In this document: positions 1 through 40,400 of the stretch, piece after piece
Layout: every line of letters begins with the position of its first letter
Position numbering within the stretch: position 1 is the first letter of the stretch
Assembly (NCBI GenBank): GCA_019237315.1
Contig: JAFAHG010000192.1
Coordinates: 1 to 40,400 of the forward strand
Length of the DNA: 40,400 bases
Direction of reading: 5' to 3'
Source: Actinomycetota bacterium
GTDB taxonomy: Bacteria; Actinomycetota; Thermoleophilia; Gaiellales; Gaiellaceae
Translations under genes and position numbers: made by a program
Notes under the pieces: generated by a model
What the model was told of the DNA's origin: nothing
The model's database searches: none
What the model saw: the letters and a program-made list of their open reading frames with translations, nothing else

Positions 1-332
1 ACCGTCGCGTCGTTCGCGACGACGACGCACTCGCGGCCTTCGACGACGCCGATGCCGGTGACGATCCCGGCCGACGGCGCCTGGCCGTCGTAGAGCTCCC
101 ATGCCGCGAGCGCGCCGAGCTCGAGGAACGCCGTCCCCGGGTCGACGAGCCGGTCGATCCGCTCGCGCGCAAGGAGCTTCCCGCGCTCGCGGTGGCGCTC
201 GATCGCCCGGTCGCCGCCGCCGCGTGCGACCTGCGCGGTGCGCTCGCGCAGCTCGGCGACGAGCGACGCCATCCGCTCCTGTCGCCGTGTGAACTCGCTG
301 CCGTGCTCGACGGCCGTCTCGAGAAGCGCCAC
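1..332 (-). CDS. acyl-CoA carboxylase carboxyltransferase (beta) subunit, MccB/PccB-like; N-terminal part only, gene runs off the window start
   Basis: Hand translation of the reverse strand from GTG 332 (alternative ATG 272) gives [111 protein letters not shown]. This is the typical N-terminus of biotin-dependent carboxyltransferases. The ORF is not in the track because it is open-ended. Confidence 0.7.
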
Positions 333-402
333 CCCGGAACGTATAACCGGATTCCAACCCCTGCGGCCCGGGAATCCGACGGCGCGGCGGTTGACTTGCG
401 GC

Positions 403-804
403 GTGGGGGATACCGGCCCGATCCGCGTCCTCGTCTGCGATGACTCGCCGACGTTCGCGGCAGGCTTGCGCCGCCTCCTCGAGCACGAGCCCGAGATCGA
501 GGTCGTCGGCGTCCGCGGCTCGGCCGAGGAGGCGATCGCCGCGGTTCCCGAGCTCGCTCCCGACCTCGTGACGATGGACGTGGAGCTACCCGGGATGAAC
601 GGGCTCGACGCCGTCCAGCGGATCATGCGGGAGCACCCGGTGCCGATCCTCGTCCTCTCCTCGCGGACGACGGTGGCCGAGGCGGCGCTTGCCGCCGGCG
701 CGGTCGCCGCGCTCGCGAAGGACGAGGTCGCGCTGCGAGAGCCGGACGGAGACGCCGCGACGGCCCTCCGGCGCCGGCTCCGCACCCTCGCCGGCCGGGC
801 CTGA
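403..804 (+). CDS. stand-alone response-regulator receiver domain, CheB-N-terminal-like, with no methylesterase domain
   Basis: In frame with track ORF 238..804. [81 protein letters not shown] matches the CheB receiver pattern (DD pair, phospho-Asp in TMDVELP). The protein ends about 50 aa later. Start is GTG 403 (alternative TTG 391); the upstream ORF portion is Arg/Ser-rich junk. Confidence 0.75.
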
Positions 805-841
805 CGGCAGGAGAGGCGTAGGCTCCCGCGAAGGATTCGCA

Positions 842-2290
842 ATGCTCGGCCACGATCCCGGCCTTCGCCGGGGCGTTCACGCCCGCGGCCCCGCACGCAG
901 GATTCTGATCGCCACGGCGGTCGTCGTCCCGCTCATCGCCATCGCCTTCGGCGTCTCCATCTGGCGTGACTACAACGCGGCCGCCAAGCGCGACCAGTCG
1001 ACTCGCTCCGCCAACCAGCAGCTGACCGCACAGGTCGCCGTCAACGCCTTCCTGCGCGAGCGCGAGGCGATGGACGAGTACATGCTCACCGCGAACATCG
1101 CGTCGCTGACGACGATCGGCAACTCGAGCGTCGAGTTCAACACGGCGATGCAGTCGCTCAAGCCGTCCGCGCCCGGCGAGGCCGCACTCATCCAGCGCGC
1201 CCAGGCCGCGAACGACGCGTTCGTCGCCGACTTCCGGCGTCACGAGGGAGCCGCCCGCACGAACGTCGTCGCCGAGGAGTCGGCGATCGCCGAGCTGAAC
1301 ACGCACGAGCCGAGCGTCGTCGGCTCCCTCGCGTCGCTCCAGCAGATCTACGGAGACGAGGCGACGAACCGTAGCTCTGCCGCCGCGAGCGCGCGAACCG
1401 AGTCGAGGATCGCGAGCCTCGTTGCCGCGATCGTCTCCATCGTGGCCGCGATCGGCTTCGCCGTCTACGCGCTCACGCTCGTCGCGCGGGTCGGCTCGCG
1501 CGAAGCAAGCCTCGCGGAGCTCGTGCACCGGGTGCACGACACGTCGGGGATTCTCGCGCTCGTCGCCAACGAGCTGCGCGCGGCCGTCAAGCAGTCCGCA
1601 ACCGCGACGACGCAGCAGTCGACGGCGGTCGCCGAGACGTCCGCGACGATCGAGCGGCTCGCGGCCGCCGCGACAGCGATCGCGGACAACGCGCACGCAG
1701 TTTCGGCAGCGGCCGAGCAGACCGGTGCGACGATGCGGCACATGCAGGAGCAGGTCGAGACGATCGCAGCGCGGTCGGCCTCGCTCGGCGAGCGCTCGCA
1801 GAGGATCGGCGAGATCCTGGCGCTGATCAACGAGCTCGCCGAGCAGACGAACCTCCTTGCGCTGAACGCCGCGATCGAGGCGGCGCGCGCCGGAGAGGCG
1901 GGCAAGGGGTTCGCGGTCGTCGCCTCCGAGGTGCGCAAGCTCGCCGAGCGCTCGATCCGCTCGACAGACTCGATCCGCGACATCATCGCCGACGTCCAGC
2001 AGGAGACGAGCGCGACGATCACCGCGACCGAGGCGGGCTCGCGGCAGGCACGCGAGGTCGGACAGCTGATGACCGAGACGACGAGGATGCTCGAGGAGTC
2101 GATCCGCGCCACGCAGCAGCAGAAGGCGGCCGCCGACCAGGTCGCCGCCGCGATGGTGCAGATCCGCGAGTCGGCGCTCGCGCTCGTCGCCGAGGCCGAG
2201 CAGCGCGCGAACACCGCCGCGCGGGTCGAGGAGCTCGCCGCCGAGCTCGAGCGGACGCTCGCCGGCGGCAACGGAGCGGGGCCGCGTTGA
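842..2290 (+). CDS. methyl-accepting chemotaxis protein (two TM helices, about 155-aa extracytoplasmic helical sensor, short signalling domain)
   Basis: Internal ATG 842 of ORF 689..2290 is preceded by GAAGGA. TM helices are [21 protein letters not shown] and [26 protein letters not shown]. The highly conserved hairpin tip [44 protein letters not shown] is present. Confidence 0.9.
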
Positions 2291-2631
2291 GCACCGTGGT
2301 GAGCATCCGCGTGGGCGGCGAGCGCTACGCAGTCCCCGTGGAGAACGTCCGTGAGATCGCCGACTTCGGTCTCGTCGCGGCGTTGCCCGGTGCCGGACCG
2401 GCGGTGCTCGGCGTCCGCAACCTGCGCGGGCAGGTGCTCCCGGTGTTCGACCTCGCGGCGGTGCTGGGCGTCGAGCGGGCGGACGGTCCGCTGCGGATCC
2501 TCGTCGCCGAGGACGGCGGCCGGCGCGCGGGGCTCGCGGTCGACGACGTGACGGATGTCGGTGAGGAGTCCGACGGCGCCACGCGTCTCGCGGCGGCGGA
2601 TCTCTTCGCTGCGCTGGCGCGGACGGCATGA
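2287..2631 (+). CDS. cheW: CheW-like coupling protein
   Basis: 114 aa. [11 protein letters not shown]...[21 protein letters not shown]...LAVDDVTDV matches the CheW fold pattern. The TTG start overlaps the MCP stop (TTGA). Confidence 0.85.
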
Positions 2632-4073
2632 CCGACGCCGAGTTCTTCGAGCTCTTCCGCGACGAGGCGAACGGCCGCCTCGACAACATGGTCGGCTCGC
2701 TGCTCGCGCTCGAGTCGGGCCGCGCGGCGCCGGACGCGGTCGACGCGCTCTTCCGCGACGCCCACTCGATCAAGGGCGGGGCGAGCATGCTCGGCCTCGA
2801 CGACCTGCACGCGCTCGCACACGCGATCGAGGACATCCTGGAAGGCGTGCGCGAGGAGCGCGAGCTGCCGGTCGACCTGACCGACACGCTGCTTCGGGCG
2901 GTCGACGCGATGCGCCGCCAGCTCGCGGGCGAGGAGCAGGGCGCGCCCGAGCTCCTCGACGAGCTCGCACGCCGCAGGGCCGGAATCGACGCGCCGGCTG
3001 CCGCCCCGGAGCCCATCCGGCGCACGATTCGCGTGGCGGCCGAGAAGATCGACCTGCTGCTCGACCTCGTCGGCGAGTCGATCCTGCACCGCCGCCGCCT
3101 CGAGCACGTGCTGGGCGACGAGCGCGTTCGCGAGGACCCGGACGTCGTCGACGAGCTCGACCGCGGCGAGCGGCTGCTCGACGAGCTGAAGGACGCCGCG
3201 ATCTCGATGCGCACGCTTCCGCTCGCGTCGATCACCGGCCCGTTCCCTCGCGCGGTGCGCGACATCGCGCGTGCCCAGGGGAAGGAGGCCGAGCTCAGCA
3301 TCGTCGGCGCAGACACCGAGCTCGACCGCGTCATCCTCGAGAGCCTGTCCGAGCCGCTCGCGCATCTCCTGCGCAACGCCGTCGCCCACGGCATCGAGCC
3401 GTCGGCGCAGCGGATGCGCGCCGGAAAGCACCCGACGGGTCTCGTCGAGCTGCGTGCGCTCCAGCGCGGCAGCGTCGTCGAGATCGTGGTCGCGGACGAC
3501 GGCCGCGGCGTCCCGCCCGAGACGCTCGCGCGTGCGGAGCGCGAGGGGTCGTTGACGGAGGTGCTGACGGCGCCGGGGTTCTCGACCGCGACGACGGTGA
3601 CCGAGCTCTCCGGCCGGGGCGTCGGCCTCGACGTCGTCAAGCGCCACGTCGAGTCGTTCACCGGCTCGCTGGAGGTGCGCAGCGAGGTGGGGAAGGGCAC
3701 GAGCATCGTCATGCTGCTGCCGCTTGCGCTCGCGCTGCTCGAGGTGCTGCTCGTCGAGCGCGGCCGGAACGTGTTCGGGATTCCGCTCGGCAACGTCGAG
3801 CAGGCGCTCGCCGTCCACGGGGTGCTACCCGCGCTGCCGCTCGCGGAGCTCGGCGACACGCCGCCGTCGCCGTCGCGTGCGGTGGTGGTTGCCGCCGCGG
3901 GGCGGAAGGCCGGATTCCTCTGCGACCGTCTGCTCGGCCAGGACGAGGTCGTCGTCAAGCCGCTCGGCCCGCTGCTCGCACGCGTCCGCGGCTACCTCGG
4001 CGCTGCGATCCTCGGCGACGGCCGCGTCGCGCTCCTTCTCGACCCCGCCGCGCTCGTCGCTCGTGCAGTCTGA
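2628..4073 (+). CDS. cheA: chemotaxis-type histidine kinase CheA (P1-P3-P4-P5, no recognisable P2)
   Basis: Hpt site is FRDAHSIKGGASMLG. Dimerisation region is RVAAEKIDLLLDLVGE. N box is HLLRNAVAHGIE, G1 is DDGRGV and G2 is GRGVGLDVV. A C-terminal CheW-like domain is present. ATGA overlap with cheW. Confidence 0.9.
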   Translation: MTDAEFFELFRDEANGRLDNMVGSLLALESGRAAPDAVDALFRDAHSIKGGASMLGLDDLHALAHAIEDILEGVREERELPVDLTDTLLRAVDAMRRQLAGEEQGAPELLDELARRRAGIDAPAAAPEPIRRTIRVAAEKIDLLLDLVGESILHRRRLEHVLGDERVREDPDVVDELDRGERLLDELKDAAISMRTLPLASITGPFPRAVRDIARAQGKEAELSIVGADTELDRVILESLSEPLAHLLRNAVAHGIEPSAQRMRAGKHPTGLVELRALQRGSVVEIVVADDGRGVPPETLARAEREGSLTEVLTAPGFSTATTVTELSGRGVGLDVVKRHVESFTGSLEVRSEVGKGTSIVMLLPLALALLEVLLVERGRNVFGIPLGNVEQALAVHGVLPALPLAELGDTPPSPSRAVVVAAAGRKAGFLCDRLLGQDEVVVKPLGPLLARVRGYLGAAILGDGRVALLLDPAALVARAV

Positions 4074-4077
4074 CGCC

Positions 4078-4767
4078 GTGGCAAGCGAACGGATCCTCGT
4101 CGTCGACGACAGCGACACCGAGCGCGCGATCGTGACCAGCCGGCTCGAGCAGCACGGCTACGCGGTCTCGACGGCCGACGACGGCACCGAGGGACTGCGG
4201 AAGCTCTACGGGCTGAAGCCCGACCTCGTCCTCCTCGACGTCGTCATGCCCGGGCTGACCGGCTGGCAGGTGCTCGAGCGGATCCGCGAGGTCTCCGACG
4301 TGCCCGTGATCATGCTCACGTCGCGCGACAGCGAGGTCGAGCGCGTCCGTGGGCTGCGCGGCGGCGCCGACGACTACGTGGCGAAGCCCTTCTCGTCCGC
4401 CGAGCTGCTCGCGCGCGTGGAAGCCGTGCTCCGCCGCACGAGCGCCGCGCCCGCTGTGCGCGACGTGTACGAGGACGCAGAGGTGTCCATCGACTTCGGG
4501 GCGAGCGAGGTGCGGGTCCGCGGCGAGCTCGTCCCGCTGACGCCGCTCGAGTTCCGCCTGCTCGGCACGCTCACCGCGCACCCGGGGCAGGTGCTCTCAC
4601 GCGAGCAGCTGCTCGAGCACGTCTGGGGCGACGCGTATGCCCGCGGCGGCGACGAGGTGAAGCTGTACGTCCGCTACCTGCGTCTGAAGGTGGAGCGCGA
4701 CCCGCAGAACCCGACGCTGATCGAGACCGTGCGCGGCTTCGGGTACCGCTACCGGCCGCCGCGTTAG
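4078..4767 (+). CDS. OmpR/PhoB-family response regulator (receiver + winged-helix DNA-binding domain)
   Basis: GTG 4078 lies 4 nt after the cheA stop. Receiver: ILVVDDSDTERAI...LVLLDVVMPGLTGW...ADDYVAKPF. Winged helix: LTPLEFRLLGTLTAHPGQVLSREQLLEHVWG...ETVRGFGYRY. Confidence 0.9.
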   Translation: MASERILVVDDSDTERAIVTSRLEQHGYAVSTADDGTEGLRKLYGLKPDLVLLDVVMPGLTGWQVLERIREVSDVPVIMLTSRDSEVERVRGLRGGADDYVAKPFSSAELLARVEAVLRRTSAAPAVRDVYEDAEVSIDFGASEVRVRGELVPLTPLEFRLLGTLTAHPGQVLSREQLLEHVWGDAYARGGDEVKLYVRYLRLKVERDPQNPTLIETVRGFGYRYRPPR

Positions 4768-4772
4768 CGGCC

Positions 4773-4789
4773 GTCCGCCGCAGGCGGAC
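4773..4789. terminator. short GC hairpin in convergent intergenic spacer
   Basis: GTCCGCC-gca-GGCGGAC: 7-bp stem with a 3-nt loop, immediately after the TAG stop at 4765-4767. Confidence 0.35.
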
Positions 4790-4802
4790 CGGTGGAAGGG
4801 GT

Positions 4803-4828
4803 CTGGGGAAACCGGGAGGTTTCCCCAG
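4803..4828. terminator. bidirectional hairpin terminator between convergent genes
   Basis: CTGGGGAAACC-ggga-GGTTTCCCCAG: perfect 11-bp stem with a 4-nt loop. It lies between the + gene end (4767) and the - gene end (4834). There is no U-tract, which is common in high-GC actinobacteria. Confidence 0.55.
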
Positions 4829-4833
4829 CTGAT

Positions 4834-5682
4834 CTAGGTCGCAGGATTGAGCACGAGCGCTGCGCCGCCGGTCTGCAGCGCCGTCAGCTGGTAGCTGAAG
4901 ATGCTCGAGAGCGTCAGCGAGTCGATCGTGTTCGCCTCGACGTCGTCCGGCTGCGTCGGGAGCGGCGGTGCGGCGAGCCGCAGCGTCGACTTCAGCGGAT
5001 GCGAGAGCTCGTCCTTGTAGTTCTTCTTCTGCAGGAAGAGGAGCGAGCTCGACGTCGATCCCGGCGCGGGCGGCATGAACGCGATCACCGAGTCGACCGA
5101 CGGGATGAACTTGAACGTGTAGAGCGCCACCTCGAGCGCCTCGCGGCGAACGAGCCGGCCGCGCTCGGACGACGGCGTGCCGCTCGCGATCGAGCAGTGG
5201 TCGCCGAGGCCGCAGAAGGTGTACATCTCGCTCTTGTTCGAGTTGAGGATCTCGTAGTTCGGCGTCTTGCGGATTGCGATCGCCTTGATCGAGATGTTCG
5301 TCGTCCCGCTCGTCACCGTCGGCTTGCTGGGGACGACCGCGACGAGCTGCGCGCCGCTCGAGTTCAGCTTGTACTCGTGCGACACGTGGTTCGCGATCTC
5401 GCTGGCCATCGTCGAGAGGCTGCCGACCGCCGGCTTCCAGGCCGACCATGGCGCCGGCGACCGGTGGCCCGGCTTCACGACGAGGATGACGAATGCACCG
5501 ACCGCCGCGAGCAGGATCCCGGCGAGGGCGCCGTAGACGATCGTGAACCGGGTGGTGTAGCGCGGCTGGTCGCCGAAGCCCATCTGCGGGACGAGCGGCA
5601 GCGGCCCCGTCGCAGGCTCGCCGATGGGGGCGGCGGAGTCGCCGGGCTCGCCGGCGGGGAACTCCGGAGGCGTCTCGCTCAT
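4834..5682 (-). CDS. hypothetical single-pass membrane protein with about 200-aa extracytoplasmic domain (no family recognised)
   Basis: This is the C-terminal in-frame part of track ORF 4834..8409, starting at ATG 5682 (MSETPPEF...). TM helix is FTIVYGALAGILLAAVGAFVILVV. Amino-acid composition is ordinary, unlike the Arg/Pro junk upstream in the same frame. ATGA overlap with the stop of the upstream FtsH-like gene. Confidence 0.7.
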   Translation of the reverse strand: MSETPPEFPAGEPGDSAAPIGEPATGPLPLVPQMGFGDQPRYTTRFTIVYGALAGILLAAVGAFVILVVKPGHRSPAPWSAWKPAVGSLSTMASEIANHVSHEYKLNSSGAQLVAVVPSKPTVTSGTTNISIKAIAIRKTPNYEILNSNKSEMYTFCGLGDHCSIASGTPSSERGRLVRREALEVALYTFKFIPSVDSVIAFMPPAPGSTSSSLLFLQKKNYKDELSHPLKSTLRLAAPPLPTQPDDVEANTIDSLTLSSIFSYQLTALQTGGAALVLNPAT

Positions 5683-8333
5683 GCCGGGCGTCCGCCGCGC
5701 GGGCCGTCGTCGTCGAGCTTCGACCAGTTCATGAGCCTCGGCCACGAGCTCTCGTCCGTCCAGTCGATCTGCGGCTTCGTGAAGTGCTGCCGGTCGAGCA
5801 GGTTGACGAGGTCGTCGCCGTAGATCTCCTTCTTCTCCATGACGGTGTCGGCGATGTTCTCGACCTGCCGCTTGTTCTGCTCGATCAGGTTGTAGGCCGT
5901 CACGAACGCCTGGCCGATGAACTGTGCGGCGTAGGCGCGCTTCCGCGGGTCGCTGAGGACGGAGCCGGTCGGGTCGCCGGTGGCCTGCGTCGCCGTGCGG
6001 TTGAGCAGGCGCATGCCGATGTCCTCGAAGCGCCGCTGCACGCGCTCGCGCGTCTGCTGCTCGCTCTCGTCGGCGAAGGTCTTGCCGTGCAGGTCGAGCG
6101 GGAGGGGGGACATGCCCGCCGCGCCGACCATCATCGCCGCCGTCCACGTGACCGACTGGAGGTCGCCGCCGACGCCGACCGAGTTCTCGCCGTAGAAGGC
6201 GAATTCCGCCGCCATCGCGCCGATCGTGTGCACGAGCGCGCCGAACATGCGGCTCTGGAACGCGCCGAAGCGCTCTTCCTTCTCGAAGGCCTGGTGGTGG
6301 CCGAGCGAGCCCGCGCGCATGCGGATCGAGAGGCGGCTCGACTCGAGGTCGGGACGGAAGACGTGCGCCGCAGCCGCGTGGCCCGCCTCGTGGATCGCGA
6401 CAGCGCGCGCATCCTCCTGCGTGTACTTGACGTTCACCGCGGCGCCGGACTCGATCACCGTCATCGCGTCGAGGAGGTGGCCCCATGTGAACGCGAGCTT
6501 CCCCTCGTGGTGGGCGTTCGTGAGCGCCATCGAGCAGATCTGGTCGATCATCGCCGGCGAGTACCCGTTCGTGATGCGCGCAATCTCGTCGCGGCGCTCC
6601 GGGCGGTCGAGCTCCGGGTCGTGCGCGACCTTGCCGAGGTACAGGTCGAAGATGTCCTTGCGGTCTTCCTTCGTCGGCGTGCGGAACGCGACGTGGCGGC
6701 CCATGCGGCCGGGGCGCAGGAGCGCCGGGTCGAGCTGCTCGAGCGGCACGTTCGTCGCGCCGATGAAGTAGATCTGCGCGCCGAGCGGCCGCGGCGCCGG
6801 CAGGCGGAGCGATGCAGTGCCGTTCCTCGTGACACCGCGCCAGACGCTGACGCCGACGAGGGCGAGCAGCAGGCCGGCCGCGGAGATGAAGATCGCGCCG
6901 AGCGTCGAGATGTGGAACGGCTGCGCGATGCCCTCGACGAAGAAGCACGCGCCGATCGCCATGACGGCGACGGCGAAGATCCGGCCCGACGTCTTGTTGA
7001 GGCGCCGCGGGACGACGAAGACCGCGTCGAGGAACGAGTTGATCCGGTTCGTGTACATGCGGCGGAAGAACGGCGGGTTGTCGATGCCGTCCATCGTCAC
7101 GAGCAGCTGGTTCAGCGCGAGCTGGCCGCCCATGCCGCCGAACATGCCGGGGAACGCGCCCTGATTCACGATCTCTGCGACGCGCGTCAGCCAGTGCGGG
7201 TACGGCGAGCGCGGCTCCGGCGCGCGCTGCGCGAACATGAACTCGCGCCACGCGGGGCTCTCGATGACGAGGTCGCCGCTCGGGTTGATCGCACCGAACG
7301 GCCCGAAGAACTCGGGCGTCCAGCCGTAGCTCGCGGTCATGCTCTGCGTGACGCCGCGGCGGCGCATGCCGACCGCGTCGATCTCGTCGATGAAGACGAT
7401 GCACTGGCCGCCCCACTTGCGCGCGAGCCGCTTCGCCTTGCGGGCGAGGTAGCGCACGACGATCGCGTCGATGCCGATGAACGTCGCGGCGAAGCCGGAG
7501 CCCGGGATCGAGACGAACGGCGAGTTGAACCCGGTGGCGATCGCCTTTGCGAGCATCGTCTTGCCGACGCCCGGCGCGCCGTGGAAGAGGAGACCTCGTT
7601 CGCGTTTGCCGCCCGCCTTCTCGAAGACTTCGCCCGACTGCCAGAGCGTGACGACGCGGCGCACCTCCTCCTTCGCCTCCGCCTGGCCGCGGACGTCGTC
7701 GAGGCGGACGCCCCACTCGGCGTCGCCGGGCTCGTAGCCGCGGATCTGCGAGATGTTCATGAGGAGCAGCGGCCCCATGAAGATGAAGAAGTTCGCGAAG
7801 AAGAGGAAGAACACGACCACGATCTGCATCCAGAACGCCTGGCTCTGTGCGAGCCGGCCGAGCGTGTGGAAGATGTGGCCGATCGTCCCGAAGTAGCTCA
7901 CGCTCTGGCCCGGCGAGGCCTTGGCAAGCTTGATCAGGAAGATGACGGTGAGGAGTCCGAAGATCCACGCGGCCTTGCGGACGACGCCGTTCCACGTCCA
8001 CGCGCGGCGGCGGTTCACGACGTCGTTCTCGCGGACGCGCGCGTCGTCGGTGCCGAAGAGCGACGGCCACGGGATCAGCCGGCGGACGATCACGTCGACG
8101 ACGCCGCGGAAGGCGACGATGGTGAAGAACGTGGCGACGAGCGACCAGAAGACGCCCCAGCCGTTGTGGTGGTGGTACCAGTAGAAGACCGACGGGCTCG
8201 TCAGGACCGCGATCAGGGTCGCGACGCGCGTGAGGCGGCGCCACTCCCGTGACAGCGCGCTCTGCGACTCGCTCACGAGCGACGGCTGTGGATTCGGGTT
8301 CGGCAGAGGTTCTGCGGCCGCCAAAGTTTTCAT
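5679..8333 (-). CDS. FtsH-like membrane AAA+ ATPase / M41 zinc metalloprotease with atypical insertions
   Basis: 884 aa with four N-terminal hydrophobic helices. Walker A is GAPGVGKT, pore loop is ATFIGID and Walker B is IVFIDEIDAV. Sensor and Arg finger: IYFIGATNVPLEQLDPALLRPGRMGR. M41 motif is HEAGHAAAAH, followed by EFAFYGENSVGVGGDLQSVT. Large insertions lie between Walker B and sensor-1. Confidence 0.85.
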   Translation of the reverse strand: MKTLAAAEPLPNPNPQPSLVSESQSALSREWRRLTRVATLIAVLTSPSVFYWYHHHNGWGVFWSLVATFFTIVAFRGVVDVIVRRLIPWPSLFGTDDARVRENDVVNRRRAWTWNGVVRKAAWIFGLLTVIFLIKLAKASPGQSVSYFGTIGHIFHTLGRLAQSQAFWMQIVVVFFLFFANFFIFMGPLLLMNISQIRGYEPGDAEWGVRLDDVRGQAEAKEEVRRVVTLWQSGEVFEKAGGKRERGLLFHGAPGVGKTMLAKAIATGFNSPFVSIPGSGFAATFIGIDAIVVRYLARKAKRLARKWGGQCIVFIDEIDAVGMRRRGVTQSMTASYGWTPEFFGPFGAINPSGDLVIESPAWREFMFAQRAPEPRSPYPHWLTRVAEIVNQGAFPGMFGGMGGQLALNQLLVTMDGIDNPPFFRRMYTNRINSFLDAVFVVPRRLNKTSGRIFAVAVMAIGACFFVEGIAQPFHISTLGAIFISAAGLLLALVGVSVWRGVTRNGTASLRLPAPRPLGAQIYFIGATNVPLEQLDPALLRPGRMGRHVAFRTPTKEDRKDIFDLYLGKVAHDPELDRPERRDEIARITNGYSPAMIDQICSMALTNAHHEGKLAFTWGHLLDAMTVIESGAAVNVKYTQEDARAVAIHEAGHAAAAHVFRPDLESSRLSIRMRAGSLGHHQAFEKEERFGAFQSRMFGALVHTIGAMAAEFAFYGENSVGVGGDLQSVTWTAAMMVGAAGMSPLPLDLHGKTFADESEQQTRERVQRRFEDIGMRLLNRTATQATGDPTGSVLSDPRKRAYAAQFIGQAFVTAYNLIEQNKRQVENIADTVMEKKEIYGDDLVNLLDRQHFTKPQIDWTDESSWPRLMNWSKLDDDGPRGGRPA

Positions 8334-8349
8334 ACAGTAGCCAAGTTCG

Positions 8350-9417
8350 GTGAGATCGCCAGACCGGTTTTTCTCCGCTGAGCAGGTCGAGCAATCGCGG
8401 CGCTACCACCGTCCGCTCTACGTCGCGCAGGCAATCGACCTCGTGCTCGGCCTGCTCGTGCTCGGCCTTCTGGCCGCGTTCGCCGACTGGCGGATCGGCC
8501 CGTGGTGGCTTGCAGCCCCGCTTCTCGCGGCGATCGCGGTTGCCGTGTCGGCATTCGTGCGCCTGCCCGTTGTTTTCTGGTCAGGCTACGTCAACGAGCA
8601 CCGGTGGGGCTTCTCGACGCAGTCGGTGGCCGCCTGGGCGGGCGATTTTTTCAGGAAACTTTTAGTCGCCTGCGTGTTCGCCGCGATCCCCGTGCTCGGG
8701 GTCGTCGGCCTCGCGCACGCGCTTCCGTCGTGGTGGCCGGTCGTCGCGGCGCCGCTCGCGGCGCTCTTCGTCCTCGTCGTCGGCTTCCTGGCGCCGGTCG
8801 TCCTCGAGCCGCTCTTCAACCGGTTCGAACCGCTCGCCGACGAGGAGCTCGCCGCCGAGCTTCGCGTGCTCGCGGTGCGCGCCGGGGTACCGGTGCGCGA
8901 CGTCCTCGTCGCAGACGCGAGCCGACGGACGACGAAGGTCAACGCGTACGTGTCGGGGCTCGGCTCGACGCGGCGTGTCGTCCTGTTCGACACGCTTCTC
9001 CGTCGCGCCGCGAGGCCGGAGCTCGAGCTCGTCCTCGCGCACGAGCTCGGTCACCGGCGGGCGCGCCACGTCGTGAAGGGAACCGTGCTCGGCATGCTGG
9101 GCGCGGTCGCGGGCACCTTCGTCGTCTGGGCCGTCCTCGACGATCCGCGGGATCCGACCGTCGCGCCGCTCGTCCTGTTCGTCGCGATGGTCCTCGAGCT
9201 CCTGACGCTGCCGTTCTGGACGTCGCTCTCGCGGCGCTTCGAGCGCGAGGCGGACCGGTTCTCGCTCGACCTCACCCACGACCGCGACGCGTTCGTGACC
9301 GTTCACCGCGAGCTCGCGACCGCGAACCTGAGCGACCTCGACCCGCCGCGGATCGTCTACCGGATCCTCTTCACGCACCCGACGGCGCCGGAGCGGATCG
9401 CGTCGGCGTTCGCGTGA
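8350..9417 (+). CDS. M48-family (Ste24/HtpX-type) integral-membrane zinc metalloprotease
   Basis: Multiple N-terminal TM helices. NRFEPLADEELAAELRVLAVRAGVPVRDVLVADASRRTTKVNAYVSGLGSTRRVVLFDTLL is followed by HELGH and the downstream FEREADRF glutamate ligand. Start is GTG. Confidence 0.85.
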   Translation: MRSPDRFFSAEQVEQSRRYHRPLYVAQAIDLVLGLLVLGLLAAFADWRIGPWWLAAPLLAAIAVAVSAFVRLPVVFWSGYVNEHRWGFSTQSVAAWAGDFFRKLLVACVFAAIPVLGVVGLAHALPSWWPVVAAPLAALFVLVVGFLAPVVLEPLFNRFEPLADEELAAELRVLAVRAGVPVRDVLVADASRRTTKVNAYVSGLGSTRRVVLFDTLLRRAARPELELVLAHELGHRRARHVVKGTVLGMLGAVAGTFVVWAVLDDPRDPTVAPLVLFVAMVLELLTLPFWTSLSRRFEREADRFSLDLTHDRDAFVTVHRELATANLSDLDPPRIVYRILFTHPTAPERIASAFA

Positions 9418-11324
9418 CCGAGCTCGACCGGCTCGTCGAGCGGTCGCGCCGCATCGGCGCGGACCCCTCGCTCGTGCTGCACGGCGGCGGGAACACCTCG
9501 ACGAAGCTCGTGGAGACCGACCACCTCGGCCGCGAGCGCCGCGTGATCCGGATCAAGGGCTCCGGGTCGGATCTCGCCACGTGCGAGGCGCGGCACTTCC
9601 CCGGGCTCTGGCTGGACGAGCTCCTGCCGCTGCGGGAGCGGGAGAGCCTCTCGGACGAGGAGATGCTTGCGTATCTCGCACGCTGCCTCGTCGACCCGAC
9701 CTCGCCGCGGCCTTCGGTCGAGACGCTCCTGCACGCGTTCCTGCCGGCGGCGCACGTCGACCACGTCCACGCCGACGCGATCTGTGCGCTCGCGAACGCC
9801 CCGGATCCGGAGGCGGCGGTGCGCGACGCGCTCGGGGACGACGTCGCGGTCGTCCCGTACATCCGCCCGGGGTTCGAGCTGTCGAAGCGGGTCGCTGCGC
9901 TGGCCGAGCGGCGGGCGGTCGTCCTCGCCCACCACGGGCTCGTGACGTGGGGGGAGGAGCACGAGGAGTCGTACGGGCTCCTCTCCGATCTGGTCTCGCG
10001 CGCGCGCGACTACTTAAAGGGCCGAGGGGCCGACGTGGCGGTGCCCTGGCCACCGCCCGCCGGGTCCGGCGCCGACCGGCTCGCGCTCGCGCGGCTCCGC
10101 GGCCGGCTCTCGCGCGGGCGCCGCCAGGTGCTCGCCATCGACCCGGCCCAGCGCGACCTCGCAGCGCGGCCGGACCTCGAGGCGGTTGCCGCGGAGCGTG
10201 GGACGCCGGACCACATGCTGCGGATCGGGATCCGCACCTCGCTCGGCGACGTGGACGACTTCGAGCGCGGGTACGCGGAGTACTTCGAGCGGAATGCGGG
10301 GCGCGAGGCGATGCTCGACCCGGCACCGCGTGTCTTCCTGCTCCCGGGCGTCGGGTGCGTGGCCGCGGGGCCCGACGCCGCAACCGCCCGGCAGCGCCTG
10401 GAGATCGCGGCGCACTCGCACCGGACCGTCGCCGCGACGCGCGACGCCTTCGGCGGCTCGAGCTGGCTGAGCGAGCGCGAGGTCTTCGCGTTCGACTACT
10501 GGCCGCTCGAGCTGTACAAGCTGACGCTGCTGCCGGAGCCGCCGGAGCTCGCCGGTTCGGTCTTCGCCGTCACCGGCGCGACCTCCGGGATCGGGAAGGC
10601 GGTGGCGCGGGAGCTCTCCGCGCGCGGCGCGCATCTCGTGCTCGCGGACCGCGACGGGGAGGGGCTCGGCGACGGGCTGCCGGAGGTGCGGACGCACACC
10701 GTCGTCGGCGACCTGACCGATCCGGCCACCGTCGAGGCCGTCGTCGGCGGCGCCGTCGACCGCTTCGGCGGCCTCGACGGTGCCGTGCTGAACGCGGGCA
10801 TCGCCTCGACCGGCATGCTGGACGAGCTCGACGCGGCCGAGTGGCAACGCAGCCTCGACGTCAACCTCACAGCGCACTTCGAGCTGACGCAGGCGCTCTG
10901 GCCGCTGCTCCGTGAGCAGGGAATCGGCGGCAGCCTCGTCTACGTCGCGTCGAAGAACGCGTTCGCGCCCGGCGGCGGCTTCGGGCCGTACTCCGTCGCG
11001 AAGGCGGGACTGCTTCAGCTGATGCGCATCGCCGCGATCGAGGGCGGGCCGATCGGCGTCCGTGCGAACGCGGTCAACCCCGACGCGATCTTCGGCGACT
11101 CGCGGCTCTTCTCGTCCGAGGTGCGCGCACAGCGCGCGGCGGCGCACGGAGTCGCGCCCGACGAGCTCGAGGCCTTCTACGCGAAGCGGAGCCTGCTCGG
11201 GCGCGAGGTCACGGCGGCCGACGTCGCGGCGTCGGTCGCGTTCCTGCTCTCCGACCGCGCACGTGCGACGACGGGCTGTGTCGTCACCGTCGACGGCGGC
11301 GTCGCGGCGGCGTTCCCTAGGTGA
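9414..11324 (+). CDS. bifunctional class II aldolase / short-chain dehydrogenase (rhamnulose-1-phosphate aldolase/alcohol dehydrogenase-like)
   Basis: GTG 9414 overlaps the M48 stop (GTGA). The N-terminal half (LHGGGNTSTK...HVDHVHADAI...VLAHHGLVTWG) is aldolase-like. The C-terminal half is SDR-like: VTGATSGIGKAVA (TGxxxGxG) and YSVAKAG (YxxxK). Confidence 0.8.
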   Translation: MTELDRLVERSRRIGADPSLVLHGGGNTSTKLVETDHLGRERRVIRIKGSGSDLATCEARHFPGLWLDELLPLRERESLSDEEMLAYLARCLVDPTSPRPSVETLLHAFLPAAHVDHVHADAICALANAPDPEAAVRDALGDDVAVVPYIRPGFELSKRVAALAERRAVVLAHHGLVTWGEEHEESYGLLSDLVSRARDYLKGRGADVAVPWPPPAGSGADRLALARLRGRLSRGRRQVLAIDPAQRDLAARPDLEAVAAERGTPDHMLRIGIRTSLGDVDDFERGYAEYFERNAGREAMLDPAPRVFLLPGVGCVAAGPDAATARQRLEIAAHSHRTVAATRDAFGGSSWLSEREVFAFDYWPLELYKLTLLPEPPELAGSVFAVTGATSGIGKAVARELSARGAHLVLADRDGEGLGDGLPEVRTHTVVGDLTDPATVEAVVGGAVDRFGGLDGAVLNAGIASTGMLDELDAAEWQRSLDVNLTAHFELTQALWPLLREQGIGGSLVYVASKNAFAPGGGFGPYSVAKAGLLQLMRIAAIEGGPIGVRANAVNPDAIFGDSRLFSSEVRAQRAAAHGVAPDELEAFYAKRSLLGREVTAADVAASVAFLLSDRARATTGCVVTVDGGVAAAFPR

Positions 11325-12819
11325 GTCCGGCCTCGCGCAGCGGGCGGCGCGCCCACGCGAAGCTGCGCGAGTACCACCCGTCGAACGGCACGATGGTCAC
11401 GCCCTCGTCGGAGGAGTGGATCATCCAGCCGTCGCCGAGATAGAGGCCCATGTGGTCGACGACGTTCGGCGACGAGCTCGGGCCGCGGCCGAAGAAGAGC
11501 GTGTCGGCGGGCTGCAGCTTCGACGCCGGCACGCGGTCGTAGCGCGGCACTTCGCCGCTCATCACGTACGTCGTCCGTCCGCGGAGCACGCCGGCGAGAT
11601 CGCCCTCGTTCGCGTACCGGGTGAGCTTGTACACGCGCCAGACGAACCCGGAGCAGTCGAAGCCGCCGGGTGCGGTCGAGCCGAACTCCGTCTCCGTGGT
11701 CGGGCTCGTGCCTCCCCAGACGTACGGGTAGCCGACGTACGAGACGGCCGTGCGGAGGATGCGCTGTTGCCACGGCGTGAGCGACGGAAGCGCGAACGAG
11801 TCGGCGAGCTGCTGCACCCACTGCGTGTCCGAGTCCCCGAGGTCGAGGACGCGCGCGAACGAGTACGCAGCCTCCGCACGCGTCGCACTCTGGAACGGAA
11901 GCAGCTCGAGGTCGTCCTCACCTGCCGGATGGTTGACACGCAGGCCGAGCAGCCGCGCGACGATCTCGGTTCCCGTCGCGGAACGCGGATCGAGTCCTGC
12001 GGCGGCGAGCCTCTGCTGGAACTCGTGCGCGGCGCCGCCGAGGTCGAGGTAGTCGACGAGCGCGGTGTCGAGCTCCTCGATCGTGACCGCGCGCTCCGGC
12101 GTGCGCGCGGAGTAGAGATAGCGCGGCGGAGTCGTCCGCGCCGGAGGTGTCGGCGTTGCGACGACGACCGGTGCGGGCGGGGGCGGTGCCGGCGGCTCGT
12201 GCGTGATCGGCACGGGAACGGGTGTCGTGGGCAGCGGCGTCGTCGCGGCCCCAGGGGCGTTCGCGGTCGTGACGTTCCAGACTGCGATGTATTGCGCGCC
12301 GTCGCTGCGCGTTGCCGCCACTGCGAGCTGATGCGTCCCGTCCGCGAGCGTCTCGGTCGCGAGGGAGAAGAAACCGTTCGGTGAGACCGCGAGCTGCGTG
12401 CCGTCGACCGCGAAGGCGACGTGGTCGATCGGCTGGCCGGGAACGGTGATCTGCCAAGCGACCGTGCCGGCGATCGTGGCGTCCGGCGAGATCGTCGAGA
12501 GGACCTGCACGGGCGGCGGCGCGGGCGCCGCGACCGGTTCCGGCGCGGGCGCCGGCGGCGGCGGGGGAGGCGGCGCGAGCAGCTTGTCGGTCGCCGCGAT
12601 CGCAGCGGCGAGCGCCTGCTCGGTCAGCGGCGCCTGCGGCCGGAAGGTCGCGGCGGAATGTCCGAGGACACTGACGTGCGTCACCTTCGCGATCTCACGC
12701 GAGGCCCAGCCCGCGTCGTTCGCGGACGCAGCCGGCGCGGCGAGCGCGGCGATCAGCGCCGATGCCGCAATACTCTTCGGTAGATATGCGCAGAGGACCC
12801 GCACGTGTTCTCGACCCAC
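11317..12819 (-). CDS. secreted NlpC/P60-family peptidoglycan endopeptidase with SLH-like and Pro-rich linker regions
   Basis: Signal peptide is ...SIAASALIAALAAPAASA. Pro-rich linkers include PPPPPPPAPAPEP and PPAPPPPAP. The C-terminal catalytic domain has GGFDCSGFVWRVY (Cys) and HMGLYLGDGWMIHS (His). Start is GTG 12819 or GTG 12804. Confidence 0.8.
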   Translation of the reverse strand: MGREHVRVLCAYLPKSIAASALIAALAAPAASANDAGWASREIAKVTHVSVLGHSAATFRPQAPLTEQALAAAIAATDKLLAPPPPPPPAPAPEPVAAPAPPPVQVLSTISPDATIAGTVAWQITVPGQPIDHVAFAVDGTQLAVSPNGFFSLATETLADGTHQLAVAATRSDGAQYIAVWNVTTANAPGAATTPLPTTPVPVPITHEPPAPPPPAPVVVATPTPPARTTPPRYLYSARTPERAVTIEELDTALVDYLDLGGAAHEFQQRLAAAGLDPRSATGTEIVARLLGLRVNHPAGEDDLELLPFQSATRAEAAYSFARVLDLGDSDTQWVQQLADSFALPSLTPWQQRILRTAVSYVGYPYVWGGTSPTTETEFGSTAPGGFDCSGFVWRVYKLTRYANEGDLAGVLRGRTTYVMSGEVPRYDRVPASKLQPADTLFFGRGPSSSPNVVDHMGLYLGDGWMIHSSDEGVTIVPFDGWYSRSFAWARRPLREAGLT

Positions 12820-12854
12820 CGTACAGATGCATCCGCTTGCACAATCTTGCGCGG

Positions 12855-13433
12855 ATGAAGTTCACCCTTTTGGTGGCGCTACTCATCATCGCGGCGCCCG
12901 CCTCGGCGTCGGTCGGCCACCGCGCGGATCCGAAGGCGCTCGTGCTGCAGCTCTCCGATCTCCCGAACGGGTTCGGCCGTGACAGCGGCCGCTACGTCAC
13001 GAACGCACAGCTCGACGCCGAGCGGACGACCCACAAGGACTTCCGGAAGCTCGGTCGGTTGAGCGGCTACTACACCTCGTACTCCGCGATCGCGGTCGGC
13101 GGTGTCACCGAGGTGAGCTCCTTCGCGAGCATCTACAAGCTCGGCACGGGTGCGCATGCGTCGCTCGTGCAGTCGCTCTCGCAGGCCGAGGGGGAGGGCG
13201 GCCTCGAGCTGATCCCCGCGGCCGGACTCTCCCGGCTCGGCACCGACGCGCGCCTCTTCCGTCAGCGTGCATCGCAGAACGGCACGGCGGTCGACTTCTA
13301 CACCGTCGTGTGGCGCGACGGCACCGTGTTCGCGGAGGTCATGGGTGCCGGACGCGCGGGCACCGTCGATCCGGATCAGGTCGTCGCGCTTGCGAAGAAG
13401 CAGGCGACGCGCATCGCGCGCTTGACGAGCTAG
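12855..13433 (+). CDS. hypothetical secreted protein
   Basis: Internal ATG of ORF 12762..13433. Signal peptide is MKFTLLVALLIIAAPASASV. The rest has ordinary globular composition. No family recognised. Confidence 0.6.
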   Translation: MKFTLLVALLIIAAPASASVGHRADPKALVLQLSDLPNGFGRDSGRYVTNAQLDAERTTHKDFRKLGRLSGYYTSYSAIAVGGVTEVSSFASIYKLGTGAHASLVQSLSQAEGEGGLELIPAAGLSRLGTDARLFRQRASQNGTAVDFYTVVWRDGTVFAEVMGAGRAGTVDPDQVVALAKKQATRIARLTS

Positions 13434-13585
13434 CGCAACGTGAGAGGATCGCACCGATCGCGATCCATCACGCAGTTGCCTTCCTGAGCACCGTTCTACG
13501 TCCGATGCGTCTGCCTCAATAGAGCAGGACCAGAGACACATTCCGTCGAATGTCTGGCGGAACCATCTGACCTGGAGGTATCGAC

Positions 13586-14032
13586 ATGCCTGCAGTACCC
13601 AGAAGGAAGGCGTCAGCGAAGAAGTCGACGGCGAAGAAGTCGACGGCGAAGCGCGCGCCTGCGAAGAGAAGCACTGCGAAGAAGTCGACCGCTCGCAAGA
13701 CCACGGCGCGCAAGACCACTGCGCGCAAGAGCACCGCGCGGAAGAGCACGGCCAAGAAGTCGACCGCGCGCAAGTCGACGGCTCGCAAGTCGACCGCCCG
13801 GAAGAAGACGACCGCCCGCAAGACAACGGCGCGGAAGTCGACGGCCCGCAAGTCGACGGCCCGGAAGTCGACGGCCCGCAAGACGACCGGCCGCAAGAAG
13901 ACGACCGCCCGCAAGACCACGGCGCGGAAGTCGACGGCCCGGAAGTCCACGGCCCGCAAGACGACGGCGCGCAAGACGGCCCGCAAGCCGGCCCGTAGGC
14001 CCGCCGCGAAGAGGCGCAGCACGAAGAAGTAG
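13586..14032 (+). CDS. histone-H1-like / polycationic repeat protein made of about 25 tandem [ST]TA[RK]K pentapeptides
   Basis: ATG is preceded by GGAGG at a suitable distance. The sequence runs MPAVPRRKASAKKSTAKKSTAKR...STARKSTARKSTARKKTTARK...RRSTKK. There is no folded domain. Confidence 0.7.
   Translation: MPAVPRRKASAKKSTAKKSTAKRAPAKRSTAKKSTARKTTARKTTARKSTARKSTAKKSTARKSTARKSTARKKTTARKTTARKSTARKSTARKSTARKTTGRKKTTARKTTARKSTARKSTARKTTARKTARKPARRPAAKRRSTKK
13610..14005 (+). repeat. 15-bp-period tandem repeat (coding)
   Basis: Reiterated units such as gcgaagaagtcgacg, gcccgcaagtcgacg and gcgcgcaagaccacg encode the pentapeptide repeats. The antisense ORF is also periodic (AVDFRAVDFR). Confidence 0.85.
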
Positions 14033-14085
14033 AGCGCAGCCGCCGCGGCGTGCTGATTCAGGCGGCTGCAGTCACAGGAACGGCG

Positions 14086-14107
14086 CCGCGCCCCGCGAGG
14101 GGCGCGG
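14086..14107. terminator. GC-rich hairpin between convergent repeat-protein gene and tRNA-Trp
   Basis: CCGCGCCCC-gcga-GGGGCGCGG: 9-bp perfect stem with a 4-nt loop. Confidence 0.5.
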
Positions 14108-14159
14108 CCCGTCCTCTCCGAATCTCTCGCGCGTTCCCGACCGGGTCGCGGTGCGAGCA

Positions 14160-14232
14160 CAGGGGCGGAGGGACTCGAACCCCCAACCCCCGGTTTTGGA
14201 GACCGGTGCTCTGCCAGTTGAGCTACGCCCCT
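14160..14232 (-). tRNA. tRNA-Trp (anticodon CCA)
   Basis: The reverse complement folds as a cloverleaf. Acceptor is AGGGGCG/CGCCCCT. D arm is GCTC-AACTGGCA-GAGC. Anticodon arm is CCGGT-CTCCAAA-ACCGG. T loop is TTCGAGT. Discriminator is G. No CCA is encoded. Confidence 0.9.
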
Positions 14233-14284
14233 CGGGTTCGGCGCCGGATTGTACCGGCCGTCGTTTCGGCATCATCGTCCGGCC

Positions 14285-14452
14285 ATGCTCGCGGCGCTCT
14301 TCACAGTGTTGACCCTCGGCCTCGTCGGCATCGCGGTCGCAGGGGCCCTCGCCGGGGGTGTCCGCGGGTGGGTGGTCGCCGTGGCGGCGGCGGCGATCGC
14401 GGGGTGGATGGCGACGGTGGCGGTCGCGGCCGTGAGGAGAAGGCGCCGCTAG
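14285..14452 (+). CDS. possible small two-TM membrane protein
   Basis: MLAALFTVLTLGLVGIAVAGALAGGVRGWVVAVAAAAIAGWMATVAVAAVRRRRR has high GC3. It ends 16 nt before the sigma-factor start. An alternative TTG start is at 14249. No homology recognised. Confidence 0.35.
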   Translation: MLAALFTVLTLGLVGIAVAGALAGGVRGWVVAVAAAAIAGWMATVAVAAVRRRRR

Positions 14453-14456
14453 CTCG

Positions 14457-14462
14457 TATTCT
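14457..14462 (+). promoter_or_regulatory. -10-like hexamer TATTCT, 6 nt upstream of GTG 14469 (leaderless-type arrangement)
   Basis: TANNNT hexamer in an AT-enriched patch. N6 spacing to the start codon, with no Shine-Dalgarno. Confidence 0.4.
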
Positions 14463-14468
14463 CTTTCC

Positions 14469-15242
14469 GTGGCCGGGGAGGCGGAGCTCCAGCGTCTGTG
14501 GCGCGAGTACAGGCGCACGAAGGACCAGGCAGTCCGTGACCGGCTGATCGTCACGTACGCGCCGCTCGTCAAGTACGTCGCGGGCCGGCTCGGCTCGGGT
14601 CTGCCCGCGCACGTCGACGAGGGCGACCTCGTCTCCTACGGCCTCCTCGGCCTGATCGGCGCGATCGAGCGGTACGAGCCCGACCGCGACATCAAGTTCG
14701 AGACCTACGCGATGGCGCGGATCAAGGGGGCGATCATCGACGAGCTGCGCGCGCTCGACTGGGTGCCGCGGTCGGTGCGGTCGCGCGCGCGTGAGATCGA
14801 GCGTGCGATCGCCGAGCTCGAGGCGAAGGTCGGACGTGCGCCGACCGACGAGGAGATCGCGGCCAAGGTCGGCATCTCCGTCGAGGAGCTCGAGGACTCG
14901 CTGACCGACATCTCCCGGTCGTCGATCGCGGCCCTCGACGAGCTCTGGTCCGCGAGCGGCGAAGGCGACCAGATCTCGCTGCTCGACACGATCGAGGACA
15001 CGAGCGGCCCGCGCCCGGCGGACGCCCTCGACGAGACCGAGACGAAGGAGCTCGTCGCCGACGCGATCTCGCGACTGCCGGAACGGGAGAAGCTCGTGGT
15101 CACCCTCTACTACTACGAGGAGCTGACGCTGCGCGAGATCGGCGAGGTGCTCGGCGTGACCGAGTCGCGCGTCTCGCAACTGCATACGAAGGCGGTGCTC
15201 CGCCTGAAGTCGCGCCTGTCCGGCGCCGCCGCGCGCTCTTAA
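14469..15242 (+). CDS. FliA/WhiG-family (sigma-28 group) RNA polymerase sigma factor
   Basis: Region 2: LVKYVAGRL...EGDLVSYGLLGLIGAIERYEPDRDIKFETYAMARIKGAIIDELR. Region 3: EIAAKVGISVEELE. Region 4.2: LTLREIGEVLGVTESRVSQLHTKAVLRLK. Confidence 0.85.
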   Translation: MAGEAELQRLWREYRRTKDQAVRDRLIVTYAPLVKYVAGRLGSGLPAHVDEGDLVSYGLLGLIGAIERYEPDRDIKFETYAMARIKGAIIDELRALDWVPRSVRSRAREIERAIAELEAKVGRAPTDEEIAAKVGISVEELEDSLTDISRSSIAALDELWSASGEGDQISLLDTIEDTSGPRPADALDETETKELVADAISRLPEREKLVVTLYYYEELTLREIGEVLGVTESRVSQLHTKAVLRLKSRLSGAAARS

Positions 15243-15243
15243 A

Positions 15244-15260
15244 CCGGGGTCAGACCCCGG
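15244..15260. repeat. palindromic intergenic repeat CCGGGGTCAGACCCCGG (family member)
   Basis: 8-nt arms around a central A, starting 2 nt after the sigma-factor stop. The same core recurs at 15309, 19778, 28914 and 29002. Confidence 0.7.
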
Positions 15261-15308
15261 CTCTTCACCCACGCTCTGTCGCGCTCGGCGGGGCTTCGCA
15301 GGGCCGGG

Positions 15309-15326
15309 CGGGGTCAGACCCTTAAT
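15309..15326. repeat. intergenic repeat CGGGGTCAGACCCTTAAT (family member, inverted relative to 28997-29014)
   Basis: Its reverse complement ATTAAGGGTCTGACCCCG is identical over 18 nt to 28997-29014. Confidence 0.7.
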
Positions 15327-15400
15327 GGTTGTCACGAAACTGCAACGGGCCGGTTTAGGATGGCCGGGGTCACATCGTCTCGTCCGAGGAGGTCCGCCGC

Positions 15401-17443
15401 ATGTCGCAGGAGCCCGGGAAGATCCGCAACGTCGCCGTCGTCGGCCACCGCGGGACGGGCAAGACCGCGCTCGTCGAGGCGATGCTCTTCCAGTCCGGGG
15501 CGATCAACCGGCTCGGCACCGTCGAGGCGGGCACCACGACGGGCGACTGGGACGAGGACGAGCACCGGCGTCAGATGTCGCTCGCCGCGTCGCTCTGCCA
15601 CGCCGAGTGGCAGGGCCGGAAGATCAACCTCCTCGACACGCCGGGCGACAGCGGCTTCCAGGCGGACACGATCGCGTCGCTCCACGTCGTCGAGGGTGCG
15701 CTCGTCGTCGTCTCCGGCGTGATGGGCGTCGAGGTGAACACGTCGCGCGTCTGGCAGCGCGCCGAGAAGCTCGGGCTCTCGCGAGTCGTGTTCGTGAACA
15801 TGCTCGACCGCGAGCGCGCTGACTTCCACCGCGTGCTCGGCGCGCTGCAGGAGCAGCTGTCGAGTCGCTGCGTCGCGATCCAGCTGCCGATCGGCGCCGA
15901 GCACGAGCTCACGGGAATCGTCGACCTGCTCCACAACTGCGCGTACATGGAACCCGCGGGCGCACGCGAAGGCGACCCCGTCCCGATCCCCGCGGAGATG
16001 CAGGCGACCGCCGCGGAGTACCGCGAGAAGCTCCTCGACGCCGTCGTCGAGACCGACGAGGCGCTGATGGAGCGCTACCTCGCGGGCGAGGAGCTCGACC
16101 CGCACGACGTCGCCGCGGCGCTCAAGACCGCCGTCACGAACGACGAGCTCTACCCGGTCTCCTGCGGCGTCGCGACGAAGAACCTCGGGACGCACTCGCT
16201 GCTCGACCTGCTCGTCGAAGGCGTGCCGTCGCCCGCGCGCAAGCCCTCGCCGTTCGCGGGCGAGGGTATCGAGGCGTTCGTGTTCAAGACCGTCGCCGAC
16301 CCGTTCGCAGGCCGCATCTCCTGCTTCCGTGTCTTCTCGGGGACGGTGACGCCGGACTCGAACCTCGTGAACGCGCGCGACCACTCGAAGGAGCGCGTCG
16401 GCGCGCTGATGATGCTCCAGGGGAAGGAGCACGAGAAGTCGGACGGCTTCGGCCCGGGGGACATCGGCGCCGTCGCGAAGCTCAAGGACGTGCAGACCGG
16501 CGACGTGCTCGTCGACGCCGAACGCAACCTCGACGTCCCGCACCTCGACTTCCCCGAGCCGGTGATGAGCTTCGCCGTCACGCCGAAGACGAAGGGCGAC
16601 GAGGACAAAGTCGCGCAGGCGCTCCGCCGTCTCCACGAGGAGGACCCGACGCTGCAGCTCCACCGCGACGCGCAGACCGGCGAGCAGCTGCTCTCCGGGA
16701 TGAGCCAGGTTCACGTCGAGGTCGCCGTCGCGCGGCTGAAGAGCCGCTTCGGCGTCGACGTCGAGCTGCACCAGCCGCGCGTGCCGTACGTGGAGACGAT
16801 CAAGTCCGGCGCGCGCGCGCAGGGGCGGTACAAGAAGCAGACGGGCGGCCGCGGCCAGTTCGGCGACTGCATCATCGAGATCGAGCCGCTCGACGGCCAC
16901 GTCGGTTACGAGTTCGTCGACAAGATCGTCGGCGGCGTCATCCCGCAGGGCTTCCGGCCGGCCGTCGACAAGGGGATCCAGGAGGCGATGGCCCGCGGCG
17001 ACCTCGCGGGCGCGCCGGTGCAGGGCGTGCGCGTGCACCTGGTCGACGGCTCGTACCACACGGTGGACTCGTCCGAGATGGCGTTCAAGGTCGCCGGCTC
17101 GATGGCGTTCAAGTCCGCGTACGAGAAGGCGCAGCCCGTCCTCCTCGAGCCGATCATGCAGCTCGACGTGACCGTGCCCGACGACGCCGTCGGCGGCGTG
17201 AACGGCGACCTCAACTCGCGGCGCGGCCGCCTGCTCGGCATGGAGCCGGCCGGCGGCATGACGACGATCCGCGCCGAGGTGCCGATGGCCGAGGTGCTGA
17301 CCTACTCGCAGTCGCTGACGTCGCTCACTGGCGGAAGGGGCGACTACCACATGTCGTTCCTGCGCTACGAAGAGGTTCCGGCGCACATCGCACAGAAGCT
17401 GATCGACGCCGCGAAGAAGGAAAAAGAGGCCGTCCCGGCCTGA
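15401..17443 (+). CDS. elongation factor G paralogue (EF-G2/FusA2-like)
   Basis: GAGGAGG Shine-Dalgarno. G1 is VGHRGTGKT and G3 is DTPGDSGF, followed by NMLD. Full EF-G domain order through the C-terminal LEPIMQLDVTVPDD...GDLNSRRGRLLGME...AEVPMAEVLTYSQSLTSLTGGRG. Confidence 0.85.
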   Translation: MSQEPGKIRNVAVVGHRGTGKTALVEAMLFQSGAINRLGTVEAGTTTGDWDEDEHRRQMSLAASLCHAEWQGRKINLLDTPGDSGFQADTIASLHVVEGALVVVSGVMGVEVNTSRVWQRAEKLGLSRVVFVNMLDRERADFHRVLGALQEQLSSRCVAIQLPIGAEHELTGIVDLLHNCAYMEPAGAREGDPVPIPAEMQATAAEYREKLLDAVVETDEALMERYLAGEELDPHDVAAALKTAVTNDELYPVSCGVATKNLGTHSLLDLLVEGVPSPARKPSPFAGEGIEAFVFKTVADPFAGRISCFRVFSGTVTPDSNLVNARDHSKERVGALMMLQGKEHEKSDGFGPGDIGAVAKLKDVQTGDVLVDAERNLDVPHLDFPEPVMSFAVTPKTKGDEDKVAQALRRLHEEDPTLQLHRDAQTGEQLLSGMSQVHVEVAVARLKSRFGVDVELHQPRVPYVETIKSGARAQGRYKKQTGGRGQFGDCIIEIEPLDGHVGYEFVDKIVGGVIPQGFRPAVDKGIQEAMARGDLAGAPVQGVRVHLVDGSYHTVDSSEMAFKVAGSMAFKSAYEKAQPVLLEPIMQLDVTVPDDAVGGVNGDLNSRRGRLLGMEPAGGMTTIRAEVPMAEVLTYSQSLTSLTGGRGDYHMSFLRYEEVPAHIAQKLIDAAKKEKEAVPA

Positions 17444-17453
17444 CCCCGACCGC

Positions 17454-17459
17454 TACGCT
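17454..17459 (+). promoter_or_regulatory. -10-like hexamer TACGCT, 6 nt upstream of ATG 17466
   Basis: TANNNT-N6-ATG with no Shine-Dalgarno. Confidence 0.4.
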
Positions 17460-17465
17460 CGCGGG

Positions 17466-18080
17466 ATGCGCGTCACGCGGTCGAGCACCGAGCGCCGCTG
17501 CGCGATCTGCGAGCGAACGCTCCTCATGGGGGAGCGCACGTTCCGGTTCGCGCCGAACGGAAACGGCCAGTTCGTCGACGTCTGCCCGCTCTGCCAGGAA
17601 ATCGCCGTCGAGTCCGGCTGGCTGAAGGAAGGCTCGCCGACGACGCTCACGGTCGCGCAGCCCAGGAAGCGCCGCCGGCTCTCGCTCGCGTCGATCCTCG
17701 GCCTGCAGCCGCGCGGCACCGAGCAGCCGGTCGCGAGCGAGCCGATCCTCCGTCGGCTCTCCGAGCCCGAGCTCGCAATGGTTGCCGCCGCCGACTACTT
17801 CAACGGGTCGCAGTACCGCCGGACGGTCGGCGGGATCGCGAAGAGCCTCGGGCTCCCGAACGTCTCGGTCGTTCCGCTCTCGGGGGTGAACGCCGACGTC
17901 GTCGTCACGGTCGCGTGGGAGCTCTCGTGGTACCAGTACCGGATCACCCCGGAATCGACGCAGCCTGTGCGGCTCGCCGGCCGCGGCCACGAGGTCGACG
18001 AGCTCGAGGGCTCCTTCACCGAGTGGAACGCCCACATGGAGGGCGACGGGCGGATCGTTCCCGACATAGCCCGGTTGTAG
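17466..18080 (+). CDS. hypothetical protein with N-terminal CxxC...CxxC zinc-ribbon
   Basis: RRCAICERTLL...VDVCPLCQEIA is followed by a basic linker (PRKRRRLS) and a globular C-terminal domain. No family recognised. Confidence 0.6.
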   Translation: MRVTRSSTERRCAICERTLLMGERTFRFAPNGNGQFVDVCPLCQEIAVESGWLKEGSPTTLTVAQPRKRRRLSLASILGLQPRGTEQPVASEPILRRLSEPELAMVAAADYFNGSQYRRTVGGIAKSLGLPNVSVVPLSGVNADVVVTVAWELSWYQYRITPESTQPVRLAGRGHEVDELEGSFTEWNAHMEGDGRIVPDIARL

Positions 18081-18089
18081 GCTGCCGCG

Positions 18090-18314
18090 ATGATCTACTG
18101 CGTCGTCCCGCCCGAGCTCGAAGAGGAGCTGTACGCGAAGCTCGTCGAGTACTACAAGGACAACCCGAACGTCGAAGTGATCATCGACCGGCGCGCGGGG
18201 GCCGACCGGCGGCAGGGGAAGCCCGACCCCGAATTCGTCGAGAAGCGGCAGACGCGCGACCGGCGCCGCGCCCGCATCCCGGGGACGTTCCCCGACACCG
18301 ACCTCTCTGAGTAA
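18090..18314 (+). CDS. small hypothetical protein (74 aa) with structured N-terminus and Arg-rich tail
   Basis: MIYCVVPPELEEELYAKLVEYYKDNPNVEVIIDRRAGADRRQGKPDPEFVEKRQTRDRRRARIPG. Tightly packed between neighbours, with a 9-nt gap upstream and a 3-nt gap downstream. Confidence 0.5.
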   Translation: MIYCVVPPELEEELYAKLVEYYKDNPNVEVIIDRRAGADRRQGKPDPEFVEKRQTRDRRRARIPGTFPDTDLSE

Positions 18315-18317
18315 TCG

Positions 18318-19760
18318 TTGGCGAGTGCGACGTTCGAGTCGGTCGCGCCGGCGACCGGCGAGGTGCTCGGCACGTTCCCGCGCGGCGACGCCGCCGACGT
18401 CGACCGCGCCGTCGCGACGGCCCGCGAGGCGTTCGAAGACTGGCGTCTCGTTCCCGCACCGGAGCGCGGGAACATGCTCTTCCGCTTCGCCGAGCTCCTG
18501 CGCGCGCACAAGGACGAGCTCACCGACCTGATGACCCGCGAGATGGGGAAGGTCAAGGCCGAGGCCGGCGGCGACGTCCAGGAAGCGATCGACATGAGCT
18601 TCTACATGGGCGGTGAGGGCCGCCGCCTGTTCGGCCACACGACGCCGAGCGAGCTCCGCGACAAGTTCATGATGAGCGTGCGGATGCCGGTCGGCGTCGT
18701 CGGCGCGATCACGCCGTGGAACTTCCCGATCGCGATCCCGGCGTGGAAGCTCTGCCCCGCGCTCGTTTGCGGCAACACCGTCGTGCTCAAGCCGGCGGAG
18801 GACACGCCGCTTCTCGCCGCGCGCTTCGTCGATCTGCTGCACCAAGCCGGAGTTCCCGAGGGCGTCGTGCAGGTCGTCAACGGGTTCGGTGAGGAAGCGG
18901 GTGAGGCGCTCGTGCGTCACCCCGACGTGCCGGTGATCACGTTCACGGGATCGCGCGAGACGGGCATCGCAGTCACGAAGGCCGCCGCCGACCATCTGAA
19001 GCACGTGCACCTCGAGCTCGGCGGCAAGAACGCGATCATCGTGATGGACGACGCCGACCTCGAGCTCGCCGTCGAGGGAATCGTGTGGTCGGCGTTCGGC
19101 ACGAGCGGCCAGCGCTGCACGGCCGCGTCGCGCGTGATCGTGCACGAGGCCGTGTACGGCGAGCTGCAGTCGAAGCTCGTCGCCGCGGCGGAGCGACTGC
19201 GCCTCGGCCCCGGATGGGACGACGAGACTGACGTCGGGCCGCTGATCAACCGTGCGGCGCTCGACAAGGTGCACTCCTACACGCGCGTCGGTCTCGATGA
19301 GGGGGCGAAGCTGCTCACGGGCGGCGAGCCGGTCGAGGGCGCCGGGTTCTTCTACCGCCCGACCGTGTTCGCCGACGTCTCGCCGCGCATGCGCATCGCG
19401 CAGGAGGAGATCTTCGGACCGACGACGGCGCTGATCCCCGTGCGGTCGTTCGAGGAGGCGGTCGCGGCCGCGAACTCCGTCGAGTACGGCCTCTCGTCGT
19501 CGATCTTCACCCGCGACGTGAACCGTGCGTTCCGTGCGATGCGCGACCTGCAGGCCGGCATCACCTACGTCAACGCCGGAACGACCGGGGCAGAGGTGCA
19601 TCTCCCGTTCGGCGGCGTGAAGGCGACCGGCAACGGCCACCGCGAGGCGGGTCAGGCCGCGCTCGACGTCTTCACCGAGTGGAAGTCCATCTACGTCGAC
19701 TACTCCGGGAAGCTCCAGCGCGCGCAGATCGACAACGCCGAGCGTCCCGCCCCGCGCTGA
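18318..19760 (+). CDS. NAD(P)-dependent aldehyde dehydrogenase
   Basis: TTG start. Motifs are [30 protein letters not shown] and the catalytic Cys in GQRCTAASR. Confidence 0.9.
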
Positions 19761-19765
19761 CCATT

Positions 19766-19818
19766 CCGGACATGTCCGGGGTCAGACCCCGGACATGTCT
19801 CTTGGAGACATGTCTAGG
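19766..19818. repeat. compound palindromic intergenic repeat (31-nt perfect palindrome plus a third GACATGTC unit)
   Basis: ccGGACATGTCCGGGGTCAGACCCCGGACATGTCtcttggaGACATGTCtagg. The palindrome spans 19769-19799 and is centred on A19784. Confidence 0.8.
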
Positions 19819-19820
19819 CT
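19815..19820 (+). promoter_or_regulatory. -10-like hexamer TAGGCT, 7 nt upstream of GTG 19828, embedded at the edge of the repeat element
   Basis: TANNNT-N7-GTG. Confidence 0.35.
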
Positions 19821-19827
19821 CAGGGGC

Positions 19828-20136
19828 GTGAACCGGAAGCTCGTTGTCTTCGTTCCTCCTGACGCCGTCGACGCGGTGCGAGACGCCGTCTTCGCGGCGG
19901 GGGCCGGCCGGATCGGCGCGTACGAGCGCTGCTCCTGGTACGCGGAGGGAACGGGCACGTTCCTCGGTCGCGAGGGCGCGAATCCGGTGGTGGGCGAGCG
20001 GGGGGTGGAGGAGCGCGTGCCCGAGCTCCGGCTCGAGACGGTGTTCCCGGAGGAACGCCAGGACGACGTCGTCGCCGCGCTCCGCCGAGCGCACCCGTAC
20101 GAGGAACCGGCGTTCGACGTCTACCCGCTTCTGTGA
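19828..20136 (+). CDS. stand-alone Nif3/YqfO insert-domain-like protein
   Basis: KLVVFVPPDAVDAVRDAVFAAGAGRIGAYERCSWYAEGTGTFLGREGANPVVGERGVEERVPELRLETVFPEE...HPYEEPAFDVYPL resembles the ferredoxin-like domain inserted in long Nif3-family proteins. GTG 19828 is preferred over ATG 19795 or 19810, which lie inside the repeat. Confidence 0.6.
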   Translation: MNRKLVVFVPPDAVDAVRDAVFAAGAGRIGAYERCSWYAEGTGTFLGREGANPVVGERGVEERVPELRLETVFPEERQDDVVAALRRAHPYEEPAFDVYPLL

Positions 20137-20528
20137 GAGCCACGCTCTACACCGACGGCGGCGCCCGCGGCAACCCCGGCCCGGCGGCGTTCGCGTACGT
20201 CCTCGAGGCGGCCGACGGCACCGTGCTCGCCTCGCACGGCGAGAAGATCGGCGTCGCGACGAACAACGTCGCGGAGTACCGCGGCCTCGTCGCGGGGCTC
20301 GAGCGGGCGGTCGAGCTCGGGGTGCCCGAGGTCGACGTCGTCTCCGACTCCGAGCTCCTCGTCAAGCAGATGCGCGGCGAGTACCGGGTCAAGAACGAGG
20401 CGCTGGTCGACCTCTCCCTACAGGCGTCGCGCCTCGCACGCAAGCTGACGCGCGTGACCTACCGGCACGTCCGCCGCGCGCACAACGAGCTGGCCGACCG
20501 GCTCGTGAATGAAGCTCTGGACGCATGA
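20133..20528 (+). CDS. rnhA: ribonuclease HI
   Basis: GTGA overlap with the upstream gene. The DEDD residues sit in LYTDGGARGNPGPAA, TNNVAEYRGL, VVSDSELLVKQM and RAHNELADRLVNEA. Confidence 0.85.
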   Translation: MRATLYTDGGARGNPGPAAFAYVLEAADGTVLASHGEKIGVATNNVAEYRGLVAGLERAVELGVPEVDVVSDSELLVKQMRGEYRVKNEALVDLSLQASRLARKLTRVTYRHVRRAHNELADRLVNEALDA

Positions 20529-22465
20529 TCGTCGTCCTGCCGCTGCTCACGATCGCGGTCGCCGCGTTCGCGGCAACGAGCCTGCGCTTCGACTTCGTCG
20601 CCACGCTCGTCGCGGGGTACGTCGCGCTCGTGGCGAACGTCGGCGTCGTCACGTGGGTGCTGTCGCCCTTCGACGCGGTCACGCGCCTCGGACTGCTCGT
20701 CGCGGAACTCGTTCTGCTCGTCGCCGCGACCGCGGTGTGGCACGCGCGTGGGCGACCCCGTCCGCGCCTGCCGTCGCTGCGCCCGTTCGGCGACCCGCTG
20801 ACGCTCGTCTTCCTCGCGGGGCTCGCCGTGATCCTCGGCTACGAGCTGATGCTCGCGCTCGAAGTGCCGCCGAACAACTGGGACTCGCTCGCCTACCACC
20901 TCACGCGGGCGGCCGAGTGGAAGCAGCGTCACGGTATCCACTGGATCCCGAACGCTCCGAGCGGCCGCGACAACGAGTTCCAGCCGCTCGCCGAGCAGCA
21001 GATCCTCTACCTCTTCGTCGCGGCGGGCAGCGGCGCGCTCTTCGCGCTGCCGCAGTTCGTCGCGGAGCTCGCGATCCTCGTCGCGGTCTACGGTGCGTCG
21101 CGCCGCCTCGGCTTCGAGCGTGCGGCGGCAGCGCGCGGCGTCGCGGTGCTCGCGACCTTCAGCGCCGTCGCGCTGCAGTCGACGACCGCACAGAACGACC
21201 TCGTCGCAGCCGCGTTTCCGGCGTGCGCCGCATGTCTCCTCCTCGGCGGGGAGGGGATCGTCGCCGGCATCGCGCTCGGGATGGCCGTGGGCGCGAAGCT
21301 GACGACGGTCCTCGCATGGCCGGTGCTCGCCGCGCTCGCGCTTCTCGCCGGCCGTCGCGTGGCGACGCGTGCCGCGATCGGAACAACCGTCGGCTTCGTC
21401 GCGGTCGGGTTGTGGAGCTTCGTGCTCAACCTGATGCACACGGGTCACGTGCTCGGCCACGGGCAGGGGCGCGTAGAGGAATCCGTGTCGCCGTCGCTCG
21501 TCACCGACGTGCACACGTTCCTGCGGATCGTGTACCGGTTCCTCGACGTCGGTCTCCTGTCCGATCCGCAGATCTGGGGCCTCGCGGCGGCGGGCGCGGT
21601 CGTCGCCGTCGCCATGCTCGCTCGTCGCCGCTTCCCCGACCCGGCGGTGCCGCTCGAAACGCCGCTCGCGATTCTCGGCATCGCACCTGCACTCGCCTGG
21701 ATCGCGACGGAGATCCACCTCCCCGTGCACGATCCGATCTACGGCTTCGACATCAACCGCGGCGCGAACGAAGACTTCTCGGCGCTCGGTGCGATCGGCG
21801 CGCTCGGGGTGTTCGGCGCACCGTTCCTGGCACGGGACCGGGACCGCCGAGCGCGCGTCCTCGCCCTTTCGTTCCCGACCTATCTGCTGTTGCTCGGCCT
21901 GTACGCGAAGTACAACATCTGGCTGACGCGGTTCATGCTCGTGCCGGTCGTCCTCGCAGCGCCGCTGAACGCGCTGCTCGTGCGGCGCCGCCTCGTCGCA
22001 CTCGCGGTGCTCGCCGTCGCGGGGTGGACGGGCTTCTATGCGCTCGAGTACGACGCGTCGAAGCCGCTCTTCGGCGGCGCGGTCGGCAGACCGTGGCAGC
22101 TCGACCAGGCGGGCGCGCTCGCGGAGAGTCCTGCGGAGCCGACGGGACGCATCGCCGCCGCCGGGCTGCGCGCGTACGACCGCGCGGTTCCCGCGAATGC
22201 GTGCGTCGGCGCGGTCCTCGACCCCGACGAGTGGGCGTACCTCCTGTGGGGGCAGCATCTCTCGCGTCGCGTCGTCTTCCTGCCGTCGCTGAAGGCGCTC
22301 GCGACGGCGTACGCCGACAACCTCCGCTACGTCGTCGTCTCGACGGGGATCAACAAGCCTGTGGCCAAGCAGTTCACGCCGCCGAACTGGACGGTGCGGC
22401 CCCTCGGCGCGTACTGGCAGCTCGCCGTCGCGCGCCACGTGCGGCCCGGCGGGTGCTCGGAATAG
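20525..22465 (+). CDS. large polytopic membrane protein, possibly a GT-C-type glycosyltransferase
   Basis: 646 aa with at least 12 hydrophobic segments. There is an early extracytoplasmic loop (PPNNWDSLAYHLTRAAEW) and a C-terminal soluble region. ATGA overlap with rnhA. The family assignment is tentative. Confidence 0.5.
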   Translation: MIVVLPLLTIAVAAFAATSLRFDFVATLVAGYVALVANVGVVTWVLSPFDAVTRLGLLVAELVLLVAATAVWHARGRPRPRLPSLRPFGDPLTLVFLAGLAVILGYELMLALEVPPNNWDSLAYHLTRAAEWKQRHGIHWIPNAPSGRDNEFQPLAEQQILYLFVAAGSGALFALPQFVAELAILVAVYGASRRLGFERAAAARGVAVLATFSAVALQSTTAQNDLVAAAFPACAACLLLGGEGIVAGIALGMAVGAKLTTVLAWPVLAALALLAGRRVATRAAIGTTVGFVAVGLWSFVLNLMHTGHVLGHGQGRVEESVSPSLVTDVHTFLRIVYRFLDVGLLSDPQIWGLAAAGAVVAVAMLARRRFPDPAVPLETPLAILGIAPALAWIATEIHLPVHDPIYGFDINRGANEDFSALGAIGALGVFGAPFLARDRDRRARVLALSFPTYLLLLGLYAKYNIWLTRFMLVPVVLAAPLNALLVRRRLVALAVLAVAGWTGFYALEYDASKPLFGGAVGRPWQLDQAGALAESPAEPTGRIAAAGLRAYDRAVPANACVGAVLDPDEWAYLLWGQHLSRRVVFLPSLKALATAYADNLRYVVVSTGINKPVAKQFTPPNWTVRPLGAYWQLAVARHVRPGGCSE

Positions 22466-22488
22466 CGGCCGCTATACTGGGCGGCCAC

Positions 22489-22562
22489 GCGGGCGTAGCT
22501 CAGTTGGCTAGAGCGTCTCCTTGCCATGGAGAAGGTCGAGAGTTCGAGTCTCTTCGCCCGCT
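22489..22562 (+). tRNA. tRNA-Gly (anticodon GCC)
   Basis: Cloverleaf: GCGGGCG-TA-GCTC-AGTTGGCTA-GAGC-G-TCTCC-TTGCCAT-GGAGA-AGGTC-GAGAG-TTCGAGT-CTCTT-CGCCCGC-T. Confidence 0.9.
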
Positions 22563-22568
22563 TTCGTT

Positions 22569-23243
22569 GTGTCGGCTGATCATCGTCTGCCCCCAGCGCA
22601 GACGCCCGTCTCGATCGTCCGGCACCTGCGTGCGGACGAGCGCGAACTACGGACGGCGAGCGGTGCGCGCTTCGTCGCCGCCGCGCGTGACCGACAGTTC
22701 CAGATCCGCCTTGCGGCGGACGACGCTGCGGCCGTCGAGAAGCTCGACCCCGGCGAGCGCGACGACGTCGCGGCGCGCGGCGACCTGAACAGGCTCGGCG
22801 CCGAGAGCCCGCCGCAGGTCGGTGGCGTCAGCGTCGGTCCCGCGCGGCCCCGGACGACGCTGCTCCGCTACTACGAGGAAGCCCAGCGCCGGTTCGGCAT
22901 CCGCTGGCAGCTTCTCGCCGCGATCAACTTCGTCGAGAGCGACTTCGGGCGCGCGCGCACGACGGCGCGCGCCGACGCACAGGGGCCGATGCAGTTCGAG
23001 CCGGCGACGTGGCGCGCGTACGGCATGGGCGGGGACGTCTACGACGCGCACGACGCGATCCTCGCCGCCGCGAACCTGCTCGCCGCGAACGGCGGCCGCA
23101 CGGACGAGCTCGGCGCGCTCCGCCACTACAACCTGTCGCCGCTCTACTGGCACGCGGTGCTCCATCTCGCACACCGGATGGAGACGGTGCCGTACGCGTT
23201 CCGCGAGTACTACGCGTGGAAGCTGTACCTGCGCGCTACTTGA
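22569..23243 (+). CDS. SLT-domain lytic transglycosylase-like protein without recognisable signal peptide
   Basis: WQLLAAINFVESDFGRARTTARADAQGPMQFEPATWRAYG carries the catalytic Glu in the ES motif. The first possible start after the tRNA is GTG 22569; the track ORF start at 22521 lies inside the tRNA. Confidence 0.6.
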   Translation: MSADHRLPPAQTPVSIVRHLRADERELRTASGARFVAAARDRQFQIRLAADDAAAVEKLDPGERDDVAARGDLNRLGAESPPQVGGVSVGPARPRTTLLRYYEEAQRRFGIRWQLLAAINFVESDFGRARTTARADAQGPMQFEPATWRAYGMGGDVYDAHDAILAAANLLAANGGRTDELGALRHYNLSPLYWHAVLHLAHRMETVPYAFREYYAWKLYLRAT

Positions 23244-23955
23244 GGATGTTGACGGCGCGCGCGACCACCATCACGCCGAGCGAGAGCGAGAGCGCCGACT
23301 GCACGAGCATGAGCATCTTCGCCCAGCGCGACAGCGGCATCGTGTCGGTCGGGCTGAACGCGGCAGCATTCGTGAACGACACGTAGAGGTAGTCGAGGAA
23401 GAGCGGCCGCCAGCTCGACTCGCGCAGCTCGGGCTCGGTCTGCTGCGGGAACAGGAAGTCGCGGTCGGCGGTTGCACAGAACGGACGCCCCGTCGGGCCG
23501 CCGCCGTCGAGCTGCCAGTACCAGAGGGCGAAGAGGAGAACGTTCACGCTCCACATGTGCACCGCGGCGCGGAGGAGCGTCGACGCATTCGCGGCCGCGC
23601 CGTTGATCAGCAGGTGGACGAGCAGGCCGATTGACGCGGCGTTCGCAGCGCTGACGATGCCGATCATCGCGAGCGACAGCCAGCGGCGTGTGAGGTGCAG
23701 CTTCGCGGTGCGCCAGCCCATCCGTTCGACGAACGAGCCGCCGGGCCGCGACACGAGCAATGCCGCGAGCAGGACCAACGTGAGCGCGGGAATCAGCCAC
23801 CGGACGATCGAGAACGCGCCCGCCGAAGATCCTGCGATGAATCTCGTCGGCAGGTCGGCGTAGAGCACGGCCGACGCGACGATCGCCACCGTGGGCCAGA
23901 GCGGCGACTCGCCGAGCCCGGCCGAATCCGTGTCGCTGAACTGTCCGCCCTCCAC
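23236..23955 (-). CDS. DUF1345-family membrane protein
   Basis: Several TM helices. The characteristic C-terminal block is FLDYLYVSFTNAAAFSPTDTMPLSRWAKMLMLVQSALSL. Confidence 0.75.
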   Translation of the reverse strand: MEGGQFSDTDSAGLGESPLWPTVAIVASAVLYADLPTRFIAGSSAGAFSIVRWLIPALTLVLLAALLVSRPGGSFVERMGWRTAKLHLTRRWLSLAMIGIVSAANAASIGLLVHLLINGAAANASTLLRAAVHMWSVNVLLFALWYWQLDGGGPTGRPFCATADRDFLFPQQTEPELRESSWRPLFLDYLYVSFTNAAAFSPTDTMPLSRWAKMLMLVQSALSLSLGVMVVARAVNILK

Positions 23956-23961
23956 GCCGCG

Positions 23962-23967
23962 AGCGTA
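23962..23967 (-). promoter_or_regulatory. -10-like hexamer TACGCT (minus strand), 6 nt upstream of GTG 23955
   Basis: TANNNT-N6-GTG read on the minus strand. Confidence 0.4.
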
Positions 23968-23983
23968 CTCCCGCCGCTCGCGC

Positions 23984-23989
23984 TAGCGT
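23984..23989 (+). promoter_or_regulatory. -10-like hexamer TAGCGT, 6 nt upstream of ATG 23996
   Basis: TANNNT-N6-ATG. Confidence 0.4.
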
Positions 23990-23995
23990 GACCGG

Positions 23996-24682
23996 ATGCG
24001 CTGCGTCGTCGGGGTGGTGCTCGCGCTCGGACTTGCGGCTGCGTCGGCTTCGGCCCATCCGACCGCCGCCGGCGCCGTCTGCAAGCCGGGTCTCAAGTCG
24101 GCGCTCGTCGGCGGCCTCTCCGCCTGCCTGAAGACCGGGCAGACGTGCTCGGCGAGGTTCCTCCACGACTACCTTCGCGCCGGCTTCGCGTGCGAGAGCG
24201 GGCGCCTCCGGAACGAGGTGCGGAGCGCGCCGCCTGCGGGGACGAGCGAGGGGAATCCGGTCCCGCTCGGACATCCTGCCTCGCTCGGGAACGGTTGGAT
24301 CCTGATCGTGACGGCGGTGAACACGGACGCGACGACCGCGATCCTCGCGGCCGACCCCGCCAACAAACCGCCGCCCGCAGGCCTGCAGGACGTGCTCGTC
24401 TCGATCACCGCGACGTACACCGGCTCCGGCAGCTCGCATCTGACGCCGGGCTCGACGCTGCACGCGGTGGGTGCGTCCGGCGTGCGGCATTCGAGTGCCG
24501 ACAGCTTCTGCGGCACGCTGCCCGATCCGAACCTCGACGGCGACAACCCGCTTGTCTACAAGGGAAACACGGTGTCGGGCTATGCCGCGTGCTTCATGGT
24601 CGCGCCCGCCGACGTGCCGTCGCTCGAGCTCTACTACCAGCAACCGCTGTCTTCGACGCAGGTCTGGTTTTCACTTCACTGA
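23996..24682 (+). CDS. secreted protein with Cys-rich N-terminal region and beta-sandwich (DUF4352-like) C-terminal region
   Basis: Signal peptide is MRCVVGVVLALGLAAASASA. The WILIVTAVNTD...VLVSITATYTGSG...GYAACFMV pattern is typical of DUF4352-like domains. Confidence 0.6.
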   Translation: MRCVVGVVLALGLAAASASAHPTAAGAVCKPGLKSALVGGLSACLKTGQTCSARFLHDYLRAGFACESGRLRNEVRSAPPAGTSEGNPVPLGHPASLGNGWILIVTAVNTDATTAILAADPANKPPPAGLQDVLVSITATYTGSGSSHLTPGSTLHAVGASGVRHSSADSFCGTLPDPNLDGDNPLVYKGNTVSGYAACFMVAPADVPSLELYYQQPLSSTQVWFSLH

Positions 24683-25614
24683 TCCTCGACGGCCACAACG
24701 ACGTCGCGCTACGCCGCTGGCGCGGCGAGCCGCTGCGGCACCTCGACCTCGAGCATCCCGGCGACTTCGCGGGCGGCTTCTTCGCGCTCTTCGTGCCGAG
24801 CCCCAGGCGCACGCTCGACGACCCCGAGCCGCCGTACGCATTGCCGCTCGACGCGCCGGTCGATCGCGAGGACGCTGCGCGCGTCGCGCGCGAGCAGGCG
24901 AGCGTGCTCGAGGGTCTCGGCGTCGCGATCGCGGGGCGCGTCGAGGACTTTGCGCCGGGACGTGTGACCGCGATCATGCATCTCGAGGGCGCGGACCCGC
25001 TCGCGCCGGACCTGTCCGATCTCGACGAGTGGTACGAGCGCGGTCTGCGGTCGATCGGCCTCACGTGGTCGCGTCCGAATGCGTTCGCGGACGGCGTTCC
25101 CTTCGAGTTCCCAGCGTCGGGGAACCCCGGTCGGGGGCTGACGGACGCGGGCCGGCGTCTCGTCGAGGCGTGTAACGAGCGCGGGATCCTCGTCGACCTG
25201 TCGCATCTCTCGCCTGCGGGCTTCTGGGACGTTGCGGAGCTCTCGGACGCGCCCCTCGTCGCGACGCACTCGAATGCGCTCGCGCTGTGCGCGTCGTCGC
25301 GGAACCTGACCGACGAGCAGCTCGACGCGGTCGGCGAGTCGGGCGGCGTCGTCGGCGTGAACTTCGGCAACCAGTTCCTCCGCCGTGACGGCCGTCCCGA
25401 CAGCTCGACCCCGGTCGCGGACATCGTCGCGCACATCGACTACATCGCGGGGCGGATCGGGATCGACCACGTCGCGTTTGGCTCGGACTTCGAGGGGACG
25501 ACGGTCCCCGACGGTCTGACCGGTTTCCCGGCGCTGCCGTACGGAGAGGACGACGTCGCGAAGGTCACGCACCGGAACTGGCTGCGCGTGCTCGAGCGGA
25601 CCTGGAAGGGTTAG
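24589..25614 (+). CDS. M19-family membrane dipeptidase (start codon uncertain)
   Basis: ILDGHNDVALRRW, IMHLEGADPL, GLTWSRPNAFADG, VDLSHLS, ATHSNA and GSDFEG are M19 blocks. Homology begins at about 24682. The only canonical in-frame upstream start is GTG 24589. Confidence 0.75.
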   Translation: MLHGRARRRAVARALLPATAVFDAGLVFTSLILDGHNDVALRRWRGEPLRHLDLEHPGDFAGGFFALFVPSPRRTLDDPEPPYALPLDAPVDREDAARVAREQASVLEGLGVAIAGRVEDFAPGRVTAIMHLEGADPLAPDLSDLDEWYERGLRSIGLTWSRPNAFADGVPFEFPASGNPGRGLTDAGRRLVEACNERGILVDLSHLSPAGFWDVAELSDAPLVATHSNALALCASSRNLTDEQLDAVGESGGVVGVNFGNQFLRRDGRPDSSTPVADIVAHIDYIAGRIGIDHVAFGSDFEGTTVPDGLTGFPALPYGEDDVAKVTHRNWLRVLERTWKG

Positions 25615-25617
25615 ACC

Positions 25618-26529
25618 ATGCGCACGCGTACCCTCGGTGACACCGGGCTCGTGGTTTCCGTCGTGGGCCTCGGGACGAACAACTTCGGCTGGCGCATCGA
25701 CGACGAGCGTGCGAAGTCCGTCGTCGACGCGGCGCTCGACGCCGGGGTCACGTTCTTCGACACCGCCGAGATGTACGGCGACGGGGTCAGCGAGGAGCTT
25801 CTCGGGCGCGCGCTCGGCGAGCGGCGCCGCGACGTCGTCGTCGCGACCAAGTTCGGCTGGACGCGGGGGACCGATCCGCCCGGCGGCTCACGCGAGTACA
25901 TCCGCGGCGCGATCGAGGGATCGCTGCGGCGTCTCGGCACCGACTACGTCGACCTCTACCAGTACCACCGTCCCGACGGCGTGACGCCGATCGAGGAGAC
26001 GCTCGGTGCGCTCGACGAGCTCGTACAGGAGGGCAAGGTGCGCCACGTCGGCTCGTCGAACTTCAGTGCAGATCGCGTGGAGGAAGCCGCGGCGGTCTCG
26101 GCGGAGCACGGATGGTCGCGGTTCGTCTCCGCGCAGAACCACTACTCGCTGCTCGAGCGCGGCGTCGAGGACGACCTCGTGCCGGTCTGCGAACGGCTCG
26201 GCATCGGCGTGATCCCGTACTACCCGCTCGAGAACGGGCTCCTCACCGGGAAGTACAGCCGCGACGAGCGTGCACCCGAAGGGACGCGCCTCGCCGGCCG
26301 CGGCGACCTCGCCGACGACCGGACCTGGGACCGCATCGAGGCGCTCGAGTCGTTCGCCGCCGAGCGCGGGGTGACGCTGCTCGACGTCGCGATCGGGGGG
26401 CTCGCCGCGAAGCCGGCGGTCGCGTCGGTGATCGCGGGCGCGACGAAGCCGGAGCAGGTGCGTGCGAACGCCGCGGCCGGCGAGTGGGTTCCGAGCGACG
26501 CAGACCTGCAGGCGCTCTCCGCGATCTGA
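25618..26529 (+). CDS. aldo/keto reductase
   Basis: LGDTGLVVSVVGLGTNNFG, FFDTAEMYGDGVSEELLGRAL, ATKFGW, VDLYQYHRPD and GKVRHVGSSNF. Confidence 0.9.
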   Translation: MRTRTLGDTGLVVSVVGLGTNNFGWRIDDERAKSVVDAALDAGVTFFDTAEMYGDGVSEELLGRALGERRRDVVVATKFGWTRGTDPPGGSREYIRGAIEGSLRRLGTDYVDLYQYHRPDGVTPIEETLGALDELVQEGKVRHVGSSNFSADRVEEAAAVSAEHGWSRFVSAQNHYSLLERGVEDDLVPVCERLGIGVIPYYPLENGLLTGKYSRDERAPEGTRLAGRGDLADDRTWDRIEALESFAAERGVTLLDVAIGGLAAKPAVASVIAGATKPEQVRANAAAGEWVPSDADLQALSAI

Positions 26530-26549
26530 ACTACGATGCACGGCCTCCT

Positions 26550-26620
26550 GGCGCCTTGGCCGAGTGGTTAGGCAGCGGCCTGCAAAGCCGTTTACAGCGG
26601 TTCGAATCCGCTAGGCGCCT
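26550..26620 (+). tRNA. tRNA-Cys (anticodon GCA)
   Basis: Acceptor is GGCGCCT. Anticodon arm is GCGGC-CTGCAAA-GCCGT. T arm is AGCGG-TTCGAAT-CCGCT. The U discriminator is characteristic of tRNA-Cys. Confidence 0.9.
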
Positions 26621-26691
26621 CTCTTCCTCCGCGCTACCCTTGAGTCGCGGCGTACGCCGCGTTCGTTTTCCGAGGATGAGGGGGGTCACTG

Positions 26692-27399
26692 ATGGGGTTC
26701 CGTAGCGCTGCGCTCGCGCTCGCGTGCGCGCTGTCCGCTGTGCTCGTCGTCGCGGCGGTTGCGTCCGCGACGACGCCGGCGAAGAAGCATGTGAAGAAGC
26801 CCGCGCCGGCGCCGAAGGTGAAGCCGATGTGCGTGCTCGGGCAGAGCCCCGTCCTGCAGCGGGCCCTGTGCACGGCGAATCCGATCATCACGAAGGACGC
26901 CTGCCAGACGTACTGGACGCCGATCGTGCAGCAGCTCGCACCGGGTCTCCCGCTCGTCGGCTACGACCTGAACGGCGCGGCGTTCGGGAACGTGAGCTGC
27001 TTCTGGAAGTCCGGCAGCACTCCGCAGGTCTTCGACATCCAGGCGATGTCCCTGGACGGAAGCTCCGACCAGAGCGGAAAGAAGCTAACGGCTGCGCAGG
27101 CCTGGCAGTACGGAATCGCCATGGACAACCAGACGTGGAACGTCTCGGAAAACGAGACGTGCCCGGCGGGATACAAGAGCATGACGCCGCAGCTCACCAC
27201 CGTCGAGGGCTACCCGGCCTACACGGAGGATCCGTGCCCCGACGCGAGCGGGTGGAGCATGGTGCGCGTCCTCGTCGGCGGGCACGCGACCTTTGCGGTG
27301 TCGGCGGGTCGGCCGACGTTCAACGTGACGAGTCAGCAGCTGATCCCGCTGGTCGAGCAGGTGATCGCGAGGTACAAGCAATTCGTTCCCGCGACGTAG
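26692..27399 (+). CDS. hypothetical secreted Cys-containing protein
   Basis: GAGGGGGG Shine-Dalgarno. Signal peptide is MGFRSAALALACALSAVLVVAAVASA, followed by a Lys/Pro linker. The mature part has six Cys and five N-x-S/T motifs. No family recognised. Confidence 0.6.
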   Translation: MGFRSAALALACALSAVLVVAAVASATTPAKKHVKKPAPAPKVKPMCVLGQSPVLQRALCTANPIITKDACQTYWTPIVQQLAPGLPLVGYDLNGAAFGNVSCFWKSGSTPQVFDIQAMSLDGSSDQSGKKLTAAQAWQYGIAMDNQTWNVSENETCPAGYKSMTPQLTTVEGYPAYTEDPCPDASGWSMVRVLVGGHATFAVSAGRPTFNVTSQQLIPLVEQVIARYKQFVPAT

Positions 27400-27400
27400 T

Positions 27401-27991
27401 TCAGGCTTTGCCGAAGAGCGAGCTCTCGAGGACGTAGAAGCCCGCGATCACGGCGAAGAGAACGACCGACGCGACGGGGCTCCACAGCGCGACGAGGGTG
27501 GCGGCCCCGTACGTCGGTGCTCCCGGCAGGTAGGAGCGCGAGATTCCCGAGACGACGCGCTGATCCGCATCCGGGCGGATCAACCGTCGTCCGGTCGCCG
27601 CGTAGAACCAGACGAGCGCGAAGCCGAGCGCGGTCGCGACGAGCGTGACGCCGTACGCGACCGCCGCGGCTCGAAGGCCTCCGTCGCGCAGGTGCTCGGC
27701 CACGAGGTGGGTCGGGAAGGGGATGAACGCGACGCACGCCAGAAAGAGCACGTTGAAGAAGAGGAATCGGCGGTCGGACCGTCCAATCTGGTTGAAGCAC
27801 GCATGGTGGTTCACCCAGATGATCCCGATCGTCAGGAACGCCACCGCGTAGGCCGCGTACTGCGGCCACGCATGCTCGAGCGAGTGCGCGAGGCGGTGGC
27901 CGCGGGCGTCCGCGTGCACGTCGAGGATGAGGAGCGTTGCGGCGATCGCGAAGACGCCGTCCGCAAAGGTCTCGAGCCGCCCCGTGGACAC
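27401..27991 (-). CDS. TMEM175/DUF1211-family potassium channel-like membrane protein
   Basis: The N-terminal signature RLETFADGVFAIAATLLILD is followed by 5-6 TM helices. Start is GTG. Confidence 0.8.
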   Translation of the reverse strand: MSTGRLETFADGVFAIAATLLILDVHADARGHRLAHSLEHAWPQYAAYAVAFLTIGIIWVNHHACFNQIGRSDRRFLFFNVLFLACVAFIPFPTHLVAEHLRDGGLRAAAVAYGVTLVATALGFALVWFYAATGRRLIRPDADQRVVSGISRSYLPGAPTYGAATLVALWSPVASVVLFAVIAGFYVLESSLFGKA

Positions 27992-27997
27992 GCGACG

Positions 27998-28003
27998 AGC
28001 CTA
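27998..28003 (-). promoter_or_regulatory. -10-like hexamer TAGGCT (minus strand), 6 nt upstream of GTG 27991
   Basis: TANNNT-N6-GTG on the minus strand. Confidence 0.4.
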
Positions 28004-28054
28004 GGCGCTGCGGCGGACACCTTTTCGTCCGGCTTCCCCGTTATACGAGAAGGC

Positions 28055-28210
28055 ATGAACGCACGCTGCGGATCCTGTCTCGCCTGCGGGCGGGCCCTTC
28101 CCGAGGCGCTCCTCCTCGCGGGGTCGCTTCGCTGCCAGGACTGCCGCGATGCAGACAAGCCGCTCGACCCCGAGCTCTGCGCGCGGGTCGAAGATCGCGA
28201 AGCTGCGTGA
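28055..28210 (+). CDS. possible 51-aa zinc-ribbon protein
   Basis: ATG is preceded by GAGAAGG. The sequence is MNARCGSCLACGRALPEALLLAGSLRCQDCRDADKPL... (CxxCxxC ... CxxC). The stop overlaps the next gene start (GTGA). Confidence 0.4.
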   Translation: MNARCGSCLACGRALPEALLLAGSLRCQDCRDADKPLDPELCARVEDREAA

Positions 28211-28908
28211 TCCGGACAGTCTGGCTGGACAACCCGCCGGTCAACGCGATCAACCCGGACGTGATCGCCGCGATCCGCGACGCGGTCGCGGACCCCGGTG
28301 ACGCGCGCGTCATCGTCCTGCGCGGGAGAGGGGAGAAGGCGTTCTCCGCGGGCGCGGACATCCGCGCGTTCACCGAGTCGGAGGGAGGCGCGCGCGCGAT
28401 CCAGCAGACGGCCGACGCGATCGAGGCGGCGCCGGTGCCCGTGGTCGCGGCGATCCACGGGTTCTGCCTCGGCGGCGGGCTCGAGGTCGCGCTCGGCTGC
28501 GACGTGCGGATCGCGCACGTGGACACGCAGATCGGCTTGCCCGAGGTGCGACTCGGGTTGTTGCCGGGCGGCGGCGGCACGCAGCGCCTGCCGCGTCTGG
28601 TCGGCCGCGGCCGCGCGGCGTGGATGATCCTCTCCGGCGAGCGGATTCCGGCGCGGCAGGCGGAGGCGTGGGGGCTCGTCGAGTTCGTGTTCGACGACCT
28701 CGACGCGGGGATCGAGCAGGTCGCGGGCACGCTCGCGCGTCAGAGTCGCAGCGCGATGGCCACGATCAAGCGCGTCCTTCGCGAAACGGGCGCGGCGCGC
28801 GACGACGACGTCGAGCACGCCGCGTTCGAAGCGGCCCGCGCGTCGGAAGACGGCAAGGAGGGCGTCGCCGCGTTCCTCGAGAAGCGCGAGCCGCGCTGGT
28901 CGGCCTAA
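28207..28908 (+). CDS. enoyl-CoA hydratase/isomerase family protein
   Basis: VIVLRGRGEKAFSAGADI, PVVAAIHGFCLGGGLEVALGCDVRIA, GLPEVRLGLLPGGGGTQRLPRLVG and EGVAAFLEKREPRW. Confidence 0.9.
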   Translation: MIRTVWLDNPPVNAINPDVIAAIRDAVADPGDARVIVLRGRGEKAFSAGADIRAFTESEGGARAIQQTADAIEAAPVPVVAAIHGFCLGGGLEVALGCDVRIAHVDTQIGLPEVRLGLLPGGGGTQRLPRLVGRGRAAWMILSGERIPARQAEAWGLVEFVFDDLDAGIEQVAGTLARQSRSAMATIKRVLRETGAARDDDVEHAAFEAARASEDGKEGVAAFLEKREPRWSA

Positions 28909-28911
28909 CCC

Positions 28912-28930
28912 CAGGGTCTGACCCCGGGTC
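28912..28930. repeat. intergenic repeat GGGTCTGACCCCGGG (family member)
   Basis: Starts 4 nt after the TAA stop at 28906-28908. Same core as 15244-15260 in the opposite orientation. Confidence 0.7.
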
Positions 28931-28996
28931 TCAGCCTTGTGCGTTGGGAGGCGGCAGCAGCTCTGCCGTTTCGACGCGCGTTGTCACACTTCTTTG

Positions 28997-29026
28997 ATTA
29001 AGGGTCTGACCCCGGGACATGTCTAG
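28997..29026. repeat. intergenic repeat ATTAAGGGTCTGACCCCGGGACATGTCTAG (family member)
   Basis: Combines the ATTAAGGGTCTGACCCCG block (as at 15309-15326, reverse complement) with the GACATGTCTAG block (as at 19807-19817). It abuts the stop codon of the minus-strand gene ending at 29023. Confidence 0.75.
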
Positions 29027-29559
29027 TTCAGGCGGGGGTCGAACGGCATTGCGGCGATCAGAGCGAACTTGCCGCCCTTGCGTTCGAGCACGCGACGCCA
29101 CAGCTCGTCGGGGTCGTCGACGAAGGCGTCGTCGGCGGTCGCGTCCGCGACGATCCACGACGGCTCGTCGAGCTCCGCCTCGAGCTGGCCCGCCGCCCAG
29201 CCCGAGTAGCCCGCGAACACGCGCACGCGCCGGATCGACAGCTCGTCGACGGAGGCATCGGCCGCGACGAATCCGACGGAGCCCACGACGGGGGCGAGCG
29301 CCTCGTCCGCGTCCTCGAACTCCGCGAGCGCCATGATCGCCTCCGGCTGCACCGGCCCGCCGATGCGAACGACCCCGTCCGCACCCGGGATCCCCGCGAG
29401 CTCGGGAACCGCGTCGGCGACGCGCACCTCCGAGGGACGAGTGAGCACGAGCCCCATCGCGCCTTCGTCGTCGTGGTGCGTGACGAGCACGACCGTGCGG
29501 CGGAAGTTCGGATCGACGAGAGCCGGTGAGGAGATCAGCAACCGGCCGCGCAACGACAT
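29023..29559 (-). CDS. YqgE/AlgH-family (UPF0301) protein
   Basis: LLISSPALVDPNFRRTVVLVTHHDDEGAMGLVLTRP ... VFAGYSGWAAGQLEAEL. Confidence 0.85.
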   Translation of the reverse strand: MSLRGRLLISSPALVDPNFRRTVVLVTHHDDEGAMGLVLTRPSEVRVADAVPELAGIPGADGVVRIGGPVQPEAIMALAEFEDADEALAPVVGSVGFVAADASVDELSIRRVRVFAGYSGWAAGQLEAELDEPSWIVADATADDAFVDDPDELWRRVLERKGGKFALIAAMPFDPRLN

Positions 29560-29565
29560 CGGCGG

Positions 29566-29571
29566 ATCGTA
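29566..29571 (-). promoter_or_regulatory. -10-like hexamer TACGAT (minus strand), 6 nt upstream of ATG 29559
   Basis: TANNNT-N6-ATG, located in the 16-nt gap after the upstream EamA gene stop. Confidence 0.4.
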
Positions 29572-29575
29572 CGCC

Positions 29576-30418
29576 TCACCCGGCGCTCAGCGCGGCCACC
29601 CCGGCGAGCGCGACGCCCACGCCGCCGAGCTGCGTCGCCGTCAGCCGCTCGCCGAGCACGAGGTGCGCGAGGAGGACGGTCACCACCGGGTACAGCGACC
29701 CGAGCACGGCCACGAGCGCGAGGAGACCATGCCCGCTCGCGAGCGCGAAGAGCGCGTTCGCGGCTGCGTCGCACAGGCCGATCGCCGCGACGGCCGGCAG
29801 CGAGCTGCGTGCCACGACGAGCGGCGCACCCCGCGCGAACGCGAGCGCGAAGAGCAGCGTGAGCGACCCCACGCGCGCGCCGACGAGCGTCGAGAGAGGG
29901 CTCCCTTCCCGACTGCCGAGGCCGAGAAAGTACGTGAACGCGCCGAGCGCGCCCGCCGCGACGAGGGCGAGCACGACCGCCCGCGCGCGCTCGCGCGTCC
30001 CGGCGCGGCGCTCTTCCGCGGACGCGAGCACGGCACCCGCGAGCGCCGCCGCGGCGCCGCCGAGCGCGAGCCCCGAGGGCCGCTCACCGGTTGCGAGCGA
30101 CACGACGAACGGCACGAGCGCGCCGCAGGCCGCGAGCGGCGAGACGATGCTCATCGTCCCGAGCGAGAGCGCCTTGTAGAACGCCGCGAGACCCGCGCCT
30201 CCTCCGACACCCGCCAGCAGTCCGATCCAGAACGACCGCCCGTCGAGCGGGAATCCGCGCACCGCGAGCACGACAAGCAGCGCGACGAACCCCGCCGACT
30301 GCGAGACGACCGTCACCGCGAGGGTCGGCAAGCGCCGGGACACGAGCCCGCCGCTGAAGTCGGCGACGCCCCATAGCGTCGACGACCCGAGCGCGAGGAG
30401 GATCCCGAGGCCGCTCAC
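29576..30418 (-). CDS. EamA/DMT-superfamily transporter
   Basis: Ten hydrophobic helices in two EamA-like halves. [12 protein letters not shown] lies near the N-terminus. Start is GTG. Confidence 0.8.
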
Positions 30419-30428
30419 GGGCCGTGGA

Positions 30429-30434
30429 TACCAT
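30429..30434 (+). promoter_or_regulatory. -10-like hexamer TACCAT, 7 nt upstream of ATG 30442
   Basis: TANNNT-N7-ATG. Confidence 0.35.
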
Positions 30435-30441
30435 TTCGCGC

Positions 30442-30990
30442 ATGAAGCCGCTTCGTATCGGCGTCCTTGCCGTGCAGGGGAACTTTCGCGAGCACGCCGC
30501 GATGCTGCGTCGTCTCGGCGCGGAGGCGGTCGAGGTGCGCAAGCCGGAGGAGCTCGATGGCCTCGACGGCCTCGTCATCCCGGGCGGCGAGTCGACGACG
30601 TTCATGCGCCTGATGCGCCTCTACGGCCTCGACGAGGCGATCCGCGCCTTCGAGGGCCCGGTATTCGGCACGTGCGCGGGGATGATCGTCCTCGACCGCG
30701 ACCACCTCGGCCTCGTCGACATCGACGTCCGCCGCAACGCGTTCGGGCGGCAGGTCGCCTCGTTCGAGACGGACATCGAGGTCGAGGGCAGTTCCGTCCG
30801 CGCCGTCTTCATCCGCGCGCCGTGGATCGAGGACGTCGGCCCCGACGTCGAGGTTCTCGCCGAGGTCGAGGGCCATCCCGTGCTCGCGCGCCAGGGACGC
30901 TTTCTCGTCGCGTCCTTCCATCCGGAGCTGACCGACAACACGCGGCTGCACGAGCTCTTTCTCGAGGAGGTGGGCCTTGTCAGGGCATAG
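30442..30990 (+). CDS. pdxT: pyridoxal 5'-phosphate synthase glutaminase subunit PdxT
   Basis: [23 protein letters not shown], the catalytic Cys in GTCAGMI, and FHPE. Start is the internal ATG of ORF 30424..30990. Confidence 0.9.
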
Positions 30991-31732
30991 CAAGTGGTCC
31001 TCGATCAAGCACAAGAAGGGCGCGGCCGACGCGAAGCGCGGCAAGCTGTTCTCGAAGCTCTCCCGCGCGATCATCGTCGCGGCGAAGGAGGGCGGCGGCG
31101 ATCCGGCCGGCAACCTTGCGCTGCAGAACGCGATCGAGAAAGCGCGCTCGTACTCGATGCCGAAGGACAACATCGACCGCGCGATCGCGAAGGGCACCGG
31201 CGAGGGCGCCGACGCGGCCGCCTTCGAGACGGTGGTCTACGAGGGGTACGGCCCGGAAGGCGTCGCCGTGATCGTCGAGGCGCTCACCGACAACAGAAAC
31301 CGCACCGCCTCCGACGTGCGCCACGCCTTCGCCAAGCACGGCGGCTCGCTCGGCGCCACCGGGGCCGTCGCGTGGCAGTTCGATCGTCGCGGCGTCGTGG
31401 TCGTCGGTGCGAACGGCGTCGACGAGGACGAGCTCTTCCTCGCCGCGGCAGACGGCGGTGCCGACGACATCGAGCGCGACGGCGACGTCTTCGAGGTGAC
31501 GAGCGCGCCGGAGAACCTCGCCGCGGTGCGCAATGCGATCGAGGGCGCCGGCTTCACGGTCGACTCCGCCGAGCTGTCGCTGATCCCGAAGAACACGGTC
31601 TCCGTCGAGGACGAGAGCGCCGCGAAGCGCGTCATGCGCCTGATCGAGGACCTCGAGGACAACGACGACGTCCAGGACGTCTACGCGAACTTCGACATCC
31701 CCGAGCAGGTGCTCGAGGCCGTCGCGGGCTAG
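30977..31732 (+). CDS. yebC: YebC/PmpR-family transcriptional regulator
   Basis: TTG start giving [43 protein letters not shown]... Canonical YebC N-terminus. Confidence 0.9.
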
Positions 31733-31785
31733 TAGCGGCCCGTCTGCCCGTTTCGGGGGCCGGAAGGAACGTCCGACCCCGTCCC

Positions 31786-31791
31786 TAACCT
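31786..31791 (+). promoter_or_regulatory. -10-like hexamer TAACCT, 6 nt upstream of GTG 31798
   Basis: TANNNT-N6-GTG. Confidence 0.4.
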
Positions 31792-31797
31792 CTCCAC

Positions 31798-32286
31798 GTG
31801 AAAGTTCTCGGCATCGATCCAGGGACGGCTGCTTGCGGGTTCGGGATCGTCCACGAAAGCGACGGGCGCCTCAGGGGCATCTGCCACGGGTGGTGGCGCA
31901 CGTCGGCCAAGGAGCGCGTGGAGCTCCGGCTGCGCACGATCTTCGACGCGGTGCACGAGCTGATCGCCCTGCACGCCCCGGATGCCGTCGCCCTGGAGGA
32001 GTCGTACGTCGGCGCCGACGCCCGCATCGCACTCTCCGTCGGACAGGCACGCGGAGCCGTGCTCGTCGCCGCGTCGTCCGCGGGGCTCGAATGCGTTGAG
32101 TACGCGCCGGCGCGCGTCAAGCAGGCGGTGTGCGGCTACGGCCGCGCCGACAAGGCGCAGGTACAGCGGATGGTGAAGGCGATCCTCTCGCTCGAGGCGA
32201 TTCCCGAGCCGAGCCACGCCGCCGACGCGCTCGCGGTCGCGATCTGCCACGCGCTCGCGCCGCCGCTGCTGAAGGTGGCGTCGTGA
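31798..32286 (+). CDS. ruvC: Holliday junction resolvase RuvC
   Basis: [15 protein letters not shown] ... LEESYVG ... QVQRMV ... [13 protein letters not shown]. Confidence 0.9.
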
Positions 32287-32825
32287 TCTCGCGTCTCCGG
32301 GGAACGGTTGCCGCGCGCACGGCCACCGGTGTCGTCGTCGACGTCGGCGGCGTCGGCTACCTCGTCGCTGCGACGCCGCGTGTCGCGGCGCGTGTTGGCG
32401 AGGAGACGACGGTCGAGACGTACCTGCACGTCCGCGACGACGCGCTGCAGCTGTACGGCTTCGCGTCCGCCGACGAGCGCGAGCTCTTCGAGTTGCTGCT
32501 CGGCGTGTCCGGCGTGGGGCCGAAGGTCGCACTCGCGATCGTCTCCGGCTCGACGCCGGCCGACCTGCGCCGCGCGATCGCGCGCGAGGACACCGCGCGC
32601 TTCGAGGCGATCCCCGGCATCGGCCGCAAGACCGCGCAGCGCGTCGTGCTCGAGCTGAAGGAGAAGATCGGCGCCGTCACCGCCGCGCCGACCGCGACGC
32701 TCGCGCGCGACGCGCTCGTCGAGCTCGGCTACACGGTCGTCGACGCGGAGCGTGCGCTCGCGGGCGTCGACGAGTCGCTGCCGGTCGAGGAGCAGGTGCG
32801 TCACGCGCTGAAGGCGGCCGCGTGA
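32283..32825 (+). CDS. ruvA: Holliday junction branch migration protein RuvA
   Basis: GTGA overlap with ruvC. ISRLRGTV ... LYGF ... [22 protein letters not shown] ... [17 protein letters not shown]. Confidence 0.9.
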
Positions 32826-33832
32826 GCGAGCGCGTCCTCACGACGACCCTGCACGACGCCGAGGAAGAGCTCGAACGCTCGCTCCGTCCGCAGTCGCTCA
32901 CCGACTTCGTCGGCCAGGAGCGCGTGAAGGAACAGCTCGCGATCGCACTCGACGCCGCGAAGGCGCGGGGCGAGGCGCTCGACCACGTCCTGCTCGCGGG
33001 ACCGCCCGGGCTCGGCAAGACCTCGCTCGCGCAGATCGTGCGGCGCGAGCTCGGCGTGGGCATCCGCCAGGTCGCAGGTCCCGCCCTCGAGCGCAAGGGC
33101 GACATGGCCGCGATCCTCACCGCGCTCGAGCCGCACGACGTGCTGTTCGTCGACGAGATCCACCGGCTGAACCGCGCGATCGAGGAGATCCTCTACCCGG
33201 CGCTCGAGGACTTCCGGCTCGACATCGTCGTCGGACAGGGCGCAGCTGCGCGCACGCTCACGCTCGACCTGCCGCCGTTCACGCTGATCGGCGCGACGAC
33301 GCGCACGGGTCTCCTCACGACGCCGCTGCGCGACCGATTCGGTCTCACGTTCCGCCTCGATCTCTACAACGCGGAGGAGCTCGGCGCGATCGTACGCCGC
33401 AGCGCGCGCATCCTCGGCGTCGAGGTCGAAGGCGACGCCGCCGACGAGATCGCACGGCGCGCACGCGGGACACCGCGGATCGCGAACCGCATCCTCCGCC
33501 GTGTGCGCGACGTCGCCGAGGTCCGTCACGCCGGCGTGATCACGACCGACGTCGCGGACGAGGCGCTCGAGCTCCTCGAGGTCGACGAGGCCGGACTCGA
33601 GCGGTTCGACCGCGAGCTCCTGCTCGCGATCGTCGAGCGCTTCGGCGGGGGCCCCGTGGGGCTGTCGAACCTCGCCGTGGCCCTCGGCGAGGAGGCGGAG
33701 ACGATCGAGGACGTCTACGAGCCCTACCTCCTCCAGCTCGGTTTTCTCCAGCGGACGCCACGTGGGCGCATCGTCACGGAGCTCGGGCGGGCCCACGTCG
33801 GCGCCCTGCGCGAGAATTCCGCACTTTTCTAG
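32822..33832 (+). CDS. ruvB: Holliday junction branch migration DNA helicase RuvB
   Basis: GTGA overlap with ruv[20 protein letters not shown], Walker [12 protein letters not shown], Walker [26 protein letters not shown]. Confidence 0.95.
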
Positions 33833-33834
33833 CC

Positions 33835-33840
33835 CATACT
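33835..33840 (+). promoter_or_regulatory. -10-like hexamer CATACT, 6 nt upstream of ATG 33847
   Basis: xANNNT-N6-ATG. This is the weakest member of the set because the first base is C. Confidence 0.25.
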
Positions 33841-33846
33841 TAGACG

Positions 33847-34764
33847 ATGGCCACGACCGCCACGACCGCGGCAGCCGAATCGGTCGGCGCGGCAGACGTC
33901 TTTGTCCTCAGGCGCGTGTCGGGCCAGCGCTTCGTGCACTTCGGCGGGCTCGGCCGCGGCGAGGGGTGGGCCGGGATCGTCGAGGTCTCGATCGGCGACG
34001 AGGTGCCGCTCTCCGAGGCGCTCCGCACCGGCCGGCCGGTCAAGCTCGACCACGGCGGCCGCGAGCTCGTATTCGGTCCGTATTACGCGCGCGCAGCTGC
34101 GGTCGTTCCCGTGCTGCCCGACATCGTCGTCGTCTTCGGTGCCTCCGAGCACGCGATCACGGCCGACGAGGAGACGCTCCAGGCGGCTGCCAACACCGTC
34201 GCCGGCGAGATCGAGCCCGCGGGGCCTGCGAAGCAGCTCGCCGACGAGCTCGAGGTTCTCGAAGCGGTGCGCGCCGCGCTCTCTGTTCCGCAGTCGACCG
34301 TGGAGGATGCGATGGTCGCACTGGCGGCAGTCGCCGCGGAGGCGCTCTCGTGCGAGCTCGGCATCGTGTACCTCGCGGACGGCGACCGCGTCGGCGTCGC
34401 GGAGCGAGGCTGGCGGCGGCCCGCGCCCGACGGCGAGCTCGCCGCGGCGTTGCGGACGACGTTCGACGCGCAGGAGTTTCCGCAGTGCGTGCAGGACGCT
34501 CGCAGCGCGCCGCCGCCCGGCGCGCTGGCCGGCGACCCCGGAATCCGCTCGTACTACCTGCTCGCGCTGACCGGCGCGGCGAACGGGGTGCTCTTCGTCG
34601 CGCACACCGATGCGGCGCCGCGCGGGTTCACGCTGCTCTGCCGGCGCCTCGGGTTGCGCGTCGCCGAGATCGCGTCCGCGATCCTCGGCGTGGCGGTCAC
34701 GCGGGAATGGACGGCGGCAGAGTCGGCTCGGCTGCAGTCCGCCTTCTCGGCGCTCGAAGGCTGA
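33847..34764 (+). CDS. hypothetical protein, possibly two GAF-like halves
   Basis: 305 aa, soluble composition, high GC3, no motif recognised with certainty. The GAF-like call is a guess from the pattern of alternating strands and helices. Confidence 0.5.
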   Translation: MATTATTAAAESVGAADVFVLRRVSGQRFVHFGGLGRGEGWAGIVEVSIGDEVPLSEALRTGRPVKLDHGGRELVFGPYYARAAAVVPVLPDIVVVFGASEHAITADEETLQAAANTVAGEIEPAGPAKQLADELEVLEAVRAALSVPQSTVEDAMVALAAVAAEALSCELGIVYLADGDRVGVAERGWRRPAPDGELAAALRTTFDAQEFPQCVQDARSAPPPGALAGDPGIRSYYLLALTGAANGVLFVAHTDAAPRGFTLLCRRLGLRVAEIASAILGVAVTREWTAAESARLQSAFSALEG

Positions 34765-35416
34765 GCACCGCAGGCGCGGTGAGCATCGCCATCACGTCGA
34801 ACCAGACGTAGCCCGACGCGACGCCCGACGGCGGGTTGCCGTCCGGTATGCCGAGGCCGGGCAGCTTCGCGGCCCAGTGCCAGGTGCCGATCGCGGTTCC
34901 GTAGAGCTCGAGTGCGGTCACGACGAGGAACACGCTCGCGTAGATCGTCCGGTTGCGCGAGCGCCACAGGAAGAGGAGCAGCAGTGGCACACCGACCGCT
35001 CCCGCGACGTCGCGCCGCGGGAGCACCGTCAGACCGAGCAGGCCCCAGGTCGCAGCGATCCCCGCGGCGGCAGCGACGATCGCCCGCGCGTGTCGTCGCC
35101 ACGCCGACGCGAGGGCGAGCCCGGTCAGGTAGACGATCCCGTGTGCGGGCGGCACGAAGGTCGGCAGGTTGTGCAGCCGGTAGTGGTAGACGCCCCAGAG
35201 GATCGAGCCGGTGAACTCGCCGACCGTCGCGAAGCAGACGACGCCGGCCGTCTGCACGCGTACCGCGAACGAGTGCGGGCGGAGCGCTGCGAGCAGCACG
35301 ATCCACGTCAGCGCGCCGAGCGCGAGCTGCTCGTGGAAGCTCGCGTAGTGGTCCGCGCCGAGCAGCGCGGCGAGGTAGGTGACGCCGGCTAGGGCTTGTA
35401 CTGGAGCTCGTGCCAC
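34697..35416 (-). CDS. hypothetical polytopic membrane protein (start uncertain)
   Basis: Hydrophobic helices include LTWIVLLAAL, VVCFATVGEFTGSILWGVY, IVYLTGLALASAW, AAAAGIAATWGLLGLTVL, VGVPLLLLFLW and IYASVFLVVTALELYG. GTG 35416 keeps the first helix; the alternative is GTG 35299. The upstream ORF part to 35539 is Arg-rich junk antisense-like sequence. Confidence 0.55.
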   Translation of the reverse strand: MARAPVQALAGVTYLAALLGADHYASFHEQLALGALTWIVLLAALRPHSFAVRVQTAGVVCFATVGEFTGSILWGVYHYRLHNLPTFVPPAHGIVYLTGLALASAWRRHARAIVAAAAGIAATWGLLGLTVLPRRDVAGAVGVPLLLLFLWRSRNRTIYASVFLVVTALELYGTAIGTWHWAAKLPGLGIPDGNPPSGVASGYVWFDVMAMLTAPAVLSLRAPRRRTAAEPTLPPSIPA

Positions 35417-35856
35417 GACGGAACCGGTGCGAGCTCGAGCAGCGGTCGGCCGCCGCCGGGATGCTGGTAGGCGAACTCCGCTTCGCTCTCGTCCCACACG
35501 ATCTCGAGCGCGCCGCGCTTCACCTGGTGGTCGAGCCACGCGCCGCGGAAGATCAGCTTGCGCAACCAGTACACGAGCGACTCGCCGTGCACGAGCGAGA
35601 GCCGCTCCCAGTTGCGGGTCAGATACCGGCCGAGACGCGACTGCGGCGCGTCGATCACGCCCTGGGCGGCGAGCGCGACGAGGTCGGAGGTCTCCTCCTC
35701 GTCGAGCTCGTTCACCTCGACGAGTCCGAGCTTCACCGCGGCGGCGACGACGCGCTGCTCGAAGTCGAACGCGTTGAAGCAGAAGCGGTAGCCGAGGAAC
35801 TCGACGACGTAGTCCTCGCCCGAGGTGTAGTTCGTCTCACCGGCGGTGTCCGGCAC
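35389..35856 (-). CDS. hypothetical soluble protein (155 aa)
   Basis: From GTG 35856: VPDTAGETNYTSGEDYVVEFLGYRFCFNAFDFEQRVVAAAVKLGLVEV...YWLRKLIFRGAWLDHQVKRGALEIVWDE... The start is supported by TATCCT-N6-GTG. The ORF part upstream to 36042 is antisense to a better small membrane ORF. Confidence 0.55.
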   Translation of the reverse strand: MPDTAGETNYTSGEDYVVEFLGYRFCFNAFDFEQRVVAAAVKLGLVEVNELDEEETSDLVALAAQGVIDAPQSRLGRYLTRNWERLSLVHGESLVYWLRKLIFRGAWLDHQVKRGALEIVWDESEAEFAYQHPGGGRPLLELAPVPSWHELQYKP

Positions 35857-35862
35857 CTCTGC

Positions 35863-35868
35863 AGGATA
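35863..35868 (-). promoter_or_regulatory. -10-like hexamer TATCCT (minus strand), 6 nt upstream of GTG 35856
   Basis: TANNNT-N6-GTG. Confidence 0.4.
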
Positions 35869-35895
35869 CCCGGGAGGGGTGGAGGTGCCACTCGT

Positions 35896-35901
35896 TACGG
35901 T
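35896..35901 (+). promoter_or_regulatory. -10-like hexamer TACGGT, 6 nt upstream of GTG 35908
   Basis: TANNNT-N6-GTG. Confidence 0.4.
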
Positions 35902-35907
35902 GTAGCC

Positions 35908-36129
35908 GTGGTCGCCTCCGTCCCGCTCTGGCAACGGTTGGTCGTGCTCGTGCCTGCGTTCGTCGTCGGCGGCGGAATCGTGCTGGCCGCGCTCATCCTG
36001 CTGCTGCGCGCCGCGGCGCATTCGCTGCGCGGGAGCCGCCACAAGCGGCTCGTCTACATCGGCTTCGTCGCGCTGCTCGCCGCGGTCGGACTGCTGACGT
36101 ACCTCGGCGTGAAGCTGCCTAGAGAATGA
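35908..36129 (+). CDS. small two-TM membrane protein (73 aa)
   Basis: VVASVPLWQRLVVLVPAFVVGGGIVLAALILLLRAAAHSLRGSRHKRLVYIGFVALLAAVGLLTYLGVKLPRE: two clean helices with a positively charged connecting loop. In frame with track ORF 35410..36129. Confidence 0.5.
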   Translation: MVASVPLWQRLVVLVPAFVVGGGIVLAALILLLRAAAHSLRGSRHKRLVYIGFVALLAAVGLLTYLGVKLPRE

Positions 36130-37069
36130 CGACCGTCGTACCGACGTGCACGTGCGGGTAGAGCCACTCCGCGTCCGCGACGTGCATGCGGATGCAGCCG
36201 TGTGACACCGAGTAGCCGATCGACGTCTCGGCGTCCGTCCCGTGGATGCCGACGCCGGGTGCGGTGAGTCCCATCCAGCGGGTGCCGAGCGGGTTCGAGG
36301 GTCCGGGAGGCACGGGCTTCAGCCCCTTCGCCCACGCGTCGTAGGTCGGCGGGTACCACCACGGGTCCATCTGCTTGTCCTTGATCTGCCAGATGCCCGC
36401 GGGTGTCGGATAGATCGCCTGGCCGGTCGCGACCGGGAACGTGCGCACGAGGCGCCGGCCTTCGAACAGGCGGAGACGGTTCGCGCCGCGCGTGACGACG
36501 ATCACCGGACCGAAGTTCGCGACAGTTTTGCTCGGCGGCACGGGGGCCGTCATCAGGTCGATGGGCGCGCGCGTGTCGCTCGTCAGCTCCTGGACGATCG
36601 CCGCGCGCATCGTGGCCTGCCGCACCGCGACGCCGTTCCGTGACGGGCGGAAGGTCGGCCCCTTCGCATCGGCGCCGAGCACCACGGCGTCGCGCGGTGG
36701 GCGATACGTGGCCTTCGCGAGCTTCCCGACGAACTCGGCGACGGCGGCGGCCGAGTAGCGGACAGGGAGCGCGATCCGGCTGCCGGGCGTCGCGCTGAGC
36801 GCCGAGCGGACGGCGGCATCGACGGCGGCGCGTGCACCGAGCTGCGCCGGCGCGACGCTGATCCGCTTCGCGCCGGCCACGATGACGATCGGCCGCGCAA
36901 AGCGGCGCGCGATCGTCGAGCCCGCGGGCTGCGCGGTCAGACCGCCGAGGCGCGTCCCGAGCACGCTGACGCCGGGCGCGATCGCCGTGAGCTGCTCGGC
37001 GGCCGGCGCGGATACGCAGACGAGCCCCGCGCATGCGAGGAAAGCGGCGATCGCCTTCAGCACGGCCAT
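36119..37069 (-). CDS. L,D-transpeptidase (YkuD domain) with signal peptide
   Basis: Internal ATG 37069 of ORF 36119..37282. Signal peptide is MAVLKAIAAFLACAGLVCVSAPAA. The catalytic block is GIHGTDAETSIGYSVSHGCIRM. Confidence 0.85.
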   Translation of the reverse strand: MAVLKAIAAFLACAGLVCVSAPAAEQLTAIAPGVSVLGTRLGGLTAQPAGSTIARRFARPIVIVAGAKRISVAPAQLGARAAVDAAVRSALSATPGSRIALPVRYSAAAVAEFVGKLAKATYRPPRDAVVLGADAKGPTFRPSRNGVAVRQATMRAAIVQELTSDTRAPIDLMTAPVPPSKTVANFGPVIVVTRGANRLRLFEGRRLVRTFPVATGQAIYPTPAGIWQIKDKQMDPWWYPPTYDAWAKGLKPVPPGPSNPLGTRWMGLTAPGVGIHGTDAETSIGYSVSHGCIRMHVADAEWLYPHVHVGTTVVIL

Positions 37070-37076
37070 GAGGGGG

Positions 37077-37082
37077 ACCTTA
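37077..37082 (-). promoter_or_regulatory. -10-like hexamer TAAGGT (minus strand), 7 nt upstream of ATG 37069
   Basis: TANNNT-N7-ATG. Confidence 0.35.
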
Positions 37083-37149
37083 CGCAGGTGAGCAGGGAAA
37101 ATCCACCGTCCGGGATCCGTCCGACGACGACCGTACCCTCGATCGTCCG

Positions 37150-39021
37150 ATGGAAAACGGAACGTGGACGATCGCGCCGTGCTCACCCGAGCACGTACGC
37201 GTGCTCGTCGACGAGCTTGGGGTCGGCGCGACGACCGCCGCCGTCGTCGTCCGCCGCGGCTACGTCGAGCCCGCCGCCGCACGGGGGTTCCTCGCGGGTG
37301 CGTTCCCGGGGCACGACCCCCTGCTCCTCGGCGACATGGCGGCCGCGGTCGACGTCCTCCGGGCGGCCGTGCGGGAGGGGAAGCGGATCTGCGTCCACGG
37401 CGACTACGACGCCGACGGCATCTGCGCGACCGCGCTCGCCGTGCTGCTGCTGCGCGAGCTCGGCGCCGAGCCGTCCTGGCATCTTCCGTCGCGCTTCGAG
37501 GAGGGGTACGGGCTGAACGGCCAGACGCTCACGAGGCTCGCCGGCGAGGTCGATGTCGTGCTCACCGTGGACTGCGGCATCACGGCGGTCGACGAGGTCG
37601 CGCTCGCGCGGTCGCTCGGGCTCGAGGTCGTCGTCACCGATCACCACCGCCCGGGCGAGGTCTTTCCCGACTGTCCGGTCGTCGCGCCGCTGAAGGGCGG
37701 CTACCCGTTCACGGGCCTGTGCGGGACCGGCGTCGTGTGGAAGCTCGCGGAGGCGCTCCTCGGCCGCGAGCACCCGTTCCTCGACGAGCACCTCGACGTC
37801 GTCGCGCTCGCGACGGTCGCCGACGTCGTGCCGCTTCTCGACGAGAACCGCGCGCTCGCGCTGCGCGGCCTCCGCCGCCTCGCGCAGACGCAGAAGCCCG
37901 GGCTGCGCGCGCTCATGCGCTGCGCTCGCGTCGACCCGGCCGCGTGCGACGAGGGCGCGATCGGGTTCCGGCTCGCGCCGCGCATCAACGCGTCCGGTCG
38001 GCTGTGCCGTCCCGAAGCCGCGCTGTCGCTCCTCCTGACGGAGGACGACGCCGAGGCGACGCGGCTCGCCGAGCAGCTCGAGGACCTGAACCGCGAGCGG
38101 CAGGCAGTCGAGGAGCGGATCCTGCGCGCGGCGATCGACGAGATCGAGTCGTGGCCGGGAGAGCGTCGCCGATCGCGCGGCTACGTCGTCGCGGGGGAGG
38201 ACTGGCACGAAGGCGTGATCGGCATCGTCGCGTCGCGACTCGTCGAGCGGTTCGGGCGGCCCGTCGTCCTGATCGCGGGAACGGACGGTTCGTGGAAAGG
38301 GTCCGGGCGTGCACCAGGTGCCTTCGACCTCCACGGCGCGCTCGCCGCGTGCGCCGGGCATCTCGAGCGTTTCGGCGGGCACCGCGCGGCCGCCGGTCTC
38401 ACCATCGCGCGCGAGCAGGTCGACGCGTTCGCCGCTGCGTTCGCCGCGCACGCGAACGAGGTGCTGAGCGACGAGGATCTCCGTCCGCGCACGGTCGTCG
38501 ACGCGGTCGTCGCCGGCCGTGAGCTCGGCCTCCCGCTCTGCGAGGAGCTCGGGCGGCTCGCGCCGTTCGGTCTCGGCAACCCGGGTGTCACGCTGCTCAT
38601 CGATGGGTGCGAGCTGTCCGACCTCGCGACCGTCGGCGAGGGGAAGCACCTGCGCTTCCGCGTGCGCCAGCGCGGGCGCGACGCGGGCTCTGCGATCGCA
38701 TTCGGGAGCGGCGCCCAGCTCGACCGGTTGCGACGCATCGGGCACTACGACGTCGCCTTCCGGTTGCAGGAGAACCGGTGGAACGGAACCGTCGCGCCGC
38801 AGCTCGTCGTGCGAAGGATCTTCGACGCGCCGGAACGCTACGACGAGCTGCGCGCGTGGCTCGCGGACGAATGGCGCCGCGGCGAGGGCGCGTGGAGCGA
38901 CGAGGCGCGGGCGATCTTCGGCGAGCTCGGCCTCGACGGCGGGCTGCGCCGCAGCCTGCTCGAGTCGTCGCGGTTCCGGGAGCTCCTGGCGGAGCCGCAG
39001 CCGCTACGTCGCGCCGCGTAA
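37150..39021 (+). CDS. recJ: single-stranded-DNA-specific exonuclease RecJ
   Basis: DHH motifs are ICVHGDYDADGI, LTVDCG and VVVTDHH. DHHA1 region: GHRAAAGLTI. C-terminal OB-like region is present. Confidence 0.9.
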   Translation: MENGTWTIAPCSPEHVRVLVDELGVGATTAAVVVRRGYVEPAAARGFLAGAFPGHDPLLLGDMAAAVDVLRAAVREGKRICVHGDYDADGICATALAVLLLRELGAEPSWHLPSRFEEGYGLNGQTLTRLAGEVDVVLTVDCGITAVDEVALARSLGLEVVVTDHHRPGEVFPDCPVVAPLKGGYPFTGLCGTGVVWKLAEALLGREHPFLDEHLDVVALATVADVVPLLDENRALALRGLRRLAQTQKPGLRALMRCARVDPAACDEGAIGFRLAPRINASGRLCRPEAALSLLLTEDDAEATRLAEQLEDLNRERQAVEERILRAAIDEIESWPGERRRSRGYVVAGEDWHEGVIGIVASRLVERFGRPVVLIAGTDGSWKGSGRAPGAFDLHGALAACAGHLERFGGHRAAAGLTIAREQVDAFAAAFAAHANEVLSDEDLRPRTVVDAVVAGRELGLPLCEELGRLAPFGLGNPGVTLLIDGCELSDLATVGEGKHLRFRVRQRGRDAGSAIAFGSGAQLDRLRRIGHYDVAFRLQENRWNGTVAPQLVVRRIFDAPERYDELRAWLADEWRRGEGAWSDEARAIFGELGLDGGLRRSLLESSRFRELLAEPQPLRRAA

Positions 39022-39040
39022 GGCGCCGCTTGTCGGCGCC
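39022..39040 (+). terminator. hairpin immediately after recJ stop
   Basis: GGCGCCG-cttgt-CGGCGCC: 7-bp stem with a 5-nt loop. No U-tract. Confidence 0.4.
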
Positions 39041-39269
39041 GCTCTCAGGACGCGCGGGCTTTGCCCGTGCGTCCGTCTGCGTTACCGACGGGGTGCGTCG
39101 AGTTACGCCGCCCGTAGCCCGTCGATCGCGCAGAGCATCCGGGCGATCCGGAGGAGCTTCTTCGTCTGGCGGCGGCGTCTGAACATGGGAACGAGACGTT
39201 CCCGAGGTGAACGCGGAATCCTGCTTCCGCGGTGCGGGCCCGCGGAGGTGAGTCCGGGAGGGAGGGGGG

Positions 39270-39275
39270 TAGAAT
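39270..39275 (+). promoter_or_regulatory. -10-like hexamer TAGAAT, 6 nt upstream of ATG 39282
   Basis: Near-consensus -10 in the AT-rich patch tagaatttgtcc, directly abutting the start codon. Confidence 0.45.
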
Positions 39276-39281
39276 TTGTCC

Positions 39282-40400
39282 ATGGCGGTCCTGGAACGGC
39301 ACAACGACCTGGTCGACGAGCTCATCGCCGAGGTCGAGGCGTACAAGCCCGATGCCGACCGGGAGCTCCTGACCCGCGCCTTCGAGTTCGCCGCGCGCGC
39401 CCATGAAGGGCAGCGCCGCCGCTCCGGCCAGGAGTTCATCCACCACCCGTGGGGCGCGGCGAAGATCCTCGCCGGCCTGCGCATGGACGAGGAGGCGCTC
39501 GCCGCCGCGCTCCTCCACGACACCGTCGAGGACACCGGCGTCGGCATCGAGGACATCCGCAACGAGTTCGGCAAGGACATCGCGGAGCTCGTCGAGGGCG
39601 TCACGAAGCTGACGCGCGTGCAGTTCCAGAGCCGCGAGCACGCGGAGGCGGAGAACTACCGCAAGCTCGTCGTCGCGATGGCGGGCGACGTCCGCGTGAT
39701 CCTGATCAAGCTCGCGGACCGCCTGCACAACATGCGCACGATCGAGTACATGGGCAAGCAGACCCAGGTTCGGAAGGCGAAGGAGACGCTCGAGGTGTAC
39801 GCGCCGCTCGCGCATCGCCTCGGCATCCATGCGCTCAAGTGGGAGCTCGAGGACCTCGCGTTCCAGACGCTGCACCCGCGCAAGTACGAGGAGATCAAGC
39901 AGATGGTCTCGGAGCGGCGCGCCGACCGCGAGGAGCACGTGCGCGAGGCGGCGCTCGTCCTGCAGCGCGAGCTCGACAAGGTCGACGTGCCCGCGGAGAT
40001 CTCCGGGCGCGCGAAGCACTTCTATTCCATCTACGACAAGATGGCGAAGAAGGGTCGCGAGTTCAACGAGATCTACGACCTGACGGCGATGCGCGTGATC
40101 GTCGAGCGCGACAGTGACGAGGGGACGCGCGACTGCTACGGCGCGCTCGGTCTCATCCATTCGTTGTGGAAGCCGATGCCGGGCCGGTTCAAGGACTACA
40201 TCGCGATGCCCAAGTTCAACGGCTACCGCGCACTGCACACGACCGTCATCGGGCCGCAGGGGCGGCCGCTCGAGATCCAGGTGCGGACGCGCGAGATGCA
40301 CGCGACCGCCGAATACGGTATCGCCGCGCACTGGCTCTACAAGCGGGGGCGGAAGGTCGCCGACGCGGAATGGGCGCAGTGGGTCGAGCAGCTCATGGAC
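39282..40400 (+). CDS. relA: bifunctional (p)ppGpp synthetase/hydrolase RelA/SpoT homologue (5' part; continues past window end)
   Basis: Hand translation gives MAVLERHNDLVDELIAEV... HD domain: HPWGAAKIL...LLHDTVEDT...IKLADRLHNMRT. Synthetase domain: GRAKHFYSIYDKM, DLTAMRVIV, YRALHTTV, EIQVRTREMH. Not in the track because it is open-ended. Confidence 0.9.
   Translation, partial: MAVLERHNDLVDELIAEVEAYKPDADRELLTRAFEFAARAHEGQRRRSGQEFIHHPWGAAKILAGLRMDEEALAAALLHDTVEDTGVGIEDIRNEFGKDIAELVEGVTKLTRVQFQSREHAEAENYRKLVVAMAGDVRVILIKLADRLHNMRTIEYMGKQTQVRKAKETLEVYAPLAHRLGIHALKWELEDLAFQTLHPRKYEEIKQMVSERRADREEHVREAALVLQRELDKVDVPAEISGRAKHFYSIYDKMAKKGREFNEIYDLTAMRVIVERDSDEGTRDCYGALGLIHSLWKPMPGRFKDYIAMPKFNGYRALHTTVIGPQGRPLEIQVRTREMHATAEYGIAAHWLYKRGRKVADAEWAQWVEQLMD

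Follow-up and report, generated by a model that had tools for sequence, protein, structure and literature searches.

The window is a 40.4-kb contig from a soil actinobacterium in the Gaiellaceae, and five co-directional genes lie on its plus strand between positions 403 and 4767. Using the sequence together with Pfam, we found that they encode, in order, a receiver (REC), a receptor (MCP), the coupling protein CheW, the histidine kinase CheA and an OmpR-family regulator. The REC stop at 804 and the MCP ATG at 842 are 37 nt apart, with the ribosome-binding site GAAGGA in between; the MCP stop and CheW start share TTGA (2287-2290), and the CheW stop and CheA start share ATGA (2628-2631). The CheA stop (4073) and the OmpR GTG (4078) are separated by 4 nt, or overlap by 11 nt if translation starts at GTG 4063, as annotated by one source. 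All five reading frames are intact and their catalytic residues are conserved. Pfam and the reading of the junctions thus confirmed the packed five-gene arrangement that the sequence-only reading had described. That reading also held that the operon lacks cheY, cheR and cheB, which agrees with our results: directly upstream, a gene encoding a carboxyl transferase N-terminus starts at 272 and is divergent, so no upstream gene belongs to the same operon. The absence of adaptation enzymes and CheY applies to the 40.4-kb contig; the rest of the genome may carry cheR, cheB and cheY.

The first gene (403..804, plus strand) encodes a protein of 133 aa that matched only Response_reg in Pfam; the receiver is intact, with the acidic pocket D13 and D14, the phospho-acceptor D59, S86 and K106. 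Its top NCBIfam matches were two CheB models (E 2.4e-30, profile positions 3-131 of 357), with the next family at 8.9e-17, and no methylesterase domain was found by Pfam before the protein ends. The earlier assignment to a CheB N-terminal receiver without methylesterase is therefore upheld by both databases. The receiver of full-length CheB1, encoded at the same operon position in L006, L015 and L017, shares 66% identity with it, and the same 133-aa protein is present in NCBI, JGI and ENA assemblies. Judged from these comparisons, gene 1 is a former CheB receiver whose methylesterase was deleted.

The MCP (482 aa, 842..2290, plus strand; Pfam MCPsignal) has, by hydropathy, TM1 at about aa 21-41, an extracytoplasmic region of about 148 aa and TM2 at about aa 190-215. 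The extracytoplasmic region is predicted to be all-helical, as it is in a low-confidence AF2 single-sequence model. No HAMP match was detected in the MCP even at E<=10, and TM2 continues straight into a segment (residues 229-473) that can be aligned gap-free to E. coli Tsr 268-512, whereas the 44-heptad T. maritima receptor can be aligned only with indels. The signalling domain is thus of Tsr length, with 36 heptads and the hairpin tip at E352, and the proposed lack of HAMP between TM2 and this domain held up. At the residues matching Tsr 297, 304 and 311, relatives bearing both CheR and CheB have E-E-E, the window has Q-E-R and L001 has E-A-Q; these changes at Tsr-equivalent methylation sites would be consistent with loss of adaptation.

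CheW (114 aa, 2287..2631, plus strand) matched Pfam CheW at profile positions 2-91 of 138. In the alignment it is about 20 residues short in the C-terminal beta-strand region, which relatives and the E. coli and T. maritima CheW keep, and the same 114-aa form occurs in the independent MAG contigs L023 and L024. CheA (481 aa, 2628..4073, plus strand) has a P1-P3-P4-P5 layout, with Pfam domains Hpt at aa 5-97, H-kinase_dim at 132-194, HATPase_c at 243-367 and CheW at 409-479. The P1 histidine H46 lies in HSIKGG, and the N, G1 and G2 boxes of P4 are intact. Hpt and the dimerisation domain are only about 35 residues apart, and Pfam gave no match to a P2/CheY-binding domain in CheA, as had been noted from the sequence alone. 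The missing P2 is ordinary, because fewer than half of 13,673 CheAs have this domain (PMC10782961). CheA also has no C-terminal receiver, while 117 of the 119 CheA relatives listed are about 650 aa long and carry one (Response_reg); its P5 has internal deletions of about 20 aa in total, and its P1-P3 linker is shorter than in fuller relatives. This 481-aa allele was found in four assemblies. The CheW and P5 deletions affect what characterised homologues fold as beta-strands, and could weaken coupling.

The last gene (4078..4767, plus strand) encodes an OmpR/PhoB-family response regulator of 229 aa (Pfam Response_reg and Trans_reg_C), with receiver residues D10, D11, the phospho-acceptor D54, T81 and K103 followed by a winged-helix DNA-binding domain; NCBIfam returned generic OmpR-family models only, all under their cut-offs. 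In all the OmpR-bearing relatives that we examined, orthologues with 64-82% identity form the last, 3' gene of the Che operon; this covers six of seven architectures and at least three downstream genomic contexts. Ten CheA and OmpR homologues in the two match lists come from contigs of equal length. The OmpR start often overlaps the preceding stop or lies a few nucleotides from it (4-8 nt overlaps in L015 and L017), while the genes 3' of OmpR vary by context, being an FtsH-like protease, YchF, aconitase or a PAS kinase. In the window and in 13 relative loci with OmpR, no HisKA kinase adjoins the orthologue; a PAS-HisKA kinase does occur downstream in L021, where its partners are a receiver of its own and a second OmpR paralogue. 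For one clade of related Che clusters (L002, L004 and L005), the 10 kb downstream contain no OmpR gene. This comparative genomics strengthens the proposal that the OmpR-family regulator is the probable output of the Che module.

Upstream of the operon we found a conserved element, ACCGGATTCCAACC (346..359, plus strand), 44 nt before the first start codon, which reads as a direct repeat, (A/T)ACC...AACC, with 11 bp spacing. An exact match to ACCNNNNTCYAACC occurs in the window only at this site, and L001, L006, L014, L015, L017 and L024 each have a single copy of the pattern, 44-46 nt 5' of the first Che gene in all six loci despite differing upstream flanking genes. It was not found upstream of the L019/L020 or L002/L005 operons. 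The element may serve as an operator for a regulator or belong to an ECF-like promoter.

Comparison with relatives showed the window locus to be the most reduced version of a chemosensory operon found in Gaiellaceae. The order REC-MCP-W-A-OmpR is shared by the window and L023; L001 and L014 have REC-MCP-W-A~REC-OmpR, L015 has CheB1-MCP-W-A~REC-CheR-REC-OmpR, and L003, L006 and L017 add CheB2 to the L015 type. The fuller relatives encode CheB1 at full length, CheB2, a CheA that ends in a receiver, CheR-TPR and a CheY-like receiver. Some add a partner-switching module and glycosyltransferases, the order in L021 and L022 being A~REC-CheB-CheR-GAF/SpoIIE-REC-GAF/HD-STAS-RsbW-like-GT-GT-unknown-OmpR; L019 and L020 have MCP-W-A-OmpR. 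The window operon marks the last stage in the stepwise reduction of a larger cluster with CheB, CheR-TPR, a CheY-like receiver and hybrid CheA-REC. The sequence-only view of a Che module with an OmpR-family output therefore gains from the conserved 3' linkage across contexts and the lack of an adjoining histidine kinase, but the module is not a stand-alone novel wiring.

The reduced architecture recurs in at least three independent MAG assemblies. Pooled pN/pS was 0.083 against L024 (36 synonymous and 8 non-synonymous differences; p = 7e-14) and 0.15 against L023 (23 and 9; p = 3e-7). Against L023, OmpR has 6 synonymous and 0 non-synonymous differences, and MCP and CheW have 2 and 5, which counts against the pathway proposed below, though the numbers are tiny. 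The allele thus recurs in independent MAGs and, with pN/pS of 0.08-0.15, is under purifying selection, so that it is not decaying.

On balance, the five-gene operon is probably a reduced non-motility (ACF-like) chemosensory pathway with transcriptional output from CheA through OmpR and the CheB-derived receiver as second acceptor. The HAMP-less, 36-heptad transmembrane receptor would detect an extracytoplasmic signal through its all-helical sensor and govern the minimal four-domain CheA via the shortened CheW. CheA would autophosphorylate on H46 and, as we infer, pass the phosphoryl group directly to D54 of the co-transcribed OmpR-family regulator, changing transcription. The CheB-derived receiver was most likely kept as a second phospho-acceptor, which may act as a sink draining CheA~P or compete for it. 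Since the operon encodes neither methyltransferase nor methylesterase, signalling would probably proceed without methylation-based adaptation, a lack that may hold genome-wide.

CheA is not known to have a phosphatase activity of its own on OmpR-type regulators, so OmpR needs some means of being switched off. [quoted passage not shown] We consider such an arrangement unlikely, given that no HisKA kinase adjoins OmpR at any of the loci above, the L021 kinase having its own partners, and that H46 and the ATP-binding boxes of CheA are intact and under purifying selection. It is very improbable that the OmpR gene is an unrelated passenger sharing a transcript or neighbourhood with the Che genes: adjacency by itself is no proof of partnership and the L002, L004 and L005 clusters manage without OmpR, but the adjacency survives at least six gene-content rearrangements and several downstream context changes at near-zero intergenic distance, and OmpR is the sole remaining output-domain protein in the reduced forms.

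The locus could also be the core of a genuine motility chemotaxis system, with CheY and perhaps CheR and CheB elsewhere and OmpR merely a conserved neighbour. The WhiG/FliA-family sigma factor that had been noticed about 10 kb away is indeed there (14436-15242, above the NCBIfam WhiG equivalog cut-off), and in the basal actinobacterial classes, Thermoleophilia among them, 41%-91% of species have flagellar genes (PMC10746217). We nevertheless regard this as quite improbable: as first read, the whole 40.4-kb contig has no flagellar or pilus gene, nor do the called genes of any relative locus; flagellar systems of Thermoleophilia belong to class F1 and use 44-heptad receptors (PMC10746217), unlike the window receptor, which is of Tsr length; the hybrid CheA-REC, CheR-TPR and multidomain regulators of the relatives are features reported for non-motility clusters (PMC3447774); and the OmpR linkage persists through changes of genomic context. 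The losses relative to fuller clusters (CheB2, CheR, the CheY-like receiver, the CheB1 methylesterase and the CheA receiver), the roughly 20 aa missing from each of CheW and P5, the shortened P1-P3 linker and the substitutions at candidate methylation sites are what a stepwise-decaying, non-functional remnant would display. Set against five intact frames with conserved catalytic residues, an architecture repeated in independent MAG assemblies, pN/pS far under the neutral expectation, and clean, in-frame deletions that keep start/stop coupling, decay is the least credible explanation.

The favoured pathway, from CheA to OmpR, resembles M. xanthus Che3, in which MCP, CheW and CheA without CheY control gene expression via a cluster-encoded DNA-binding response regulator (PMC3147164). 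Their outputs differ, CrdA being NtrC-type (sigma-54) and the window regulator an OmpR winged helix; Che3 keeps CheB and CheR, whereas the window operon encodes neither CheR nor the CheB catalytic domain; and CrdA has the dedicated kinase CrdS, with CheA3 as phosphatase (PMC3147164), while the window locus has no such kinase. Pseudomonas Wsp and ACF clusters with CheR-TPR share hybrid CheA-REC, CheB, CheR-TPR and a multidomain response regulator output with the fuller relatives, but the Wsp output is a GGDEF cyclase, and CheR, the CheB catalytic domain and the CheA receiver are gone from the window. The window receptor has 36 heptads against the 40 cited for ACF (PMC10746217), a length that counts against the ACF reading. 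Receptors of 36 heptads and a proposed non-motility stress role characterise ancestral (stage 1-2) F7 systems of gamma-proteobacteria, such as V. cholerae cluster III and P. aeruginosa Che2, whose clusters hold anti-sigma-antagonist (STAS) and serine-phosphatase genes (PMC7184735), a pairing also seen in L021 and L022. F7 systems differ in their soluble PAS/poly-HAMP Aer2-like receptors and in clusters with CheY and CheD and without an OmpR-type regulator. Chemotaxis in Helicobacter pylori lacks CheR and CheB, and there too a receptor-CheW-CheA system operates without methylation enzymes. Its CheA likewise has no P2 (PMC10782961). The H. pylori system differs in its CheY-controlled flagella, its CheV proteins and its lack of a transcription-factor output.

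ACF-type clusters have hybrid CheA-REC, CheR-TPR and multidomain response regulators (PMC3447774; PMC10782961), and regulators joining REC to cd00383, the OmpR-type winged-helix effector domain, are listed among CheR-TPR cluster outputs (PMC3447774). The Gaiellaceae relatives match these features. This kind of system is thus already catalogued, Che clusters with winged-helix response regulators being known within the ACF class, and the window, as the most pared-down operon of its family, makes for a neat evolutionary series.

Five co-directional genes with tight junctions had been proposed from sequence inspection, and Pfam searches together with the sequence of the junctions confirmed them at 403-4767 on the forward strand. 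Pfam detected only Response_reg in gene 1 (403..804, +), MCPsignal in the receptor gene (MCP, 842..2290, +), CheW in the third gene (2287..2631, +), Hpt, H-kinase_dim, HATPase_c and CheW in the CheA gene (2628..4073, +), and Response_reg plus Trans_reg_C in the OmpR/PhoB regulator gene (4078..4767, +). The MCP and CheW genes meet in TTGA (2287-2290) and the CheW and CheA genes in ATGA (2628-2631), while CheA stops at 4073 and OmpR starts with GTG at 4078; additionally, the gene 1 stop (804) and the MCP ATG (842) lie 37 nt apart, with a GAAGGA ribosome-binding site in between. A frameshifted CheA-OmpR fusion was ruled out by the different frames, the clean stop and the same arrangement in L023, one of the relative loci (L001-L024) fetched around homologues of the window CheA or OmpR regulator. 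The catalytic residues are all there: CheA has H46 and the N, G1 and G2 boxes, and the gene 1 and OmpR receivers both have the acidic pocket, phospho-acceptor Asp, Ser/Thr and Lys. 5' of the operon, the translation from 272 downwards fits positions 2-67 of the Carboxyl_trans profile, and this divergent gene indicates that the operon begins at 403 with no cheY, cheR or cheB upstream in the same transcription unit; the sequence-only reading had named such genes as evidence against itself. A convergent membrane-protein gene (4834-5682) closes the operon 3', followed by an FtsH-like gene (5679-8333).

The MCP matched PF00015 (E 3.9e-33), and its hairpin tip motif aligned to that of Tsr from E. coli. 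Residues 229-473 aligned gap-free to Tsr 268-512 (245 residues) and residues 216-472 to E. coli Tar 253-509, whereas alignment to a 44-heptad T. maritima receptor required indels, indicating that the signalling domain, whose heptads the sequence-only reading had proposed to count, is of Tsr/Tar (36-heptad) length. The absence of HAMP held up as well, with no model match in the MCP even at E<=10; TM2 ends near residue 215 and the gap-free Tsr alignment starts at 229, so that TM2 is predicted to be joined almost directly to the signalling helix. The extracytoplasmic region of about 148 aa had no Pfam domain match, an AF2 single-sequence model of the N-terminus was all-helical at low confidence (pLDDT 69, pTM 0.28), and a search with the sensor region returned two homologues only, too few for an alignment.

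The operon carries neither CheR nor a CheB catalytic domain. We compared the MCP positions aligned to the Tsr methylation sites 297, 304, 311, 493 and 502, and found E, E, E, Q and E/D in the four relatives that have both CheR and CheB in their clusters. The equivalents are Q258, E265, R272, Q454 and E463 in the window and E, A, Q, H and E in L001 (the last being the E463 equivalent), and L019 retains E, E, E at the Tsr 297/304/311 equivalents. Changes in two CheR/CheB-less lineages of the clade, a small sample, fit relaxed constraint on methylation. Judged on the operon within the 40.4-kb contig, an absence of adaptation is plausible.

Gene 1 had been described as CheB-like but ending before any methylesterase domain, and this was correct: its best NCBIfam matches were two CheB models (E 2.4e-30, profile positions 3-131 of 357; next family 8.9e-17), and the 133-aa product lacks the CheB_methylest catalytic domain. 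In L006, L015 and L017 the orthologous proteins span 341-348 aa and contain PF01339. The receiver is 66% identical to that of CheB1, the full-length CheB that opens the operons of relatives at the same position; its identity to the receivers of downstream CheB proteins (the second CheB, CheB2, of L006 and L017; the reference CheB of L002) is 55-58%. The closer identity to CheB1 and the shared position indicate a CheB1 that lost its catalytic domain, and on profile and alignment evidence gene 1 is classed as a CheB-derived receiver, not a CheB. The window and L001/L014 lineages share 67% identity in this receiver and both keep its reading frame and active-site residues, so it appears to have a retained role.

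All four core domains of CheA (Hpt with its phospho-His, dimerisation, HATPase_c and CheW-like P5) scored above Pfam cut-offs, and these four are the stated functional minimum (PMC10782961). As first noticed by eye, no P2 is recognisable: no P2/CheY-binding model matched, and only about 35 residues separate Hpt (5-97) from the dimerisation domain (132-194). Its absence is nothing unusual: in a set of 13,673 CheAs, more than half had no detectable P2 (PMC10782961). A CheA search gave 119 relatives at 56-69% identity, the named ones from Gaiellaceae MAGs, and 117 of them are about 650 aa long and end in a Response_reg domain; of the two exceptions, one is cut by a contig end and one is apparently frameshifted. 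The window CheA stops exactly at the start of the relatives' linker to this receiver, and alignment to the relatives showed that its P5 is short by about 20 residues and its P1-P3 linker is also shorter. Among CheA pairs, window and L001 are closest (72%), and the most distant L019 (59%) is likewise receiver-less, indicating that the receiver was lost at least twice. The receiver-less CheA of the second minimal operon type is broken into two frames in both L019 (8410-9979) and L020 (2866-4678). The break falls at one shared place (about residue 270) in these two assemblies, which come from different samples, and reflects either systematic long-read error or a true frameshift of the lineage. 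CheW exceeded the PF01584 cut-off over only profile positions 2-91 of 138 and is short by about 20 residues; the missing stretch corresponds in the alignment to the C-terminal beta-strand region of CheW from E. coli and T. maritima. An AF2 single-sequence model of the window CheW was of low confidence and uninformative (pLDDT 45). L001 has smaller deletions at the same places in CheW and P5.

The relative loci form a graded series. The fullest, L021 and L022, have the order CheA~REC (CheA with a C-terminal receiver)-CheB-CheR(TPR)-GAF/SpoIIE-REC-GAF/HD-STAS-RsbW-like kinase-two DUF3492/GT4 glycosyltransferases-unknown-OmpR. L003, L006 and L017 have CheB1-MCP-CheW-CheA~REC-CheB2-CheR-REC-OmpR, and L015 has the same order without CheB2. 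L001 and L014 are reduced to REC-only-MCP-CheW-CheA~REC-OmpR, the window, L023 and L024 to REC-only-MCP-CheW-CheA-OmpR, and L019 and L020 to MCP-CheW-CheA (no REC)-OmpR. A further type, MCP-CheW-CheA~REC-CheB-CheR-REC in L002, L004 and L005, has no OmpR within 10 kb. CheR proteins with TPR matches occur in L002, L015, L017, L021 and L022. A contig search recovered only four Gaiellaceae loci, its other matches (28-36% identity) being no help for classification. In the sister clade of L021 (1-10687) and L022 (1-10690), the partner-switching and glycosyltransferase genes lie on the same strand as the Che genes with OmpR last, and the two glycosyltransferases are PelF-like. This layout hints that the family may regulate a partner-switching circuit and exopolysaccharide synthesis.

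Despite the lost genes and domains, the reduced module appears to be maintained. The 481-aa CheA, 114-aa CheW and 133-aa receiver recur in independent assemblies: GCA_019233255.1, GCA_019235235.1, one ENA assembly and one JGI assembly, and the 481-aa form in four assemblies ruled out the shortened CheA as an assembly artefact. Across the four genes shared with L024 we counted 36 synonymous and 8 non-synonymous differences (pN/pS 0.083; binomial p = 7e-14), and against L023 the counts were 23 and 9 (pN/pS 0.15; p = 3e-7). OmpR showed 6 synonymous and 0 non-synonymous differences and CheA 15/4 and 22/6 in the two comparisons; MCP and CheW against L023 alone gave 2 synonymous and 5 non-synonymous, counts too small to interpret. 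The low pN/pS values indicate that the reduced module is under purifying selection.

The OmpR regulator matched PF00072 (E 5.9e-29) and PF00486 (E 5.3e-24), with D10, D11, D54, T81 and K103 present, and reached no NCBIfam equivalog cut-off, which sets it apart from MtrA, PhoB and other named orthologues. Its orthologues (64-82% identity) form the last gene of the Che operon in all but one of the seven architectures, where they overlap the preceding gene by up to 8 nt or follow it by up to about 20 nt, and ten CheA and OmpR matches in the two hit lists lie on equal-sized contigs. The genes downstream of OmpR differ: the membrane protein and FtsH-like protease in the window, L001, L003, L006, L014, L015, L017 and L023, YchF in L019 and L020, aconitase in L022 and, in L021, a PAS kinase accompanied by regulators of its own. 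Because the synteny is kept across these changing contexts, the comparative evidence for functional coupling of the Che genes to OmpR is good, short of proof of phosphotransfer, and the two are probably coupled. The interpretation of a chemosensory module controlling an OmpR-type regulator was partly borne out, with the coupling to OmpR well supported by synteny.

In the proposed mechanism, the MCP would sense a signal through its extracytoplasmic region and, through CheW, control CheA autophosphorylation at H46; the phosphorylated P1 would donate to D54 of OmpR and thereby change transcription, with D59 of the CheB-derived receiver retained as a competing acceptor. The simplest role for this receiver, a phosphate sink, is plausible, since CheA has no phosphatase activity (established, restated in PMC3147164) and both the CheA receiver and the CheY-like protein of the relatives are gone in the window. 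The main rival is an arrangement like M. xanthus Che3-CrdA, the best-studied functional analogue, where a separate kinase is dedicated to the transcription factor CrdA and the role of CheA3 is that of a phosphatase (PMC3147164); by analogy, the window CheA might remove phosphate from an OmpR regulator served by another kinase. In the window, OmpR is flanked by CheA upstream and by the convergent membrane-protein gene and then the FtsH-like protease gene downstream, with no DHp/HisKA sensor kinase, and no HisKA kinase adjoined an OmpR orthologue at the window or the relative loci examined. In the reduced operons, the OmpR regulator is the sole output-domain protein. More speculatively, the Gaiellaceae loci might show a chemosensory machine being minimised step by step in nature. 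The end state, in the window, would be an adaptation-free receptor-CheW-CheA unit serving as a three-protein 'sensor kinase' of an OmpR-type factor; extended arrays would no longer be built, and the orphaned CheB receiver would have been recruited as a phosphate sink. The loss of extended arrays is suggested by the trimmed surfaces of CheW and P5, but we regard this joint reading as tentative and, taken whole, rather doubtful.

A conserved element, ACC-N4-TC(C/T)AACC, was found 44-46 nt 5' of the first operon gene in three diverged lineages with differing upstream genes. It lies at 341-384 in the window (core 346-359), at 7603-7616 in L001, 5559-5572 in L014, 3210-3223 in L015, 2264-2277 in L017, 6914-6927 in L006 and 46-59 in L024. 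The element comprises two (A/T)ACC/AACC half-sites at 11-bp spacing, with a second semi-conserved block (..ATTCCGACG) about 17 nt 3' of it, and could represent an operator for a response regulator or the -35/-10 pair of an ECF-like promoter. The operon leaders of L019/L020 and L002/L005 lack this element. That it tracks the presence of OmpR is unsupported, as the L019 and L020 operons bear OmpR; it tracks the clade whose operon opens with CheB1 or a CheB1 remnant. If this repeat were the regulator's operator, the circuit would also be autoregulated. An inverted repeat, CGGATTCC...GGAATCCG (window 348-355 and 374-381), overlaps the element in the window/L024 lineage only. Scanning 1-5700 for promoters and terminators gave a single chance-level terminator and nothing resembling a sigma-70 promoter. 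By eye, no stretch 5' of the operon convincingly matched a sigma-28/WhiG promoter (TAAA-N15-GCCGATAA), and the operon leader gave no match in Rfam and tRNA scans.

The sigma factor noted about 10 kb from the operon is indeed WhiG-type: the gene at 14436-15242 (+) scores 372.7 bits with the NCBIfam WhiG equivalog model, whose cut-off is 343. An EF-G gene follows it (15359-17443, +), and the same pair occurs in L015, about 9 kb from OmpR. The FtsH-like AAA+/M41 protease (884 aa, 5679-8333, -) has an insert of about 200 residues, including hydrophobic, membrane-like segments, between its Walker B region (FIDEIDAVG) and ATN motif (FIGATNVP), and its NCBIfam match is split (210-327 and 521-841) and below cut-off. 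Its gene is always paired with that of an uncharacterised membrane-anchored protein (window 4834-5682, -), and the pair adjoins the Che-OmpR operon in L001, L003, L006, L014, L015, L017 and L023. The window, with a G+C content of about 71%, is the entire 40,400-nt contig carrying the CheA. Its only three tRNA genes, Trp-CCA (14160-14232, -), Gly-GCC (22489-22562, +) and Cys-GCA (26550-26621, +), and a housekeeping run at 30358-40400 (PdxT, YebC, RuvC, RuvA, RecJ, RelA/SpoT) indicate an ordinary chromosome, not a mobile element.

[quoted passage not shown] The window has the ACF feature of a multidomain response-regulator output (PMC3447774) without motility linkage: a REC plus Trans_reg_C gene ends the operon, and flagellar and pilus genes are absent from all 40,400 nt, as first stated, and from the relative loci. 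Catalogued ACF-type outputs include REC fused to cd00383, an OmpR-type effector domain (PMC3447774). The hybrid CheA-REC and CheR-TPR that often accompany multidomain regulators in ACF-type clusters are absent from the window and present in the fuller Gaiellaceae relatives. ACF-cognate receptors are cited as 40 heptads long (PMC10746217), whereas the window receptor has, by alignment, the 36-heptad length associated with F7 (PMC10746217, PMC7184735). Together with the STAS and serine-phosphatase genes of L021/L022, this receptor recalls ancestral non-motility F7 systems (PMC7184735).

The system is a strongly reduced, new form of non-motility chemosensory pathway with a DNA-binding response-regulator output. 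It overturns no concept; winged-helix outputs in such clusters are already in genome surveys. Non-motility chemosensory pathways are common and few are understood (Wsp, Che3, Frz and R. centenum Che3); our literature search turned up no experimental characterisation of a Che pathway whose output is of the OmpR type, nor anything about Gaiellaceae chemosensory genes. The main value lies in the evolutionary series, from a thirteen-gene operon down to a five- or four-gene core that keeps receptor, CheW, CheA and OmpR. The series points to the parts that may be dispensable once the output is transcription and not a motor, namely the adaptation enzymes, the CheA receiver and the CheY-like protein. 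Two questions can also be put to such a compact system: why cells choose a receptor array over an ordinary sensor kinase, and what an orphaned CheB receiver does. Gaiellaceae recur in soil and rhizosphere microbiome studies in the literature searched and have very few cultured members, so that any defined signalling circuit in this family is useful.

Follow-up and report, generated by a model that had tools for sequence, protein, structure and literature searches.

A divergent FtsH-like protease of Thermoleophilia with two insertions in its AAA+ module, one of which carries a predicted membrane hairpin

Of the AAA+ proteases with a membrane anchor, FtsH is the universal one. The substrate-entry face of FtsH looks toward the membrane, and it is still a matter of debate how a substrate bridges the gap that separates membrane and ring on its way from the bilayer into the ATPase pore. 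Archaeal LonB is an ATP-dependent membrane protease with a membrane-anchoring segment, including a transmembrane (TM) fragment, inside its AAA+ module between Walker A and Walker B. In ClpX, the RKH loop, located between helix α3 and strand β4, projects as a stem from the entry face, contacts the substrate at and above the top of the channel, and tunes the ATPase rate. In chloroplasts, the FtsH plan has been altered in the FtsH12/FtsHi/Ycf2 proteins, with the protease site lost or relocated and the region between the TM helices enlarged, and these proteins have specialised functions (PMC9020784).

The window analyzed here is the whole stretch of 40,400 nucleotides from a Gaiellaceae member of the Actinomycetota (contig JAFAHG010000192.1). 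The gene for an FtsH-like AAA+/M41 protease of 884 aa occupies positions 5679–8333 of the minus strand, as defined by its ORF and by Pfam matches to AAA, AAA_lid_3, and Peptidase_M41. Its product belongs to the FtsH (AAA+/M41) superfamily and is probably catalytically competent as an ATP-dependent zinc protease bound to the membrane, a reading drawn from sequence that also includes a membrane hairpin and a partner protein. The clade to which it belongs is divergent, narrow, uncharacterised, and centred on Thermoleophilia (Gaiellales and Solirubrobacterales); since no member has been studied, functional statements about it are predictions.

Family identity, catalytic core, and N-terminal anchor

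A database search returned homologues with identities of 56–100%, including one entry 100% identical to the 884-aa protein. Members of the clade are abundant in soil metagenomes. When the protein was aligned to the PF00004 and PF01434 models, Peptidase_M41 was matched (E=4.5e-17), while the AAA match covered model positions 1–74 of 131, where it was cut off; similarly, AAA chains from the PDB align in two separate blocks, residues 209–330 and then 520–628. The FtsH family model TIGR01241 scored 226.8 bits, under its cut-off of 600, and PRK10733 scored 133 against a cut-off of 1008. Scores for other families were far lower, with 19 bits for the Lon model TIGR00763 (cut-off 608) and 18.9–23.6 bits for ClpX models (cut-offs 359–371), and Peptidase_M41 was the only protease domain detected by Pfam.

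The earlier note had read the catalytic hallmarks of FtsH as complete, and all of them were found and are invariant in 20 aligned homologues. The first half of the AAA+ module (7371–7718, minus strand, from alignments) contains Walker A (GAPGVGKT, residues 252–259), the pore-1 loop F285-I286-G287, a 4-aa KWGG insert, and Walker B (IVFIDEID, residues 312–319). The second half (6444–6776, minus strand, from Pfam, PDB, and alignments) comprises the sensor-1 strand QIYFIGATN with T527-N528, the second region of homology (SRH) with R540, R543, and R546, and the lid subdomain. The Peptidase M41 domain follows at residues 631–850 (5784–6443, minus strand, from Pfam, TIGR01241, and alignments), with HEAGH at 6378–6392. 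Its invariant residues are H648-E649-x-x-H652, E710, and D724, the last two aligning with the third-ligand positions of canonical FtsH, and the domain holds an internal insert of ~15–20 aa. The protein ends in a short tail, residues 851–884 (5679–5783 including the stop codon, minus strand, by alignment), with a conserved IDWTxExxWP motif. An extra C-terminal extension of ~150 aa had been proposed and is not borne out: the TIGR01241 alignment reaches residue 841, the Pfam M41 model is covered at positions 6–189 of 191 in two homologues, nearly to the C-terminus, and only ~35–43 aa lie beyond the M41 domain.

The N-terminal membrane domain, residues 1–205 (7719–8333, minus strand), was delimited from hydropathy, AF2 helices, and invariant columns. 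Hydropathy agrees with the proposal of four hydrophobic helices in place of the two of FtsH, namely TM1 (8169–8225), TM2 (8085–8159), TM3 (7923–7979), and TM4 (7758–7838), all predicted on the minus strand, and TM1 (residues 37–55) is clearly weaker than TM2–TM4. A near-invariant loop, predicted to be cytoplasmic, carries the motif RRxIPWPSLFG...NRRRxWTW at 7980–8084, and the other loops linking these helices comprise 3 and ~28 residues. The FtsH_ext domain was not found in the protease by Pfam, and residues 1–205 have no match in Pfam or NCBIfam. The clade would have swapped the anchor of two helices plus a periplasmic domain for a four-helix bundle with almost no extracytoplasmic mass.

Two insertions in the AAA+ module and the predicted hairpin

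The boundaries of the two insertions were set by comparison with five canonical FtsH sequences. Insertion 1 (residues 322–398; 7140–7370, minus strand, from alignments) adds ~70 aa at the position of the pore-2 loop, between Walker B and helix α3, so that the spacer from DEIDAVG to LNQLL is 84 aa long vs. ~17 in the canonical proteins, in keeping with the expansion described earlier. It is conserved in the family and is missing from a Dormiibacterota relative (L015), and a search with residues 322–450 as a query yielded just 202 representative clusters from a set of 1.84 billion. Helix α3 (7086–7139, minus strand; …LALNQLLVTMDG), a canonical AAA element by alignment to FtsH, separates it from insertion 2 (residues 417–519; 6777–7085, minus strand, from alignments), which runs from α3 to the sensor-1 strand. 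Here, the second long spacer claimed in the earlier note was also recovered, ~103 aa from MDG to the sensor-1 strand vs. ~7–8 in canonical FtsH. Insertion 2 is ~95 aa long in members with the hairpin and ~35 aa in those without, and consists of a conserved helix and an Arg-rich stem (DNPPFxRR…VPRRL / SLRLPxPRPxGA) on either side of the hairpin.

According to the alignments, both insertions are family-wide traits of the clade, which was overlooked in the first reading. That the AAA+ module of an FtsH-type protease is interrupted stands, but the split is not the work of the hairpin: judged from the homologues, the family-wide insertions divide the module, and the hairpin was grafted in afterwards and can be dispensed with. 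An artefactual origin of the interruption through frameshift, mis-assembly, or chimera, or a decaying pseudogene, is scarcely credible. The hairpin region of one homologue (P0067) does look out-of-frame, but the ORF of the present gene is unbroken and its GC3 is 0.95–1.00 in every segment, with both insertions and the hairpin included, indicating that a single reading frame is used throughout. Furthermore, the layout recurs in the 100% identical database entry and in dozens of metagenomic homologues of independent origin, the catalytic residues are all invariant, and conservation is comparatively high in insertion 1 and in the conserved part of insertion 2, which together effectively refutes the frameshift or assembly origin considered at the outset.

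Within insertion 2, a membrane helical hairpin is predicted at residues 447–507 (6813–6995, minus strand) from hydropathy, AF2, and charge, with helix 1 at 6924–6989 and helix 2 at 6837–6905. The two strongly hydrophobic stretches seen before were recovered as hydrophobic segments at 452–470 and 478–497, within helices at about 449–470 and 477–499. Both helices have an Eisenberg <H> of 0.80 and a muH of 0.06–0.08, matching the protein's own N-terminal TM helices and differing from its soluble helices. Crude Hessa sums are ~+0.7 and −1.4 kcal/mol, whereas the most hydrophobic 19-mer of the soluble regions scores +5 to +7, and the hairpins of 49 homologues have medians of 1.3 and 1.2 vs. 7.4 for a soluble control. 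In these 49 the positive-inside rule is obeyed, with K+R averaging 3.7 ahead of the hairpin, 0.6 within the loop, and 2.2 behind it. AF2 places two long helices at 447–470 and 477–504, with pLDDT of ~65–87 by 10-residue block, higher than anywhere else in the AAA region; the full-length monomer model is of low quality (mean pLDDT 56.8, AAA core <50) and gives no reliable tertiary placement of the hairpin. The suggestion that the hairpin re-inserts the protein into the membrane is thus upheld as to its membrane-type character, by hydrophobicity, flank charge, and AF2 helices, and gains no placement from the monomer model.

The hairpin is likely to cross the membrane with an in-out-in topology. 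It is unlikely, if conceivable, that its helices instead sit in the inner leaflet as a monotopic or re-entrant wedge, or make a hydrophobic collar above the pore that packs on the N-terminal TM bundle or on each other. Such a non-crossing arrangement would fit the acidic residue found within one helix in 43 of the 49 hairpins, the crude insertion energies that are borderline or unfavourable in some homologues (maxima +4.5 and +7.2), a connecting loop as short as 4–10 residues in the sub-branch of this gene, and the AF2 helices without reliable placement. It fits less well with segments of 19–23 residues that are uniformly hydrophobic, with a near-zero amphipathic moment as in TM2–TM4, or with K/R enriched on the two outer flanks and scarce in the loop; moreover, in the sub-branch of this gene the acid lies close to where the C-terminal end of helix 1 runs into the loop (VEG), while elsewhere it is inside helix 2.

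The survey of relatives distinguished the insertions, which are present throughout the family, from the hairpin, which is restricted to a part of it. The hairpin is found in ~54 of the 120 closest homologues and absent from ~66, where the same flanking residues are joined by a turn of 2–3 residues, giving a tight Arg-rich tip (VPRRLGRxSLRLP). The insertion point is identical in all carriers, and carriers and non-carriers are interleaved on a neighbour-joining tree, which implies repeated loss or gain. As compared across homologues, the hairpin is an optional graft of ~60 aa sitting on the Arg-rich tip of insertion 2, acquired later than the insertions, and since it is missing in over half of the close homologues and interleaved on the tree, it is not essential to the core mechanism of the family. 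The same absence and interleaving, together with a hairpin sequence far less conserved than the remainder of the protease, could speak for an insertion that an exposed loop tip tolerates and that is functionally neutral, membrane-spanning or not, with no gating or regulatory role. We regard this neutral reading as improbable. The hairpin sequence diverges between sub-branches, with no change in the hydrophobic pattern or the point of insertion, and helix length, hydrophobicity, and flanking charge are kept in carriers down to 62–68% full-length identity to the present protein, at which the hairpins are barely alignable, indicating purifying selection on this physical character; no relaxation is seen in GC3 either.

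The partner gene and a proposed mechanism

Directly downstream of the protease gene lies a gene for a single-pass partner protein of 282 aa (4834–5682, minus strand), the ATG of which overlaps the protease stop codon (ATGA). The co-conservation of the downstream gene proposed for checking was found, with the partner kept directly downstream of the protease in 14–15 of the 16 family loci; apart from it, no neighbour is conserved among the 16. The partner has a disordered Pro-rich N-tail, one predicted TM helix (~residues 47–69), and a predicted α/β extracytoplasmic domain of ~210 aa with two invariant cysteines (C157 and C163). A total of 695 homologues were retrieved, with no informative name among the matches listed, and the partner has no match in Pfam, NCBIfam, or PADLOC; a fold comparison of its AF2 model (pLDDT 80.8) with the PDB gave nothing at E<=0.001. 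This lack of a detectable relative in Pfam, NCBIfam, and PDB suggests that it may represent a new class of FtsH adaptor. The translationally coupled partner would supply the missing extracytoplasmic domain, acting as an adaptor, regulator, or sensor.

The architecture behind the proposed mechanism is a pore-2 loop enlarged by ~70 aa in the clade and an Arg-rich projection of ~35 aa at the α3/β4 junction, apparently the site of the ClpX RKH loop, on the substrate-entry face. In the sub-branch of this gene, the 60-aa hairpin was grafted into the turn of this projection, which would give six TM helices per protomer and 36 per presumed hexamer. As the RKH-loop site is on the membrane-facing entry face, a hairpin that extends to the bilayer is reasonable on geometric grounds. 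The hairpins may then fasten the ATPase ring by its entry face to the part of the bilayer that surrounds the pore, and substrates would be recruited chiefly in or at the membrane and less from the cytosol. The analysis establishes that the gene is intact, along with its motifs, the boundaries of the insertions, the hydrophobic character of the segments, their distribution, and the conservation of the operon; hexamer formation, true membrane insertion, gating, tethering, and the roles of the partner are all inferred here.

A more far-reaching and speculative possibility, which we consider doubtful, is that the protease and its partner make up a dislocase-protease of a new, membrane-integrated type. 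The six TM hairpins within the AAA+ modules, each connected directly to the sensor-1 strand, would join the 24 N-terminal helices in closing off an intramembrane vestibule over the ATPase pore; substrates would enter strictly laterally from the bilayer, ATP hydrolysis would be allosterically coupled to the membrane state or to signals picked up by the novel extracytoplasmic domain of the partner, and the 70-aa pore-2 insertion would create an extra chamber between the ATPase and protease rings. The family presents either an Arg-rich tip or a full hairpin at the same site and thus offers a natural comparison of gap closure, substrate choice, and ATPase control.

Comparison with known systems

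Canonical bacterial FtsH (TIGR01241; MEROPS M41; Thermotoga, Aquifex, and E. coli, PDB 2ce7, 4ww0, and 7vhp) has the same order of membrane anchor, classical-clade AAA+ module, and M41 zinc protease, and shares Walker A and B, the aromatic-hydrophobic-Gly pore-1 loop, the sensor-1 Asn, the SRH arginines, HExxH, and the third-ligand acids. The present protease differs by its four TM helices without FtsH_ext, ~70 aa at the pore-2 loop, ~35 aa (~95 with the hairpin) at α3/β4, a 4-aa insert before Walker B, and a downstream partner gene that looks obligate.

Mitochondrial m-AAA AFG3L2 (6nyy), another FtsH-family member, is the PDB chain whose highest-scoring alignment spans the second AAA half and M41 (query residues 521–742). 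No specific relationship of the protease to AFG3L2 or to chloroplast FtsH12/FtsHi/Ycf2 was detected, and none of these is known to carry TM helices inside the AAA module. A role mainly as an ATP-driven motor for membrane translocation or extraction, as in the Ycf2/FtsHi complex of chloroplasts, and only secondarily as a protease, might be read from the heavily remodelled pore-2 loop and entry face, and other FtsH relatives with large insertions became import motors (PMC9020784). FtsHi proteins have lost HEXXH (PMC9020784), whereas HExxH, E710, and D724 are kept invariant here, and the motor reading is very unlikely.

The site of insertion 2 appears equivalent to that of the ClpX RKH loop, a position derived from the shared flanking motifs, and the insertion has neither an RKH motif nor sequence similarity to the ClpX loop. 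ClpX is a soluble unfoldase of the HCLR clade with a non-hydrophobic RKH loop of ~25 aa. The pore-2 loop and the RKH-loop site, classic hot spots of AAA+ specificity, thus take domain-sized insertions in this family with the catalytic motifs kept.

The topology of a hairpin within an AAA+ module, which the earlier note did not know from characterised FtsH, Yme1, or Afg3 enzymes, has a precedent in archaeal LonB. LonB belongs to another AAA+ clade, has a Ser-Lys Lon protease domain, and uses its insertion as the only anchor; in the present protease, the hairpin comes after Walker B and α3 and before sensor-1, and is added to an N-terminal four-helix anchor. The likeness is one of analogy and not of homology, and the membrane-type helices embedded in the AAA+ module arose here independently of LonB.

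Integrity and catalytic core of the protease

The open reading frame predicted at 5679-8333 (minus strand) encodes an FtsH-like protease of 884 aa, and the best-supported reading is that of a catalytically active membrane protease of the FtsH superfamily, belonging to a distinct, uncharacterised clade and having a dedicated single-pass partner. The catalytic hallmarks of FtsH listed in the earlier note were all found, and all are invariant in an alignment of 20 sequences: the Walker A residues G252, P254, G255, G257, K258, and T259; the pore-1 residues F285-I286-G287; the Walker B acids D316 and E317; T527 and N528 of sensor-1; the arginines R540, R543, and R546; H648, E649, and H652 of the HExxH motif; and the downstream acids E710 and D724. 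In the alignment with canonical FtsH, the last two line up with the acids of the 'AAEE' and 'NDL' blocks, which provide the third zinc ligand in FtsH.

The AAA module is split by two long insertions, as had been proposed from a first reading. The Pfam AAA match (residues 248-326) covers just model positions 1-74 of 131, followed by AAA_lid_3 at residues 582-620 and Peptidase_M41 at 638-743, while all AAA chains in the PDB align to residues ~209-330 and then resume at ~520. The top NCBIfam match is the FtsH equivalog TIGR01241, with 226.8 bits (well below its 600-bit cut-off) and an alignment in two pieces, the second of which comprises residues 521-841; the N-terminal domain and the insertion region have no NCBIfam match. 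About 190 residues separate Walker B from sensor-1, against ~45 in canonical enzymes. A C-terminal extension of ~150 aa, also claimed before, proved to be wrong because TIGR01241 reaches residue 841 and the Pfam M41 model is nearly complete in two homologues (positions 6-189 of 191). The M41 domain thus extends to about residue 850, and only ~35-43 residues with a conserved IDWTxExxWP motif lie beyond it.

An origin of the split by frameshift or mis-assembly was excluded because the GC content at the third codon position is 0.95-1.00 in all segments, both insertions and the hairpin included, and the same layout recurs in a 100%-identical entry of the database as well as in dozens of independent homologues from metagenomes. 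In one database homologue (P0067), the hairpin region is an Arg/Pro-rich, out-of-frame-like stretch of unchanged length, which probably reflects either a frameshift that was compensated or faulty assembly of that metagenomic contig. At the 5′ end of the gene (8300-8360, minus strand), the ATG at 8333 lacks an obvious Shine-Dalgarno sequence, and very little intergenic space is left before the divergent gene begins. A database twin of the protease (P0001) falls 3 aa short of its length, as would follow from initiation at codon 4, a TTG. A leaderless transcript is possible, as is a mis-set start of the neighbour.

The insertion boundaries were set by aligning the protease with three family members and five canonical FtsH proteins, and the lengthened spacers described in the earlier note were borne out. 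A 4-aa KWGG insert precedes Walker B. Insertion 1 (residues ~322-398), at the pore-2-loop position, gives 84 aa between DEIDAVG and LNQLL in place of ~17. It is followed by helix α3 (LALNQLLVTMDG), and insertion 2 (residues 417-519) then places ~103 aa between MDG and the sensor-1 strand QIYFIGATN, where the canonical enzymes have ~7-8. A fragment of E. coli ClpX, identical to the PDB sequence (residues 180-258), has the order Walker B (IVYIDEID), pore-2 loop (V202), α3 (…LLKLIEG217), RKH loop (R228-K229-H230), and β4 (ILFICGGAF). [quoted passage not shown]

Predicted membrane segments of the insertion and the anchor

The two strongly hydrophobic stretches noted earlier in insertion 2 were located at residues 452-470 and 478-497, with a Kyte-Doolittle mean of 2.3. 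Their Eisenberg <H> of 0.80 and muH of 0.06-0.08 are the same as those of TM2-TM4 and unlike those of all soluble helices of the protease, and their crude Hessa-scale sums are +0.7 and -1.4 kcal/mol. Among 49 hairpin-bearing homologues, the median crude sums are 1.3 and 1.2, although unfavourable for some members, whereas for the soluble AAA half, used as a control, the sum of the most hydrophobic 19-mer never falls below 5.0 (median 7.4). The mean K+R count in these homologues is 3.7 ahead of the hairpin, 0.6 in the connecting loop, and 2.2 behind it, the positive-inside pattern expected for an in-out-in arrangement predicted from sequence. The AF2 full-length monomer, built from a 20-sequence alignment, was used for secondary structure only (mean pLDDT 56.8, AAA core below 50); it has two long helices at 447-470 and 477-504, which at a pLDDT of ~65-87 by 10-residue block are predicted with more confidence than any other part of the AAA region, the model being otherwise poor. 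The hairpin probably spans the membrane.

The earlier note had also described four hydrophobic N-terminal helices. Hydropathy, the crude Hessa sum, and AF2 secondary structure concordantly predict all four (~37-55, 59-83, 119-137, and 166-192), but TM1 is markedly weaker, with a crude sum of +3.9 compared with +0.1 to -2.1 for the others. Arg-rich stretches lie ahead of TM1 and throughout the TM2-TM3 loop (RRxIPWPSLFG…NRRRxWTW), the best-conserved part of the N-terminal domain in the 20-sequence alignment, and this pattern is consistent with an N-in, C-in topology. The extracytoplasmic loops of the anchor would comprise just ~3 and ~28 residues, and no Pfam match to FtsH_ext was found in the protease.

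An acidic residue lies within one hydrophobic helix in 43 of the 49 hairpins. In the sub-branch of the protease it is E466, in the motif FxVEG (hairpin at 6837-6989, minus strand); the other sub-branches have a D or E midway along helix 2, frequently preceded by an R at a distance of seven residues. An invariant R76 and a near-invariant D80 lie in TM2, and charge pairing inside the membrane is possible.

Family distribution and gene neighbourhood

The homologue set comprised the best 120 matches (56-100% identical, 791-920 aa). Insertion 1 and the framework of insertion 2 (DNPPFxRRxxTNxxNSFLDAxYxVPRRLGR … SLRLPxPRPxGAQ) were present in every member of this set whose motifs were locatable. A hairpin of 59-84 aa occurs in ~54 of the 120, while in ~66 the flanks are linked by a 2-3-residue turn (VPRRLGRVSLRLP). 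The graft point is identical in all carriers; the hairpin sequence is strongly divergent among sub-branches, with the two-helix hydrophobic pattern retained. A neighbour-joining tree made with the hairpin columns left out, without support values and with four tips mislabelled, has a large basal group lacking the hairpin and a derived group of intermixed carriers and non-carriers, which suggests that the hairpin was either gained once and lost several times or gained repeatedly. Two homologues carry intein-like inserts: ~340 aa after ARITNGY, ending …THN|SPAM, in P0246 (1140 aa; LAGLIDADG_3 match at 748-798), and ~310 aa after ATGFN, bounded by C… and …TGN|C, in P0256 (1090 aa).

A genome scan with generic FtsH peptides gave at least 80 loci, 64 of them canonical FtsH of unrelated phyla and 16 belonging to the family. 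These family loci, at least 16 in species-representative genomes, supply the taxonomy of the family together with a handful of names from NCBI, and they belong to Gaiellaceae/Gaiellales, Solirubrobacterales, unclassified Thermoleophilia, MAGs labelled only Actinomycetes or Actinomycetota, and one Dormiibacterota; of the 16 listed, L009 alone has the hairpin. When residues 322-450 were searched against 1.84 billion representative proteins, 202 clusters, many of them fragments, were found at E<=0.001 and 127 at E<=1e-10. Narrow when clustered at 50% identity, the clade nevertheless has many close variants in soil metagenomes. The Dormiibacterota relative (L015) lacks insertion 1 and retains the insertion 2 framework and the KxWGG insert. 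It looks like an evolutionary intermediate, and the framework of insertion 2 was likely acquired first, insertion 1 next, and the hairpin last. At this locus (protease relative at 6040-8169), the partner gene is absent, and the downstream ORFs, their translations judged by eye, resemble a transglycosylase and an HtrA-type serine protease.

The partner gene (282 aa; 4834-5682, minus strand) overlaps the protease stop codon with its ATG (ATGA) and lies immediately downstream of the protease in 14-15 of the 16 loci listed, across which no other neighbour is conserved. It has 695 homologues, with no informative name among the matches listed, and no match in Pfam, NCBIfam, or PADLOC. Its confident AF2 model (pLDDT 80.8) has a single TM helix between a disordered N-tail and an α/β domain in which two cysteines are invariant; a fold search against the PDB gave no match at E<=0.001 (best query-normalised TM-score ~0.2). 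A divergently transcribed M48 (Ste24/HtpX-like) zinc peptidase with a five-helix N-domain (8350-9417, plus strand) has its first in-frame start codon ~16 bp from the protease start; it was rejected as a functional partner, being adjacent in only one of the 16 listed loci (L001). A defence-system reading was dropped because PADLOC gave only generic AAA (IetA) matches for the protease.

The window looks like an ordinary chromosomal context rather than a mobile element, and a Pfam scan of its 10 large predicted ORFs (40.4 kb) found no canonical ftsH. Upstream of the 3′ end of the operon is a chemotaxis-type signalling block (599-4767, plus strand) composed of an MCP signalling-domain protein (599-2290), a CheA-like kinase with Hpt, H-kinase_dim, HATPase_c, and CheW domains (2628-4073), and an OmpR-type response regulator (~4100-4767). 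An NlpC/P60 peptidase with a long Pro-rich N-terminal region (11317-12819, minus strand), a GT87-family glycosyltransferase (20513-22465), RecJ (37072-39021), and a RelA/SpoT homologue extending past the window end (39273-40400), the last three on the plus strand, were also identified.

Relation to known AAA+ proteases

It is established that the AAA ring of FtsH turns its entry face to the membrane (PMC9020784). With insertion 2 probably at the RKH-loop position on this face, positional homology suggests that the part pointing to the bilayer around the pore would be the hairpin in the present protease and the Arg-rich tip in members without one. We infer that in the sub-branch of the protease, the helical hairpin would stitch the entry face of each ATPase subunit into the membrane. 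Its specific role is proposed more tentatively as restricting or gating lateral substrate entry, or coupling the ATPase to the membrane or the partner; as the hairpin is often absent, it would modulate rather than define the machine. The protease is of real interest to specialists in AAA+ proteases.

Compared with FtsH itself, the protease agrees in its motor and protease domains and departs in anchor, contiguity of the AAA module, and family score. The earlier note did not know the topology from characterised FtsH, Yme1, or Afg3 enzymes. Searches of the literature for FtsH in Thermoleophilia, or for FtsH with insertions or extra transmembrane segments, yielded no account of this family. Membrane helices embedded within an AAA+ module are already known from archaeal LonB (PMC9569914). 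LonB belongs to a different clade, carries its helices between Walker A and Walker B, and has a different protease domain; the two insertions would therefore be convergent.

Follow-up and report, generated by a model that had tools for sequence, protein, structure and literature searches.

A free-standing STARK-repeat polycation from a Gaiellaceae genome, with the architecture of Hc2-like and lysine-repeat proteins

Two groups of described bacterial proteins come closest to the one reported here. The first is typified by chlamydial Hc2, a DNA-binding protein composed of consecutive pentamers with two basic residues each, which are assembled into larger elements of pentamers plus one hexamer; its length varies through pentamers, and the larger elements have been duplicated and deleted (PMC2848022). 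Hc2-like proteins are present in Bordetella and Burkholderia (PMC2848022), and Hc2 itself has been reported to bind RNA and to repress translation (PMC2848022, Background section). The Hc2-type proteins we used for comparison also include Bordetella BpH1 and proteins from Burkholderia, Ralstonia and Herminiimonas.

The second group consists of basic repeat regions attached to larger actinobacterial proteins: the tails of HupB/Hlp (Mycobacterium) and HupS (Streptomyces), TopA's C-terminal domain, the C-terminus of Ku and the N-terminus of HrdB. Lysine repeats of the form K1-2(A/T/N)3-5 are characteristic of actinobacterial TopA, where they are required for DNA binding by the C-terminal domain and for processivity, and 554 proteins from 22 Streptomyces proteomes contain them, DNA-binding proteins being over-represented (PMC5714199). 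In vivo, HupB cannot associate with the nucleoid without its tail (PMC5676037), and the Ku tail modulates DNA binding (PMC3553676). Acetylation of the HupS tail lowers its DNA affinity and is reversed by CobB1; according to the HupS authors, acetyl-phosphate-dependent acetylation is favoured where Ser/Thr separates KK doublets (PMC11229371). For HupB, acetylation, methylation and phosphorylation are all documented (PMC9599588).

The repeat gene and its surroundings

The gene described here lies in a window of 40,400 nt, by which we mean the whole stretch of DNA that was analysed. The features that matter for the argument are as follows.

13434..13585, plus strand: intergenic leader of 152 nt, the presumed promoter region and the window's most AT-rich stretch
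13446..13466, plus strand: hairpin with a 7-bp stem, in both the MFE and the centroid folds, just past the stop of the gene at 12855-13433
13574..13578, plus strand: ribosome-binding site GGAGG, read from the sequence, with a 7-nt spacer before the ATG
13586..14032, plus strand: coding sequence of the repeat protein, ATG start, TAG stop, 148 aa
13616..13978, plus strand: array of 15-bp period encoding the pentamers (Tandem Repeats Finder rows 13616-13651 and 13682-13978)
13775-13867 and 13868-13960, plus strand: two 93-bp blocks (period 93; block comparison; lag-93 autocorrelation 0.70)
14036-14069 and 14076-14115, no strand assigned: two strong GC-rich hairpins between the convergent repeat gene and tRNA-Trp
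14160..14232, minus strand: tRNA-Trp (CCA), the convergent neighbour (ARAGORN; Rfam, 68.4 bits; synteny)

The start at 13586 is the first one downstream of an in-frame stop, and the open reading frame cannot be extended upstream. The encoded protein has a mass of 16.3 kDa and a net charge of about +61, with 62 Lys and Arg residues and 48 Ser and Thr residues (K35, T32, A30, R27, S16, P5 and one each of M, V and G); it contains neither Asp nor Glu. Following the leader MPAVPRRK, the repeat runs from residue 9 to the C-terminus as 28 units ending in K or R, comprising nine copies of STARK, seven of TTARK, three of STAKK and a remainder of variants, single ones being, for instance, STARKK, TTGRKK, APAKR and PAAKRR. 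Exact matches to [ST]TA[RK]K number 20, and exact matches to [ST]TARK number 17. An earlier note on this DNA had described an open reading frame with a good GGAGG site, encoding MPAVPRRK and then about 25 pentapeptide repeats; the site and the frame are where it placed them, and its count is fair if degenerate units are included. Inspection of the sequence revealed no hydrophobic segment resembling a signal peptide. The exact 148-aa protein is also encoded, and the gene called, on contig JAFAKP010000272.1 of NCBI assembly GCA_019235235.1.

What decides on the reading frame is the way in which the exact units vary. Read in the plus frame, the 20 exact units comprise 17 different DNA 15-mers but encode no more than 3 peptides. 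Pairwise comparison of the units shows 345 synonymous versus 142 non-synonymous codon differences, and Ser is written by TCN as well as AGC codons. The five other frames yield 8-18 different peptides per 20 units. Because the unit peptides are kept despite synonymous DNA variation among the 20 exact units, we take the plus frame to be the coding frame. The best of them, an antisense open reading frame at 13516..14160, was rejected: it gives 8 peptides, with 297 synonymous versus 275 non-synonymous differences, and its start abuts the end of the tRNA-Trp gene, which we also counted against it. The GC3 of the repeat gene (0.91) falls in the range of the neighbouring genes (0.89-0.96), a measure that is not decisive alone, as one antisense frame has an equal GC3. 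The synonymous pattern is a sign of selection during the history of the array and not proof of selection at the present locus. As far as its sequence can tell, the repeat gene looks like a genuine one. In four RNA runs, metatranscriptome contigs match only at repeat-internal 30-45-mers and then continue into unlike sequence, the matches coming from other organisms; the unique flanks of the repeat gene have zero coverage in these runs.

The leader has a GC content of 57.2%, versus 70.9% for the window, and a value as low as this is seen in just 0.2% of 150-nt windows; the AT-rich upstream region that the earlier note had pointed out is thus real. The imperfect inverted repeat it had seen there does exist, at 13535-13556, but folds no better than shuffled sequence (z -0.54, with 60 of 200 shuffles folding equally well). 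Neither a sigma-70 consensus promoter nor a match to an Rfam family was found in the leader (13434-13585). We considered and rejected a regulatory RNA or operator upstream, given that there is no Rfam match and that the inverted repeat is not above chance. The hairpin at 13446-13466 is, judged from its fold, likely the terminator of the upstream gene (12855-13433), in which case the repeat gene would be monocistronic, as it probably is. At the other end, the region 14036-14115 folds with -58.4 kcal/mol (z -4.05 on the plus strand, with 0 of 200 shuffles as stable, and z -2.34 on the minus strand), and its hairpins probably make up a bidirectional terminator without a U-tract. Since the repeat gene has a private AT-rich leader, separate regulation is suggested.

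The gene order across this part of the window is MCP, CheW, CheA, FtsH-like protease (minus strand), M48 peptidase, aldolase-SDR fusion, NlpC/P60 (minus strand), a 192-aa protein, the repeat protein, tRNA-Trp (minus strand), a 55-aa membrane ORF, a sigma factor and an EF-G paralogue. This neighbourhood gives no pointer to DNA metabolism. The sigma factor is of the FliA type, and its best relatives, which are 75-90% identical, are found in MAGs of Gaiellaceae, Gaiellales and Thermoleophilia. Loci found by way of this gene show that the pair of tRNA-Trp and sigma factor is kept in 80 related genomes and that tRNA-Trp marks the point at which synteny with relatives breaks. The other side of the tRNA gene varies, being occupied, for example, by a pilin-like gene (L002) or by a gene for a Glu/Ala/Arg-rich repeat protein (L013), and none of the 80 genomes has a basic repeat ORF to the left of tRNA-Trp. 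No relative of the upstream 192-aa protein (12855-13433) turned up in 185,579 species genomes. Because no basic repeat ORF sits beside tRNA-Trp in the 80 relatives, and because the 192-aa neighbour is without relatives, the repeat gene is lineage-specific in position. By the same comparison, since the corresponding tRNA-Trp position lacks the gene in the 80 related genomes, we judge that it does not encode a core nucleoid protein conserved throughout the family. An origin from a mobile element was rejected, as there is no att-like partial copy of tRNA-Trp in the window and no PHROG match; no integrase is found among the called neighbouring genes. The repeat locus was found in soil and rhizosphere metagenomes, and it is 100% identical on two JGI metagenome contigs.

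The pentamer array and its relatives

The array of 15-bp period reported in the earlier note is borne out by Tandem Repeats Finder, which counts 19.4 copies between 13682 and 13978, with a score of 225, and a further 2.4 perfect ones at 13616-13651. The same program finds 3.2 copies of a 93-bp period (score 384), and the remaining arrays in the 40-kb window all score at most 72. The two 93-bp blocks correspond to residues 64-94 and 95-125, and each specifies five pentamers and one hexamer, 31 aa in all. Because these blocks are 91.4% identical in DNA, versus only about 72% for ordinary adjacent units, they indicate a recent internal duplication. The array would then have grown by tandem duplication, with the recent duplication of a 93-bp block among the steps. 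The array had also been predicted to be prone to copy-number variation. Such variation was not seen, as the NCBI contig and the two JGI contigs agree with the window, and Logan contigs from four soil and rhizosphere metagenomes likewise agree and show no repeat-number variants; what stands of the prediction is the 91%-identical 93-bp duplication, which attests to past expansion. Apparent "joints" in metagenome contigs were considered as length variants and rejected, as they derive from foreign repeat genes.

We found the same unit on many other proteins. A word-indexed protein search gave 886 matches. Most of the best 120 are HU proteins, annotated "DNA-binding protein HU-beta", whose tail is C-terminal and which have PF00216 together with PF07382. 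At least three [ST]TA[RK]K units are present in 119 of these best 120. The earlier suggestion that the Ser/Thr-Arg-Lys unit sets the protein apart from known H1-like proteins and HU tails does not hold. The earlier note had allowed that, should the same unit turn up in a known repeat family, the gene would be merely a "nice example"; the unit does turn up there, and a nice example is what the gene is. Many of the top phmmer matches were eukaryotic microsatellite-type ORFs (HGTAR/HSTAQ repeats), which we regarded as irrelevant.

A scan of species genomes shows how widely the unit is distributed as a tail. Tails of the KKSTA type were found, with the attached domain confirmed by Pfam, on HU (L102), Ku (L128), topoisomerase I/TopA (L123), ribosomal protein L22 (L122), a DksA/TraR zinc-finger protein (L131) and a DUF6582 protein (L086), and further carriers were recognized by eye in translated ORFs (Ku-like L121 and L135, L22-like L109, DksA-like L118 and L125). 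PDB entries add a match to the Streptomyces sigma factor HrdB, in its basic N-terminal region. Because SnoaL-type "ester cyclase" and phasin-like proteins (P0040, P0004, P0092, P0104), which are not DNA proteins, carry the tail as well, the module is, judging from its carriers, not exclusive to DNA binders. The tail of each lineage shows a higher-order period of its own (for example AKKSTARKST in L085, KKTAARKTTAR in L097); because the period differs by lineage, this suggests that the arrays expand independently in each gene.

Free-standing versions also exist as stable genes. In another Actinomycetota clade, five positional orthologues of about 90-186 aa (L089, L096, L098, L108, L110) lie in the conserved context permease, response-regulator-like, WhiB, X and formiminotransferase-like, where X is the repeat gene. 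Candidate ORFs consisting almost entirely of repeats were found in Frankiales (L114), Phycisphaerales (L090, L093, L112), Alphaproteobacteria (L087, L088, L099) and a Thaumarchaeota MAG (L127). Gaiellales have a conserved protein (L084, L085, L097, L104) in which an acidic N-terminal head is followed by a STARK tail. Its gene keeps the same surroundings (CcdA-like, ferredoxin, X, VOC-like, FAD oxidoreductase); the window gene lacks both that head and these surroundings.

To which family, then, does the window protein belong? The only Pfam model that it matches above threshold is HC2 (PF07382), with 69.7 bits against a gathering cut-off of 40 (E 4.8e-19, residues 7-143), although HC2 is a low-complexity model and the match may reflect composition rather than descent. 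Pfam otherwise gives only a sub-threshold match to Extensin, and the HU fold (Bac_DNA_binding, PF00216) is not matched at E values up to 10. Scores against the stricter NCBIfam models for chlamydial Hc2 (NF038052, 68.1 bits), Burkholderia-type histone H1-like protein (NF038053, 44.4 bits) and the Rv3852 family (NF050153, 26.8 bits) stay below their respective cut-offs of 135, 80 and 100. AlphaFold2, run on the single sequence, predicts no secondary structure (pTM 0.14, pLDDT 50-73), and neither a histone fold nor a winged-helix globular domain is present by Pfam or AlphaFold2. The absence of a globular domain, as the earlier note had it, therefore holds. The published lysine-repeat pattern, K1-2(A/T/N)3-5 in at least three repeats, is found here as [RK]K plus [ST]TA in 20 exact units, if Arg is allowed for the first Lys and Ser among the neutral residues.

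The window protein shares with Hc2 (HctB; PF07382) its small size, its free-standing nature and its consecutive pentamers of two basic and three small residues (A/T/V/P), as well as a repeat without acidic residues and length evolution by block duplication (PMC2848022). Both have a higher-order element of pentamers plus one hexamer, of 31 aa here and 36 aa in Hc2. Unlike Hc2, the window protein has no non-repeat C-terminal domain and not a single non-basic segment, and its unit, [ST]TA[RK]K, uses Ser, whereas that of Hc2 has mainly Ala, Val or Pro. Common descent with Hc2 is doubtful, because the phylum is unrelated.

The likeness to the actinobacterial lysine-repeat tails is closer in sequence, the unit being literally identical in many HU, Ku and TopA tails of uncultured Actinomycetota. 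Both are disordered, have a very high pI and alternate a basic doublet with three to five small neutral residues (PMC5714199). They differ in that the module makes up the whole window protein, to which no domain of HU, Ku or topoisomerase is joined, and in that most window units have Arg for the first Lys, whereas the model tails that have been studied are rich in PAKK and KAAK (PMC5676037, PMC3553676). The five WhiB-adjacent proteins are likewise stand-alone, with S/T-T-A/G-R-K-K units after a short Met-Pro/Glu leader, and vary in length between species; unlike the window gene, they have a conserved context, more hexamers (TGRKK) and Gly, and no flanking genes shared between the two were found. 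The C-terminal domain of eukaryotic linker histone H1 and the protamines are polycations as well, likewise disordered, and condense DNA by neutralising its charge. The window protein differs from them in having no winged-helix globular domain and a different repeat chemistry, and there is no evolutionary link. By its architecture, we consider the protein best filed as an Hc2-like or lysine-repeat protein. On these comparisons it is neither an HU nor orthologous to any protein that has been characterised. It is an ordinary, free-standing example of a kind that is known and very widespread.

What the protein may do

We put at roughly 60% the reading that this is a genuine monocistronic gene, in an uncultured Gaiellaceae bacterium of soil (Thermoleophilia, Actinomycetota), for a free-standing, Hc2/H1-like lysine/arginine-repeat polycation that most likely binds DNA, and probably RNA, non-specifically and serves in compaction or coating of the nucleoid. 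The repeat, its frame, its charge, the lack of a fold, the HC2 match and the identity of the unit with the tails of DNA binders are observed. From these we infer DNA binding, compaction and control by modification. With an RK or KK doublet at every fifth residue and no counter-charge, the disordered chain would engage the backbone phosphates of DNA, and probably of RNA, without specificity, and its approximately 62 positive charges could neutralise roughly 30 bp. At sufficient dose, the nucleoid might be compacted or coated as it would be by Hc2, the H1 C-terminal domain or protamines; an effect of this kind has been shown for chlamydial Hc2 and the lysine-repeat tails of HupB, HupS, TopA and Ku. 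The earlier note had proposed a nucleoid-associated, intrinsically disordered polycation. Polycation and disorder both stand, and binding to nucleic acid or the nucleoid is the best reading of a protein that scores 69.7 bits against HC2 and consists of a tail module of DNA binders. Control by Lys acylation or Ser/Thr phosphorylation is plausible, and modification control is already established for the HupB and HupS tails (PMC11229371, PMC9599588). Both the DNA-binding and the modification ideas are the accepted view for this class of proteins and offer no new lead.

The alternative that we take most seriously, while thinking it unlikely, is a young, lineage-specific ORF that arose by tandem amplification or by capture of a tail array and is weakly expressed or silent, with no established function. 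It fits the absence of the gene left of tRNA-Trp in 80 relatives, the 192-aa neighbour without relatives in 185,579 species genomes, the recent 91%-identical internal duplication and the lack of an expression signal in four RNA runs. The exact protein was, moreover, found on just one contig of a public genome and on two metagenome contigs that are identical. Yet the gene has a canonical ribosome-binding site, its own AT-rich leader and strong downstream hairpins, its peptide is strongly conserved across synonymous DNA variation, and another actinobacterial clade has conserved comparable free-standing genes as positional orthologues.

A slightly smaller chance goes to a protein that binds mainly RNA or ribosomes, acting as a translation repressor or ribosome-associated factor and not as a chromosome compactor. 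A polycation is blind to the difference between DNA and RNA, two genomes (L109, L122) have a ribosomal protein L22 lengthened by the KKSTA unit, and the reported RNA binding and translational repression by Hc2 (PMC2848022) point the same way. Most carriers of the unit are nonetheless DNA-binding (HU, Ku, TopA, sigma factor), and nothing in the context ties the gene to ribosome genes, the EF-G paralogue lying beyond a tRNA gene and a sigma-factor gene.

More speculatively still, the two ideas of recent birth and nucleoid condensation might both apply: the protein could be a recently born, lineage-specific polycation, produced by 15-bp and then 93-bp amplification in the variable slot beside tRNA-Trp, that acts as a free nucleoid condenser with a DNA affinity tunable by phosphorylation and acylation at its dense Ser/Thr and Lys sites. 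If true, this Gaiellaceae lineage would have a stand-alone, modification-controlled "tail without a histone".

We regard it as quite improbable that the protein binds another polyanion (polyphosphate, the surface of PHB granules or cell-envelope polymers) and works as a tether instead of a chromatin protein. Some of the matches are phasin-like proteins that carry the same tail (P0040, P0004, P0092, P0104), and a paper on Herbaspirillum PHB-granule proteins turned up among the literature on H1-like and Hc2 proteins (PMC3783465). The window protein, on the other hand, has no phasin or other targeting domain and no signal-peptide-like hydrophobic segment, and the usual view of such tails is that they form the end of a tether that binds DNA.

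The resemblance to histone H3, on which the earlier note had dwelt, leads nowhere further. Residues 6-11 of H3 read TARKST. The window protein does share this hexamer and the tetramer ARKS with the H3 N-terminal tail, each occurring nine times, but neither is specific, as TARKST is present in 40 and ARKS in 107 of the best 120 of the 886 bacterial matches. Because tandem STARK spells TARKST automatically, because there is no histone fold and because the host is a free-living soil bacterium, we consider the likeness coincidental, a by-product of composition and periodicity with no functional weight. That the protein is a functional mimic or relative of the H3 tail, read and written by K9/K27-type machinery, can be dismissed almost entirely, as it has no histone fold or other Pfam histone domain, and no host nucleus to target; nor was a reader or writer gene seen when the window genes were examined.

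What the survey illustrates is a general point about the [ST]TA[RK]K pentamer: it is a reusable polycationic module, very common among uncultured soil bacteria, and no peculiarity of this gene. Digestion with trypsin would reduce such proteins to pieces about 4-5 residues long, and standard proteomics would be expected to miss them. Thermoleophilia is, to our knowledge, a class with almost no experimental biology. If expressed, the window protein would be a free-standing addition to the lysine/arginine-repeat DNA-binding modules of actinobacterial HU, Ku, TopA and sigma factors.

High-scoring matches to the repeat query

The exhaustive phmmer search with the 148-aa [ST]TA[RK]K-repeat protein (here the product of the STARK gene) was contaminated by ORFs consisting of HGTAR, HSTAR or HSTAQ repeats (matches P0121, P0167, P0181, P0188, P0245 and P0250). 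These ORFs resemble translated eukaryotic microsatellites, and a high score to the repeat query is therefore no evidence of relatedness.

Near-identical pieces of the window repeat (13600-13999), each 30-45 nt long, were found in contigs from two rhizosphere metatranscriptome runs, X16 and X21. Because these contigs, which reach assembler depths of up to 568, depart from the window sequence beyond the repeat pieces, mRNAs of other organisms that encode STARK-type tails appear to be abundant in these samples.

Repeat proteins at loci in other genomes

Among the loci from a scan for the repeat unit are three groups of genes.

Three groups of loci from the repeat-unit scan
L084:2692-3363; L085:2692-3576; L097:2500-3228; L104:2608-3396: acid-base bipartite protein, Gaiellales
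L089:2980-3519; L096:3001-3561; L098:2983-3492; L108:3001-3507; L110:2857-3252: free-standing basic repeat proteins, one Actinomycetota clade
L082:2860-3648; L083:2812-3627; L094:2860-3675; L095:2860-3624; L101:2860-3609: 71-aa N-terminus with TAKRA/TTARK tail

In the conserved Gaiellales protein the N-terminal head (MTQEDWSG...) is acidic and rich in Ser, and a long STARK/STAKK tail follows it in the same chain; no Pfam domain besides HC2 (PF07382) was found in the protein. Its gene is flanked in every case by 7Fe-type ferredoxin-like and VOC/glyoxalase-like genes, with a CcdA-like gene upstream (all three named by eye, not by Pfam).

The five Actinomycetota proteins are positional orthologues whose repeat varies in length from species to species. 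Directly adjoining their genes upstream is a WhiB-like gene that is highly conserved (88% identity); a response-regulator-like gene also lies upstream, and a formiminotransferase-like gene is convergent with them.

MAGs labelled Dormibacteraeota and Acidiferrales have one protein in common. Its 71-aa N-terminus, which is basic and resembles a coiled coil, shows 98.6% identity between five species representatives. The tail differs in length, and the proteins measure 249-271 aa.

The tRNA-Trp slot and other genes of the window

Two relatives identified by synteny have a different low-complexity gene in the slot next to tRNA-Trp, which in the window is taken by the STARK gene. The gene of the relatives encodes a 353-aa Glu/Ala/Arg-rich repeat protein (AEAAAQREAEERARIEAE...). 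Repeat genes seem to collect at the position adjoining tRNA-Trp.

Genes in the tRNA-Trp slot of relatives and elsewhere in the window
L013:3488-4549 (-); L012:3904-4314: low-complexity gene in the slot
window 689-4073: MCP, CheW and CheA
window 12855-13433: 192-aa protein, upstream of the STARK gene
window 14285-14452: 55-aa hydrophobic ORF ending in RRRRR
window 14469-15242: FliA/WhiG-type sigma factor (Sigma70 r2/r3/r4)

The 192-aa protein has a signal-peptide-like N-terminus (MKFTLLVALLIIAAPASA); it had no match in Pfam or PHROG, and the species-genome collection contained no relative. The 55-aa ORF, without a Pfam match, lies directly upstream of the sigma-factor gene, with 16 nt between them; its product might be a small membrane protein that partners the sigma factor. 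Together with MCP, CheW and CheA, the FliA/WhiG-type sigma factor suggests that this Gaiellaceae lineage is chemotactic and motile.
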